The notes beneath the pieces are model-generated. The model was given only the letters and a program-made list of their open reading frames with translations. It ran no database searches and was not told the DNA's origin. 64,000 nucleotides of DNA from Styela clava. Its lineage: Eukaryota. Shown here piece after piece: positions 1 through 64,000 of this stretch (its first letter is position 1; the number at the start of each line of letters is the position of its first letter). The stretch lies in contig NC_135254.1 in the NCBI RefSeq assembly GCF_964204865.1, positions 10,230,001 through 10,294,000 of the forward strand, given 5' to 3'. The position numbers were made by a program, and so were the translations under genes.

Positions 1-56
1 GGCAGACACTAAGTTTAAAAACACATCTTTATCAAAATTGAATTATTTGAATTCAG

Positions 57-3000
57 ATGGAAGGATTCAAAGGAAGTATGCATTTTGGAATAATGGTTTT
101 TGCATCAGAAAACGTCACGGCTTTAGATATTTCTGAAAGTGAAACTAGACCAAAAAGTACAAAGCAGATATTAAAAAAATTAGACCAAGTCTACGTAGAA
201 GGTACTTATTATCGATATCATTCTTTTTTGTTGGTGATGATGAATCGATTAGAACTATACAACTTTGTTTGTGAGTTATTTGTAACTAAAATATTCCAAT
301 GCATTGGCAATTTTGACTAGATCTGTTTGACGCGGATTCTGTCCAGTTGCATGAAACTAGTCCAAAAGAGGTATAACAAAACTCTCCAGTATAATAAAAT
401 TTAATATATAAAACTTTCAGCTGCTAGCGAAATCTACAAAAAAAAAACACGATCCGGAACAGCAACCGCTTATGCTTTGGGGCAACTCAAAAAAATGATT
501 GCGTGGATGAATATTCAAGAAGGAAACGATAAAAATAAAAGACATATCTTCCTTTTCACCGACGGTAAAGTAATAAAATTATAGGACATAATGCTAGTAG
601 ATTATTTCTTTGTTTAAGTTTTCATGCGAAAAGATTGAAAAGTTAAGTCGAAGCTTTTCTCGAAGCTCAAAATGAGGCAAGGCAATCGTAAAACATAGAC
701 TGCGTAAATTGACCTTAAAGAAACTCATAAATTATCAGATTAAATCTCAGGGGGCAATATATTTTGTGACTTTTGTCAATTTAAAAAATACTATTTGTGA
801 TTTAACGATGATACTAATTTGAAATAAATGCATGCATGTATATGATAATTTTTGCATCTTTAGGAAAACACACAGAAGGAATTGATCCCATCAAAATAAG
901 AAAACAAATAGAAGCTCAATTCAGACCAAATATTGAAGTATGCAATATTTAGTAATTGTTTCGCTAATTCTAATATAGTTTGCAATATTTCTACAATATT
1001 CAGTGTAACCTTACAGCACTGCATTTATCCTATTGAAAGACTTTTCAGAAAAAAAACTTTTATAGATTAAAATTATTTGAATACAATTGCCTATTACTGC
1101 CACGCATACAACTTAAGGCTTCTTTTAATAAAATAACGTTACGAAATACTAGTACAGTAATACCAGGGTAGTCGATCTTGAAATGAATGTGATCGAGAAT
1201 ACGTTCAATTTTATTTCTCGGCATGTTCAAACTTTCTCCACAATTTTCATTTAATATTCTGATAAATAACAAGTCAAACCGTTAGAAAAATACCCGTTTG
1301 TTTGTTAAGTTTTACAGCATAACAGCTTGTAAGGATTGTCACGAAAGTGACAGTCAAAAAGAGTTGGTTGGACTGGCATCAGATGGAAAAAATGGAAAAA
1401 ACTATATTTATATAGAGGATTTTTATAAACTTTCGACTTACCTTGATGAAGTTACCGACGTAAAATTGGGTAAGAACTAAATTATTGGTATAGCCAGTAA
1501 GGTATACTCGGAAAATGAACTAAAATGAGAAATTTTTCAAAACTCGCAAAGCTATATGGTGTAACCCAAAACAATCAAGTTAATTCAGAAGGTTTTATTG
1601 TAATAAAATTTTGTGCATCAACTCACACAATTATCGCGATGAATTCTGTGATTAAATTTCATTGGTTGATAGGATGAATAAATTTTGTCTGCTTATGTTA
1701 TGAAAATATTTGCTGTCAAATTCTAGTTATCAAGGTTGTACTAAAATGAAATAAAATTGTTCCGAGCAAGTAACCTCTGTTACTATACAACTTATAATCG
1801 ACCACATAAACTTTCATAAATTTACAGACTTTGCAGAATGCGGACAAGCTGGTAATGTTGGAAGCATAAAAGATCAAGCTAGCTTAGGTAGATCAACTGG
1901 CGGAGAGGACGCGGCAGAAAATGCTTGGCCGTGGCAGGCTTTAATTACCAGAAAATCACAAACTCCGGAAAAGGTAAAACACAAAGTTATTTTTACAGGA
2001 AATACTGCAAATTAGATTAAAATATATTAAAAAAAGTTGTAGCAATATTATCACCAGAATTCCCGACATATAATATATATTTCATTAGCTGTACTTTCTT
2101 ACACGTTCAACATGCTATTGGGAATAAAAGAAAACGTTTTCCAAAGTGTGATTGGATGGTAACCTGAAGCATGTTGCGAATAAAAATTGTTAGTAAAATT
2201 GTAATAATCCATATTATATAAGTTTGTATATATTTCACATTTCTCCTTTTGGCATAGTTTTACGTCGCCCACAGTAACACGTGTATGAAAGCTTCAATTG
2301 ATGTCCTGCCTTTTGCAAACTGACAGCAGTCAGATACGAGCCGAGGAAATAAGTTCCTTTCCTTCATTAACATAGCCTTTTTCTTGTTATTTTAAACCTA
2401 CATTTGCTTTGGCGTTCATTCTTCTTTAGTTACGATTTTGATTTAAAGCACTACTTGATTAGGTTGCAATTTAAACCTTGGGCCAAGCGCAGTCGTTCAA
2501 GTATTGGTCTAGCGAATGAGACCTCAAATATGATAGAATTGTGCACTTTTGGATGCAAGCATGAAACTTGGCACACATGTACAGTAGCATCTTCTGATTA
2601 ATTTTGGATATGATACCATTCAAAAAAATACCTCGTTGCCATGGAAACGAGGCACTATCCGTATTGCTATCCAAGGGTAAGAAACATTACTTTAGGAAAG
2701 GATATTTCTAAGATAAGTAAACCGATGTGTATTCAAGAAGTAAGGAATATGATAAAAAGTGCATTTTGACAATTGCCCTTGATAACAAAATACCTGGTTA
2801 CCAAGGAAACGAGTTATCGTTATCGACCAAACACGATTATTAGTCGCACAACCTGAACGCTAACCGGAACACGAATACTACGTCCATGTTGTCCGCCACC
2901 TTGGTGCACATACTCCTGGAGTTCCCCCATCCCTACTGTTTAATGTATATTATAATATATCAACTATATTATAGTTGATCAACATTATATCCCAGCCAAA

Positions 3001-6000
3001 CTACGCTTGGAAAAATTACCGTGTTTTCACGCATCGACTGCACCGAATTAGCAATAAATTTCCATAATCAATTGTAAATCCTTTGTTTATTGAAGAAACA
3101 AATTGGTACTGATTTCACCTCGCTTGTTACAAACTTGGCTTTGTTTTGGAGCAATTCCTATTGTGTTCGACACGAGCGAGAAGTATTCATATTATTGTCA
3201 TGAATCACAAATTAAGCTACAATCACTTTCAAAATTTAATTCCTTTTGTGCTCAACTGCCATTGCCAATGGTATATTTTTAAACGCATAGCCACATAGGG
3301 CTGGTGAAAATATAAAATAGGTATATATCTCATAACTGACGGATTATTGCTATCTTGAAGCTATCATATCGTCATCATATATATTAATAAATGTAAATTC
3401 CTTCTCACAACTCTGGCAGGAAGTATCTCAGCCAGATAGGATAGGATTTACATATTTATCCCGGGGGAGAGGAAAGCCGATAAGACGGCTTATCTATATG
3501 GCGAACCACGGCCTCTCGTCCGGTTACCATTCCAAGTCGGGTATGGGATTAGTTTTACTGTATTGTTTGTTTTCGGAAGCATGGACTTGGTGGTGGAGGA
3601 AGCCGTAACCGACCAGCGGTTACGTGAACCACCCAACGACTGCGAGGAGTCCAGCAATCCTCTCGCACATAACCATCCCTGCATGGGATTCGAACCTGCG
3701 AACCCACGCAGAGTAATTAGAGGTGCGGTGGCGAGCGTATTCCTAACGCTTAGCCCGTCAGATAATCTGTGGAAGACGGAAAACTTGCATTACATTTCCG
3801 CTCAAACTCGGCTAAAATCATTGATTCTAGTAATCTAGATCTAACGTCGCGTTATGTAATTGCTACAATAAAAAATAAATAGAAAAACGATTGACATAAT
3901 TATATTTTCCAAAAATATATTCCACAAAGAATCCCCAATAACTATTGGGGGCAATCTTACTATATGAATATATATTTCAAAGAAAGCACTTATATTGCAT
4001 GAAATATATTGCCTAATTAAATTCGATTCTTGAAACAAACTTTTCGGTACATTCTACTCTTTCATATATTGCCGTTGGCTATCTGTGTCGTATGAAAATA
4101 GTTAATATCTATATTGCCCTTCTAATAATCAGAATTCAATTAACAATAAACATTAATACTAATTTCCTCTCGAAAATCATGTGCACTAAGCTCAAACAAA
4201 CTTCAATATTTTCACTACATTTTATAGGACTGCAATTCTATTGAATTCCAGGCAACATACTGTTCTATATCTGTCACAATGATTATAATCGCGGTGCTCA
4301 GGAAATGTGTTTTCGACATTGTTATTTAACGGTAATAAGTTCGCCGATCGATATAATAAATAGCGGTTTAAGACCTTAATATGTATAGAATAATATTATG
4401 TGTACAAGGATTGATATTAGATTATGGGAATCAGTTTTTATGGCTTATATCTTGACAAGTTGGTGGACAGAAATAAGAAAAGGGAAATGTTTTCTACTCG
4501 GCGTAGTTTATCCTACCCCTGCAGGTGTGGGAAATCACTTTCCTGAGGGGGTCCAGTTACAGATAATAGACTTAGTTAGTGAGCAATAAAGTGAAGTGAG
4601 CTTTATAACCGTAACTGCTGCCCTGATTTTAAGCTCTTGTGTCGACAATTGTTGGCGAAAGTCTTATATAAGTTTTTTTTTTTCAAAAATAAGGTCTCGT
4701 AATGTTATATTCTTCGAACACCGGAAACCCTTCCTTACAAATTAAGCAGGCAGTTGAATATTGTCTTTAAAAAATACGTCACTCCATTTCTTGTTAAAAA
4801 ACGTCATTAGGAATCCAAATTGCGTTTCCCACTCATACTGATGGATTTGTTACAGTGGCTGGCAAATTACGGCAGCTGCGGAGAGAATGTTGGTAGAAAA
4901 ATAAGTCCAAACCCAGACTAAGGTTTATATAATAAATAGCATAATGTAGCTTTCGGGTAATCTTGGATGAGTTTTAGGTATATGTGGCTGGTTTACCACA
5001 TTATTTACAGGTGCAGATAATACATGCCTATATCTTAGCCGAAGACTCGTTAGTTTCAACGCAAATGTATATCCATAAGAACTATGTATATTGTAGTCGT
5101 AAATTCTACAGGCACAAGTGGGCCGGATGGAATACTTCGGCGAGCTGGATCCTGCCCGCGGGCTGTATCTTAGTGGTTCTTAAATCAATCAGACTTCAAT
5201 AATCAATTATTGGAAACGAAGTGTACATATGAATCGTTTTGTTATTATTTTGTTCTTGCACCAAGGTGGCGCACAACATGAACATACTATTTGTGTTCCG
5301 GTTAGGGTTCAGGTTGTGCGACTAATAATCGTGTTTGGTCGATAACGATACCTCGTTTCCATGGTAACTAGGTATTTTGCTATCAAGGGAAATTGTCAAA
5401 ATGCACTTCTGATCATATTCTTCACTTCTTATATACACACCGAGTTACTTATCTTGAAAATATCCTTTCCTAAAGTAATGTTTCTTTCACTTTAATAGCT
5501 ATACGGATGATGCCTCGTTTCCATGGCAACGGGGTATTTTCTTGAATGGCACCATATTCAAAATTGATCAGGGGATGCTACTGTACATGTGTGCCAAGTT
5601 TCATATGCTTGCATCCAAAAGTGCATGATTTTACCTCTTATCAGCTGGACTATATATGGTTCGCTTTGTTTGAACCTAATTTTGTGGTTCGACATCGGAG
5701 GATTATCAGGTTAACATAAATTATTTAACGATTGCAACGAGTTGTATAAGAAGATAGTATAAGAAAATACACTTTAATTTTAGAGTTTAGCGAAGAGCAA
5801 CTTGTTGGGTGGAGCTTCGATTTTGAATGAAAAGTGGATATTAACGGCAGCTCACGTACTTGCTGACGAATCTATGGATCATGGCTGGTTGGAGAATTAT
5901 GTGATATTTGTGGGTAGGATATTTTATTCGTAACTTCACGTGTTTTGCACGCTGCTGCTCTGACCCAAAATCAAACCAATTAGTTTATGAAAACAAAGTA

Positions 6001-9000
6001 ATAATAGTTAGCACAATCAAACTTTTAATATAATACATGCATCTAAAGCGGCAAAATGACATAATGATGCCTATTGTTAATACACGCAATATTTATGCTA
6101 TTGAATACTAAGAAAACAAGACACTATCGAATAAATTTATTAACAAGATATTTTATATATACATATTCATACGAATATTCATGTCCTGTCTCACTTGTAC
6201 CACATGTTCCAGTCTCCCACTTTTCCCATGAGTCCTACTTTCCATCGTGTCTCACGTGTCCCACTTTTTCCACATGCCCCACTTAACTCATTTACGCCCC
6301 AATTGTCTCTCGTTCCCCACTTGTCTGGCGTATTTCACTTGCACTACGTGCCCCGCCTATCAATATCAGCCACATCTGCCATTTCTGTGATATCGATAAT
6401 TGTATGGGTATCGACTAAAAATAGACCGATGTTTCAGATATATTCTGGTATTTGATCTGATTTAAAATGATTTGAAAGATTTTTGAATTTACTTTTGAAT
6501 TTTACTTTACTTTTTTGAATTTTGAACTTACTACTGTTTTTAACTTCAAGTTAACACCAAATGTACTTACCTATTTATAACTACAATTCTAAAGCCTGCG
6601 CAGATCGGACACCGCGATTTTTTTTCCGCCTATGCGCAACAAAACGTCTGCAGAAATTACCATAAATTGTTAAAAAAAAGCGTTGAGGCGCAACTTTGCA
6701 ATGGTTAAGTCTTTAATGCATGTATCCGCATTCAAATTTTAACATTCTTGGGTCAAGTAAGACACGTGAAGCCAGTGAGGCAATTGGACCAATTGGAACG
6801 TGTATTGAAAGTGTGACACGACATTTGGACAGGTGAGACACGTGGAACAAGTGTGACGAAATTTTCGAGAACGTTAAGTTATTTCAATGAAGGATTGTCG
6901 GTTAGCAGCCCGTATACAAACCATGTAAGACCATCGTATTTGAGCATTTCTTTGTTGTGGTTATTGCGATTCGACATCGTCCCTTCGTTCAGAGATGATA
7001 GGTTCTTCCATCTTAATATTAGCTTCGGTTTCGTAGGTTGCCATTCAGAATCTACCCTTTTTATTCAATAATATTCAAAATTGGGAAATAATAATTGTTT
7101 AGGAATATTTAGTCGACCTACCATCAGAGGAGAAAAAATAAGATCTAGCATCAAAATGTTTTCATTCGGAGACTACATTGCCCACGAGGAATATTCAAAT
7201 GAATGGGGTAATAATTTCGAACACGACATTGCGTTGGTAAGAGTTTAAATTCTTTACAGAGAAATTGTGGAATCATTCTGTAGCGAATATTCTCGAAGCA
7301 ATGAATGAATTCTAATTAATTAAAAAATATATTATAAGTTTCGTGGAAACGAAAATATAACTGCCTTCCAGAAATCATAACACTTAACATCCCAAATTTG
7401 TATGAAATGTCTTCAAAGTAGGCGTTTATTCTATAATTCTGTCCAAATGTTGTTATTAAAACCTAAGTATGTTAAGCAGAATCTTAACCCCTATGGCGCG
7501 TTCTATCATTCAAAATATTTTACATTTTAGATAAAAATTGGAGCCGAGTTTGATCCACTAATGCAGGCCATTGGTGTTGATAAATTAACATTTGGATACT
7601 ACATTCGTCCAATATGTCTACCTTGCACTGGAACATGCTTGAAGGAAAAGCAATTGGTGGATGAAAAAGGAATATCATTGATAAACGAAGAAATGAACGA
7701 AGAACAAATATGTTTGAAAGAAGGTTTGTCAATTTAATTTACGAAGTAGTAAAAGTTGTTTTTCAAGTAACCATATCCAATTGAAGACTCATCAATAAGC
7801 GAATGAATGCTGCTGTTACCACGAGAACCTAAGTCCTAAAGTCTAAACTCTAAACCATAGCTTATTCAGAAAATATGTAAAACGAAATAACACCTAAATT
7901 CCCTATCGGAATCGTAGATATGATTAATATAATATTAAGTTTTGAACGGAAATACTTCAATTTGTGTTATTGAACACGTTGTGGACATAGCGATCGTTTT
8001 AATATTATGTTGTTGTTTTTGTTATCATTATTGGACACGTAGTGGACATAACGATCGTTTCAATATTATGTTGTTGTTGTTCTTGTTCTTTGACACGTTT
8101 TTAAAAAGTCGCTTTTCTCTTCGAATACTGGACCAATTGCTTTGAAATTTTCAGTGGTTAAAGATAAACATTTTCTCCAGAAGGCTATTACTTTTTTTTC
8201 GCTATGACGTCATCAAAATTATGTGACTCTACGTGTCCATATATTTGAGCATAGCTCTCTTGTTATTCTTCTTCTCCTTCGTCATACCCTTTGGACACCT
8301 AGTGGAAAATCTAAAAAGTCGCTTTTCTCTTTGGAAACTCGACCAATTGCTTTAAAATTTTTAGTGGGTAAAGATGAAATTTTTCTTCAGAAGGCTATTA
8401 CTTTTATTTATTTCAAATATTTCTGTTAGCTATGTGACATTTGTTTTTGTTTGCTATGACGTCACTGAACATTCTGCGGACATCGGACGTCATTTTGTGT
8501 CCGACTGTACTGCTTCGCTTGGTGTGAATATATTTGAAGACTGTGGTATCTGCTGTTATAATATCGTGATAAATCGAATAAGTTGATTTTGCAAATAAGA
8601 ACCGTGTTTTTGTCTGTTTGATTGCTGTGATGTGCTGCTTTGTTTATAATTTGACGAGTTTTGTTTGCAATAACCGTGTTCTTAAAACATCATGGTCATA
8701 AATGCAATTAGAAGCCCAGATAGAGAAGTTCTGGTACCGTAGCACAGCGCGGTGACACTGAACTAACTCGTAGCTGTCAAAAGCTTGAAAATCCATACAG
8801 ATATAGGAGATAAAAAGAAGAAACTTGGCACGTGGGTAGAGTTGTGTTTCTTTTAACCATCTTTGAAAGTTTCGCGTTTCTACATTCAATGGAGGGGGAA
8901 TAGGGGGATGCGCATTTCCAACACGTCGATAATATCTTTGTCAACCAATTTGCGACCACCGTGTTTTTGTCTGTTTGATTGCTGTGATGTGGTGCTTTGT

Positions 9001-12000
9001 TTATAATTTGACGAGTTTTGTTTGAAATACCCGTGTTCTTAAAATATATGACGGTTAGAAATGCAATTAGAAGCCCAATGTTTTTAAAGATAGAGAAGTT
9101 CTGGTACCGCAACACAGCGCGGTGATAATGAACTAACTCGTATCTGTCAAAAGCTTGAAAATCCATACAAATATAAGAGATAAAAAGATAAAACTTGGCA
9201 GGTGAGTAGAGTTGTGATATTTAACCATCTTTGAAGGTCTCGCGTTTTTACATTTAAAGGAGGGGGAATAGGGGGGAGCGCATTTCCAATACGTCGATAC
9301 TATCTTTGTCAACCAATTTGCGACCACTGTGTTTTTGTCTGTTTGATTGCTGTGATGGGGTGCTTTGTTTATACAGTCACCGCACATGATTTTTGGAGAA
9401 TTGTTCTGCGTGTTCATATATTTGAGCATTGCTCTCTTGTTTAATAGAGGAACTCTTACTTGCCAATGACGCAAAAGTTGTCGTAACCGGATTTGGACAC
9501 TTGAATATCAGCATAAACCCTGTAACTCAAGGTACATTTAATCCGCCAAGGAATCTTCGACAAGGTTTACTACAGATTGAAGAAAAACACATGTAAGTTG
9601 TACAATTAAAAAAAACAAAACTGCCGACACAACGAAATACTTATTCGATAATGATATTGGAAGAACTTGGAAATTTTGCATTTTTATATTACTATCTATG
9701 TCCAATATGCTTGAGCTGTGGGTGGTAAATTTTATGAAAACTTTGAGATTAATAAAATTGTAAATTGATCATTTTCGAAATGGCATCTTTGATATGTACA
9801 CACACACATTGCATCAGTAAATCGGACCAAAGATTTGATTCGAAATTGCTGCCATGATCTATGTGATTGTAATAAGAAAGTTATTCAGATAAAATAGCAT
9901 TTTATATCGTCGGTAAATTAGAGTTTCCGAGTTATTTTTTGTTATATCGTCTCAGAGAAAACAGTATTACTTTTAATGAGCGCCTCATTACCAACCAATA
10001 ATATTGATCAATTAATATTCCTGTGGGGAAGATTATCAATAATATTTCCACGGGTAGTCGCTTAAATATTAATGAAAAGTGTTTTTCTTTACAAAATTTA
10101 ACCAAAGCCGACTATAGTTTATAGCAGTTGAAAAATATTGGTTTATTATTTAGCTTTTTTCATGTATTCTCTACATGCAAATACAACCAATAGACCTTAT
10201 TCATTAAAAACCCATCCTACGCGCAAAAAGAAAAGTGATGCAAATAATTTTTTTTTAACATTAGCTCTTATGGGGAATGTGATCACCAGAGCAGAAATTT
10301 GCATTTTTTGTAATTTTCTAGGTATCTTTCATTGTATACGAGAGCAGTTTTGAAGCTAGAATATTTTTTACATCTTTTTCGATATTTTTATCATGATAAT
10401 AAACATGGTCAAGATTTTTGATAATCGTTCATTGAAATTTTAATGAGCGCGGTGTTTCCGATGACGTCATTCTCACTAGACCATGAGATTCTGCCAACGC
10501 GTCGTGCTCTGTGGGATATGCGCTCTAACTGCATGTGATAACAGGATACTGGAATACCGGTACTGGGACCACAACTGGCGTTCAACGAAAGACCTATTTT
10601 GGTTTTTATTGGATGTTATATATTTCATGAATTCCATGTAACTATGTACATTTCTGGTACACCTTTCAAAATCCAATGGCCTAACTCAGTTCATATGTTG
10701 ACACCATGTACCTATCCCAAAATTGGTGATCTTCAGGGCTGGATTTAGACCATGAGAGTGTGAGGGGACATGGGGCCATCCATGAGTGTGAATTTTTAAT
10801 TAAAAGAATAAAAATTTACTTTAGGCAGTTTTGCTTTCAATTTCTTTGATCAAACAACCGCTACAGCCATACTTTAACACAGAAACTTCCAGCAGAATGC
10901 GCGTAATATTAATTTCCCTTGTTATGATGCAAACGACGCAATAATGGCTGTTTACAATGTGGTTGAAACCCGTTGTGTACAGAATTTACTACTCTGAAAA
11001 GATTGATATATATATATACTTTTCGTAGGGTTCAAACTTGTCAAGTTTTCAAAAGAATTACAAACTTCGAAACCGAATTTCGAGGCTCTAGGTGTCAGCC
11101 TGCCTAGCCTATTGGTAAATCCAGCCCTGGTGACTACAGCAAATTTCTGGCCCTAATCACTCAGCAGATTGAAATAAATGGTTTTCAGCATTTATTAGCG
11201 AAGATAGATATTTTAATTAAACATATAGTTCAACTTAAAGCCTGTATAATGATATTATAAATATATGTCCCATTATTACTGCATTGTGAGAAGGCTTTCC
11301 ACACTATCAAGTCTATAAGGTTTTAGCGTCTTCCAATGTCTCAGATGGAAACATTAGTCTTCATTTCGCATATTCTTCTCATTAATGCCAATAGCATTGG
11401 AAGCTTGACTGATTCCAATGTACCTTTTCCATTGTTGTTTAATGTAATATCCTAAACGTGACTTCGAATTTTTTTCTCAATTCAATCATCATATGTTTGA
11501 ATACCCGAGCTGACTTCTACTGATTTGTTAATAATTTACAATTTTTTTTATAAATTAACTGTCGTACTTGCCAAGTGTCCACTAAGTGAAAATCTACAAA
11601 AAAAAAAAACAGTGGTTTAATAATGGACTACATTTTTAACCGAATCCAAAAATGTTCCGTAACTCAGTCAACCCTTCCTCCAAGGAGTTTTTGTTAAATT
11701 GTTCAAACATCTTAATTAACTGTTAATCTTGATAGCGAACATGGGGAGCAGGGGGGAGCTGACTGTGATGGTCGTATCGCTCCCCAGTCTATACCGAATA
11801 ACTGTGTGTTTTGTATATAATTTTTATTGATACAATGCTTGTATTCTAGTTGACAAAATGAATCTCTCTCTCGTATTCAGTCATGTTTTTAACTTAGTTA
11901 GGAGAGCGGTATTGTACAATTATAGATTGGAGATATTCATCTTCTTTGTATACCGGTACCGTACAACTCATCCTGCCCATTGGCAGGATGGCCAACATTT

Positions 12001-15000
12001 TTGTATTGTTCGTAGGCCTATTTCAGTATTTACTAAATAATTTAGTTTTCACCTCTTGCAGCCTTGGTACGGTACCGGTAGTTTAAATAACACGTCAGCA
12101 TGCCTTCAGTAAATGATTGCTAGCTGTACAGGTATAAATGCGTAAAACCAGTAAAAAAACGTGAGAGAAATGGTATGGGTTATAGATTGTCAATGTTAAA
12201 CGCTTCCAGTACCGGTACCGTACTCAAAGCGACATTATCCCACAGAGCACGGCGCGTTGGCAGAATCTCATGGTCTAGTGAGAATGACGTCATTGAAAAC
12301 ACCGCGCTTATTAAAATTTTAATGAACGATTATCGAAAATCTTGACCATGTTTATCATGATAAAAATATCAAAAGAGATGTAAAAAATATTCTATTCTCA
12401 AAACTGCTCACGTCTACATTGAAAGATATCTAGAAAATTACAAAAAATGCAAATTTCTGCTCGGGTGATCACATTCCCCATAAGATGTAATGTTAAAAAA
12501 AAATTTTTTACATCACTTTTCTTTTTGCGCGTAGGATGGGTTTTTAATGAATAAGGTCTATTAGAAAAAACTGACCTAATTTGAACTCAATTTTTACATT
12601 CTGATTTAAACTATAGTTGTGAAAGAAAGGCAGAAGAAATAAGAATTGCAGAAAATCTTGAAACTTTCAAGTTTTCAGATAATATTATTTGTTGCAAATC
12701 TGGAGTCCCAGGTGTAACAATTGATGCTTGTAAAGGAGACAGCGGTGGTCCAGTAGTGAGGGAGGTAAGCAAATTGTTTTTTTAAATTACAAGAAACGGA
12801 TTGGATCCTTTTTGCGGTGCGTCTTCCCTATCTTTCTCTAAGTGAAAATCAACTTTTTTCGCTCCTTTCCCCTGTAAAAATCGTTGTCCATGATTTACTC
12901 TTGCGAATTTCCTCTGTTTAATTTTAACATTTTAGCGGAGTTCTTTCAAGTTTTTGTCACGTCACAGGGGTGGGTTATAAAATTCGCATCTGCCATTTCA
13001 ATTTCTAAAGACTCAGAATATAGGTTGCGAGCATACTGATACTAATTAGTTTTGATTTGTTTGTTCATTCTCTTTTAATAAATTGCTAAATTGTGTCTTT
13101 ATATGTAGCATATTTATTGTCAAAACACCCAAACGATTAACTTGCAACAATCGAAGTTGCCAGACATTGTTGGTCTGCTGAAATCCCTCCGAGTCTGCTG
13201 GCGCTCTAACGTAAAACAAACATAGAAGATCTTGCCGGTTCAGTCTAATCAAATTTGAAGGTTTCTATTGCAATATAATGTTTTATGTCAATAGGTTTGC
13301 TAAGCTATGCGGCAGGGTTTCCCAAACTGTGTGCCGCGGCACACTAGTGTACCGCGAATTTTCACAAAATTCCTGATATTTTTTTCACAATAATCAACAC
13401 TGCAACATGAACTTTATTACTTTGCAATTACTTATGGGTGTAGTTCGATAATGCACATATATAGGGTGACCCAAAAACGGAACCCAGTCCATTTGGAACA
13501 TTTTGTATGGATTCCGTTTTTTTTGGGTCACCCTGTATAAAGATTTATTCTATGTCCACCGATAGGTAGCGTTACCATATTTGTGTGACCTTAAAGCGGG
13601 ACGCCTCAGAACAACATAGCTGTGATTTTATCAACTTTAGATTTACCGATTTCACATTAGGGGATTACATTTAGAACCATCCCGAATGTCTTCAATGATT
13701 TTGTTGTCATCGAGAATTCATGCGCTGTCTGTATAATATCGGTTTCAGTTCGAAATATATAAATAAATATACATTAACGTTACGGGGCTTACACGTAACA
13801 AATTGTAGCAATTATCCGCTCCGGTCGGGACGCCGGAAGACGCTGAAAAGTGGGACTGTCCCGCCTAAAACGGGACGTATGGTGAGCTTACCGATAGGTG
13901 ATGTAATATGCATCACTTCTCTAATATATAAGGCGTTATACGTTTTTGATACCAACCCAACAATGCAAGTTTGCTCAAAGCAAAGTCGCTAGACTTTAAT
14001 TAAACAATCTGTTCAAACTTTCAGCAGTTAGGAAATTGAAAAAACTCTTATAGTGATATTACTTTCATAATTTTTCACATTTCATGTTTTTACGTTTCAT
14101 TTTTCACTTGAAATATTTCTTTGAGTTCTTAATTTTACCACAAATTTTGCCATTCGAATTTTCTGCCAGTATATCAGTACAACATATGCCATACAAATAT
14201 TCAGTATAAAGTGCAATAAAATATTTTTTCCATTCACATGTTTCTGTAATTATTAATTACTTGCGCTGACAGAAATCAAAAGCTAAAAACGATAAAGACT
14301 TGTTACAATTGACCCGAGAAATCTTGTTTCTGTAAATATTAATTACTTGCGGTGACAGAAATTAAAAGCTAAAAAGGATAAAGACTTGTTAACATTTACC
14401 CAAGAAATCTTGTTTCAATCTTAATTACTGTCGAAACGCATATTATTTACGGATAAGGGATTTAATAAAACTGATTTGTAATAAGTGTCTCACGACTTTT
14501 TAATCTTGTTGTTAGTGTGCCGCAAGCTGAAAAAGTTTGGGAAGACCTGAGCTAGGGTTGAATAAAGGGGATTCTTGCCTGCCAGACAAGGTTCATCCCT
14601 TGTTCCTAGTGATGCCGGTAGTACGGTTCCATTACATTTGAACCCACGTACATTTGAACCCATGACAATTGCACCTGTATGCTATTGCACCTATAGAATT
14701 TTTTTGTTTCACGGATAGTTAAACCCATACTAACCCTAACCCATGGGTTTTAGCACCCGCATATAGATTGAACCCGTGGATATACGCATGGGTTCAAATG
14801 TACGGTCACCCGGTAGTACATATTTTCCACCTGCTCGAAGTAATGAATCACAAAAAAATAACAATAAATAGTCTATTCAAAACTTAGAATGCACTCTTTT
14901 AAATTATATTGTTGCTGCGACCTAACTGTTATAAATGTCAATACTACCAGGTAAAAAATGTGGAGACTGGAACTTCATGTTGGGTTCAGATAGGAATAGT

Positions 15001-15094
15001 AAGCTTTGGATATAGATGTGGGTCAAAATTTCCGGGATATTACACAAATGTTGCAAGATACATTCCTTGGATTAAATCAAAAACTGAAGCATAA
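57..15094 (+). CDS. Bf: Complement factor B/C2-like gene A, 5'-truncated by the window edge (vWA C-terminal part + trypsin-like serine protease, 520 aa visible)
   Basis: Eleven exons with GT-AG introns join in frame: 57-201, 421-564, 864-937, 1310-1469, 1828-1973, 5784-5913, 7103-7236, 7531-7723, 9448-9592, 12617-12764, 14951-15094 (TAA). vWA motifs SGTATAYAL and IFLFTDG. Protease motifs ECGQ, AWPWQ, LTAAHV, HDIAL, RPICLPCT...C..EEELL (Bf/C2-type insertion), [25 protein letters not shown]. Exon-for-exon paralogue of gene B. Confidence 0.92.
2540..2922. repeat. Dispersed repeat copy, inverted partner of 5257-5650
   Basis: About 370 bp matches the reverse complement of 5257-5625 along its length (e.g. 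GGATGCAAGCATGAAACTTGGCACACATGTACAGTAGCATC; GACCAAACACGATTATTAGTCGCACAACCTGAAC). It ends in the CTTGGTGCACATACTCCTGGAG terminus, which resembles those of the MITEs at 45031 and 61054. Confidence 0.8.
3435..3757 (-). mobile_element. tRNA-derived SINE
   Basis: Minus strand has a tRNA-like head with pol III B-box GGTTCGAATCCC (3696-3685), a GC-richer body and an (ATCCT)n tail. A related, internally deleted copy lies at 59340-59527. Confidence 0.75.
5257..5650. repeat. Dispersed repeat copy, inverted partner of 2540-2922
   Basis: Reverse-complement match to 2540-2908 within the same intron of gene A. Confidence 0.8.
6180..6860. repeat. Foldback-like element with degenerate CACGTGTCC-type minisatellite arms in inverted orientation
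   Basis: 6180-6350 has short units such as TCTCACTTGTACCACATGTTCC and TCTCACGTGTCCCAC. 6760-6858 has the complementary GGTGAGACACGTGGAACAAGTGTGAC units. Confidence 0.5.
7967..9441 (+). mobile_element. Helentron/DINE-1-like non-autonomous element (family H1) with a nested copy (8028-8264) and an internal ~360-bp tandem repeat
   Basis: Family termini are 5' TTATTG(G/A)ACACGT.GTGGACATA and 3' GTGT(C/T)CATATATTTGAGCAT.GCTCTCTTGTT: subterminal inverted GGACACGT/ACGTGTCC, a 3' GAGC..GCTC hairpin and a T-rich end. It has a (TTG)n microsatellite and is homologous to 43028-43468 and 17116-18352. Confidence 0.7.
8602..9373. repeat. Tandem repeat, units of about 357-368 bp, about 2.1 copies
   Basis: C(C/T)GTGTTTTTGTCTGTTTGATTGCTGTGATG..GCTTTGTTTATA recurs at 8602, 8959 and 9327, and the intervening sequence is near-identical. 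Confidence 0.9.
10191..12560. mobile_element. Non-autonomous DNA transposon with ~335-bp terminal inverted repeats
   Basis: 10191-10524 (TAGACCTTATTCATTAAAAACCCATCCTACGCGCAAAAAG...) is the reverse complement of 12228-12560 (...CTTTTTGCGCGTAGGATGGGTTTTTAATGAATAAGGTCTA). No transposase ORF was seen. Confidence 0.85.
10734..11129. mobile_element. hAT-like MITE nested in the long-TIR element
   Basis: TIRs CAGGGCTGGATTTA ... TAAATCCAGCCCTG; the target-site duplication is only partial (GTGA..). Confidence 0.7.
13462..13535. mobile_element. Tc1/mariner-type mini-MITE
   Basis: TAGGGTGACCCAAAAACGGAA ... TTCCGTTTTTTTTGGGTCACCCTG, flanked by TA on both sides. Confidence 0.7.
13567..13890. mobile_element. 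hAT-type MITE
   Basis: Imperfect TIRs TAGCGTTACCATA ... TATGGTGAGCTTA with a perfect 8-bp TSD CCGATAGG (13559-13566 and 13891-13898). Confidence 0.8.
14625..14810. mobile_element. Mutator-like MITE
   Basis: TIRs GGTTCCATTACATTTGAACCCA ... TGGGTTCAAATGTACGGTCACC with a perfect 9-bp TSD CGGTAGTAC (14616-14624 and 14811-14819) and an internal TAACCCTAACCC motif. Confidence 0.75.
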
Positions 15095-15434
15095 TGTTTT
15101 TATGATATGACAAGGTTTGAATTGCATTTTACTTAATCAAGAAGAATTTGTTTAGTTCTTTCTTTTAAAATTGGTGCGTATTCAATGAATTCCAAAAAGA
15201 AATTCATATTGATTCCAACAGTAACACTTCGCTTTGTTCCTGCCTGGCTCTTCTTTGGTATCGTTGATTCAATGTTATGATTTCTATATATAATTGTTAT
15301 CCAATTTCAACCGGTAGTTACTGACTTCTTTTTTACATGACAAAATCTATATTCATATGTAGTGTGTCAGTGTAAACTTTTTGACTCTTCTATTTAATTC
15401 GTTTTTCGCAAGATTAAATGAAAAACACAAACAC

Positions 15435-15440
15435 AATAAA
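15435..15440 (+). promoter_or_regulatory. Candidate polyadenylation signal, gene A
   Basis: AATAAA about 340 nt after the stop codon; chance occurrence is likely in AT-rich DNA. Confidence 0.35.
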
Positions 15441-17115
15441 AAATAATGGAGATTTTCAACTACTACTCGCAATTTTGTTTAAATACATTTGTGTACAAAC
15501 AATTTAGCCTGTGTGTTTTACAACTAGCTTATGCTTATATTTTTGGTGTATTTGATGCCAATTGATTCAACCATATGTGTTATTTTCATTTCAGTAAAAA
15601 GATGTAACAAGAAACAAAGGTTTGGACAAATCTTCGGAGAAAAAACTCAATTTAGCATCATTCATACATACCTTGATGACGAACAATAATATGATTTAAA
15701 ATTATGCACAAGAGTAATAAATGATAGGGTTTGGCATGAACACAATTATCTCGTTTCTGAGTTTCTTTATTGCTGGTTTGAGGTTTTAGTATACAATATC
15801 TTCAAGATTTTTGCTCTTAATGTAATGAACCTTTATAACTATCATCAACGACTGTTTCAATTTACCAAATATGAATAAAATTTCCTTTAAACAGTTTTAG
15901 TTCGACACGGAATCCTGTTCAACGAAACGTGTAATGAACCGCAGTAGTCAGTCCTATGAACCACAATTTGTTTCATTTTTGAAAATATTTTTTTGTCGAC
16001 AACTAATCCGATTTACGTTACTTTCTGTCAGTTCATACTACATTTTTCCTTATGAAACACATATATTTTATCATGCATAGGTTAAACTACAATCTTGAAG
16101 TTCCAATCATTTTCTGTTCACTGGTAATTTTGAGAAAATTTTGAATATTTCTCTTTGCTGAAAATTAAATACATTAAAATAAAAAATTCTCTTTTTTCTA
16201 GACGAATGGTTAATAGAAATATGTTCTTATTTTTTTTTAACATGTCGCTTTGATGAAGATTGTCACTTCACAAAAGGGAGAATGCAGTTTGACATGCCAT
16301 CATTGCTGTAAATGTAAAAGCTACGACAAGAAATCCTTCTGAATGTTTTTGTGCATGGCTTGGTTAAATATAGCCTCTTACAGAAAACTATATAATGTGG
16401 ATCTTATACGAAATTGAACCCTTTTTAATAAAAATGAGTTTATTTACTAAAATTGGTAGTGAGGAACATAAACATCGATTTAAAAAAAACAACCCTTATT
16501 GTAATTGGTTAATGTTTCTATAAAGCATGGCTAACCTACTTTTTTACTAAAGATCCATACATGAAACTTCAAAATGACTGGAGTTTGATATTTTCAAAAA
16601 ATATATTTACTAGTGTGACTAAATATATTCCAGTGCCTCTGACTTTTAGGTTAGAAAGTTAGAAGAAAAGCGATTCGTGATCAAACGTAGCAAATTCAAA
16701 ATCCCTTTAACTCGTTGTTGTTTCTCTACTAGTGGATACTAACTAATCAAGACACATATTCGCATTGTTTATTATAGACTCAGAGTGCTTTTCGTATATG
16801 AGCAGGTGCAAATAAGAGCAAATGACAAAATATCATCTATAATTTTAAATAAAATTCATTGAAAAGAAACCTTCACATATCAAAATTTAATTGGACTAAT
16901 ACATCATAATAAAGAATCAGACTCGGTCTACATCGGACAATCGGAGCCTGTAGGGGTTCGTTTACAAATAAGAAATATTTTGTAATGACTTGAATTTTAA
17001 ACTAGAGTATATTCTTGTAAACTTCTATTTTAGACATAGCCTACCTATTAATTATTATCGGATTCAAACGAACTATTAATCAATTAACTTGATTAAGCGC
17101 AGTCTTAAACATAAA

Positions 17116-18352
17116 ACAAGAGAGCTTTGCTCAAATATATGGACACGTTTGAAATAAATGAAAGTAATATCCTTCTAAAGAAAATTTTTAATCTTTAAGC
17201 ACTGAAAATTTTAAAGCAATTGGTCCAGTAATTAAAGAGAAAGGCGATTTTTTTAAGATTAGGTAACAAGTGGGCGTGGCTTTCCACACGTTTTCTCACC
17301 ACTGAGGGGGCGGAGGCACTTCCCCCACCCCCAATGCCACTTGAAAAAATTCCCATGACCCGGGCGAACGCTTTCCCGCTCCGAGAACGGAGATTAACGG
17401 CCTCTAAGCGACAAAATCACTCTAGTGTGACTAGATCGATGACTTGATTGACAGGTAGCCTACTCCGGCCACTAAAAGCCTGTTTTGTTCCACTTCCAAT
17501 TTTAACGTGAATTGAAATACCAAGTGATCCAAGTCACTTATCCATTACGGTACCAGGGCAAAATAAAAAAATATCGATTCCTCGATAATTATATGCGGTA
17601 CGGTAACTTACCAGTACCTGAAATTCGTTCGCAGAACGGTTCTTTCTTGTCATAAAAGAACTCAATTCATTTCCTGTTATCAAATAAAAAAATAAGGTAG
17701 GCTACAAAATTTATGTTGTTTACATCAGAACTGTAACAAAAAGATGAGAGCGTAATTCACTGCGGTACCGTACGGTACCTTACCAGTACGGCAGTACTTG
17801 TTGCTGTATGTAGGCCTGCTATTCGATCGTGGAACGGTTCTTCTCTGGCATATAAAAACTCAATTCAATTTGCTCTTATCAAAATTAACAAATACGGTAG
17901 GCTAAATTTGCAAGCAAACCTACATTACTGCAATAGTTAGATCGCGAAAGGAATAAGTCAACTTCAGTGTGGTACGTTAACTTACCGCAGTACCGTATCT
18001 GCCAGACGCTTCTTCTTTGCAAAACCAACTAATTCGATTTATCACGGTATTATAACAGCAGATACAACAGTCTACAGATATATTCACACCAAGCGAAGCA
18101 GTGCAGTACGGTTTACCGTACCTTTTGCATCACCGCTCACCGTCACCGGTAACCTAAAAAAACTTACAATTTTTGAGCAACGATTTTCAGAATCCGCCTT
18201 CACGCCGACGTTCGATGGCACGTGATCATGCGTCCGCAGAACGTTCGGTGACGTCATAGCAAACAAAACAAATCTCACAGAGCTAACAGAAATATTTGAA
18301 ATAAATAAAAGTAATAGTCTTCTGGAGATAAAATCAAACTTTTCAAAAAAAA
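17116..18352 (-). mobile_element. Helentron-like family H1 copy or copies, rearranged
   Basis: AACAAGAGAGCTTTGCTCAAATATATGGACACG at 17116 is the reverse complement of the H1 3' end. 18085-18335 matches the reverse complement of the H1 body at 43200-43430. Confidence 0.6.
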
Positions 18353-19274
18353 TTCTATTTATTGCCAAGGTACAAGATGTAAAACCTATCTACCTAAAGA
18401 TTTGTACATCCCGACCTGCGGCAGATGCCTCGAAAAAGGTCACAATTTCATGCATCCGGCCAGTTTCCCCGAACATCGATTTCCTTGTTCATTTCGGAAT
18501 ATTGGCCAATCAGCAAGATGCAATATTTGACGTAACAACAGACCATTCCGAATCCGCTCGGACACTTTTGTCACCCGGAGAGATTTTTCAGTCCTGGTTT
18601 CAAACAATACCTCGTTTTCGTGATTTTGAATGATATTCGTTAGTTTTTGATCGTGATTCCGAAATTTAAGTATGAATCAAATGAGTCACTCATCATTTGG
18701 CCTACTTAGGAGTTGTAGTAATCAAAAATTGTCTAGCAATAGCTGTGATAAAATAGGCTAAAATTCTCTACCAGTACGCAACGTTTTCTTCGAAGGATAT
18801 ATTATACTATAAAAGCTTTCGACGAAACTGTTGCTGAGTACGTTTCTCGTGCTAAAATGAACGTCGAACATGCATTTTGCGCTAATAGTACGAGTCAGGT
18901 TAACTTTTGTACTGCTTACCTGCGGATATTCATGGCAGCAATTGTTGTCTAGAAATCTTGTATATATATTTGTTTAGCTATGATGGTCTTGAAATATATT
19001 CTGCGATATAGAATTTAATATTTAGGACTTCAGAAATGTAGAATTTATATTGTTGAATAAATTGAATAGATTTCCCAACTTTTGGGAATTTATTGTATTG
19101 CATTGACAACTATATTTTTCCGGCCCGTTTCAACACAGTTTGGGTCATACCTGGCCCGCGGTCAAAAAAGTGTGGTGACCCCTGTTGTAACCAAACGCAA
19201 TTGTGTGTGAAGATTGAAGAAGCAATAAAACTAAAAACAACAGAGCTTTAACGAAGTCAGTTTATTTTCCACAT

Positions 19275-19499
19275 TTACAAATTTTGATGAGAACCTTGTC
19301 CCTGAACTTGCATCACTAGTTTGTCGAAATCAGGGTCTATATTGGTCAATGCACAACTATATTCTGGTTGCAGTTGGTTGCGAGGCCTAAAGGCTGAAAA
19401 TCCAGCCTCGCAAAGATAAGTTGTTAGAAAGGGTAAAAGTGCTTTTGTTTCCTGCCAACGGAGATCAGATTTGGTTCTCTCGTTTGTACTTCCGCTCAA
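19275..19499 (-). mobile_element. hAT (Charlie/Buster-type) transposase C-terminal remnant
   Basis: LLPFLTTYLCEAGFSA...RNQL...ALTNIDPDFDKLV...QGQGSH matches the hAT dimerisation-domain consensus. Confidence 0.75.
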
Positions 19500-20149
19500 A
19501 AATTTCCATCGTGTTCCATATGTTAGTTTTGCTCCAAAACAAAACCTCTAAAATGTTGTTGCGTATCCGTTGAAATCTGATAGAATTCACCTAATGGTAT
19601 TTCTCATTCAAATCAATAAATCCGCTCGGAAAATTTTGAAATGGTACTTTATTAGTCAATTGTATTGATGATTCGAATTTTACCGAATGGCCCACTAAAA
19701 AGATGTCAAACTCACGCGACATTGGCGCACAATAAGATCGTTTAAAACTTGGAGCAATCCAGCTACAGGTAACAAATGGATAAATAACAATGCATATATA
19801 GAACCCAATTTTAACGTAAGCGAAAAGTACGTGTGGACACGTGTGATTTTGGCAGAAATCCGCAAGTGCGTTATGCAGTCCAATCGTTTGATTCAGCGAG
19901 GCACATTGACGTGCCGTGTCCAAGTCACGTGTTGCCAGGTATTCTAATAGTTTAATGTTCGAATATTCTGCCCAGCCGTACTCAGTAACATGTTATTATT
20001 GATTCGATTAATTTTATGTGCATAAACTTTTTCATGTTTTATTAAACACTAACTTGATCATAACTTGGCTGGTACTAAGTTTGGTGAAAACGCTTGCGCC
20101 CCGCAGTGAATTTCGTGACACTAGAAAGGTTAGTGACCTACATGAACTA

Positions 20150-20464
20150 CCGAGTCTCCCCGAAAATAAGACCTTCCCTGAAAATAAAACCTAGTCGATA
20201 GCGCAAATTTTTTTTTTTTGACCCAGTAGATAGCAAATCTTTCCTACTTGTTTTAAAGGATCAATATTCTATGTTTAGCGGTTACTTTAAATAAAAACGT
20301 GTTATTTATAAGAAAATGGATATCGGTTTTCATATTTTGTATAATTGAGAATCTCGTAATTTTCTAAATGAAAATAAAAGACATCCCCCGAAAATAAGCA
20401 CCAGTGCTAATTTTCGAAAAAAAAATTTGAATGATACACTGTCTTATTTTTGGGGGAAACACGG
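20150..20464. mobile_element. pogo/Tigger-like MITE
   Basis: TA-CCGAGTCTCCCCGAAAATAAGAC ... GTCTTATTTTTGGGGGAAACACGG-TA, with repeated CCCGAAAATAAG subterminal motifs. Confidence 0.75.
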
Positions 20465-21583
20465 TATACTACTAAATAACGTATCTAAAAAGGTATTGCT
20501 CCTTGAGGACTCATTTAAACGATGAGACCGCGGACTCGGGTTGTGAAACACTTCTATATCATAGAAGTAAATTCCGCAGATGAGACCCAGTCAGCTCTCT
20601 CGTAATAAAAAAAATAGGCGGTGGTTAGTGCAGTATAAACAGGATATTCCAAAATCCATCACAGAATACCATGGTTTGAATTACTGATATTAGGTTAAAA
20701 AGAAAAGAAGGAGACAAATTCGGGCATATAGACGAGATCAGAAATTCAACTTATTAGAAATTTGAGGAAATGTACACAAAGATGCATTGTTGCAAAATTG
20801 TGAATATATCTTTCTATTTTTACCATAAATATTTTTATTGATGCTAATCTTGCCACATCCACACGACAGATAAAAAAAATGAATGAATCACGTTTTATGC
20901 ATATTTTTCTTATTTGTTTAGCATAGGAAACAATAATATAATTATATTTCTAGTGTCGATTTTATTGATCGATGTAATCTCTTATATAAGTTATATTATG
21001 AAGAAGAATCTTACGCTGAATAAATGGCGGTATTTAGAGGCTATATATTTGTTAAATTATAATACCGTCTGAGGAGCTGAGTGATTCATATTTTCACTCG
21101 ATTGTGGATCAACTATTTCCTGTATTTCTTACTTTATGAAAGCGCAAGGCAATGGTAACCGATATCGACCAGAGTTTTTGCGACAAATAGCGTTCCTGTG
21201 TTCAAGTACATTTTTAAAGCAAATAAGATACCTAGAGATATAATTTAAAATTGAGAAAAATTGACGCTACATTGTTGCTGAAGGTTTCAAATTTTGATGA
21301 TGCGTGATCATTACGCAATGGGATCTTTTGTATGTGGCAAAAATGAAAATATTTGAGAAAAACACTCTTGCCAAATTTGAAGTACTGGAGATTGAGCTCA
21401 GCATGTTCATTTATAATTGCGCATTCCCTAACCCTGGCGCTTTCTATGAAAGATCCGCGTAACGCTATAGCTTAGCAGTGTGAAAAACAGATTTAACGAA
21501 ATTTGAAGTTATACCAATAGCCTATATTTAAATCTGATTTATATTTTAGATAAGTTGGTTAATATATAGGCTTCTACGCCAAA

Positions 21584-24500
21584 ATGTTAACAATATGTTT
21601 AAGCCTACTCTGCGTTTTCCTGTTTATTGAACACGGTAAGTGAAGTTTTATTTGCATTATTCCATGTCATTGCGTTATGTAAGAGCCGTTCTTTGTGACC
21701 TGGACGTCACCGATTGCACAGTAGCATTTATTAACAGTTCAATAACGAGGTCTTTTTAAACCCGAAGTTAGTATCCTCACAATCACACAACTTGAGGTAT
21801 ACAGTTGACACGGTTATCGTGATACAAACATAAACAAAATCAGCACAAATTATTAATATTAATTACATCGACTCGTGAAGCGTATTCGAATTTATGGGCA
21901 CAATGTATTTTACCTAATATTGTAAAAATAAATATGTAATTAATACAATAGTATACCAAAATCCTCGAATGCAATTAATCACCAAGTCTAACCAGTTTAC
22001 CACTAAGTAACTTGTAACCTTGAATACAGAAAGAGATACAAATTATAACATTCCGAATTTGTCCGCTATTCCAGGCTTGAGATATCCGTAGTCGATCATA
22101 AAACCGTCAAAGAAATCTAATCAAAACAATCAATTAACTGTGAAATTATTCACAAAGATAGGCTAATTCAAACTAAGGTCCATTTAGAGCAGGGGTCACC
22201 AACCCATTGCCCGCGGGCACCAAGTCGCTAGTCTGTTTAAAACGACTCAAATAACGGTGCTTATCAGTAAGCTACATCTATTAATTTTATTCTTGTAATT
22301 CTTGTTTAAACCTTGTATAAGAAAAGGAAATGACAATATATTAATAAGTGACCTCGGTAATGTCACGTGTCGTTCCAATTATGACATCACACACACAAGG
22401 TCAGCTGGATCTATGCGTGTCATCCATTTCTAACCATTTTTGATGGAACTTGGACATGTTAAGCATTGTTGAGCAACGTTCAGCCCTAATGCGGGACAGA
22501 TGGAGCTTAAAATTGTAACACTGCTAAATGACCTCCACCTCAAAGCCAATCAGACCTGTCACATTTTAGGGCTCTAGTTTACACAGAAAGTGCCGTGGTG
22601 TATGAACAGCAGCTTCGATGGTCACAAGCTTGTTTGGTTCAACCTATCTTTGTAAATCAGACTTTTATTATATGAACTTCATCAAGAACAAACACTGAAC
22701 ACACCTCACCAATGAACATATGCAAGACTCACTTAGATTTTCGGTGTCAGGTTGCGAACCAGATAAAACACAATATCAGGTTTCCCAAGTAGCCTACTGA
22801 GGAGGAATACACCAAATTTGGTCTTGGTTGGAAATATGACATTCATTATTTGTCAAATGTGTTGGTAAAATATAACATTCAATAGCACAACTAATGTTGA
22901 TAGTTTCATGACTAATTAACATTATGAGTGTCCCCTTGGCTAAATCCCATTAATATCAAATTGGCGTTTCAGAATATTGCTCTTAGCTTAGTCTGTACTC
23001 AGAAAGTAGCCCGCTTCTTTATAAAGGTTGGTGACTCCTGATTTAGAGTAACTCGAATCAACGTATTCAATCGTGCCTAGTGTCAAACGGATCTTTATGT
23101 CAAAACAGTAAGCAACGACTGGACAGGCAATCGCTTTCGAAGTCTCCTCAATTATTTCATAATGAAGTGAAATTTGAAAATATGAAGTGAAGTGTGAAAT
23201 TCGCGGTCACACTTTTTATCATTGAACATCAATCATTTCACTCTAATAAACCTTATTTATCCAATGGCTACCTTAGCTTATATTGTTTCCGCCAATTCAT
23301 TTTCGAGTTGAATTACAATGGAAAATTTTGCGGAACATGCTGTGAGTAGTATTACTAACAATGCTCAAGAATCACCAATTTTTGAAAAAAATGAGGGTGA
23401 CTGCCTATATAAAACTATAAAGTTATAAACCATATATTGGAATATATTGGAAAAAGTAGAATTAGGTATCAAAGATCTAAAAAGTGTATTCAGATAAATC
23501 TTCATAGTCGTTAGCAACAGCTAATTTTTTCTGAAACCAAATATACCCATAGTTTTTATTTATCATCGTATCAATATTTTATCGGTGGAAGAATTATTTC
23601 CAAACTATTCCACAAAATCATCTTCTCTCTCAATAATATTGCAAAAAAAATTTAGTTCACTGCTCGTTATCAAACCTTGATTAAGTCCTTGATTACTTGA
23701 TTAAGTCTATATTATTAAGCCATGTCATCGGCTTACCTGTCCGCTGGGTTAAAATTCGAATCCTGTCCCTTTACTCTGTCGCAGCCAAATTGACTATAAA
23801 GTGTTATAGTCACTTTGGTCGCAACGTATCAATAACGTACCGTTATTCTACTCTGCCAAACAAAGCGCAGTTCTGCGAACGAATCAGATGTGCGTGGAGT
23901 CGTAATTTTTGAAAACCAAATTTTGGTTAAAGACCTTGCGTACATCATGTCAGGGGATACTGAAAGATTCAGTCTAAAGGGAATTATAGTTAATCGTTAT
24001 AATTTTTTTACTCCACATCGATATATAACATATTTTATGTCTTTTCGTGCAACCGTTTAATTCATACAGTGCATTTCATCTTTTATGAATTTGGTCACTG
24101 ATTTAAATAACAAAAAAGATGCTCGTAACCAGGATGTTATGTTTTTTTTATTTTAAATACTTATGATGGATATTTGGTATTTTTTGTTTTTTAAAAATGT
24201 CCTTTTTTTTTCAAAATATTTATTTTGAAATGTTTTGGTGTTTCATTAACTTTTTAAGCTATTAACCTGAATCAACAAGCGTTTTAGGTGTCGCTGCCTG
24301 AAGACCCCTTGAGGTCCCTCGCGACTCCTGTCACACAATTTAAGTTAGTTTCCACTTGTATTTGTAATTATTTTTTTTATATATCATACCATGTTTAAAT
24401 TGTGTTGACGAATAAATGATGATTGATTGAAACCCCTAATCCAACATTCTTACCCATGAAAATAAACTACTTTTAACGCAGGAAGATGCCAAGCATCAAT

Positions 24501-27500
24501 GTGTGATACTGAAGGACGATTTACGTGTGAGGACGGCGTTTGTATATCAAGAGCCAGGGTATGCAATGGAGTAAGTGACTGTCGTCGTGGTGAAGATGAA
24601 TCGAATTGTGGTAAATTATTTCACGAAATCAATAGAAATTGATTCAGAATCGTAATAGTGAATCCAGTGTGCTAATTTTAGAATATAATTCTCTTTAAAA
24701 GAACTAATAATTTGCCACAAAAGATCATCCCAGTTTATTAGTGTTACCCAGAAATTTCACTTCAATTAAACACTTTAATCACCTCGTTCACGCGTTTAGT
24801 CCCGTTTCTAGCGCTCTTCAAGTGCGTTGTATTACGTGCAGTCTTTTCTTGTTTGGTTGTGTCAGGAGTATTTTGTTTTTTACGTTCAAGAGTTGTATAA
24901 TATTTGTCCTTACAGGCGCAGCGCTTGATTATTTTACCACCATATTTTATTTTCTAGATATAGTAAGGTCCATCTGCTATAGAAATTACGATTGGTGGTT
25001 TTCAAACGGATATCATTGCAAGAAAGATTGTTCATCGACTTGGAGATGCAAAGGTCTACTGAAACAATGTATATGCGATGATGAGTGTGGATTAAGTTGC
25101 ATCAATCCTAGTAAGATATTCCATTAATTTTCAAAATAAAAAATAATGACTAACAATCATAACTACTATATATATTCAGCAAAAAAAAAGCAAACGATTC
25201 ACTAAAGCTCATAATACTAATCCAAGTTACCAATTTATTAGTGCAAATTGCGCAAAGGAAGAGTCTTTGAAAAACTTCTGTTCTTTAATTCAAGAACACG
25301 ATTCGTGATTGTGGGATGAAAAAGAGTTTTGTAACAAATTTGTGGATGCCTCGTGGGTGCTTGGTATTTAAGGGCATCATCACATTGCGTCAAGTAAAAG
25401 CTATGAATAAAATGTTGAGTAAATATGTTGTTCATAATATGGTTTTTAATGTAGTTATTATTGAGTAGACATGTTCCAAAAAGTCTGCGAATGCCGTTTG
25501 ATATAGGCGTAGGAGAAACGATAATGTCATATGATTTTCCATCAGTTATTATTGTATTGTATTGCTATATTTGTGACGCAAGTAGCATCATCATTTGTTG
25601 TGATGAAGTATGCCACATCTGACTAGAAATTTGTAGTAAATCAACCAATTTAGACATACATTCATCAGAGAATTTGAATATTGAAATATCAGAACAAAAT
25701 TGGGAAAATATAATTACTCCATGAAGCGACAAAGCAATCATGATAGCGTAACAGATAATATAAAAGTAACAAAAAACACATGAATCTTTAAATGAGGCCC
25801 CAGGTTTCCGATTTTTACCCATAAATAGTAGCACATTACAATACGTTATATATCAGTGGCAGCCCGCATCTGCCCTTATTTGGGACCAAAGAGGCCTGCG
25901 AGTATTAAAAATATTGAAAAATGTGAGTTAGTAGTTCCTAAAGTGCACATGTCATACTTTGTTATAGGTTCAATATGTGAAGATGATCCACCCACTGTTG
26001 AGCACGGTGGGTACTGGAACATCAGACGTACAATTTGGAGTGGTGGATTAAAACACTTAGAGATTGTCGATCCAGTCGAACCTCCTTACTACTTGTGGGA
26101 CATGGTAACTTACAAATGTGAACCTGGACGACGTTTAGTTGGTCCGCTACCGAGATGCAGTGGGCATCGACGTTGGACCAATGAACTTCCGGTGTGCGTA
26201 GGTACATATAAAATATACACTATAATGCAGCTATGGCATAATGAAAAGTAAAACGGTTAAAGGTGTTGTCTCTTATTTATTGGAATTTGCACATTTTTGC
26301 GGAAGATTTTTCATCACTCATTTACAACCAGAGGGTAATAATGCATGACTTAACAACATGGACATCTGGCTAACTCGTTCACTTCTCTCCATGGCCGTTC
26401 TTAGAAAAATTTATGCGCCCATTGTCCATTACATTTGTATTATTATTTTTTCACTGTGGCAAGTTTACGAGATTGTCATACAGTGAAACATACATCGTTA
26501 GCCTATATCTTAACCTACGTGTAGTGGTACTCCGAAGTGCATCTGAAATAAATTATGAACAGAGAAAAAACACAGAATTATAATAGATTTCCGAACTATC
26601 GATATTCTTGATTTTTGAGAATAATGAAAATCAAATTTCAACTTATAGTTCGACATCAATCGTACAAAAATTGCAAGAATTAAAAGTAAAAATAAATTAT
26701 TGGAAATCGTACAACTATGTTTTCATTACCTGCGTTTTTCTTTTATCAGATGAGTCATGTCGGGATCCTGTCCCAAGTGTGAACAATTCAATATACTATC
26801 GATATTTGAGACCATCTGAAGGGACAGTGCTGCCAGTTTCAAATAAGTTAATTCCTCTTATCAATGACGTAGTTGAATACAAATGTGAGGAAGGATTATT
26901 GCTCACAGGAGAACCTCCAAAATGTCTTAAAAATAACACGTGGTCAACTCACACTGCACGATGTGCTGGTATGAATTTTAAGTTCATCTGATGTGATATT
27001 TTCCAACACTTGTGTTTAAATCTGGTTATAATAATTTTAACGTATGGATAAGGAAAATTGAAATTTTTATACAAAAATATTCATCTACGTACTGATTTAT
27101 ATTAAAAAATTGTCTATACAAAAGTAAAACCATAAAAAACTGCAGGGTTTGATACCTTTGGACTAATTTGTAGTGTTTTTATTAGTTCAATGTTGAGTTT
27201 CTGCAATGATTAACTTGATGCTCTGTGGAACGTTCTGCGTTCAATCACGTTATATAAATTATTGAACTTTTCCAGTTCCATGCTTTGAGGGAGTTGACCA
27301 TAATTTGATATCAAAATATGGTTTGACATGTGGAAGTAGTTGTCTTGCTACCGCAGATTGTGACTCGGGAATGGAATGCTTTTGCGACGGACCTTGTTCC
27401 CGAGTTTGTGTTGACCCAAGTGAGTAATATTTATATCACTTCTATCAGGGACTTTTTATGGCACTCGGTTTTATGATATTATGTTATTTATCATAAAATG

Positions 27501-30500
27501 CAAAGTAGCATCTAGTTCTCGTATAACCCCTAAAACAGGCTGCAGATGCACTTCCAAAAAAGACAGGCGTTGCGAGAAATGAACAGATCAATTTCATTGT
27601 TATGTCATAAATGATGCCAGGCCCAATATCTGAATAACTGTACACAGCGGTGCATACATGCGTACAAAATTAGAGTTTTTGAAAATTACCATACCGGCCC
27701 GAAAATCAACATTTTGAATATGAGCGATCGCAGCCCGCCCTGACTGTCCAACTGACGGTACATTATAATAATTTAGTTATTGTTAGATTAATTTAAGGCC
27801 GGTTTTATCAATTTTTATCACTGATATGTTAGCATTTTAGCCTCCGCGTGGCGGGTCACAAATAAAACGCGGTGGGTCACTTTGTGACCCGCGGATCAGT
27901 GGTTCGCCATCCCTGCTATATAGTATAGTACTACAGTATATCTTATTTAATAAGTAATCACCAAAAGTCTTCTAAATTATACGGAATCGAATTCCCTAAA
28001 ATGGCCTTTATCTGCCAACATACATTCAGTCGACGGGCTATCTAATTCTTCGATATAGAACACAATTTATTTTTTTGTAAAAAGAAGTCGGATGCGATAA
28101 TAAAGCTTTTTCAAAATTTTTTCTTGATTTCATATTTTTCAATTGGGTCATCAACTTCTGGCGACCTTTGAACTAGAAAAAAAGAAAGTAGACTGAGCGC
28201 TTCATAGATAATTATTTTAAAATAATTCTAGACATGATTACTATACCGTACAAGTATTTTAGAATATTTTCTAATTTCTACTACGATTTTTATTCTAAGT
28301 TGTATACGAATTGACAAGTCACAGTTGTTTAATGTGTACAAAAATAACTATGCTACTTCTTCGTATACTTAAATAACTTTTCAGATATTGAGTGTGGCGA
28401 GGCATCCTTTGTAGAATATGCCAGCATTAATTATACTGGATCGTCAATACGTAAAGTTGCCAGGTATTCTTGTGATTACGGCTATTACATGGCATATGGA
28501 TCTCCTTCTCTTTACTGTTCCGGATCAGGATTATGGATTGGAAATGAGCCTATTTGCATGCGTATGTATAGTTACAACGTTCATTCTATCAAATGACAAT
28601 ATAAAAAACATAAAAAGTAATCTAATAAAAAATATAAAATTATTTGTTAATAAATTCGAGCGCGATTCATTTTTTTGATGAATCTATGTTATTCCCGTTA
28701 CAGGAAACTTACCCTTATGATAGATAATTCATCTTTAATGCACAGTTATTATTTTACAATCATTCAAATATATATTTAGAAGTTTTAAAATGCTCCCAAA
28801 GTCGAATTATTTTCATATTTAAGCTGTACAATGTGGTGATCCTAGTACGAGTATACAGGAGACCAGGGGATCAATCAGATATTACGGTGGAACAGATGTT
28901 GGTTCAGTAATGAAATTCCGATGTCATGGAAATGATAAAATGCTTGGAGCAGAACATAGAACTTGTTTAGGAAATGGTAAATGGAGTGGACCACTGACAA
29001 TTTGTGATACACGAGGTAAAGAAAAAATTGTATGCAGTATTCATTCAAAAAGGCCAGGGTCGCGACTTGTTACAAAACATGATATACACTGTAAACAAAC
29101 ATAAATACATGTAAATGTAATCGAATCATTTACATTGTTACTAACTTTAAATGTAGCTATGTACTTGAAGGCCATTTAATTGAGTATAAATAAATTAAAT
29201 ATTGCAGATAAAGAACTTCGGTGCCCTCATCCCGGAGTTCCAATAAACGGTAGACTTATAGGAGATGATTTTTCAATCGACTCCACAGTCAGATTCGGCT
29301 GTGATCGCGGTTATGTTTTATACGGAGATCAAGAACAAACATGTTTATGGATAAAAGAATGGTCTGGAGCTGGCATAGCTCCTACCTGCGTCGGTAACAT
29401 TTATTATGTTGATACACCCTGCACGTCTGCTTAGCAAATGTCATATCTATTGCAACTCATGCATATTCATATTATTTTAACGAAAAATATCTAAGTTTGA
29501 AAGGCTAGTTCAGGATGGCTGATCAAATCTGTGTCATAATAATAATCTTATGTAACAAAAGAAATACTGTGTTTCATTTTCATTCACGAATCTCAAAGGG
29601 TAATTTTTATAGCAGAATTTTTTCCATTTTGGTTTCATCATTATAGATCCTCGGTATCCACATACTGCCGACGACGTGATGGGATCTTTGACAAGATCGT
29701 TAGCCAATCTTCCTGATCAACAAACAAGTCTTGGGCGATCTATCAGCGACGATATAACTGAAGGACAAGAAATTTACCTCGTGTTCGATGTTTCAGAAAG
29801 CGTCTTGAGCCGAACGAAAGATTTCGAATATCAAATGGAATTTGCAAAACGACTTGTTAAACGAGTAAATCAGATTTGGGTTGAAATAAATTCTAATCTA
29901 AATTATATTAACAAAATTTAGCATTTTCAGTGTATTTCGATCTAAAACTAAGAAAATAACTCTGAGTCATTGTAATCAGTAATGTGGCTTTTCATGTACA
30001 TTTTCATTATATTTATTGTGATTCTATTTTCATCACATTTGCTTTGATTTTCAATTCAGATGGACGGATTCAAAGGAAATATAATGTTTGGAATAATGGT
30101 TTTTGCCTCATCAAATGTCACGGTACTCGATATTACTAAAATGGGAAATGAACGGAGGAATACAACATACATATTAGAAACACTAGACAAACTCTACGCA
30201 GAAGGTACTTATATCAATATATGGAAATATCGATATCAGTAGATTGGGTTTTTTTAAAAATTTCGATTTATATATATATTTATAGTTTTTGAATAGATCT
30301 GGGCCTAAGGCATTAAATTTGCTACAAAATTTTTAACCTGGCTTTTTCTTTCTACAAATGTGGAATCTGAAATGTTAAAAAAAGTTCTCAATTTTTAAAA
30401 ACCAATATTTTTACTTTTCAGCCACCAACAACAAATACAAAGAAAGAACAAAATCTGGAACAGCAACTGCCCATGCGCTATCAAAACTCAGAGGTGTTAT

Positions 30501-33500
30501 GTCATTTATGAGACAGGACAAAGAAAATGCTAATAATAAAAGACATTGTTTTATTTTTACCGACGGTAATGCAGTATGTTGAATCAATATTAATTTAATG
30601 ATTTTTTGTATCAGTAAAAATACAGTTGGAAAAATAATCATTAAATAAATTTTCAATGAAAACATACCCATGGTATTTTTGTATTTTGCAGGTAAACATA
30701 CGGAAGGAACTGATCCCGTTGAATTACGAAATAACATAGAATCTGAATTCCAACCGAATATTGAGGTATCATTAAGGTCTACAGCAGTAGTCGGCAAATT
30801 TCATGTACTACTGGGCAAATGTACAAACCGACGGCAGAGAGCGAACCGCAATAATTCCCACTTATAAATAAATGCTGCAATAAACTTCAAGTTATGACGC
30901 AACCGTCACATCCTTTTCTGTGGTATTAGAATTAACAGTAAGCACGTTCTGCAAGTAAACGTCATACAACCGATGTGCTTTTGCTCAAGTTAATTACTAA
31001 AAAACAAACGCCGTTAAACAGCCGTGATTAGGAACACACATACACACAAGTTTTCTTAAATTATATTGAAACCTAATCAGATTTAACAACAAACTACTCA
31101 CTTAAAACCTACTCTTTGTTGGAATTACAATTCAAGAGGTGGTTTGAGTATCTATGTGTTAACATCTGATATGTTCGAAGTGATTTTTCGTTAGATAAAC
31201 GTTTTTCTCTTTCGATTAATAGAAATCCTAGCTTCGAAACGGTGTCTTATTTCGTTTTTTCCAGTTTTACAGCATAACAGCATGTCATGATTGTAATGAT
31301 GTTAACAGTCAAACAGAATTAGTTGGACTCTCGTCAAAAAATGGAGACAACTATATTTATATAAAAGATTACTATCAACTTTCAAGTTATCTTGATAAAG
31401 TCACGGATGTAAAATTGGGTAAAAATTAATTTATTATTTTTCCAGTTAATTTCAGATTAGTCAGTCAGTCAGTTCATTTAAAAAAAAAAATGTTATCAAC
31501 AGGAGGTCCGTACAGTACATGTTTCTGGCACGATTTAAATTTTACAGAGGTTACTAATAAGTTTTTTGGATTTAATTGTAATAGTAGTGCTTTAACATAA
31601 GTTCATTTGACTTTTTTTTTTTAAATATTGGCCAATATTATATTCCGGATGCCGGGGTATCTCTAATTATCTTGCTTTGATATAATTCAGGTAACGCGGC
31701 TAATTATTTGTTTGAAAATTATAATTTCACAGATTTTGCAAAATGTGGCCAAGCTGGCAACGTTAAAAGCATAAAGCAACAAGCTAGTTTAGCAAGATCA
31801 ATAGGCAGTGAACAGGCGGCCGAAAATGCCTGGCCCTGGCAAGCTTTGATTACTAAAAAATTACGAACACAGGAGAAGGTGAGATAAGAATTGTACTGGA
31901 AGATATTGTGCATATGTATTTAATTAGCAATTAACAAACGCCATTGCGTAGTCACCTGTATAAATGTTGAAATAAAGATAACAATAAAACAAGGGGTCGT
32001 GGTTATGCAAAGATAATGAATATCATGATTAATCCATGAATTTCTCTTCTATCAAAAATATGCACGCATGCAAGTTTTAACACGCGCATAAAAGTTGTGA
32101 TTAAGATTTTGCGTTCGGCTAACCAATTCACGTCTGTGATTGGTGTCTCTGAACCTTTGGGTTATCAAGGTTAAGGCTTTAGTTTGAAATTCGCTTGTAA
32201 AATTTAAATTGATATTAATATTCTAACTTTCTGCAAGATCTCTTAATCGGTTGATACTATTTCTTTTTATTTACTTTTATTTATTAAGACATTGCAGAAA
32301 GGAATGTTGGGCGGAGGTTCAATTTTGAATGGAAACTGGATACTAACGGCAGCCCACTTACTTGGTATGCAATCGCATATCCATAATTGGTTGGAGGCTT
32401 ATGTGATATCTGTTGGTAAGATATTCAAACCTGTAACCTAACTCATGTGAATTGTACCTTGTTGCTTAGATCGGAAACCTAAATATTTGAATGTCAGATT
32501 TATCATTTATTTTATTTAATGCTGGTCGCCTACCGCTACTCCTGTATTGTGATTTGTATTGCTAAGGTATTTCACTTTGATGCAAAAATCTCAGAAAAAA
32601 CGAGTAATTTCAGATTATAACATCGAATTAAAATAGCCAATAGAAACTGATTCAAATTGTTTCAGGATTATATTTAAAATATTTTAGTGTACAATTACTT
32701 TTCATTTCTTCTGCCTAAATCTCCTGAAACAACTAGAAAATTGGCTTGTGTTTTTCATTTAATCTTAATGCATTTCATTTTATATATATGCATTTTTTGC
32801 GATGTAGTATATCAGTAGATTATATACATATAGAAATATTATTAAAACTAAACGTGTGGACAAAATGCCGAACAAATTTAATCAATCTATGAATCAATTC
32901 GTCATAGCTACCTAAATAAATGCTAAGTAAACAAGCGGGCAATGCACCGATAGATAATCCTGTCACAATCAATTGTTTAGCATTCAGTCGTTATAATTAT
33001 TCAACACTAAATCCACGTGGTGTAAGTATCACACCAATTCAACATTTAAAATAGATTAGAATAGTAGCCCAAGTAAAATCGATTCTTTCTCAAATAAACC
33101 AACAGCAGCAATGATTTAGCAAAACGAAATGTATTTTTGTTATTGGATTCCAATGTCCAGTAATGAAATTCTCACAATTTCAAAAAATGGCGCTGATTTT
33201 GGTGCAACAGGTTGACACGTGGTAACACGAAAATTCATTTGAAAAGGTTTTCAGCAATAACAACGTCTTCTATACTCGATTTTATATCGATCCAAAAGCG
33301 ATTCTTATCCACGTAAAATATCAAAAAAGATCAGTTAGGTTTAAACTCATTTTTTGTCTATAAACCTATACATAATTATACAATATATATCATTCAGGTA
33401 TATTCAATCGACTGACTGATGGAATGCATAGAATTAAATCTACTATCAAAATGTATGGAATTGCCGAGTACATTCCCCACGAAGGATATGTTGGCGGGGA

Positions 33501-36500
33501 AAATTTTGAACACGACATCGCTTTAGTAAGAGATCGCTTGGTGTTATGAAGACTATAAATTATGTGTTCAGTTATCAATGAACCATTAAAGTAATAAGTA
33601 ATGGCACTACTTTTTTGAGATTCATAAAAAGTGTTTAGAAAAAAACGTGGTCCGTTAACTCGGAATATGTCGAAATCTAGTATAAAGTCGACTTGATGAT
33701 GTCTCGAGAAAATCGTAGATAAAAATTTCATGAATGGGAGTAGTCTCAATAAAAATTTCTATAAGTTAAAATAGTTCACTTTCCAGATGAAAATCGGATT
33801 CGAGTTTAATTCAAAAATGGAGCCCACAGGTGTCAATCAGTTAACATTTGGATACTATATTCGTCCCATATGTCTCCCTTGCACTGGAACATGCTTGAAA
33901 AAAGAACAATTGGTCGATGACAATGGAGTACCATTGATAAACGATGAAATGAGCGCAGAACAGAAATGTTTGAAAGAAGGTTTCACTTTTTTTGGGGGGG
34001 GATTATTTAATTATCAATGCGCCGAGTAAATCAATCCTTTTTGGCTTAGTGTTGTAATAAAATGAATATTTAAGTCAACGGTGCGAGTTTTGTAAAAATT
34101 GAACTACATAAAACATTACCGTTATCATAATCTGTATTATTTGATTGATACAATATTAATATAATTTATTTTTTAAATCACTGCCAATCAAAATTGAGAT
34201 TTTAAATTGCTAGTTAGAAATTTGAATCTGGTAAAAAGAATTTGATCGTTGTTTGGATAACTGTTCATGTAATATGTATAATAGAGGAACTACTACATGA
34301 TAATAACGCAAAAGTTGTCGCAACCGGATTTGGAAATATGAAACAGAGTGATACTTCAATAAAAGAGGAAGACTTGAACTTATCACAAAAACTACTACAA
34401 GCTTTGCTACAGATACAAAATAGAAGCATGTTAGTAATACCTTTTTTAAATGAATGTGTTATTCAACGTCCGAGCGATCAAAGGTTTGTACTTACGTCAA
34501 CGAAATTGTGTGCATTGTCTCGGTGAGGATGTCATGGTTTTGAGTGTTTGTCACGGTTTTCAATAACTAATATAACTAGAATTCGGTTGGAAACCGATGA
34601 CTTATCGATCGAAGGTTAGGGGATCCCCCAAAACAGTGGTCTTACTCTATAGTGACACCGTGTGTCCCATCACTAATTAAAAAATAACTCACTAATCATA
34701 CGACATAATCCATCCAAAATCAATAGGCTTCTGATCCGAGCTAAGATGAATGCACATGCAAAATTTGGAGCAGATTGAACCTCGCTTTCGTGAGATATCG
34801 CGTGCATCTAACACACAGACATATAGACAGACAAATAACTATCAACATACTTACCGATCAAGATCGATAAGTAACAATGGGGACCATAAAAGCCAACATT
34901 GTGAGTCATTCCTGTAGACTCATAGCACAGCAGGTATCTAAAAAAAATCAATCTTATGTAGTACCCTAGTACGCATATTATAATAAACTCGATTTACATA
35001 AATTCTATCCACTTCACTTCCCGTAAAACATAATTTACAATTCTTATCACCGCATCTACAGCATCACTATGCATTATATATCGCTGGACTTCAAAACTGG
35101 AGTTCGTCATTCACCAGATCGTTTTGGATGATTTGCTCACTTTGTACAAATGACCCCTTTGAATAAGGATTCCTGCAATATATTAGTGCTTTATATGTTT
35201 CTCGATTAATGCGGAAGATTGTAGAAACCAAAGCGCTCTGATTTAATGGGGTATTTTGATATTGTACATTTTGTGCAAAGTTTTGATGTTTTAGGTTAAT
35301 TAATTATTTCAAAGTTTGAGGTTCAAATTATTATCTCAATTAGGATTTCTTTTTTAACGTTGTATTTCATTCAGTACGAGAGAAACATTAAAACTTGATT
35401 TTGTATTATTTCAAGCTAAACTGAAAAATTGTTTTCGGAATAGACGTTTTCTGGATTTTTCTCGAGTAGACCTGAAACAATTGGTACACCCTTTCCGTTC
35501 AACAAAATGTTATGTCGCAGTGTTACGGATATTGTAAGCCTAATATCCACTCCTCAAGCGCAAAAAAGACGACTATAGATTGAAATTTTTTATCAGAGAC
35601 TAAACGATAAAATTTATTGTTTGTGGAGGAGACCTAATTGTTTGGTCATTCTTCTCGCATCTGATAAATGATTTATGATAAACAAACAAAAACATTTAAA
35701 AATTATTATTTAATATGGTCAGAAAAATGTCGACAATACTCTAAACGAATTCATTTCGATATTTTAAATTGTACAAAACGTCCGATCAAATATTCAGCTA
35801 TCATGGACTGTTTTTGTATTGTATCTTCTTATAACAGACAATAAAATAAAAGATTTGAAAAGCGTCTAATTTTAACTTGATTTTAACTTGAGTTTTTGCA
35901 TAATGAAAAGGGGTTCTGCAGACCTCAATCATTTTGCATATATTTCAGATGTGAAGAGATGGGAGAAGAGATGCGGAGAAAGGTAAATTCAACCACCTAC
36001 AATCTAGACAAAATGTTTTGCTGCAAGTCTGGAAACAGAAATAGAAAAACTGATGCTTGCCAGGGAGATAGCGGCGGACCTGTTGTGCGAGAGGTAGGCA
36101 AGTTATTTTCATAATAGGCTACACTGGGTATTCAAATATTGTTGGCAATGAAGTCACATCTATGACAGAGATACAACAATATTCAGATAACAATGTTCAG
36201 TTGTATGCGCGGCGATGGAAATTGAAACGCGTATGTGTAAGTTTTTAGATTTTAGACATTTGTCATAAGTAACAAAACGCTTTCGCGAGAAATCATAACC
36301 TAATAAAATGAGCTTAATCATCAGCAAAACACCAAAGGGCAGGATAACAATATTTCTCGTGGACTGGAAAAAATACTACGCGGACCCAACCGTTGATCTA
36401 TATTCTATATAATCACTAGTGAAGGTCTATGTCAAATTTCACAAGGTCATTTCTCCTCTGATTCAACGCTACAACTTTCCGGAAATATCGTTGATTAATG

Positions 36501-37178
36501 ATAATAAACCAGTAAAACTAAAAGTGATCCTAATGTTGAAAAAGCTGATGTATCCTTATTTTCGTCACGGTTTACCGAAAACTCATTTAAGACTTGGCAT
36601 TATAAAAAACGATCAAGGAAACAAATCATAAATTACCCGGCTTTTAAGTAGAAACATAGATAAGGACCAAATAAAATTGTTCCTGGGGTCAGTTTCGAAG
36701 TGCTGACGACGCGGAAGAGAAACTTAAACACAATAGATTGGGTTATAACAATTATGTTACAACAATTAAGTGTACAAATAATTTTTAAAAAGGTTGTTGT
36801 TATTGCTGTTGAGTAGTCTGATGTTGTCGTAAGTTAAAAATATCGCTTTTTGTATCCAACGGGCGAATCGATTTCAAACTTTTATTACCTAAACATGATA
36901 ATACCTAAAAGATGAAGAATTACCAGAAGGCCCATCTTTTTTTTCATATTTCTTCTGAATAAACCAAGTTTTGATGTTTCTGATATTTCACTACTAAACC
37001 ATTCACAGTACCAAATGTTCATATTGCATTCCAGGTAAAAAATGTTAAAACCGGAACTTCATGTTGGGTTCAGATAGGCATAGTAAGCTTTGGATATGGA
37101 TGCGGGTCAAAGTATCCGGGATATTACACAAATGTTGCAAGATACATTCCTTGGATTCAGACAAATATTGGAGTTTAG
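21584..37178 (+). CDS. Bf: Complement factor B/C2-like gene B (signal-LDLa-WAP-CCP-CCP-WAP-CCP-CCP-CCP-vWA-serine protease, about 1082 aa)
   Basis: Twenty-one exons join in frame (3249 nt): 21584-21635 (signal MLTICLSLLCVFLFIEHG), 24482-24610 (LDLa), 24958-25110 (WAP-like), 25968-26201 and 26750-26968 (CCP), 27276-27419 (WAP-like), 28385-28561, 28824-29015, 29208-29393 (CCP), 29647-29864 (linker SLGR-SI, MIDAS DVSES), 30060-30204, 30422-30565, 30692-30765, 31265-31418 (vWA), 31733-31878, 32289-32415 (TAAHL), 33398-33525 (HDIAL), 33787-33979, 34285-34429, 35949-36093 (DACQGDSGGP), 37035-37178 (TAG). The first exon is the least certain. Confidence 0.92.
22190..23040 (+). mobile_element. Deleted hAT element with transposase remnant
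   Basis: TIRs CAGGGGTCACCAACC ... GGTTGGTGACTCCTG, perfect 8-bp TSD ATTTAGAG, and an internal SLFGSTYLCKSDFYYMNFIKNKH*THLTNEHMQDSLR dimerisation-domain relic. Confidence 0.85.
34574..34874. mobile_element. Helentron/DINE-1-like element (family H2)
   Basis: GACTTATCGATCGAAGGTTAGGGG near the start, ACAG microsatellite, and terminal hairpin TACTTACCGATCAAGATCGATAAGTA; homologous to 61934-62526. Confidence 0.65.
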
Positions 37179-37259
37179 GACAATAATTTGTTCTCAAAAG
37201 TTGAATTTACAAATAATTCACGGTCAGCTCTTAGGAATTTGAGCAAAAACATATTTCAT

Positions 37260-37265
37260 AATAAA
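37260..37265 (+). promoter_or_regulatory. Candidate polyadenylation signal, gene B
   Basis: AATAAA about 80 nt after the stop codon. Confidence 0.35.
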
Positions 37266-38275
37266 AACGAGTCTTCTATATTATGAGCTGACTATATATA
37301 CAAAAATGTAAAATGTATTTTGTGAAATTGATAAAGAAACTTGTACAGGTAAAGTAATTTCAAAAAAAAAGTTGCATTTCAGTTTATTTGGCTTTGATTA
37401 TTGTTATAGATTCTTCAATACATTGATTTGAACAGTATGAGATCAGGTTGACTTGGGTTAAGTGGAATATATTTTATAGAGCACATAACTATTGTGAAGC
37501 GTCCAAGATAACTGATAAATTTGGGTAAATAATACACAAACAAGAGTTCGAGTATTAAATAAAATTTTCTTCATTTTTGAGAAGATATTTAAAAAAATAC
37601 ACGGGTTTGCAAAAACATATCGTTGTTGTTTCCGCACTTTGCTCGTGTATCTATAAATAGGAAGGAGAAGATCAAATATATTGTTATGTAATAAACGTTG
37701 CAATATAATTATTGCCAGTACAGTAATTGTGTATCGATATACTATGGTTGTGCATTTATCGATAGTTTGAACTAATGCCGATTTTATTATCAATGTTATA
37801 ACTGAAATATTAGCAGAATTTTTTTGTTTCAATTCGTGATTAGCGGATCACCAAATGCACGAGCCACATTGTGTAAGTAAGTCAGCGGTTCCCCATCCCT
37901 GCCTTATATCATTTGAACAGGTAAATGATAAAAAAAAATTCGCACAAATGAAATTAATAAATCTAATTGTTGTAACGACTGTTCAATTCTTATTGTTCGT
38001 AAAGTTACGAGCAAACTCGCATGAAACTTTATGCTCTTTCTAGGTAAAGTAAAACATGAATATTCATTGATGAATCTATTCCTCTTAAAAATTTCCAAAA
38101 CTGCCTATATTTTCTATAGCTATATGTTCTGTTCAAGAACCTCAGGCGAACGTTTTTTATTAAAAAGATTATTATCATGAGAACGAAGACCGAGGGTCAT
38201 ATATATTTATTTAAATTCTGCATCAGTGGGGAATGTACTGTGGCATCCAATGTACTGGTATTATAATGTGTATGC

Positions 38276-39007
38276 CAGAGCTGTCCAACCTTTTTTGACA
38301 AAGGGCCACATTTAATTTACGAAAGATTGGCGGGCCACTTATGTTCTAGTTTTCACTACACCGACTACAGATCAATAAAAAAAAAAGCATCTGAATTATA
38401 AGAACAATGGAAATACGAAGATACAGTAAAGTTGAAATAAAAAAGCATCTGAATTATAAGAACAATGGAAATACGAAGATACAGTAAAATTGAAAGTTTT
38501 AACCACGCATAGATATTTCAATGGCAAGTATGGCACTGCGTTTATCCAACAAGTTTGTCAATAGTAGGTACAGTGGACGATGAAGCAATGTGGAGTGGAT
38601 TTTTCACGTGGCTGTCAGAAATTAGTGTCTCACGGGTGATTTTAAATGGTTCATCCGTTAAATATCTTGCTTGTAGAAATAAATGCCGTCAAATATTGAA
38701 GTCATAGAACTGCCTCTTCTAGCTTCGCAGAAAAAAAAAACAGGAAAACAGATTGATATACATGGCCGACGATAGAAATAAATTCAAACATGTCTCACTA
38801 GCAATAACGACCACAAATAAACACAAAAGTAGCTTTCAATAGCTAGGTGGTGCTTCTCGCGCGTATGAACAACAATTTTTTTATTATAGGTTTCAATAAT
38901 GGCTCAGATTTGTGAAATACATTGGGATTCAAATAATACCGCACGGGCCACTCGGAAACCGTCGGCGGGTCACATGTGGCCCGCGGGCCACGAGTTGGAC
39001 GACCCTG
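38276..39007. mobile_element. hAT-type MITE
   Basis: TIRs CAGAGCTGTCCAAC ... GTTGGACGACCCTG, subterminal GGCCCGCGGGCC motifs, perfect 8-bp TSD GTGTATGC, and an internal ~58-bp tandem duplication at about 38380-38495. Confidence 0.85.
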
Positions 39008-39779
39008 GTGTATGCAATGTAATGTGTACTTACACATGCAAAATTGAAATCAGGACTGAGGCGATTTTTGTTATTCTATTTTATGAAATTCATGTGCGAA
39101 AACGCACTTTCGCATTTATCCCCGAAAGATGTTAATGATGGTTCAAAAGAGTTTGGCAGGAAATTCTACTCTTATTATATTAATCGATCTGTATTTAACC
39201 GCATTAGAGTCACTACCATCCTGCTTTATTGCTATTTCAGGTTTTTGAGTCGTTAATTTATGTCTACAAAACATCGTTTCCCAAACGACTTAGTATACGT
39301 GAAAATATTAAATTGCAAAGTGGTATCGACCCCTAGTACAGTACAGGGTGGTTTATCAACATTATCGGCTTCGGGGGCCCAAAAATTATTTTTTGCATTG
39401 TTGGCAGGCCACAATAGTGCCACGAATATCTAAACAGTGTATAATACAAATCAAATACCTCTATTGCGCAAACACATTTTTCATTATATGTCATTTATTA
39501 AGCTAAAACAAGCAAAAATCCACTAAAACGTACAAAAGTCTTTCTATAGATCTACATTTAGTGTAAAAACATTTCATACCGGAGAAAGTGCTTCCGCAAT
39601 GGTGAGTGCTTTCAAACATCGATTCTGAATCTCTTTAGCAAACAAGATTTACTCCCAATATAGCCATTGGTGCTCATTTATTAAAAATTCGTTAAGCTAA
39701 GTATAAAGAGCTCTAATTTTAGACGCGAAGTCTCTATATCTCTTTTTTCCCCCTTACCCCTTCTCCTCTTGCGTGGAAA

Positions 39780-40030
39780 ATGCAAGGGTGGGATATGTTG
39801 AAGAAGGAGCAGTGGGGAAGAAAAAAGAAGGGAATTGACGGTAAGAGGTAAGGATGGAAGCGGGAAGGAGAGCGTTTCGGGGTGGGCGAGTGACGGGAGG
39901 AGGTAGAGATGCAAGTGGAAAGGAGAAAGTGTTGGGGTGGGAGTGTGACAGACGGAGGTAAGAATACAAGGGAAGATTGAGGTGGGGGGCAGAATAGAGA
40001 GGGAATGAGTGTGAAGAAAAAGTGGGGTGT
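39780..40030 (+). repeat. Purine-rich (G/A) low-complexity tract
   Basis: Strong G+A bias on the + strand (GGAAGAAAAAAGAAGGG, GGAGAAAGTGTTGGGGTGGGAG). Confidence 0.7.
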
Positions 40031-41403
40031 AAGACTGCGGAAGAATTTTAAAAAAATTTTAAAGGTTACCTTTCTTTATTTCTTCAAAAAATTTGATCTA
40101 AAAATCTATATTAACAAATAACTCAAAAATGAACAGAAAGGCTTGGTCAAGAATGGTCGACGACTGTCCTTGTTTTTTTTTTTGGCTACCAGATTTTCAG
40201 TGTCAGGTGAAATAACAAAGAACTCAAAGGTGTTGGTTTTCAACTTCGGTTAAAATAAAGGTCTACTGATAACATAAGCTATGCTCAAATATGTGGACAC
40301 AAAAAGCAAAACGATTTTTTTTTTCATCATCAATTTCCTGAAAATCTTGCGCGTTAACTTACCTGTAGGTCTGTCGGAGTACCGGTATGGTGACTATCCC
40401 AGCTTATCCTGTAGCAATGTTACAAACGCGCATTTTCGGGACAAAATATGTACCACATATGCAAAACACATGCACTATATGTAAGCTGTGGTAAATTCAC
40501 TTATGGAAAAAACACGGTTGGTCATCTTTTAACCCGCGGGTCAGAGGTTTGTCATCTCTTTTCTAATATATAATTTAAGTTGCTCAATTTATCCAGGATT
40601 AAACTTTTCGTTCTGATTGCACACTGAATTATCAGTAAGAGACATTATTGACTGCTCCGCACTAATAGGATTTTTAAAGCATGCCTACAAAGATTAATTC
40701 CCCAACGTTCCATCGGTTCTAACTGTTACTATGATTTGAAAATACATAGGTTACTTGACTCACAGTTGATGGGTTCTTGTAGGTAATAAACGGTTCTATC
40801 ACCTAACTATGAAGTGGAGTGATGTCGTGTGATCCAATGTGCGAGTAACACCAGAAATACTCTAAATGTCCGATCCCAAATAGTTCATCCAACATTTGTT
40901 GCTTTGACTTTATTGCATTATCGCAGTAGCAATGAACATCGATGAGTCAATTTATTTCAGTAATTACACACAATTTAATCCCATTTATATTACTCCAAAT
41001 ATTGACTGAATAAATAACAACAAACATGAAAATATAACTTACAAAATAGCAAATCCCAAGAGCTAAGCGACGGCGGTGCGCTCACTAAAACCACGATAAG
41101 AAGACAGCTGCGTGCGAGAGATTTCACAGATGCCAGATTATGGGTCAGAAATTACAGTCAAGTTGGCTCAATAGAATATATATTTGGGACTCCCCATGTA
41201 TAAACGATGGGAATAAATGGAATTAATTATTATTATCAAATTTTGGATATTAATCACTTCAATTAACCAAATATGGATGTACTACGCTTATAAAATTGAA
41301 CGATTATCGCAAGGCTGGCATGAATGCGATAAATAGATATTACGAAACACTTTTCTGGAACATAATCTAGTGCCCATAATTGAAATGAGGAAACATTTCT
41401 TAC

Positions 41404-41477
41404 AGTTCTTTTGACCACGAACCGGAAGACATACAACGTCGTCGATAAGTTGCATTCGAAACGGTAAAGCGAAATCC
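41404..41477 (-). pseudogene. Possible decayed CCP (sushi) exon fragment
   Basis: Translates GFRFTVSNATYRRRCMSSGSWSKEL, matching the second half of a CCP module (GF...R.C...G.WS). It is flanked by in-frame stops. Confidence 0.4.
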
Positions 41478-42119
41478 TGAATATTAAATCACCGTTGTAT
41501 ATCAGAAAAAATATTGATATATAGAGCTAGTAACATCCACAGAATTTAAATAGTAAAATAGTTGGGTTAACTAACTTCTAGTACACATGATGGAAGAAGA
41601 CTTGAAATCTGAAATAGGTCATCATCATAAATACCAAGCCAGAACTCACGAACCGACTTTGAATGTCGCCATGGCTATAAATATATGAACAACCATCTAT
41701 GTAATCCGAACGGTATTGACAATAATAACTGGTATTTCTTATGATTATTTCGTAAAAATATTTTACAACGATTTCAGATTCCTCTTTGTTTCAATTATGA
41801 TTTTTTTTTCTTTTTCGAAATTTGTCGAAATACTGAGTTTATTTAGATTCAGTTGTTGGTTACATTGTTAAGCCACGTTGAGGTACATTTGACTGAATAT
41901 ATTAGGTAAATTACGCAATAAAATAGTGCGAACATTCATATTTCATTGATATTTAACAATAATTCCATCTGATATCCATATAAATGTTCGGTATGGGTTA
42001 TGATTACTTAACAACGGTTATCAAGTGTACAAATGTAATATTAGTAACATAAAAAGAGAGCAGAATATATTAGAAAAAATCACATAACTATTACTTGTTT
42101 TTGTTTTATTTAAAACATA

Positions 42120-42727
42120 TCAGACACAATTCATAACCGACGATACAGAAGTATAGAATCCAGGCTGTTTATTTCCACATCCCCATCCCCAACTGACTAT
42201 TCCAACTTGCATCCAGTGTCTTGAATGCTGAATTCCAAACTGTATTGGATGATTGGTGTATACAGAAATAAATTAGGTGGTCACGAATTGTAAATATAAA
42301 TTATTATGCTGACTTTTGTTGTGAACATGTCGCCAATCGATCTCAATGTTGTAGTGACCAGTGAAGGTTAAATCCAGTAGGAGGCAATGTTTGGTCTGTC
42401 AAGGAAGATATATCTAATCGTATATTTGAGCTTTGCTCTCTTGTTATATATACAAAAACTGAATTGAAAAAAATATATCAATACCCGTAAAAAAGAAAAC
42501 ACTGGAAAATATAAAGTTACTGTCATATTACAGCTTTTTATATAACATAGTGCTTTAATTAATATTGCACAGACCCGTTTCACAAGTGGTCCTCCACTAT
42601 CTCCTTCGCAGGCATCAACGTTTTTGGATTTATCAGCACTTTTAGCGCAAGTCATCCTTATCACTCTTGTCATTTTTCTGGATTAAATAATTGTAATTAC
42701 TAATAATTAATCACGCGGTAGATGCAT
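42120..42727 (-). pseudogene. Orphan serine-protease C-terminal exon pair (relic of a fourth paralogue, or alternative 3' exons of gene C)
   Basis: Exon 42727/42677-42575 encodes MTCAKSADKSKNVDACEGDSGGPLVKR and has a GT donor at the same position as in genes A-C. Exon 42239-42120 follows a CAG acceptor and encodes [39 protein letters not shown]. From the homologous acceptor at 42727 the frame is shifted and hits TAG. No upstream exons were recognised. Confidence 0.75.
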
Positions 42728-43027
42728 CTGTTATAAAACCAGTCATGTATACGAGTTCTTGAGCCCTCGGCTAATAGCGAGAATGCTACCAATGAGAGGG
42801 TGATTATAGCTAACAAGTGATTATAAAAAGAATGATTATAAATGTTGGAAGAAAACCTAAAAAATAAAGAAAGTCCGTTATATCATCAACAGATCGGTTA
42901 TTCGTGTTGCATTTCGTTGATTGGAAAGATTTTGAGGCGTAAGTTAGGTTTCTACCAACGACTAACAACTACATGTCTATCAAAGATTTCCTATATATAA
43001 AATTGACAAATTTTTTTTATTTTTTAT

Positions 43028-43468
43028 TGTTGGACACGTAGTGGACATAACGATCGTTTTAATATTATGTTGGTCTTGTTGTTGTTGTTCTTTGACACTT
43101 TTTGGACATCTAGTGGAAAATCTAAAAAAAAAACGCTTTTCTCTTTCATTACTGGACCGATTGCTTCGAAATTTTTACTGGTTAAAGATGAAATTTTTTT
43201 CCAGAAGGCTATTACTTTTATTTATTTCAAATATTTCTGTTAGCTCTGTGAGATTTTTTTTTGTTTGTCAGGACGTCACCGAACGTTCTGCGGACGCATA
43301 GCCGACACTCCTTTTCTTTTTGATCACGTGCCATCGAACGTCGATGGTTCGTAACGAAGTCCTACGGTACTTTGCTACGATTTTTTCCTTACGCTGATCG
43401 ACGGTACGGTAAACCGTACTGTACTGCGAACAGACGTGTCCATATATTTGGGCGTAGCTCTCTTGTTA
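43028..43468 (+). mobile_element. Helentron-like family H1, compact full-length copy
   Basis: TGTTGGACACGTAGTGGACATAACGATCG ... GACGTGTCCATATATTTGGGCGTAGCTCTCTTGTT, with the same body as 8280-8480. Confidence 0.7.
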
Positions 43469-44276
43469 TGTATTATAGGCACTTCGCAATGAATGCATAT
43501 GCATATAAATAATGAATGCACAAATATGATTTCAAAAATATTATGCACCGCATTAGGGTTCCTTGTGTACAGTTACAAGTGGTTACCATGGAGGCAACTC
43601 ACGTCACAGAAGATAATTTTGGTTGGAAGATAAGTACTAGTATCGTAATGCTGAGTGAAAATACTTTGGTCGCATTCAGAAGTATGGGTAACATACAGAT
43701 TGGTAGCACATTATTCACTCAATTGAAAAATGTAAGAACTAAATAGGCTATGTTAAAGTACCGTATTGAGATAGGACTGTAGGGTGTGTATAACCGTAAA
43801 TATATACTACTATTAGATGTCTAACTCCGCTCGCCGTATAATAAACAAACAAAGGCGATGTTGCACCTCCAAGTGGCGGGCGTCACGGTTGGTTTTGTTC
43901 AGACTAGATGACGACGACGCTTCTGCATCACAGCTCGAAAACTAGCCCTGTTCATTGATGACTGATCGAAATATTTGCTGAAGGACGAAGAGATTCGATA
44001 AAAATGAACAAATAATTGCAAAAATGAAGACACAGTCTGTCTTGCAAATGACCAGGATGATGTGACAACTTCCTTGTCGAAAGAACGCAAGGCATCAAAA
44101 ATGCGATGCATTGCTAAAGATGTCAGTCAGATGTAGGTAAAGTGGTGACGAAAATGAATACTTTGCACTTTATATAAAAAAAAAAAAAAAACGCTTAGTA
44201 CCACAGCATTTTGGTCTCACTCCATCTCAAGTATTGTAGCTTTCACAGAAGTTCTTTCTCCACTTGACCTATAATC

Positions 44277-47200
44277 AGGGCTGCCAGCCACAACGTCCTT
44301 ATTTTTAGAATTTATCCTTATTTTGAAGGTCTTTGTTTTAGAAAATGTTTTTGTCCTTATTCCTAAGAAACATCTATATTTTGACGTGTGTCTTTATTTT
44401 TAACCTAATAAATGAAAAAACCAGTGAATTAAACTTTGAATTTAGTTTAGATCTGGAACTTCATAAGAGATAAAATGAGTAAACGTAAAAAATTTGCTGT
44501 AATGATTATGAGAAAGAATTCAACGTCGTCGAACGGAACGAAGGGCCAGTGATTTGCGCACTGCAGCTGTTGTGAATGTGACAACAATCTGGAATGCATA
44601 GGTAGAGCAGCAATTTCTGTTAATAATGCAACCCATAAACACAAGGCTCTGCTCAAGAAATTAATCAAACCAATCTATAAATAACTTTTCTAAGAGTCAA
44701 TGATTATACAAAGGCTTGCAACACATGCAAGCAGCTGAAATTTATTTCCATCATCACATCATTGAACATCCGACACTTGATATAAAAGAAAAATATTTTC
44801 AAATCATTCATGAGCGAATACCTATTGAACAATGTAACTGAATGTCAAGATGTAACAACACTACTTGAGAAAGTATTCAAAAAATCTGAGCAAATGTATA
44901 CGCAAAGTACTGCAGCCAAAATAATAACAACAATATGGACAATAGGACTCATGGAATACGAAAACAACTGAAGAAGCACAGTAGCTAGAACGAAGATTAA
45001 GATGTATGTGATTACAGTCATGTTTCCGTACTCCTGAAGTATGCGTACCAAGAAATGAGTACACCGGAACGTAATATGTGTACCACGTTAGGGTCAGGCC
45101 AAAATGGTATTCCTTTTTCCTTATTTTAGTTCCATTACAAGTTCAGGGACTAACCAAGTGAGTTTTGTAGTATTTGTACTGTAGCAAGTACATAAGGATA
45201 GTTACTGTGTATTTTAATATTTTCACCACTTATTGTTAGTAGTGCATGTTATATGCCTGAAACAAGGTCGTTGTCCCAATTCATTTCCTTTATGATGTAT
45301 TTCTCTCACTCAGTGTAGCTTGTCTTTGCCGTTCTTTGTTAGTTAGAAATTTGGTTTCATCACATATACTTGGTTTAAGGTTTCAAGTGTAATTCGTTAT
45401 TTGGATCAATTCGATTGTGCAACTTTACAATATAACAATTGGCATTCAATACATTGTGTGCTTTTTGACCTCTGAAGGAGTCAAGAATGGAGTTACACTC
45501 TGTTAACGTGTGTTCAATAACACGGGAGTGTGGACACGCAGATAGGGTCGAATCTTTGTTGCCCTATAGTACCTAAACGTATGGCCTAATCTGGTACACA
45601 TACTATGTTTCGTTGTCTGTCATCTTGGTACACGTATGTCTGGAGTGCACAAGTTTTTTTCTCAATAATCCATAGAAACACAAATTAATATTTTAATTAC
45701 TAATGTGAATAAACACTGAATATCGAGTTATATTAATAGTGATATTGATGTTTTTTAAAGCTTTGGGAGTGGTTCTTAGCTGGAGTAAAAAGGCAATTTA
45801 GTTTCTATCACGTGGACTTTGCTACATAATTCTTTTTCTTTGCTGCTTTTCAATCAACTGGAGCACCGATATATTCCCAGCCCCGCGACCTGCAAAATAT
45901 GCATCTCTTAAACTGAAAATCTTTTGGCGATTCATCCAATATTTAGGGTGAGGCCCTAAGAGCATAGCTGAAGATTTTGAGGGGGGGGGGGTCTGAAATC
46001 TTTAATTGACAAGTTCGACCAAAACACCTATCAGGTCTGATCGCAAATGTTAGTTTATAATAGTCCCGATGGTCTAACTCTAAAAAGTGTTTCAAGCCAC
46101 GAAAAATTTATATGTATGATATAGTAAAACACTTTAGAAGACTTTTATCTCACACTTAAAGGGGGGCCTGACAGATGTTTGGTCTGATATGGTATATCAC
46201 ATGTTAAGTACCAGTATTTGGAGCCCTTCATGAGCTGGAAAAGCAATGAAATGTTGTGGTTTTTCAAATATGACTACAGAATGTGTTGCATGTAGCTGTA
46301 TAGTATTTATTTTGTTATAAAATCCTTGAGCTAATCACCTGTTGTAGACTTCCAGTGTGTAAAATAATTTATGAAATTTTAGCTGATTCACTGCAGTCTT
46401 TTGTCTCCAGATGTTTCAGAGAGCAGTAGTAGATTTCCGTTTTTGAGGGGAAGCCATGTCATTAGTGCTGTTGCATATGTCAATAAAAGTATTTTCCAGT
46501 TTGCAAAACTTGGCATTGCTTCAAATTCAGACATCTTCGAAATCCTAGCAACAGATGCAGGAAGAACCTACAAAGAAAATTTCCCCGGTTCATCTGTTAT
46601 TATTAATGACCTGAATACTGTTGGTAATTTTAGAAATATTAATCTTGATCCAAGTATTTAAATCCAAGTATTTTATTGCTTAAAAGATAGATCTAATAGG
46701 AAAATACAAATGATTTAATACCAAAACAATTCTTTGTGCTATACCTGTGCTTAATATTTAACAGACATTTTTATCAAGCTATTGAGTTAAACATGTTGGT
46801 CTGTTAGTTTACATGGCTGTTTCAAATGTTTTTTTTAGACATATCTTAATAAATTCCCTCTAGATATGTTTCCATGCCAAAACCCCATCTGGTGACAACA
46901 AATCATTCTTCAAAAGTGAGTTTCGAGACGTCTGCAAAAATTTATATTTTAGTTATGATATTTTAAAATTTATTGCCCACAACGATTGAACCTTGTCTAT
47001 CATCTAAGCATGTATGTGTTTATATATAAGTATAACAGCCACTTTGACAAAGTATTATTTGAAAAAAATGTAAATACCCCACAAAACAAATTGGAATTAA
47101 TAAAATGTAACGGTTCCAGGAGAAATATTAATGCATTCAATAAATGTGGTGGATTTTGCAGTAGCAAAAAAGTTATTGCTATTGATCACAAATCAATAAT

Positions 47201-49195
47201 TTAAAAACACTCGACAAAATAATTCAAAACTTTTTGGCACATCTAAAATTATAAATATATATATATGTTGAAGCCATGTTTAGATAACGGCAATAATAGG
47301 TATCTAATTTATGTGAAAAAGGTTATTAGTACCAGCCTGAAATCAAGCAAAATGGATTATCATGGCAAACGCAAAACACCTCTTATGTTGTATATGCAGC
47401 TGGTGACTTCGTATACAATGACAGAATGAGTCTGGGAATAAATTATCAAGATCAGTAGAACTCCATCATAAAACACTGATTAATTGAAGTTACAATATGT
47501 GTGTTTAATTTATGTTTTTCATACAAACGTCACAATTTCAATCACCCATCAATCAATTTATATTCTTGCTTACTGCTTTGATCACACAGCATAAATCCTC
47601 ACACTGCAACTTTTTTATGATCCGAATATACACATATCTCTTATCAAAATTTACATTTCTTGATAAATCATTACTGTGTCGGGTATCTATAGGAACATTT
47701 ACAACTTACTCTTTTTTATGCTGAACAATCGTAGCACAAAGGGGCTCTCTACTAGACTACATCTACTCATGGGAGCTTTAAAGTGAATTTAAAATCGTAC
47801 TGTCAATGTGCTTTCGAGTGCTGAACCGGTCCTAGGGTCTTCCCACTCAATTGATTGTTTCTCTATTTTGTTTTGTAATCTGCATTCTAACAGTTCTATA
47901 CAACTAACTTGAATATTTTTAAGTCACTCACTTAATCTTGACGCGAGACAGCGCCGTCAGAACACAGAAAAACGCAGGAAGTCGCACGATGATTTTCGAA
48001 GCAATAATAATCTGTCAGCGCCAAGTCAAGCGTGTCGGCGAATTCTACATCGGGAGAAATTTCCGGAGTTACACGGGATTAGTATAACTACTGACTGACC
48101 TATTGGACTACCCTCGCAATACAAACTAAGGTTGATGAAATCGAGTTTTATTTCTTTCATTATCAAAATCAATTCAGCGTGACAAAGCTAAAAAAAATAA
48201 TTAAGGGTCTGCGTAATGAACTCAGTAGTCAATTTGAAACCATTTTTAAAGTCGGGACTTGGTACAATTTGGCCCCACAGTCTCGATGCTCTAAAACTTG
48301 AGGTCGAGAAAAATGAAAAGAGAATGAACGTGTGATGAAAAAAACCAATCGAGATGAATAGTATTGCAACTCTAACTCCTATCCTACGGGTACACATAAA
48401 GGTGACTTGATCATGGGGCATTGCCCCCCCCCCCCCAAAAAAAAATGTTCGAAAATTCCACTCTTAATCCACCAGTTTTGTGGCAATCTTGTCTCGTCAC
48501 GCTTACTGATTGTCATTGTTACGTCAAAAAGACTTGATCGTTCGCTGTTATGAGCAGTTTGGGAAAGACTGTTTCGTTAGCTTTCGGTCAGTTACTCGGT
48601 ATTGATTTGTTCTCGCCGGTTTTATATTCGAAACGCTTGGATTTTGATGACCAAATTACTTCGATGGCTAAATTTAAACAGGCGAAATGCGATAGTTTTT
48701 TTCAGCGAAATAAAGAGTCGCTTTCCTCAAAAACATCAATAAGCGCTACTCAGGCTGTGGATGCACCGGTTACGTCAGTTACGTCTATCACTTCTATTCC
48801 CGAAGATAAACTAATATTCAAAAAAGGGAAAACAAACGACCTTGAATTTATTCTTCAGAAACATACGCAGCTTACCGATGCGGAGAGATACAGGTTTCTA
48901 ACTTGGGATGGTCCGGAAAAACGTGACGATTCTGAATACCGTTAGACAAAGTCGTCGTAAATTTCTCAAAAAAGGGCTTGACGATGACAGATTTTGAAGT
49001 TGGTTAGTTTGCACCCAACTCTCTGATGGGGGTGGATCTTGTATTCACAAAAAGCCAGCTGAGTTGTTGAACCAGTTTGCTTATTGATAAACTGTTGTTG
49101 CTTTGCGCTTGAAGAAGGGGTGTCTTAAACCCAATATAATTTCTAAAATTTTCAAATTTGGCCCCCCCCAAAATTTTGAGCTGGCTACGCCACTG
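44277..49195. mobile_element. Patchwork of degraded hAT-like elements
   Basis: hAT-type ends CAGGGCTGCCA (44277) and CCCCCCCAAAATTTTGAGCTGGCTACGCCACTG (49195), G/C runs at about 45980 and 48425, and short disrupted transposase-like frames (CxxC near 44560; ORF 48550-48945). Boundaries are unresolved. Confidence 0.4.
45031..45645. mobile_element. MITE with CTCC...GGAG termini
   Basis: CTCCTGAAGTATGCGTACCAAGA ... TCTTGGTACACGTATGTCTGGAG, preceded by TA; same TIR family as 61054-61155. Confidence 0.65.
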
Positions 49196-49540
49196 TTGGG
49201 AACCACTGCTAGGCAATCGTTACACATGCTTTGGATGGCGAACTAAGCCGTATACAAACAGCGGTTTCGTGAACCCAGCAATCGTCTTGTGCATAGTCAT
49301 CCCCTACTGAATTCAAACTTGCGAACGAGATAAAACCAGTCGTCTAAGACAAAATGAAAACTATCAATAACTCTACAGTCTACTATATACCAAAACTGTG
49401 ATCTCCCCACTGCGCAATAGCGAGGGCTAGATTTAACCAGCAGACGAAAAAAATGATGTATTTTTACCCAAAAGTCCATTCATTGGAATATAAATCGAAC
49501 ATTAATTTCATGGTTAGAACTCCTAACACAAAGCGTTTAT

Positions 49541-52500
49541 TTAATCCGACTTCTTTTTATCATGATCTTCCATTGTGTTCGTAACCCATGACATCAATGA
49601 TGTTACATCTGTGTAGAAGCCGGGATAAAAATAATTTTTTTGATTGATCTTTGTTTGCTGACCACAACCATAACCCCAACTCACAATACCCACTTGTACA
49701 AAACAGCTTTCTTTTGTAAAATCATCTCGAATCTATAACAAAATAGACTTTCAATAGAATATATATAAATTTGCAACTGTTTATATAGTTAAAACAACAA
49801 AATAATGTTGTCCCATATGGCCATGGAAATACGACATATTCCAAAGCCTCTATTTTGTTTGCTAGTCGAGGGCAATTATAAGAATAACTCATATATATAT
49901 AAGTTATATGTTGTTCTCGAGCTGGAACGTAATCATATCCCCCCCATTAAAACTAAGTTCAATAGGTATCCAATCATAGGCCAAGGTAAAAACAAATATA
50001 TTTATAAAAACAAAACAAAAAAAGTTGAATTTGTAGGCTTTAACAAACCGTTTGTGAGACGTAACAATTATTCTTGCATAGATGCTTTCATGCATGTTAC
50101 CTACTCATATTTCTTCTTCAAGAATATCAGCGGTAGCATCTCAATTTAAAACACGTTTGAGTATGTTACTCCAAACATATACCAACCTCTCGCACTATTG
50201 GTCCACCACTGTCTCCTTTGCATGTGTCGATAATTTTCCCTCCGTTTTCTCCGCCCCCAACTGCACAAAACATCTGGTCTGTGAAAATGTGTTTAAATCC
50301 AGATATATTCTTTCGTCGAGTTATTAGTTTGACCGCTCTCGCGCACCTGTAAAACATAACTTCCGTGTTTCACTTTATTCACGCCATGTAGCCTACGTGG
50401 TACTGAGCAATAACTCCGGGGATGCGGGTAGCGGTGTCATCCCATCTGCAATCAGGGTATGAGAAGTTTTTTTTGTATTTGTCTGTTTAGTCGGTACTTT
50501 GCTATTTTTCGTCCTCATTCAGGTTCTCTTGAATAGGGAAGTCATTTTGCAGGCTGTTAATTGATTGCTTATTTTGAACTACAAATCTTCTGCCATTTTT
50601 CTTCCCCTACTTGGGAGGTAAATTTTATTTCTTTGAGGCAAATCAAATATAAGATAGTTCGGTATCTAAACCTTCAAGAAACTAACTACTAGTGTGAGTG
50701 TGATAATGACTCATGGGGTCTTGTGTTATTAAAACGATATCCAGACTCACTCTTCTCTTTTAGTCACATTTAACAATGCTTGTTGTAATTCTCGTGTTGC
50801 TTTCAAACCAAAACCATAGTCCTCGTCTTTCCTGGTTGCATTATATCCGAATCCAGTAGCAACAACTGCTACCACAGAATCAGAGTTTTTTCCCATTAAA
50901 ACGTCATCTGAGTAGAAATCACGTGTGCAATTTATAACCTTATATGGTTAAGGATGACATTCTTACATTTCAGTTTTTACGACGAGTAGTAAATTTGTGA
51001 TGCGATAATCGAAGTTTGTTGAGCGTATATAGCAGTTATAGCAAATATGCAGTATTTTTCAACTCTTATTATTTAATAAGACAATTTCATGTTTCAATTC
51101 CGAACAGGTCTTTCAAAAGCTTGCACTGATAAACAATCAGCTATTATTTTGTGAAACTGGAATTTTGCGGTTCGGCCTTTTATGCGCCGGTTATTTCAAC
51201 CTGGATGAAGCCCAGGTAATATTCAACCTGCGATGGAAAACAATTAGTATCAAAAGTTCTAACCTAAGAATTAGGTTATTTGCTTGTTGTGCTATACGCA
51301 GGTGTTTCAACCTGATTATAGAATTGGTATATGTAATGTTTTGTCTTTCACGTAACGAGGTGAGGGGTTTCTGATCTTCAACCTGGGTACGCCCCTGACA
51401 ACACGGGATTGCTGTTGTGAAAATATTGTATTCTGCGCAACTAGTTCACCAATCAATTTCGAATGTTCAGTACCTCAAGATAAAAGAAGGCGATTTATAT
51501 TGGTCGATTTTGTATTCTTATTTTTGCGAGGCATTTTACTTATATTTTTGAAAAAATACGACTATGGCTTTTGTATCAGTAGGTCAGGCCAGTCCGAAAT
51601 CTTTAGACAAACCCAGTGTTTAGCTAACGTCTAACAGTACCGATGTGATTTGATGCGCTTATGAGCATTTATTTGTACTTTTGATTTTTGAAACATTTGA
51701 ATAATTAGAATTTGTGTAAATAGTATATGCATGCTGCTATTGTATTATGCATTCTATGTTCATATATTAGACAAATCCTCTCATGTTTATTGAATATTGT
51801 GCCGAATAAACAATTGTTCGAACATAAATGAGCCAGGGAAAACATTTACCTAACGTGCATTAATGACACCTGCATAGAAACTTACATTCAATTTTACACT
51901 TTTCTTCGTCTGTTTCCTCTCCTTTTATTAAAACTTTTCCTCTGCTATCTTTCTTCATCAACACTTGGCTGACACAACTATCCGGACTGCATGGCAGACA
52001 GACAGGTCTTATAAAAGGAGTGAATTCAACATATCCTGGTAAGGAGTCTGGCATTAGCATACGTTTCCCATCTTTTGATAAAACAAATTCTCCACCAAGT
52101 TTAATCTGTTGGAAACAGAAAAGAGTTGATTTTTTACGATGCAACTATCGGAAGGAATAAAATATTTATATGCAATAAAGCAATTTTATGTCTCCTTACC
52201 AGTGCAATGTCGTTTTGATAAGATCCAGGTAAATATTTGCCGTTATAATCTGCATACTTATCATGAATGTAAATCTGTTCTGGTTGAAACATTTTCACCG
52301 AAGCTTCCAAAATGTTGTATCTGTTCGGTCTTCTGGTGATGCCTTGATTTCAGTGAATGAAGTTGTAATGAAGTAAAGATATGATTACAGTTTGGATGAA
52401 AATTTTGAAAAGACGATTCAGCTTCGTAAGTAAAACAGACAAGAGAGCGATGCTAAAATACATAGACACAAATCTCGAGGATCATAAAAATAAATAGCAA

Positions 52501-55500
52501 AATCACAGGTGAAATAAAACCAAAGTCATATTTTTTTAGTTACTTCTACTATTGTCTAGTAATGAAGATTGAAATTGATTTGCTCAGTAGCTTGGAATCT
52601 GAAAAAGGCAATTTTTACAACAAAAATACCTATAAAATCAATTTACCGGAACTATCGGAAGGGCCGCATAGTGTTAAAAACGCACATTATTGCAGTAATT
52701 CTAAGGTAACTTACACAGTCTCAAGGATAGCAAAAGAATCTTACTCGCCATATCCAAAAACGCCACTCGAATTTCAGGAGTATTTAAAAAAATCAAATTT
52801 ACCAAGCGAAACCATAATTCCTTGTTCCCAGTTCAATCCACTGTATGCCTCAAACACATGCGCAGCAGATAAAACCCATTTGCTATTAATTAAACTTCCT
52901 CCTCCCATAACCTGGTCAAATGCCTGGGAAAGTAGAAGATAAATATGATTTTCAGTTGAGATATTGAAATATTCAGCTATCAGAGTATATCATATATAAT
53001 TCTATATTGACACAACATTTTTAATATTAGATCAAATCATAAATGTGCTTTGAAGCATCATTTTATTTCCTGCGGTCAATTAAATTAAAATATCAAAGAA
53101 GATAGAATAAGAACTAGAATTCGGTAAAGTTATATTTATGGATTTTTCAAATATATATAAATATATATGAATATCACAGAAACATGTCTAATTTGAATAT
53201 TACCACCAAATTTTCTTCTTTGTCGAAACAATATAAACGGAAAATTGTTGCCTACAAGTCTGACGTCAAGAGGCATGAATTTATTTCCATGTTTCTTCAA
53301 TAATTTTTATATAAACACAATAACAATACATTCAATTAACCAAACCAAACCATTTAACAAAAAACATTTGTACATACATCCAGGAGAATTTTATTGTAAG
53401 ATGTGATGAGTGCCTGCCAAGGCCATGCACGTTCGGCCGCTCTTTCGCCACCGAGTATTCGTCCTCCCGGGGACAGATTTCTCACACTCCCAACATAGCC
53501 TGCTTGTCCACAACTATTGTAATCTGCCGAATATAATAGCGTATTAATTGCATTATTTTTACTCGATTAGCTTATTTAATCACTTGTCATTTCATACAGT
53601 AGATAGGTGTCGCATGTATCAGTGTCTGAAAAGGTAGGCAACAGTAGTAGAAGACTAAAAAGATAGGTATCACAAGTATCAGTGACTAATTATGGCTGTC
53701 CATTTAATTAATAACTGAGCTTTACTGCTGCGTGTTTAGCACTGTCGTGAATTCAATAGATATTTGTTACAAAAAGAATTTTATTTACAGATGAACGAAG
53801 AAACAATACAATACCCTGTCATTGATGTTAAATACGTACCTATGTGCCCGTTTGCATTAAACGAAGTTGTATTTAAACGAAACTGATGACGTTACTAAAT
53901 ACAATGGGATACAAAAACTTTTTATTACATTATAATAGTACGGTATGTAAATATAAGTGTTCCGAAATAATGCTGTTGGATTGCACAATATATTTTAACC
54001 CAGGCGAATTCTGATGTAGAGGGAAAAACGCAAATTTTATAAAAATGCAATATCGAGAAAGCGTGCATGGAATCAGTTATGCATACAACGTTGATGGATA
54101 CCTAAATCAGTGTTATTCAACTGGGAATACTATATACCAAGTCAGATCCCGGGTACACAAAATACAAATGGTATACGATGGTTTACAGGTATGGCATGGG
54201 TCGAATATACTCTATACTACACTCAGTTTTGTGTTTTTGAAACAGACGCAGTTCGCATTTGTGAAAAAATGACGGAGAAATACACAGAAAATGCTTGGCA
54301 AGGTTATTCGCAAATTACTACGTTATATGTCAAATTAGAGCACATAATATCTTTTGGCCATGTATTTGAACATTGAGGTATTTAATGACTTAACCTAGCA
54401 TTTTTTTTCTACTTTATTTTATTAATTAATCTTTGTAATTTGTAGGGTATACGAAGTAAACAAAAATCTCAAGACAGCTGGCTATACCACGTAATAAAAA
54501 GTTGAAGACTGATCTAAATATCTATATTAACCAATTACAACGCAAAAAGTTATCTGAAACTTTTGAAAAACGAAAAATGAAAAGCGATATAATTGCTATA
54601 AGCATATAAAAGCATATAAAGATAAAAACGTGAAAAAGTTTAGTGATACCAAACATCAGATAAAGGCATATTTTAAACCAAGTAAGCATGAAAAACACTG
54701 CATAACATATAAACAAGTTGGAAAGCAGTAAAATTGTATTTTGACATTTTTTTTGCTTTCTTCCGATTGTTTTGTCCAGGTTTCTTACCCGCCGATTTGC
54801 GGCGGTGGCAGTACAGCGAATTCGACATTACAGGACACTTATTTTTTTCTCTTCATAATTCACCTCTGTTAAAGAAAAGTACTAAACAGTTCCTTTTTTC
54901 TGTTGGCTAAGAGTGCGAGCCATTGATACAATTCCATTTCAAATTTTCTAAAAAAACCGTGTAGTTTGTACATTCCTGTGCCACAAAAAGATTTCTGGAT
55001 ATCCACTTACATGGTGTTTACCAAGTTCCATGAATTGTACTGCGTCATGTTTCTTGCATTCCGTTTGCCCTTTAAGAATAAGATTTGCTCTTTCACTGTC
55101 ATTATTCGTTCATGGTGTTTTATTATTCATTTTAATCATTGGTAGCCTGACTTTGGTTTTGAAGAGGAAAAAATTTGCCTTTTCAGATAATGCGAAATAT
55201 CCAAAGATATTTCATTGCAGTAATTTTTTAATTCATCTTGCTTGATCGCGTATTCAGCCTCAGTATTAGAATTTTTCATTCCAATTATCCGTTTTTCTAT
55301 AGAATTTCTCTGAGCAATAATAACACTTTTGACATTCATTAAATAGTTTGACAAATTTTGTTTGAGATGGTCTGAATCCGATGCCTACCTTTTATTCATT
55401 TACTACTGATACCTACCTTTTTAGTCACTGATACCTTTGATATCTACCTTTTTAGTGACTGAATCTACTACTGATACCCACCTTTTTAGGTATTTACTAC

Positions 55501-58500
55501 AGATACCTACTTACCTACTGTTTTAGTCAATGATACATGTGATACCTATCCTTTTAGTCATCTACTACAGATACCTATTTGGCACCCACCAACAAACACC
55601 TATCATTAGCCAAACTTTATAACTTCATTCACATTATTACTAATTTTATTTTTATCATACCTTCTTCAACGTCTGTAATTTGATTAACGTATTTGTGTAA
55701 TTTATAAAAATCTTCAACATAAATAAAATTTTCGTGCTTCGACGCAATTTGTTGGAGCTCCTCCCTGACTTCTGAACTGCTTTCCTGTGCGGAGGATGTG
55801 ATGCTGTAAAACTAGAAAACATCAAAGTAAAACTAAGAAATAGAACAATCCTACTATTGATACACCATTACATACCTCTGGTGGGTTGTAAGCATATTTT
55901 ATTTCTATTATTTTTCTGGCTTTACTTGGACTTCCTCCTGCATTTTTCGCGCCTGGTAAATAAACAATATTCTTAGCTGTAATAATAAGAGAAAATAATA
56001 TGACCTACATCTCTATTTTAAGTTTACTGATATTTCTAAATAGGTATGTGGTTTCTGTTATATAACTTATATTGGTGTAATACTAAATATAGCTTGACGA
56101 TTATCGCATATTTATTTAAACGAATTGTCGAAATAGTTTTTATGAAAAGTTTTTCCGTTTTTAAGTTTGTTTCTTACTATATTCAGAAAAAATATATAAC
56201 AAAAGCAAAATCACTAATTACAGAAAAATGTTTTTGTATCCACAACAATTTTGCAACTCTCTCTTGTAAAACACATGAAATGATACTGTTATCAACAACC
56301 CATAAATAGAACATATGAATGGTGGCTTATGGAATATGGATGCAATATATTGGAAAAACAGAATTCAAACTATCCTGTTGACAAATATAGATGAGACTTC
56401 AGTTTAATTTAAACTCGTGAACGCCCGGTAAAACCATGTTTCCCTTTCCAAAACATTACCGTCTGTTAAAACAAGGCAGTGTCTCTTAATAATCATATCC
56501 TTATCATTTTCGTATGAAAACGCAATCATTTGTTCGTCAAGTAATTCTATCGCCGATTGGATATCTGTTCCCTGCATAATAGTTTTCTTTATATTTTCTA
56601 AAATAAAATACAAACAAAAATGAAATGAAAAATATGTAATCTGAACAAATGAATTAGGTAAATGTTCTCCATAAGTAACAACAATTTGATTTTTTTGTCA
56701 TAAAAATGTTATACTGTTTCGTCCTTTAATCGAACCAGTCAGCAGGAACGGATTTCGAAGAGATGATGGGGATGATAAACAGCTTGTTTGTTAGAAATAT
56801 AGTCTCAAATGATGGAGATGCCAAAGAAGTACAGCAAAAAAAACACTTTTTATTTTTTCTGTTACTTCATCAAATGTCACCCCCGAAATAAATAATATAT
56901 ATCCTTAGTATATCAGTTATTTATCAATGGTTTATTTTTCGAGATGAAAGTATTGCCTAAGAAGAGATAAATCCGTTGAATTATTTTCATTAAACATTCA
57001 ATGAGTTACATTGAATATCTTGTATCAGCCATACATATAGATATTGTACTGTATCTTACCGCGATCTTTTTCTATCTCATTCAGTAGAGTAATCACCTCT
57101 TCGGCAGTCTTTCTTGGTTCATTATTAATATTTAGTTTAATCATTGGTTTCGTTGCAAATACAATAATCCCATAGTTAACTCGACCAGTTGTGTCGTTTT
57201 GGCTTAACTATAGATAGTGGAAACAAAGTTATTGATCACGAAGTAAAATTTGTTTTGCAAAATGTTTTTTTTGTTGTTGTTTTTGAGAAAGACGCTTTTC
57301 TGCTACTAATGAAAAGGTCAAATTTTTATTAAAAAAATATGGAAGTACTTTTGGGAAAATTATTGCTTTTTTAATTGCATCGAAATCCTACATGGAACAA
57401 GATATTTCAAAAATAGTTTAACCATTTCATTTTAATTCATTGGAATACTCTATATGACGCATGAGAACACTTGCTAACACCGCGTACATATGTCTCCGGG
57501 CACCGCTCTCTTTTTTTATAAATATTTTTGATAATTCAGACAAAAATTTAAAGTAGCCCTAAAGTCACTTACCCTTTTAACGAGACTTTTGGCAAAGCCC
57601 ATGGTGTTTCTCAAGGCACCCGGGCCAACACTCAAAGATAAGTCGATAACAAAATACACTTCTATTCTACCTCGAGAATTTAGTTTGATTGTTCTTCCCG
57701 AGCTAGAAAATTTTTCAGTTTGTCTGATGTTTGATGTGCTTTGAGACAATTTATTGATGACATCTGTTGGCAAATCACTGTACTTTGGATCTAAAAATAT
57801 ATTAATCAAAGTAGTATATTTGTGATTACGGAATTGAAATGTATTTTCTTACCTACGCAATCAGGCGCGCCATCACCACTCCATTCTTTAACAAAGAGAC
57901 ATTTTTGCTTTCTTTCTCCGACTAAAACAAGGCCATCCTGGCATGAAAATTCGACTTTTGCTCCAACAACGAAATCATAATCTCCTGCGAATCCTTTCAT
58001 GTAACCACCAATTGGAATGCCGGGATGTGGACAACGTTCCAGGTTTCCTTTGAAATAAATACTGCGTGATCATTTATCTAAAAAAATCTAATATTCAAAA
58101 ATTTAACATACAAGTAGAGTGAAAATGTTGTTTTCTCACATTTCAAGTCAATAAAAGTTCAGGTAGGTATCATACTTATTCATAGCAAACGTAAACCAAA
58201 ATATACGAAAATAAATATGGCGTTTCTAATCAACGTGCCAACAATTTCCATCGATTAGAACACCCGTCCGTTCAAAATTTCAATCGATTTCAATTTTAAC
58301 ATAGTCTGATTGAATATTTCTGAAATATTACATACTATTACCTATGTTATCACACACTGTGTTGACGCCGCTCCATTTTCCATCTCCCATGCATGTTCGG
58401 ATTTCAGAACCCAACAGTCTTTGATCAGATCCACATGCAAACATCAACGTTGCGTTGTAGTAATATGCAGTAGTGTGTTCATAATTAAGGACGCGTCCAC

Positions 58501-61500
58501 CCATCTTTGATATAGCTGGTACTGGATCTTGACATGTTACACCTATAAACATCTTATTTTTAGTCCCTTTACCAAATCTCCTTATACTGAATTGTCTACT
58601 CACAATATCGCAATGTTATTTCTCGATGTTTAAGATGAATTTATCTTGCTGTGTATATGCAGAATTAAGCAAAGCTGGCGACTCCATATCACAGAAAGTG
58701 CTACGAAAAAATTTAATCTTTCATTTTTGACAAAATTACATACACGATGGAAACGAACAAAACTCACGCTTGCATTGTATCAGTTTTCCTCCCCATTTTC
58801 CACTCCCTGTGCACTTTCTAGAAACATCCCCCGCTGCAGTATATGTTCCCTCGTTACAAATATAATGAGCCACGCGTTCAAATCCTTCCCCGGTGTATTC
58901 GATGAATGAGTTTTCAGCAGGTGGTGCATCACCACATTCTATCTCTGTTGAATAGTTTAAAAAAATACCTTAAACAATTGCCTAAAAGTATATTAGTACC
59001 AATTGACAAGACAAAATTTAAAAATATATTTTGTGATATATTTGGATTCACATAGTACCGCCCGCGTGTAACGCGGTCAAATAATAGAAGCATCTATTAA
59101 AAAATATAACTCACTCAAGTCGACGCATGTTCTTCCACAGGGGTCGTCACACTGGCAAGTTTTCCCTGCAGCACAATCTCCATCTGTTATACAATCTAAA
59201 CCGCACGATAACTCGTATTCTTTGATCTTGTCTTCTTCTTTCATAGGACAAGATCCTGTTTAGTATATAATTTAAATTAGTGCGAGTTGATTTGAATTCA
59301 TGTTCAAATACGTTAAATGAATATTTAAATCAAGAAGATGCACGGTGTGACGCATCGTGCTGAGCGTTAGTAATACGCTTGCACAGCCTGGGAAAATTAC
59401 GTGCGGAAAGATTACTAGACTCTTCGTATTGTTCACGTGACCAATGGATTGGCAATTGGGCGAGAGGCCGTGATTCGTCATATGACTAAGCCGTCTTGCC
59501 GGCTTTCCCAACCATGGGATAAATATCGGAAGCTCATAGTAGCAGAAGCGTTGGAGTTCTATTTTACAAAGTTATCCCAACGCTGTCGCATGGTTGTTTT
59601 CGTGTATTATCAATTTCGTCTTATCGGGGGCAAAGCAAAAATAGACAAATAATTAATTTCAAGTCGATTTCAAAAAAATACTGTATTATGGTATAAATTC
59701 AGGTCAGGAAATTAGTACATCAGATACCTAAGCTTGTTCAAAAACTATATCTCAAAAATATGAACCGACAACAAAGTTCAATGTATTTTTGATCAAATCA
59801 AAATAACAATATCAAATAGGAGCTGCAACAATAATAATAACATGTACCTACTTGTGCATAAAATCTCTTTTGTCCACGTTTTATTTTCCCCTCTCGCTCT
59901 TCCGTGACAAAATCTAACATTACTAGGAACCGCGAGATACCCCGGTTCGCAGGTATGATAAGCCCGGACATCGTATTTATATGGTCCTACTGCATCTTCG
60001 AGCTTGTTTGTGTGGCGACTTCGACGCACATACCGGATATGACGTAGATTTGGAATCATTTCAAGTGGAGGACATGTTCTTACTGAATATAAATATTGAA
60101 CACGAATAGGGATCAAGTTAGTGCAAAGGGAAAGAAAATGGACATTTTTTATTTATGTAATCAAACGTATACAAAACAAATAATTCGAATAATTTTGAAT
60201 TTTGCAAAAAAGTAAACAAGTAGAGTGTTTATATTAAATATAGCATACGACTTAATGGCAGGAAAATAGCTTTGCAAAAGACAAAAATTTCCTTCATATT
60301 CAAATAATTTAAATACGTACAAATGGCAACGCAAGACATTCCACATTCATGATCGCAAACACATTTCTTCTTCTCAATTTTGGAGCAATCTTGTCCTTTT
60401 TTACATTTCTTTTTACAATCTTTATTGATTCTGCATTTTTTTCGACATGCTGGTCTTCCAACAAGTGCCGCTTTTTCCAAGTTAGCTTTACATTTCTTCG
60501 GACCTAATTAGAAGTGAATTTAATATATAATAAATAAATGACACTTCGTGTGACGCTTACGATCTGTTGATTCATTTTATTCGGCCAACAAGGCCAAGCG
60601 AAGAAATTTCTAATTTTTAATGTCCTCAGCATACCATTAAGTTCACGAGATTAACCATCATATACATCAAATGAATAACTGAATGACAATAGAAATTGCT
60701 TCAGGCTAGCGATTTTTCAAACCTAAGTTCAAACTATATGCATTATATTAGCCGGATATTATTATTGCAAAAACTCATTAGCTTTCAGTAGTTGAAAACT
60801 TAAAATTAAAACACACAATTATTAGTTGATAATAGTGGTTCAAATTGAATACCCGTAAATCAAAATTATAAAAAATTAAAGTCTCATTTAAAAAAAAAAA
60901 AATGAAACCCAAGCAAAAATAAACTAAGGTGAAATAGTTGGTTTCAATCGGAGAGTTTGCAAGAAGAAAAGAACTCTTGTTTTGTACCAAACTCGGCAAT
61001 CATACGATTAAATATGTTTCCGTAAAGCCATATAAAATACACATTAAGAGGTACTCCTGAGGTATGCGTACCAAGATGTCGCATAACCTGAACCTTAATC
61101 TGGTACACAACCTGAGTTCAGGTTGTGCGCTATCTTGGTGGGCATACTTCAGGAGGTCCCATTAAGGAATAGACATATTGATTCGATTGTGCTAACAGCC
61201 CGATCATAGTTCTGTTTATCTCATGTAGCCTTTTCAACATGATCCACGTTACTTGTGTAACTATTTGATGATATGAATAAAATATTATTACTTTCTGATT
61301 GATGATCGACATGAACAGGCAGTTTTTATATGTTTTAGTATCTTGCTAATACAATACACCATTCGTTGTAAATCTTACATTTTGCAAATTCATAACTTTC
61401 ATCTTCGTCGTGCAGGCAATCACTATAATCGTCACACATGTAATCCCTGCTGATGCAAACTTGACCACTTTCTTTGTGACAATGAAATTTACCAATGGCT

Positions 61501-63067
61501 GAGCAGTTGGTGCCTTGAAACAATGCAACAATAATCGTTAAATTTGCCGAAGGCTGCATAGTTCATTGCAATATATTTGTAGAACGATAATAAATCACAA
61601 AATCAAAACAATTTCTCTGAATATATCTAGAAACTCGCGATTATACGATCAAATTATCCCGAAGACGTGTTTCAGTATCAAAGAGGATTAGAATCATTAG
61701 AGAACTAATGTACAAGAATAATAATATTTCAATATATCTATTTTGTTATTAAATTAAATATTTTTATAATTGCATGACGTTTTGTAGATATTGCTCCAAT
61801 TCTGTGACTATTTGTGATTTTTATTTTCAGGTCATAAATATAACATTTCTTTTTGGTTTTGCTGATAAGTATTGCGACCTAATATAATCAGATAAAATAA
61901 ATGAATAACAACAAATGAATTAGTTAAACAAAAAACGAGAATATCGGTCAGAGACCAAAGACTTATCGATCGAAAGTTAGGGGATACCCTAAAACAGAAA
62001 TTGCGATTTCGATTCGGAAAATTTTGCAAACCAGAACTGGATTGTTTCGATTAGTTTTCAGCCAATATCAAAAAGGTAGGAAACAATAGCCAACTCCCCA
62101 CGTCGTCGTCGAAATAATACTCGATGAAATACTTTTATGAAGAATTCTGCAATCCGAACTGGATTGTTTCGATCTCGCGGCGTGTCTCACTAGCGTGAAA
62201 ACTTGCGCATCGCACACAAACACACATTCAGCGCGTCTCAAAAATCTCTCGCTTTGTAAAAACGTTCTCTCGATTTGCAAAAATCCAGATCTCTTCATCA
62301 CTAATTAATGAATAACTCGCTAATTATACCACATTCATATAATTCATACCACAATTCATCCAAAATCAACAGGCTTCTGATCCGAGATATGATGAATGCA
62401 CATGCAAAATTTGAAGCAGATTTAACCTCGCGTTCGTGAGGTATCGCGTGCATCTAACAGACAGACAAACAAACAAACAGATAAATACCTATCAACATAC
62501 TTACCGATCTTATAATCGTTAAGTAATGATTGAGGTTCTGTTATTGCTGTCCCATGAAGTTATCGTGTTGTCTATTATCAATAATTTCATGTATATTGTT
62601 ATTAATTTTGAATTTCATCATTTTAATTTACGACTAGTTTTGTAGGTTAACATAATATATCACACAATATGTTTACACATAAACTTACATTCAGCAAACC
62701 ATTCAGTTTCATCCTCTCCATTAGCGCAGTCAAATCTTCCGTCGCATTTCAATTCATTCGGAATACAAGCTCCATCCCAGAAGCATTTAAACTCTGAAAA
62801 TTCACTGCAAATCTGACCTGTAGGTAATGGATAATTTCTGACGAATTTTAACTACAAAAAGGTTCAAACTATTAATATTAAAACCAAACTAAAAAACAAT
62901 TTGCTTTAGATAAAAAGACATGCTGTATTTTTAGGAAAAGAGTTGTTTAATTCTGTCCCTAATTCAACAAGTAAAAGTTTATGATATTGTATGAAATTTC
63001 ACTTACCTTGAACATTTTGTTGGATAAAAAGTATAACAACAAGGATAAGATTATATCCTAATATCAT
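49541..63067 (-). CDS. Bf: Complement factor B/C2-like gene C (signal-LDLa-LDLa-WAP-CCP-WAP-CCP-CCP-CCP-vWA-serine protease, about 1107 aa)
   Basis: Twenty-one minus-strand exons join in frame (3324 nt): 63067-63007 (signal [21 protein letters not shown]), 62817-62689 and 61513-61379 (LDLa), 60503-60321 (WAP-like), 60082-59852 (CCP), 59255-59115 (WAP-like), 58944-58768, 58542-58342, 58047-57853 (CCP), 57790-57573 (SSGR-TI, MIDAS DLSLS), 57207-57060, 56597-56460, 55952-55876, 55811-55661 (vWA), 53523-53378 (GGR-ILGG), 52923-52803 (SAAHV), 52342-52200 (NDIAL), 52105-51886, 50907-50751, 50346-50187 ([10 protein letters not shown]), 49732-49541 (TAA). Confidence 0.92.
53598..55580 (-). mobile_element. 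Mutator (MULE)/foldback-like element relic in a gene C intron
   Basis: Arms built of GATACCTAC/TTTTAGTCA-type repeats lie in inverted orientation (53598-53690 versus 55380-55580). An internal broken minus-strand frame has [18 protein letters not shown] and [14 protein letters not shown], resembling MULE transposase motifs. Confidence 0.6.
59340..59527 (+). mobile_element. Degenerate, internally deleted copy of the same SINE family
   Basis: GCTGAGCGTTAGTAATACGCT matches the SINE head. GAGAGGCCGTGATTCGTCATATG..AAGCCGTCTTGCCGGCTTTCC..GGGATAAATAT matches its 3' body. Confidence 0.65.
61054..61155. mobile_element. 102-bp palindromic mini-MITE
   Basis: CTCCTGAGGTATGCGTACCAAGATGTCGCATAACCTGAAC ... 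GTTCAGGTTGTGCGCTATCTTGGTGGGCATACTTCAGGAG, with ~40-bp imperfect arms. Confidence 0.75.
61934..62526. mobile_element. Helentron/DINE-1-like element (family H2), longer copy
   Basis: Shares its start (GACTTATCGATCGAAAGTTAGGGG) and last ~170 bp (CATCCAAAATCAA.AGGCTTCTGATCCGAG...ACAGACAGAC...CAACATACTTACCGATC) with 34574-34874. Confidence 0.65.
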
Positions 63068-64000
63068 TCTATAAGCAAAAATGCAATATCTAAAAAAAGA
63101 TAGTTTAATATGTTTATTTGGTAAATTAAGTGGATTTCAAACCAGTAAAAGTGGAAGAGACTGCAATGTTTACTCTTAGTCCCATTCAGCATATATGTTG
63201 AGTTGTAAATTTGGCCGGTAAATTGGATAGTGTACCAGTCCATATTTCTTGTACTAAATGCTGTTAAACGCATGTTTTGTTATTATATTTAATAAATTCC
63301 GATTTCTTTGGGTTGAATGTGTATATATCCAGTGAACCTTCTTGTAATTATGAATAGAATTGAAGTTATTTCAAGAACAGAAAATCATAGTAGATAAGTT
63401 TATACTGACCCTCGTAAAACTCTAGAATAGTATATAGTATATACCATATTTACAGGAAATAATCCTTTCCTGCCACCGTTGTTTTATTTACATATTCTAT
63501 TGTGGCTCATTTCAAAACCTAACCTCTTCTGTATTTCTCGATGATGCCATTAAAGCAACCTATGAAAATATTGCCATCATTTGTTCCAATCCTGTAAATT
63601 TATTAGGAGTAATGAATGAACTTATTAGTTCATCCAAATCTTTCTCAAATAAAGTTGATAAAACTGAAATTGAAGTTTTGAAAGTTTATTCATTTTTTGA
63701 CACTGTCTATCGCTAGAAGATTAGGAATTCAGATAAAATTAGCATAAATGTTAAGTACATCATTCGAAACTTAATACCATGACACATCATTTAAAGTAAA
63801 CCTAACATTTTAAACCCACTCAAACATGTTTGTTGTGAAATTTGGTTTTTGGCCGTCTTAAGCTAGCAAGGCTAACGGAGTTCAATAAAACATACAAGCA
63901 GAAGCTAATATTCCATTGTCAAATACAATTATGAGCAAACCCCTTACATTTATTTGAAACTTGACATTGGAATACTTTCAAAATTTTGAAATGGAAAACT

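What the first reader, a model, noticed from the sequence alone, without database searches (positions are those of the whole stretch)
24482..29393. Factor B with two WAP-like four-disulfide modules interleaved among LDLa and CCP domains
Seen: exons 24958-25110 (C..CKKDCSSTWRC..QCICDDECGLSC) and 27276-27419 (C..CGSSCLATADC..ECFCDGPCSRVC) each carry 8 Cys with WAP-like spacing of the CxCD..C..C variant. Both splice in phase into a Bf gene, and gene C has the same two modules. Established: vertebrate Bf/C2 have only three CCPs before the vWA; WAP domains occur in protease inhibitors and antimicrobials (elafin, SLPI, crustins); WAP+CCP occurs in nematode LEV-9. From memory, Ciona Bfs were described with extra LDLa/CCP modules, and I do not recall WAP modules in any Bf. 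Inference: the cleavable Ba-like arm may carry a built-in inhibitor, an antimicrobial module or a pattern-recognition module, giving a C3-convertase subunit with its own sensor or regulator.
Basis: partly seen in the sequence, partly recalled or inferred. Interest (0 to 1): 0.82.

Follow-up and report, generated by a model that had tools for sequence, protein, structure and literature searches.

The report
WAP-type modules in sea-squirt factor B
A sea-squirt (Styela clava) complement factor B gene really carries two expressed WAP-type cysteine-knot modules, but they are the LEV-9/Hasp kind that always precedes a sushi domain, every ascidian factor B examined has them, and nothing here shows they inhibit proteases or kill microbes.

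Summary
Exons 24958-25110 and 27276-27419 each encode an 8-Cys module. RNA contigs from three studies splice them in frame into a factor-B gene, which matches the Styela clava database protein P0169.

- **Family:** they are divergent WAP domains. Pfam WAP is the only family hit (18.0 and 19.3 bits, cutoff 20.8). A profile of the window's four modules finds WAP proteins among 1.84 billion sequences, and 86 of 91 hits share the C-x-C-[DN]-x2-C-x3-C variant.
- **Subtype:** this variant belongs to LEV-9-like WAP-then-sushi proteins. In every factor B examined, each module is followed at once by a CCP.
- **Not peculiar to this gene:** genes A, B and C, Halocynthia roretzi Bf (sequence AAK00631.1), Ciona intestinalis Bf-1/2/3, C. 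savignyi, Phallusia and Clavelina all have the modules. The two positions group separately across species, so both probably predate the ascidian orders.
- **Literature:** no paper I could read names WAP in any Bf.
- **Function:** both modules sit in the cleavable Ba-like arm. W1 is under purifying selection. An inhibitor, antimicrobial or sensor role is unsupported.
- **Fold:** the searches were inconclusive.

Verdict: a real, overlooked domain assignment in a known protein family. Moderate interest.

The parts
21584..21635 (+). Gene B exon 1: start codon and 17-residue signal peptide (MLTICLSLLCVFLFIEH), ending in phase 1
   Evidence: The 81-letter loose end of RNA contig X1 at 24481 maps to 21605-21634. 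It matches the N-terminus of P0169.
24482..24610 (+). LDL-receptor class A exon, the only LDLa of gene B
   Evidence: Pfam PF00057 38 bits; joint 24609/10>24957/8 in three RNA runs.
24958..25110 (+). W1: LEV-9-type WAP module, 8 Cys, net charge +1, phase 1-1 exon
   Evidence: Pfam WAP 18.0 bits and the only family hit. RNA joints on both sides. dN/dS 0.20 against gene A.
25968..26201 (+). CCP exon directly after W1
   Evidence: Pfam Sushi 24.9 bits; RNA joints.
26750..26968 (+). Second extra CCP exon
   Evidence: Pfam Sushi 21.1 bits; RNA joints.
27276..27419 (+). W2: LEV-9-type WAP module, 8 Cys, net acidic, phase 1-1 exon
   Evidence: Pfam WAP 19.3 bits and the only family hit. The 5' joint 26967/8>27275/6 appears in three RNA runs. 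Contiguous in P0169 residues 263-311. AF2 pLDDT 89.
28385..28561 (+). CCP exon directly after W2, first of the three CCPs that correspond to vertebrate Ba
   Evidence: Pfam Sushi 32.6 bits; joint 28561>28824.
28824..29015 (+). CCP exon
   Evidence: Pfam Sushi 33.7 bits; RNA joints.
29208..29393 (+). CCP exon, the last before the linker and vWA; the next exon starts at 29647
   Evidence: Pfam Sushi 31.3 bits. The loose end at 29393 maps to 29647.
29647..37175 (+). Rest of gene B: linker with the conserved ...SLGR/SIS... site, vWA domain with DVSES, and serine-protease domain with GDSGGP
   Evidence: tblastn of P0169 gives 92-100% identity. Pfam VWA and Trypsin hit P0169. Sequence read.
60321..60503 (-). 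Gene C W1: the same module with an internal C-x3-C-x5-C duplication, 10 Cys, net charge +13
   Evidence: Pfam WAP scores only 8.1 bits. 100% identical to P0185 residues 110-169.
59115..59255 (-). Gene C W2: 8 Cys, net charge -6
   Evidence: Pfam WAP 20.2 bits. Matches P0185 residues 246-293.

Best explanation
Gene B is an expressed Styela clava paralog of ascidian complement factor B. Its domain order is signal peptide, LDLa, [WAP-CCP-CCP], [WAP-CCP-CCP-CCP], a linker with a conserved Arg site, vWA, and serine protease.

What the two 8-Cys modules are. They are divergent WAP domains of the LEV-9-like subtype. This subtype has one residue between Cys5 and Cys6 (motif C-x-C-D-x2-C-G-x-S-C) and always sits directly in front of a CCP.

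How they got there. This step is inferred. They entered factor B as phase-1 WAP-CCP exon cassettes before the ascidian orders split, and they have been kept since.

What they do. Both lie in the N-terminal Ba-like arm. If the conserved ...GR/S... site is the activation cleavage, as in vertebrate factor B, this arm leaves the protease on activation. That step is also inferred. The most likely role is as small disulfide-locked binding or spacer modules. They would lengthen and diversify the docking arm, with a basic W1 and an acidic W2. A canonical protease inhibitor role is less likely.
For: Identity of the gene:
- P0169 ('complement factor B-like', Styela clava) matches gene B at 92-100% and includes both modules.
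- Pfam finds LDLa, 5 Sushi, VWA and Trypsin in it.

Expression:
- Spliced RNA contigs come from three studies.

WAP homology:
- PF00095 is the only or top family for all four window modules, at 18.0, 19.3, 20.2 and 8.1 bits.
- Orthologous modules pass the 20.8-bit cutoff in Clavelina Bf (33.4 and 26.0 bits) and in C. intestinalis Bf-3 (20.9 bits).
- A PDB profile search puts elafin first, at E 0.03.
- A profile of the four modules gives 91 hits at E<=1e-3 in 1.84 billion proteins.
- Of 68 small hits, 61 match Pfam WAP and 13 also match Sushi.

Subtype:
- 86 of 91 hits carry C-x-C-[DN]-x2-C-x3-C.
- Source names include lev-9-like and Hikaru genki.
- LEV-9 and Hasp are described as one WAP domain plus CCP domains; in Hasp the WAP precedes them (PMC9083331).

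Architecture:
- Every W is followed at once by a CCP in Styela, Halocynthia, Phallusia, Ciona and Clavelina Bf.

Age:
- W2 modules of all species group together (support 84/87) and W1 modules fall in the other half of the tree.

Constraint:
- W1 dN/dS is 0.20 at dS 1.1, like the neighbouring LDLa and CCP exons.

Charge pattern:
- W1 runs from +1 to +13 and W2 from -7 to +1.
Against: - None of the window's four modules reaches the Pfam gathering score.
- Pfam reports no WAP at all on the full-length Styela and Halocynthia proteins.
- The adjacent CC that I recall as part of the canonical WAP signature is absent.
- Fold searches do not discriminate. Foldseek gives nothing at E<=1e-3. The best VIA Z is 2.5, and WAP structures tie with knottins.
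- Disulfide pairing could not be read.
- hhalign against canonical WAP repeats gives only P 1e-3 and probability 9%.
- The function statement is inference only. No binding partner is known.
- The LEV-9 WAP domain is dispensable for that protein's known role.
Confidence: 0.72

Rival explanations
1. The modules are working protease inhibitors, as in elafin, SLPI or waprins. They would hold the zymogen's own protease domain or its activating protease in check, or block microbial proteases, until the Ba-like arm is cut off.
For: They belong to the WAP superfamily. Their place in a cleavable pro-arm would suit an intramolecular regulator.
Against: - The C1-C2 segment, where elafin and SLPI carry the inhibitory loop, varies freely among orthologs.
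- AF2 predicts a helix there, at residues 8-14.
- The nearest relatives are LEV-9-like matrix proteins with no inhibitor activity reported in the review I read.
- The LEV-9 WAP domain is dispensable for that protein's known function.
Confidence: 0.1
2. W1 is a cationic surface-binding or antimicrobial module. It would steer factor B to anionic microbial or tunic surfaces, giving the convertase subunit its own targeting device.
For: W1 is net basic in every ascidian Bf examined, from +1 to +13. Gene C's W1 carries +13 and has a duplicated Lys-rich Cys motif.
Against: - In genes A and B the charge is only +1 to +2.
- W2 is acidic.
- LEV-9-type WAPs in general are Lys-rich in the same loop, so the charge may be a family trait and not an adaptation.
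- No assay exists.
Confidence: 0.13
3. The modules are not WAP at all. They would be an unrelated 8-Cys knot, for example knottin-like or colipase/Dkk-like, that merely shares Cys spacing.
For: Structure searches rank Dkk and knottin toxins level with WAP structures. The scores of the window's own modules are below the Pfam threshold.
Against: - Pfam offers no competing family.
- The profile built only from these modules retrieves canonical CC-type WAP repeats at E 3e-17 (P0005). P0057, which the alignment shows to be a canonical WAP, comes back at E 2.4e-4.
- 61 of 68 small hits are Pfam WAP.
- All eight Cys align with elafin's apart from a one-residue gap at the CC.
Confidence: 0.05

Closest known systems
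LEV-9 (C. elegans) and Hasp (Drosophila): secreted proteins with a WAP domain and CCP domains
   Same: The proteins that sources name lev-9-like or Hikaru genki carry the same WAP variant, C-x-C-D-x2-C-G-x-S-C, with a Lys-rich loop and a CP-R-D/N start. In Hasp the WAP comes directly before the CCPs. These are the best non-tunicate matches of the module profile (PMC9083331).
   Different: LEV-9 and Hasp are synaptic-cleft scaffold proteins with no vWA or protease domain and a single WAP. Here two to four WAP-CCP cassettes sit in front of a factor-B vWA-protease unit. I did not have the C. elegans or Drosophila sequences themselves.
Ascidian complement factor B: Halocynthia roretzi Bf AAK00631.1 and Ciona intestinalis Bf-1/2/3 (Q5H875, Q5H874)
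   Same: Same family and same module order. H. roretzi Bf has exactly the gene A/B architecture. Ciona Bf has W-CCP-W-CCP-CCP-CCP-vWA-SP.
   Different: - The one readable summary (PMC4714745) lists only CCPs and, for H. roretzi, LDL_A. It does not mention WAP.
- Gene B is a Styela paralog with one LDLa, gene C has two, and Ciona has none.
Canonical WAP four-disulfide-core inhibitors and antimicrobials: elafin, SLPI, omwaprin, nawaprin
   Same: Eight Cys in the same order. Elafin is the best PDB sequence match. These structures appear among the few VIA matches and are the only rows that span the whole model.
   Different: - One residue separates Cys5 and Cys6, where the canonical form has an adjacent CC.
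- The inhibitory-loop region is not conserved.
- The modules are embedded in a large mosaic protein.
- No activity is known.
Vertebrate factor B / C2
   Same: Three CCPs, a linker with an Arg cleavage site, vWA with a MIDAS motif, and a serine protease with GDSGGP.
   Different: Vertebrate proteins have nothing in front of the three CCPs. This is textbook knowledge. The profile search gave no W hit in any non-tunicate protein that had vWA plus protease.

Membership tests
WAP four-disulfide core (Pfam PF00095) | Profile score at or above the curated gathering threshold (20.8 bits) | tested here: not met
   The window modules score 18.0, 19.3, 20.2 and 8.1 bits. Orthologous modules do pass: Clavelina Bf 33.4 and 26.0 bits, C. 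intestinalis Bf-3 20.9 bits.
WAP four-disulfide core (Pfam PF00095) | Eight conserved Cys in the WAP order | tested here: met
   Three modules have 8 Cys and gene C's W1 has 10. All 8 align with elafin and with canonical WAP repeats.
WAP four-disulfide core (Pfam PF00095) | Adjacent Cys5-Cys6 (the CC of the classical signature, recalled from memory) | tested here: not met
   All modules have C-x-C. The same variant is found in 86 of 91 profile hits, and 61 of the 68 small hits match Pfam WAP.
WAP four-disulfide core (Pfam PF00095) | WAP fold with C1-C6, C2-C7, C3-C5, C4-C8 disulfides | tested here: inconclusive
   The AF2 model has pLDDT 89, with a beta-hairpin at the C5/C6 and C8 strands. Foldseek gives nothing at E<=1e-3. 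In the VIA search, WAP structures score Z 2.1-2.4 and tie with knottins. Disulfide pairing could not be read from the tool output.
LEV-9/Hasp-type WAP-CCP cassette | C-x-C-[DN]-x2-C-G-x-S/T-C variant, directly followed by a CCP domain | tested here: met
   The motif is in all four window modules, although B-W2 has S-R-V in place of G-x-S. A CCP exon follows each one. The same arrangement is seen in non-tunicate hits.
Complement factor B / C2 family | CCPs, then vWA with a DxSxS MIDAS motif, then a trypsin-like protease domain | tested here: met
   Pfam on P0169 finds Sushi x5, VWA at 50.8 bits and Trypsin at 112 bits. DVSES and GDSGGP are present. C3 binding and convertase activity cannot be tested with these tools.

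The most novel reading that the evidence does not exclude
The WAP modules are functional regulators built into the zymogen arm. One version has the basic W1 as a polyanion- or microbe-binding targeting device. Another has a W module masking the protease or vWA site until the arm is cleaved. Either way, ascidian factor B would carry its own sensor or brake, a design not known in any complement convertase.
Probability: 0.12. Interest if true: 0.7.

Novelty: new variant of a known kind. Interest (0 to 1): 0.4.

Why it matters
It corrects the domain map of a textbook example of exon shuffling in complement evolution. The extra N-terminal modules of ascidian factor B are not only LDLa and CCP. They also include two ancient LEV-9-type WAP domains that travel as WAP-CCP cassettes.

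This links the complement-type CCP proteins of tunicates to the WAP-CCP matrix proteins of protostomes. It also gives a defined pair of modules, basic W1 and acidic W2, to test for a role in C3 docking or surface targeting.

The same cassette is used at least 46 times in the Styela genome, 18 of them within about 253 kb around this window. It is therefore a main building block of the expanded complement-like gene set.

The proteins are already public, and one Clavelina entry already carries an automatic WAP label. The gain is interpretive, not a new kind of system.

Tried and rejected
Searches that gave little:
- Foldseek against PDB: no hit at E<=1e-3.
- VIA-align wide search: best Z 2.5, with WAP and knottin rows tied. 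Inconclusive, and not evidence against WAP.
- ESM Atlas: W1's nearest named clusters are WAP, but at 0.76, which is only a lead. W2 gave no usable hit.
- hhalign of 19 ascidian modules against canonical WAP repeats: P 1e-3, probability 9%. Weak.

Literature:
No open paper combines WAP with factor B in tunicates.
- Yoshizaki 2005 and Nonaka & Kimura 2006 are not held, so I could not read how the original authors labelled these regions. I also could not read Ji 2000, which I know only from a reference list.
- From memory only, and not verified: the Ciona paper described 'two LDLR domains and one SCR' in front of the usual set. Ciona Bf has no Pfam LDLa, even at E<=1, and its order is W-CCP-W. 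If my memory is right, those 'LDLR' domains would be these W modules.

Other points:
- A second LDLa exon upstream in gene B was looked for and rejected. The RNA joins the signal-peptide exon (ends 21635) straight to 24482.
- The high-depth 92-base RNA contig inside W2 (27308-27399) is not a separate small RNA. Genes A and B are identical there except at 27347, so the assembler collapsed them.
Exons were searched one by one by reference, and the public model P0169 stood in for the spliced product.
Full report
**What is in the window.** The window is AT-rich eukaryotic DNA (GC 0.31-0.38) with three factor-B-like genes.
- Gene A is on the + strand. Only its vWA-protease half is inside the window (about 50-15100).
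- Gene B is on the + strand (21584 to about 37175).
- Gene C is on the - strand (about 62800-49550).
- Database proteins fix the organism as Styela clava. P0001 (XP_039270387.2) matches gene A at 92-100%. P0169 ('complement factor B-like', 1065 aa) matches gene B at 92-100%. P0185 matches gene C at 91-100%.
- The window is G000:C5:10230001-10294000.

**The observation.**
- In the frame that starts two bases in, exon 24958-25110 reads IVRSICYRNYDWWFSNGYHCKKDCSSTWRCKGLLKQCICDDECGLSCINP.
- Exon 27276-27419 reads PCFEGVDHNLISKYGLTCGSSCLATADCDSGMECFCDGPCSRVCVDP.
- Each has 8 Cys.
- Gene C has the counterparts at 60321-60503 (10 Cys, from an internal C-x3-C-x5-C duplication) and at 59115-59255 (8 Cys).
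- Seven Cys columns plus the Asp after Cys6 are invariant across modules that are otherwise 32-43% identical.

**Expression and splicing.**
- Runs X1, X3 and X6 come from three studies. They hold only about a fifth of the words of the 5.1-kb stretch, which fits its exon fraction.
- Their contigs skip every intron with GT..AG ends: 24609>24957, 25110>25968, 26199>26748, 26967>27275, 28561>28824 and 29013>29206. None of these joints is in DNA run X10.
- W1 is therefore bridged on both sides and W2 on its 5' side. The W2-to-CCP joint was not among the rows printed. P0169 is contiguous across it.
- A loose end of the X1 contig places exon 1 at 21584-21635. It encodes the signal peptide MLTICLSLLCVFLFIEH and joins directly to the LDLa exon.
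- All module exons are phase 1-1.
Exons were searched singly by reference, and P0169 served as the spliced product.

**What the modules are.**
- Pfam WAP (PF00095) is the only hit for the two gene B modules and for gene C's W1, and the top hit for gene C's W2. Scores are 18.0 and 19.3 bits for B-W1 and B-W2, and 20.2 and 8.1 bits for C-W2 and C-W1. The cutoff is 20.8.
- A profile of the four modules puts elafin first in the PDB at E 0.03. It aligns every Cys except for a one-residue gap at elafin's CC.
- The same profile, run against 1.84 billion representatives, gave 91 proteins at E<=1e-3. The top ones are ascidian factor-B-like proteins.
- Most of the remaining hits are small proteins. Of 68 scanned, 61 match Pfam WAP and 13 also match Sushi.
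- Canonical CC-type WAP repeats are recovered too. P0005, a fish papilin-like protein with 29 matched stretches, scores E 3e-17. P0057, a canonical WAP by the alignment, scores E 2.4e-4.
- So the modules are homologous to WAP domains.
- 86 of the 91 hits carry C-x-C-[DN]-x2-C-x3-C in place of CC. Sources name such proteins lev-9-like (Priapulus), Hikaru genki (Bursaphelenchus), SVEP1-like, or beta-2-glycoprotein-1-like in turtles.
- In the large non-tunicate hits the WAP sits at the N-terminus and a Sushi domain follows within a few residues.
- LEV-9 is described as one WAP domain plus eight CCPs, and Hasp as one WAP followed by up to 17 CCPs (PMC9083331).
- The window's modules therefore belong to this LEV-9-like WAP subtype.

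**Structure.**
- AF2 on B-W2 with a 46-row alignment gave pLDDT 89. It predicts a short helix at residues 8-14 and a hairpin at 33-36 and 42-45.
- Foldseek found nothing at E<=1e-3.
- The VIA wide search gave only ten rows with Z>=2. Four are WAP structures (SLPI, elafin, omwaprin, nawaprin). These tie with knottins, and three of the four (SLPI, elafin, nawaprin) are the only rows that span the whole model.
- This is compatible with WAP but not decisive.
- The Atlas and hhalign gave only weak support.

**Distribution.** I built HMMs from the window's own exons and mapped the architectures.
- Styela A, B and a chromosome-16 paralog, and Halocynthia roretzi Bf (AAK00631.1): LDLa-W-CCP-CCP-W-CCP-CCP-CCP-vWA-SP.
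- Styela C: LDLa-LDLa-W-CCP-W-CCP3.
- Phallusia: LDLa-W-CCP-W-CCP3.
- Ciona intestinalis Bf-1/2/3 and C. savignyi: W-CCP-W-CCP3. They have no LDLa, even at Pfam E<=1.
- Clavelina P0174: four W-CCP units plus two CCPs.
- Every W is followed at once by a CCP.
- Pfam on the full-length Styela and Halocynthia proteins does not report WAP. This explains how the domain has gone unnoticed.
- One Clavelina entry already carries PF00095 in its precomputed annotation.
- None of the non-tunicate hits that I scanned, or that carried a source name, combines W with vWA and a protease. Absence elsewhere is not proven.
- A maximum-likelihood tree of 40 modules (48 columns, weak resolution) groups the W2 modules of all ascidian Bf proteins together (84/87). 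It places the W1 modules in the other half. This fits the best reciprocal matches between genes B and C. Both positions are older than the split of the ascidian orders.

**Constraint.**
- Between genes A and B, W1 has dN/dS 0.20 at dS 1.1. This is like LDLa (0.18) and CCP1 (0.17).
- W2 has dS of only 0.13, against 0.35-1.3 in its neighbours. A 92-base core differs at a single site.
- I read this as local gene conversion. Its dN/dS of 0.47 rests on ten differences.

**How it probably works.**
- The linker after the last CCP carries a conserved Arg (...SLGR/SIS... in Styela A and B, and similar in Halocynthia and Phallusia). It is followed by a vWA domain with DVSES.
- By analogy with vertebrate factor B, cleavage there would release an arm of roughly 500 residues that contains both W modules. 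This is inference.
- W1 is basic in all species (+1 to +13). W2 is acidic or neutral (-7 to +1).
- The C1-C2 segment is where elafin and SLPI hold their inhibitory loop. Here it is variable and partly helical. The LEV-9 WAP domain is dispensable for receptor clustering.
- I therefore favour a docking or spacer role for the modules in the pro-arm. I put inhibitor and antimicrobial or targeting roles at about 0.1 each.

**Comparison and novelty.**
- The proteins are known. H. roretzi Bf and CiBf-1/2/3 have been public for years, and the Styela models are in RefSeq.
- The one readable summary of Bf architectures lists only CCP and LDL_A for ascidians (PMC4714745). The Styela genome paper counts 17 factor B genes without giving domain detail (PMC7540406).
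- No open paper pairs WAP with factor B. I could not read the original descriptions.
- This is an overlooked domain assignment and an ancient WAP-CCP cassette in a known family. It is a variant architecture of factor B and not a new kind of system.
- Another report of this scan (s1-815922) describes a CCP-WAP-CCP unit in a different Styela protease gene. The genome holds at least 46 W exons, 18 of them within about 253 kb around this window.

Noticed in passing
window 27437-27990 (intron after W2): A very high-copy repeat. Depth in DNA run X10 rises from about 500 to about 400,000, and many contigs break or join here. The sequence holds an inverted repeat around 27860-27900 and looks like a MITE-type element. 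It is also abundant in the RNA runs.
   Followed up: no
window 27308-27399 versus L001:8383-8474 (gene A W2 exon): Genes A and B differ at one base in 92 in the core of the W2 exon. Flanking exon ends and introns are diverged. dS is 0.13 against 0.35-1.3 in neighbouring exons. This looks like a local gene-conversion tract.
   Followed up: partly
window 42658-42575, 42242-42090, 41477-41406 (- strand): The 'spare' catalytic-serine and terminal exons downstream of gene C match residues 457-534 and 624-647 of the Styela protein P0010 at 78-93%. P0010's first half is CCP-WAP-CCP-protease. These exons therefore look like part of a separate protease gene of that type, not leftover exons of gene C.
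   Followed up: partly
G000:C5:10.22-10.48 Mb and elsewhere in the genome: At least 46 W-type exons in the Styela assembly. Eighteen lie within about 253 kb around the window. Further groups are on C5 (11.7-11.8, 13.07, 14.1-14.2, 18.8 and 20.2-20.5 Mb), C16 (3.75-3.79 Mb), C13, C9, C1 and C6.
   Followed up: partly
window 60321-60503 (- strand), gene C W1: This module has 10 Cys from a tandem C-x3-C-x5-C duplication and a net charge of +13. It scores only 8.1 bits against Pfam WAP. The RefSeq model P0185 contains it unchanged.
   Followed up: partly
P0179, P0180, P0182 (Ciona intestinalis Bf-1/2/3): The Ciona factor B proteins have no LDLa domain by Pfam, even at E<=1. Their mature N-terminus starts with W1. 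Styela, Halocynthia and Phallusia Bf have one or two LDLa domains. The number of LDLa domains varies among ascidians, while the two W modules are constant.
   Followed up: yes
window 27308-27399, run X1: A 92-base RNA contig over the W2 core has depth 737, against about 23 for the rest of gene B. It probably pools transcripts of gene A, which may be expressed far more strongly than gene B in that sample.
   Followed up: no

Follow-up and report, generated by a model that had tools for sequence, protein, structure and literature searches.

Factor B genes of the window

The window analysed here, a 64,000-nucleotide stretch of the Styela clava genome (G000:C5:10230001-10294000), is a complement factor B (Bf) gene cluster holding three genes that we call A, B and C (Table 1). 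A Pfam scan of their annotated proteins (P0001 for A; P0006, which is gene B in another annotation; P0008 for C) returned LDLa, Sushi, vWA and trypsin domains in each, and together with the exon map it places all three in the ascidian-type order of LDLa, CCP, vWA and trypsin-like domains. All have a MIDAS of the form DxSxS (DVSES in A) and an Arg site ahead of the vWA domain, hereafter the pre-vWA site (SLGR-FI in A; hyphens in motifs mark the cut junction). The activation exon of gene A is a 100% match to P0001, which is named complement factor B-like of Styela clava. P0009, a further annotation of gene C, reads GGR-IRGG, with Arg17 in place of Leu17, and reflects an allele or an assembly error. 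As the activation exons of A, B and C are paralogous and occupy the same position in complete LDLa-CCP-vWA-protease genes, their likeness is not due to chance.

Table 1. Features of the factor B cluster, in window positions
Feature	Position	Strand	Details
Gene A, vWA and protease exons	405..15091	+	5' part upstream of the window, from G000:C5:10221979; Arg156, His143
Gene A activation exon	1828..1973	+	Cys1, Arg15-Ser16-Thr-Gly-Gly; SLGR-STGG
Gene B, complete factor B-like gene	21584..37175	+	
Gene B pre-vWA site	29727..29747		SLGR-SI
Gene B MIDAS	29787..29801		DVSES
Gene B activation exon	31733..31878	+	Cys1, Arg15-Ser16-Ile-Gly-Ser; SLAR-SIGS
Orphan last two protease exons	42123..42682	-	Between B and C; DACEGDSGG exon and terminal exon
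Gene C, complete factor B-like gene	49544..63067	-	2 LDLa, CCPs, vWA, trypsin-type protease; 1098 aa model
Gene C last exon	49583..49780		
Gene C Gly226 motif	49610..49624		
Gene C Asp189-Ser195 motif	50202..50228		
Gene C Asp102 motif	52203..52217		
Gene C His57 motif	52858..52869		
Gene C activation exon	53378..53523	-	Cys1 (CG), Arg15-Ile16-Leu-Gly-Gly; GGR-ILGG; protease domain start; bordered by AG and GT; 100% match to P0008
Gene C GRILGG	53447..53464		
Gene C MIDAS	57630..57644		DLSLS
Gene C pre-vWA site	57687..57704	-	SSGR-TI, equivalent of the factor D site

The fourth GDSGG of the window, at 42604, belongs to the orphan exon pair and not to gene C, which has its own last exon. The orphan exons share 70-85% DNA identity with the terminal parts of CCP-protease genes around G000:C5:10345400-10346500 and 10365500-10366300, and a fragment similar to the pair lies near G000:C5:10297900-10298400.

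Exon translation, with the protease domains numbered by alignment to a thrombin row, confirmed the three protease-domain starts of Table 1 as the initial annotation had read them, along with the CG cysteine, the catalytic triad and Asp189 in all three genes; Asp194, Gly216 and Gly226 are intact too. One site had been misplaced, since the SLGR-SI proposed as the junction of gene B that activated C might cut is the pre-vWA site of that gene. Gene C combines Arg15-Ile16, Asp194, Cys1 with Cys122 and an intact triad, which supports reading it as a conventional two-chain zymogen. In A and B the hydrophobic residue 16 is replaced by a serine. The claim that only C is canonical holds within the window and fails in the genome, where three more vWA-protease genes within 200 kb read R-V(L/I)GG. 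As shown below, the initial annotation was right in its observation and largely backwards in its framing.

When the activation exon and the first vWA exon were used as queries and the matching regions were mapped, at least 11 Styela vWA-protease genes that include an activation exon came to light. Seven of them encode Ser16 (A, B, C5:10309427, C5:13063642, C5:13079821, C16:3757967 and C16:3803340), with the codon TCA in every one, and four have Ile or Val16 (C, C5:10470833, C5:10439136 and C5:10372618). The gene expansion as such is already published, with 17 factor B genes counted in S. clava (PMC7540406). The same regions contain many CCP-protease genes without a vWA match, and those that were read have a hydrophobic residue 16. 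Arrays of such genes with Bf-like protease domains, at G000:C5:10335000-10430000 and 20160000-20240000, are candidate activators or vWA-less relatives of Bf. P0004, a Ser16 paralogue at G000:C16:3789427-3807600, is annotated with two tandem CCP-vWA modules before a single protease domain, and both modules lack an Arg site ahead of the vWA domain.

Ancestry of the Ser16 state

Among 37 named non-Styela homologues with vWA and protease domains, 33 have Ile or Val16 and none has Ser16; the sample favours members retaining the site and under-represents mammalian-type Bf/C2 because the query was a trypsin-like domain. The hydrophobic residue is present in all nine tunicate proteins (Halocynthia, six of Clavelina, Phallusia and Ciona savignyi), which leaves nothing special about gene C, in 15 of 18 from other invertebrates and in 9 of 10 from vertebrates, both lampreys included; Apostichopus, Sinanodonta, Liolophura and the shark P0287 differ. 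Not included in the count were five tunicate rows without a vWA match (P0193, P0195, P0198, P0119 and P0141), the misaligned row P0194, Owenia P0278 (whose vWA domain apparently lies after its protease), a second tick isoform, three unnamed Logan rows and two reference proteases. Exons of other tunicates were also sought in metagenome contigs, where the 12 loci obtained were all generic trypsin-like with Ile or Val16. Among the papers listed by full-text searches, none dealt with residue 16 of Bf in tunicates or other invertebrates; the first descriptions of Bf from Halocynthia, Ciona and lamprey may already mention the canonical site.

A quick IQ-TREE search on the vWA and protease domains of 40 rows, with SH-aLRT support and a midpoint root used for drawing only, grouped A, B and C with known tunicate Bf (SH-aLRT 100). 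All six Ser16 proteins that the tree includes cluster together (100), with Halocynthia Bf and its R-VVGG junction as their sister (98), and the gene C group joins Clavelina and Ciona savignyi (98), so that the lineage of C parted from that of A and B before Halocynthia diverged. With a single Styela clade of Ser16 proteins, a sister that reads R-VVGG and no serine among the 37 homologues, Ser16 is derived. As far as these sequences tell, it arose once, after the split from Halocynthia (S. clava being the sole styelid compared), and gene C retains the Arg15-Ile16 switch that invertebrate factor B had ancestrally. It is thus not gene C that is unusual, as had been supposed: its Ile16 is the family default.

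The nearest point of comparison is Halocynthia roretzi Bf (AAK00631.1, P0011), which is 43-45% identical to A and has the same LDLa-CCP-vWA-protease layout, MIDAS and Asp189/Gly226 as A and B. It differs from them in its R-VVGG junction, whereas the Styela sister clade reads R-S(T/I)G(G/S) and has expanded to seven genes. Among solved structures, the best sequence match of gene B is human Bf (PDB 2ok5; E 3e-31), and like C2 of jawed vertebrates it shares with A and B the CCP-vWA-protease order, a pre-vWA Arg site and the absence of a hydrophobic residue 16. However, the Arg15-Ile16 segment is missing from human Bf, which is shorter by about 14 residues from Cys1 to Pro28 and has Asn189/Asp226 (in NTCRGDS and ARDFH), whereas A and B retain the segment, Arg15, the full spacing to Pro28 and Asp189/Gly226. 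Neither the jawed-vertebrate segment loss (Arg15 and full spacing stand in 7/7 clade members) nor the jawed-vertebrate S1 pocket, with Asp226 and no Asp189, is found in them. Of the suggestion that A and B are Bf-like or weakly active, weak activity is still predicted for the free enzymes, but likeness to Bf in the vertebrate sense does not hold.

Nor do all vertebrate Bf/C2 dispense with residue 16, as had been assumed. Lamprey Bf reads RAR-IAGG, with Asp189, and a second jawed-vertebrate Bf/C2-like lineage retains R-(V/I)x(G/R)G, Asp189 and Gly226. This lineage comprises P0221, P0224, P0230, P0228, P0238, P0243 and P0270, from sharks, a ray, teleosts, a caecilian and a turtle; six of these rows were in the tree and cluster together (99), and the three rows of cartilaginous fish lack an Arg site ahead of the vWA domain. 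Taken together, the comparison suggests an ancestral Bf that was an ordinary zymogen cut at two sites, with several later losses of residue 16, in jawed-vertebrate Bf/C2, in the Styela clade and in single sea-cucumber, bivalve and chiton proteins.

Transcripts and selection in the Ser16 clade

Contigs of X1, X2 and X9, from three studies, show the activation exon of gene A joined to both neighbouring exons, with zero to one differences and GT..AG borders. The activation exon of gene B has no differences in X1 and X9 and is spliced to the next exon, its 3' border matching a GT..AG joint, and the protease exons of B are joined in X1 and X9 contigs (two studies). The three runs are not on record as RNA and were taken as such by guess; their contigs are spliced. 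Among the splice joints listed, none belongs to gene C, and X1 holds 0.23 of the words of the gene C stretch 52700-53600, about the exon share; contig depth cannot rank the expression of A, B and C. Spliced CT..AC joints were also seen in X1, X2 and X9 at window positions 45887-47801 (minus strand), a repeat-rich stretch without a Bf exon match that is possibly a multi-copy or non-coding transcript.

Selection was estimated as Nei-Gojobori dN/dS over the protease exons. The value is 0.33 for A versus B, 0.33-0.47 over the 10 Ser16-clade pairs that retain Ser195, and 0.40 for gene C and its nearest paralogue. Deeper canonical pairs, which are partly saturated, gave 0.13-0.29, and their lower values could reflect relaxed selection in the Ser16 clade. 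Arg15, Ser16, Gly18 and Asp194 are unchanged in all seven members, across which 34 of 83 fourfold sites and 145 of 314 columns of the protease domain show no change. Taken by itself, the constancy of Ser16 lacks significance, with a neutral chance of about 0.17, while that of Arg15, Ser16 and Gly18 together has one of about 0.005, a rough figure for sites picked after looking. Eleven other clade-specific columns revealed no obvious compensating change around the Ile16 pocket.

The clade also contains damaged members. Ser195 and Asp189 are lost in two of the seven (NACAGDT and GACRGDD; L005 at G000:C5:13063642 and L008 at 13079821), which are the two with RLRR-S and RSRR-S junctions. RxRR is a furin-type motif, and its occurrence in these two members makes the junction look cleavable. 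Since L008 lacks Cys1 also, release of its protease-like domain is conceivable. In this assembly, the upstream exons of a third member carry stop codons, and its residue 226 is Glu; two members have lost the Arg ahead of the vWA domain. It is the clade of A and B, derived, apparently expressed and still constrained, with a seemingly cleavable Arg15-Ser16 junction, that is the new point here, rather than gene C.

A proposed zymogen-like enzyme dependent on C3b

From the sequences and their ancestry, the intact triad and S1 pocket, the splicing of A and B and the purifying selection, we infer a mechanism for these enzymes. An Arg-specific protease would cut ahead of the vWA domain and at Arg15, after which the protease domain would be held by the Cys1-Cys122 disulfide. 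In C, the new Ile16 would insert and pair with Asp194, yielding a conventional enzyme. In A and B, the Ser16 amine would still reach Asp194, but with the hydrophobic anchor missing, free activity would fall by orders of magnitude, and binding to C3b through Mg2+ and the MIDAS, together with substrate, would restore it at the target surface. We tentatively favour, with slightly more doubt than belief, the view that A and B are still cut at Arg15-Ser16 and are zymogen-like proteases that would work well only when bound to C3b. Such a route to cofactor dependence would be independent of that taken by jawed-vertebrate Bf and would go through a different structural change.

Engineered coagulation proteases illustrate what such a residue may do. 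Like A and B, thrombin I16T and factor Xa I16L combine a cleavable Arg15, a poor residue 16 and an intact triad with, in their case, low free activity and rescue by a cofactor (PMC6889508). In thrombin I16T, the N-terminus still inserts towards Asp194 and the oxyanion hole is lost; activity on fibrinogen and PAR1 decreases about 1000-fold, and only 30-fold with thrombomodulin (PMC6889508). Factor Xa I16L is cited in the same paper as almost fully rescued by cofactor Va. The authors chose Thr16 because side chains of this polar type were "not documented" in trypsin-like proteases (PMC6889508). Unlike A and B, these variants are engineered, carry Thr or Leu rather than Ser and respond to other cofactors, and rescue by C3b is a conjecture for Styela. 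AlphaFold2 models of the protease domains from residue 16 did not discriminate between the two states or between the readings weighed here (pLDDT of the first ten residues 76 for A and 79 for C), their alignments containing many Ile/Val16 rows, and a Foldseek search with the gene A model returned thrombin chains only, a weak result because thrombins were in the alignment.

With two Ser16 paralogues lacking Ser195, drift towards pseudoproteases is a real rival. The clade would be turning into non-catalytic decoys or regulators that bind C3b through their vWA and CCP domains, Ser16 being the first disabling step. The losses of Ser195 and Asp189, the upstream stop codons of one member and the missing pre-vWA Arg of two fit such a course, as do the dN/dS of 0.70 between the two Ser195-less members, the excess of clade values over those of deep canonical pairs and the cost of a polar residue 16 in thrombin. 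However, triad, Asp189 and Asp194 are intact in 5/7 members across dS up to 0.72, and A and B themselves have lost no triad residue. Moreover, the loss of Ser195 is not peculiar to Ser16, as the canonical-site paralogue G000:C5:10372618 has undergone it too (1/4 canonical versus 2/7 Ser16 genes). We consider drift unlikely as an account of the clade.

Alternatively, A and B could act as single chains, needing no cut at the junction, with the active site ordered by an internal salt bridge or by substrate, as in desmoteplase, tPA and human Bb. Desmoteplase, the plasminogen activator of the vampire bat, naturally carries His15-Ser16-Thr17 and depends strongly on a cofactor (PMC6637190), and gene A has Ser16-Thr17 together with Arg156. 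The activated C2/Bf of the horseshoe crab gives C-terminal fragments of 70-74 kDa that look uncut at the protease domain, with no mention of a smaller protease chain (PMC3351276); whether those blots were run under reducing conditions is unclear. The second cut may consequently not occur even in invertebrate Bf, a point that also speaks against the favoured mechanism. Against a single-chain enzyme, desmoteplase, a member of a different family, has become uncleavable through His15, a lysine replacing the N-terminus, whereas Arg15 persists in 7/7 clade members, and the shortened segment and Asn189/Asp226 of human Bf are absent from A and B. Residue 156 is Arg in only three of the seven, Gln in two and Leu in two, B included, and a basic residue is often seen there among canonical Bf proteins (Clavelina, Ciona savignyi, Phallusia and Acropora), so that Arg156 is not diagnostic of a tPA-like rescue. 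Single-chain action seems to us distinctly unlikely.

Finally, it is highly improbable that gene C is a dedicated upstream activator, a stand-in for factor D that would process A and B as first suggested: it has a canonical switch and a predicted Arg-specific pocket, and Arg stands at P1 of all candidate sites in A and B, but C possesses its own MIDAS, CCPs and pre-vWA site like an ordinary Bf, its switch marks no activator role because all nine tunicate Bf of other species have it, its lineage has been apart from that of A and B since before Halocynthia diverged, and no test sets it above three or more further canonical Bf paralogues, the numerous CCP-protease genes around it or the MASPs that ascidians are reported to have.

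An anaphylatoxin-domain search located two C3-family loci in Styela, on C19 and C5, with the predicted anaphylatoxin cuts SFLR-SV (C19) and ETQR-SS (C5), read across the next intron and placed by analogy to vertebrate C3. The thioester motif GCGEQ is present at the C5 locus and was not found in 20 kb of the C19 locus. The stretch G000:C19:11601000-11612300 (L061, L072 and L073) shows anaphylatoxin and A2M matches and extra RxKR sites. The Arg-Ser pair at P1-P1', common to the A/B junction and the predicted C3 cuts, makes self-cleavage by the convertase thinkable; being two residues only, it is weak evidence of it. That Styela independently evolved a cofactor-gated C3 convertase through the single substitution of Ile/Val16 by Ser, which could cut its own junction and amplify without factor D, strikes us as improbable. 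A convergence of the two cut sites of A and B on one motif is not specific to them: in a likeness score over 32 rows, B is highest (21), A reaches 16 and C16a 10, while canonical Glandiceps, Phallusia and Asterias score 17-19. A copying of the pre-vWA site into the protease site is not supported, given several synonymous differences and the TCA codon of Ser16 versus TCT/TTC in the pre-vWA site.

The way in which invertebrates activate factor B, with no factor D known in them, is described as an open question (PMC3351276, PMC4714745). As both states of residue 16 occur in close Styela paralogues, its role in a C3 convertase can be tested by a one-residue swap. For protease chemistry, the clade would offer a natural enzyme with a cleavable Arg15-Ser16 junction. 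If Styela did evolve such a cofactor-gated convertase, improbable as we hold it to be, the Ser16 enzymes would be a living model of the step from the two-cut ancestral factor B to the vertebrate kind.

Follow-up and report, generated by a model that had tools for sequence, protein, structure and literature searches.

What might a strongly cationic WAP module with ten instead of eight cysteines do in a putative factor B-like protease? The question arises from gene C of Styela clava, located on the minus strand of the window, a stretch of 64,000 nucleotides (contig NC_135254.1, positions 10,230,001 to 10,294,000) to whose numbering all positions below refer. About 17 factor B genes have been reported in S. 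clava (PMC7540406), and factor B transcripts were confirmed in ascidians, without domain detail (PMC5465252). The recruitment and activation of invertebrate factor B are described as unclear (PMC4714745).

The product of gene C, which NCBI files under Styela clava with the name 'complement factor B-like' (P0003, P0005), comprises 1107 aa in the order signal, LDLa, LDLa, WAP, CCP, WAP, three CCP, vWA and serine protease. Read against P0005, the coding part of the signal-peptide exon (63007..63067) is followed on the minus strand by two exons matching Pfam PF00057, LDLa1 (62689..62817, net charge -8) and LDLa2 (61379..61513, net -6), and by the WAP1 exon (60321..60503), which follows LDLa2 and precedes CCP1 nearly without linkers. 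Downstream lie CCP1 (59852..60082, PF00084) with an Arg-rich hairpin, WAP2 (59115..59255), CCP2-CCP4 (approximate limits 57845..58945), the linker and vWA exons (approximate limits 55662..57794) and the serine-protease exons (approximate limits 49544..53524). Pfam recognized four Sushi domains, VWA and Trypsin in the protein, the CCP-vWA-serine protease order of the factor B/C2 family. The vWA domain of P0005 contains a MIDAS-type DxSxS followed by Thr and Asp motifs, so that the MIDAS residues are present. Directly before the vWA domain, Arg517-Thr marks the likely Ba/Bb boundary; this Arg is matched in the paralogs C2 and C3 and in P0010, and not in P0011. The protease domain has Asp in the S1 position and all three catalytic triad motifs (AAH, DIAL and GDSGG), and it is preceded by a trypsinogen-type site, R750-ILGG, which distinguishes gene C from vertebrate factor B, where such an activation site is not known. 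The architecture thus indicates a factor B-like protease with putative orthology and convertase activity; our trees took in Styela and Clavelina proteins only. The NCBI isoforms X1 and X2 of the gene C protein differ by nine residues in the vWA domain (window ~55800), reflecting either an alternative splice site or a difference between models.

The factor B architecture, its Ba/Bb split, the MIDAS and an extra LDLa in ascidians have been described (PMC4714745). Gene C shares with the ascidian proteins (Ciona FB-1 to 3 and Halocynthia FB) both the CCP-vWA-serine protease core and the additional N-terminal LDLa, the Ciona proteins being tabulated with four CCP and about 1000 aa. It differs in its two WAP modules interleaved with CCPs, as the table in PMC4714745 lists none for any species. 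Neither Ciona nor Halocynthia proteins were among the matches of our searches with the gene C protein and the WAP profile. No publication dealing with WAPs in the factor B of tunicates turned up in our literature search, although an earlier description is possible because the primary papers on ascidian factor B were outside its scope.

An earlier note, made from the letters of the window, had pointed to a hyper-cationic WAP with 16 Lys, 3 Arg and 10 Cys at 60503-60321. These positions delimit one complete minus-strand exon of 183 nt (phase 1-1, acceptor AG 60505-60504, donor GT 60320), whose codons begin at 60501 and encode residues 110-169 of P0005. The translation reproduced the 60-residue peptide of that note: together with 6 Asp/Glu, the 16 Lys and 3 Arg give a net charge of +13, and all 10 Cys are in place. 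At the sequence level, the peptide is devoid of F/W/Y, 23% of its residues are hydrophobic, and only 2 of 29 are so in its basic core. The note had also called the next CCP Arg-rich and the second WAP acidic, in line with net charges of +8 for CCP1 (+4 in paralog C2) and -5 for WAP2 at 59255-59115 (+3 in paralog C2). It further named the first WAP of gene B (24957..25118, plus strand, 8 Cys) as an aromatic equivalent; the aromatic stretch is indeed present, with a net charge of +1, but that module belongs to a different paralog clade.

What kind of module is WAP1? In LEV-9 of C. elegans and Hasp of Drosophila, a WAP stands directly ahead of CCP modules (PMC9083331). A profile built from 14 genomic modules matched 37 proteins among 1435 candidates. 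These were proteases from Styela and Clavelina along with WAP+CCP proteins from groups such as insects, barnacles and molluscs, some of which bear the name lev-9-like. WAP1 shows the spacing C-x3-C-x5-C-loop-CxCDxxCGxxC, albeit with a lengthened loop, and a CCP follows directly; this spacing, common to insect, crustacean, mollusc and chordate WAP+CCP proteins, was derived here from the retrieved homologues rather than from a published definition. Moreover, WAP1 is 48% identical to one insect module (E=4e-9). By its spacing and neighbours, WAP1 is a WAP module of the LEV-9/Hasp type. It departs from that type, to which it was likened via relatives and not by alignment with LEV-9 or Hasp themselves, in having 10 Cys and a C4-C5 loop of 17 residues as opposed to 8 Cys and 4-8 residues, in a net charge of +11 between the first and last Cys compared with a median of +2, and in residing in a protease instead of a synaptic scaffold. 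WAP1, with 10 Cys instead of 8, stayed below the Pfam PF00095 cut-off (7.7 bits vs 20.8), whereas WAP2, with 8 Cys, passed it (23 bits). Since WAP2 passes and the homologous insert-free modules have 8 Cys, WAP1 is taken as a derived WAP variant.

Among 53 distinct related modules that could be parsed (one truncated module was left unparsed, and modules without the CG motif, such as the second WAP of gene B, are outside the pattern), ten cysteines occurred in only two, those of gene C and paralog C2. A loop exceeding eight residues was found in three of 29 distinct S. clava cores, obtained from 20 of 34 genome matches. The 10-Cys form was thus seen in two S. clava paralogs among the proteins retrieved, which included no other stolidobranch protein. 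The predicted WAP1 structure has a C-terminal hairpin and the same order of elements as WAP2, but pLDDT was low, at 69 for the module by itself and 50-67 when it was modelled in context. A fold search with this low-confidence model gave no PDB match at E<=0.001, and five weak rows of small toxin knottins (E 3-10, best Z 2.0) were treated as noise; comparison of the WAP1 exon with 50%-identity representatives also gave 0 matches at E<=0.001. Both the annotated protein and the module type are already known.

WAP1 shares its cationic character with elafin, SLPI and crustins, and its profile weakly matched elafin (E=0.01) and SLPI (E=0.15-0.31) over C3-C8. It differs from them in carrying CxC instead of CC, a gap of 3 between cysteines C2 and C3, no Met near Cys2 and no hydrophobic face, and in not being a small free protein. 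In antiprotease WAPs, the primary contact region lies around Cys2, usually with Met (PMC9680087). An elafin-type antiprotease role was rejected, as only three residues separate C2 and C3 of WAP1 and none of them is Met.

The cysteine gaps of WAP1 read 14-3-5-3-5-7, compared with 9-15/3/5/5-6 in the family, which indicates that the C-x3-C-x5 unit occurs twice. The tandem KKC....DC duplication proposed in the earlier note to explain 10 Cys instead of 8 is therefore real, and it is spliced into the transcript. Unit 1 (60418..60447, minus strand; C128-x3-C132-x5) is kept in paralog C3 and matches the WAP1 of Clavelina, and it likely represents the canonical C2-C3 register for this reason. Unit 2 (60388..60417, minus strand; C138-x3-C142-x5) and C148 (60387-60385) form the lengthened C4-C5 loop. 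The two units share 19 of 30 nt (P=0.0017 in a base shuffle and 0.016 in a codon shuffle, both post hoc), and the agreement of unit 2 with unit 1 of a paralog is closer still, at 22 of 30 nt. A pattern made from the units, likewise post hoc, found two matches in the window and 0 in 100 shuffles. The longer WAP1 loop goes back to an old tandem duplication of 30 nt, and the post hoc tests agree with this.

The two cysteines missing from paralog C3 are C142 and C148, one codon reading Gly and the other falling in a 6-nt gap. Their joint absence suggests that they pair with each other, and the predicted C142-C148 disulfide likely staples the lengthened C4-C5 loop. The structural models put unit 1 in the canonical register, but the alignment supplied to them already had that register. 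Furthermore, BLAST aligned unit 2 canonically to another insect module, so that unit 2 fits this register as well and the cysteines may pair otherwise.

We considered whether the insert could be an artefact by comparing four sequencing runs over gene C, one of which, X6, is presumed to be RNA; we rely on its intron-skipping joints. Run X5 yielded a 1882-nt contig identical to the window over 59020-60901. Run X6 showed depth on exons and repeats only, ~107 on the WAP1 exon, with intron-skipping joints on both sides of it, and no indel in the WAP1 exon was found among the 12 entries listed of 13. The same WAP1 is carried by P0007, a database allele with other differences nearby, the two versions of paralog C2 (P0004 and P0008) agree with each other, and the insert is common to paralogs C2 and C3. 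The duplication that the earlier note wished to see checked in reads and cDNA is thus present in the identical X5 contig and spliced in X6. Together with P0007, the paralogs and the divergence of the two units at 11 of 30 nt, these observations rule out an assembly artefact or a private allele, the chance of which we regard as practically nil. Copy-number variation of the unit, which had also been suggested for inspection, was not seen among the stored alleles and paralogs compared. In gene C introns, at window ~61050-61160 and 61930-62520, very high-copy short repeats reach a depth thousands of times that of their flanks in run X1; they are probably MITE-like elements.

A genome search for the WAP subtype of clade C gave three matches (control 0), corresponding to gene C and its paralogs C2 and C3. 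The WAP1 of C2 is 92% identical to that of gene C and has 10 Cys, and that of C3 is 59% identical with 8 Cys; the paralogs themselves are put at 87% identity for C2 and only 59-60% for C3. Paralog C3 retains a homologous 15-residue basic loop without either extra Cys, and also has two LDLa exons. On CCP1-CCP4, the three form one clade (SH-aLRT 97; quick tree, 13 rows, midpoint root), which in the same quick tree adjoins six Clavelina proteins and stands apart from the gene B type. The simplest history compatible with these sequences would be a duplication on the stem of clade C and a later joint loss of both Cys in C3. WAP1 of clade C would then clearly illustrate how internal duplication can add a Cys pair to a disulfide module and how both cysteines can later disappear together.

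All 19 K/R positions of WAP1 remain K/R in C2. The C3 module keeps +10 with different residues, its conservation amounting to 11 of 19 K/R sites vs 17 of 30 other non-Cys sites, so that K/R sites are not better kept. Between C and C2, WAP1 differs by five changes, two of them Lys to Arg and none altering the charge; its pN of 0.035 and pS of 0.084 (5 and 3 changes) resemble those of other exons (0.051 and 0.193). Over the nine exons compared, pS is patchy, being 0.08 in LDLa2 and WAP1 vs 0.37-0.52 in WAP2 and one vWA exon, and gene conversion may explain part of the likeness of C and C2. In run X6, the only contig at window 60428, 60440 and 60450 (L012:5972-6151) carries three C2-type letters at depth 107, and this depth over WAP1 roughly equals that of the gene C and C2 contigs added together in the following exon (46 + 50). 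C and C2 may therefore still be undergoing gene conversion over LDLa2-WAP1, although contigs drop rare variants.

How unusual is the charge of WAP1? Between its first and last Cys, the module is tied with that of C2 for the top of the 53 modules, C3 having +8. Nonetheless, 42 of the 53 are net positive, when the gene C protein was shuffled 2000 times, a 60-residue window of at least +13 arose in 160 cases, and seven of 38 related proteins have an equal window (+13 or more). The charge is therefore a family extreme, yet marginally beyond chance and not extraordinary. Taken together, WAP1 and CCP1 reach +21 in gene C and +17 in C2. In Clavelina, WAP1 modules of the same subtype have +5 to +7 in five of six cases and +1 in the remaining one, which suggests that the insert amplifies an older trait.

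Our best reading of these features, which we favour tentatively and give nearly, if not quite, an even chance, is an exposed polyanion-docking patch on the Ba-like arm. The lengthened loop, stapled by the extra Cys pair, would form together with the basic CCP1 an exposed cationic patch. This patch would dock the enzyme on polyanionic surfaces, such as sulfated glycans or microbial walls, and docking would place the zymogen where complement C3 is activated. By analogy with vertebrate factor B, cleavage at Arg517 would let the patch depart with a Ba-like fragment of ~500 residues, not as a free peptide. The polyanion binding proposed in the earlier note appears plausible in view of the module's top rank in charge, tied with C2, and of the adjoining basic CCP1. 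WAP1 contains Lys clusters and BBXB-type runs, the latter a motif of glycosaminoglycan-binding patches, and lacks aromatics; hence it fits a glycosaminoglycan-binding patch better than a membrane-lytic peptide. A high charge density would help binding at seawater-like salt. Heparin has been reported in haemocytes and test cells of Styela plicata (PMC5487770), and the title of one of its references mentions a sulfated galactoglucan from plasma.

The main rival, possible if on balance doubtful, regards the insert as a tolerated loop expansion of an already basic spacer: slippage in A-rich sequence would have copied a Lys-rich unit, selection would have done no more than preserve an even number of Cys, and gene conversion would keep C and C2 alike. 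The prevalence of positive charge among related modules, the marginal shuffle test, the lack of preferential retention of K/R sites, the absence of both extra Cys from C3 and the patchy pS all speak for it, as does the report that the WAP of LEV-9 is dispensable for receptor clustering, the known function of that protein (PMC9083331). On the other hand, the insert persists in all three paralogs despite the low identity of C3, where the charge is held at +10 by different residues, and the changes between C and C2, including the two from Lys to Arg, leave the charge unaltered.

Alternatively, the basic patch could bind an acidic protein partner instead of a glycan, such as a C3b segment, a lectin or receptor, or its own LDLa pair, the latter amounting to intramolecular masking. 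LDLa modules bind Lys side chains, and the acidic LDLa1 and LDLa2 precede WAP1 in C and C2, while C3 also has two LDLa exons. In addition, vertebrate Ba binds C3b (PMC4714745). However, the acidity of LDLa is largely that of the Ca-binding motif, and the Lys-binding pattern of Trp plus three acids is complete in neither module (Leu/Arg in LDLa1 and Tyr/Tyr in LDLa2); the full-length model leaves the LDLa pair (residues 11-113) at pLDDT under 50. Moreover, in the six Clavelina homologues examined, WAP1 (+1 to +7) lies at the N-terminus of the mature protein or close to it and LDLa is absent, so that masking by LDLa, suggested in the earlier note, is not a design of the family. Its companion idea of masking by an acidic WAP2 fails as well, because WAP2, at -5 in gene C, is +3 in the 87%-identical C2. 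We consider a protein partner unlikely overall. The same note envisaged a membrane-active module, similar to an antimicrobial peptide, that is released or exposed on activation; such a hidden peptide would kill microbes in the manner of crustins or elafin. WAP1 is cationic, Cys-rich and WAP-related and sits in an immune protease, and antimicrobial WAP proteins as well as antimicrobial fragments of larger proteins are known (PMC9680087). The same source nevertheless ties such activity to cationic and hydrophobic residues, the latter being scarce in the WAP1 core and including no aromatics, and the module is disulfide-locked in a 1107-aa zymogen, almost linker-free between LDLa2 and CCP1. WAP1 is thus probably not an antibiotic peptide, and we rate this reading as very unlikely.

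If an N-terminal WAP sets surface specificity, the WAP1 exon would be a small testable handle on factor B recruitment, for which the genome offers natural controls: the 10-Cys modules of C and C2, the C3 module, which has the insert but 8 Cys, and relatives free of the insert. A neutral insert, by contrast, would amount to an annotation footnote. A broader proposal, bold and rather improbable as a whole, is that the factor B-like proteases of tunicates recognise surfaces through modules of their own. In the expanded Styela family, a WAP of LEV-9 type would have become cationic and stapled in clade C but aromatic in clade B. Each paralog would then dock on a surface of its own and, with its trypsinogen-type site, start complement there with no need for a pattern-recognition lectin, properdin or factor D as separate components. 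Two disulfide registers may also be open to the doubled Cys unit.

The proteins of genes A and B (P0021 and P0022; LDLa-WAP-CCP-CCP-WAP-3CCP, 1065-1086 aa) resemble the listing of Halocynthia FB with 5 CCP, LDL_A and 1084 aa (PMC4714745), and by this analogy WAP modules may have gone unnoticed in the ascidian factor B proteins published so far. Their protease domains (window 1827-1973 and 31732-31878, plus strand) begin with R-ST/SI-G and not R-I/V-LGG, so that the cluster may hold two activation types, that of the gene A/B clade and the trypsinogen type of clade C. P0020 is a model with two protease domains and with WAP exons at G000:C5:10369111 (L006), which match one near C5:10361912 (L033). 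Its second protease domain groups with clade C and has Asn at the catalytic Ser position, and the clade-C WAP1 is absent; P0020 reflects either two genes merged into one model or a paralog that is dead. Between genes B and C, at window 42371-42682 (minus strand), lies an isolated serine-protease exon with GDSGG, which is close in sequence to the first protease domain of P0020 and is probably a pseudogene fragment. Downstream of gene C, a 135-codon open frame at window 48538-48942 (plus strand) has by eye the look of a transposase fragment. In Clavelina, the single chain of P0010 contains the vWA-protease module twice, and in the second copy Gly replaces the catalytic Ser.
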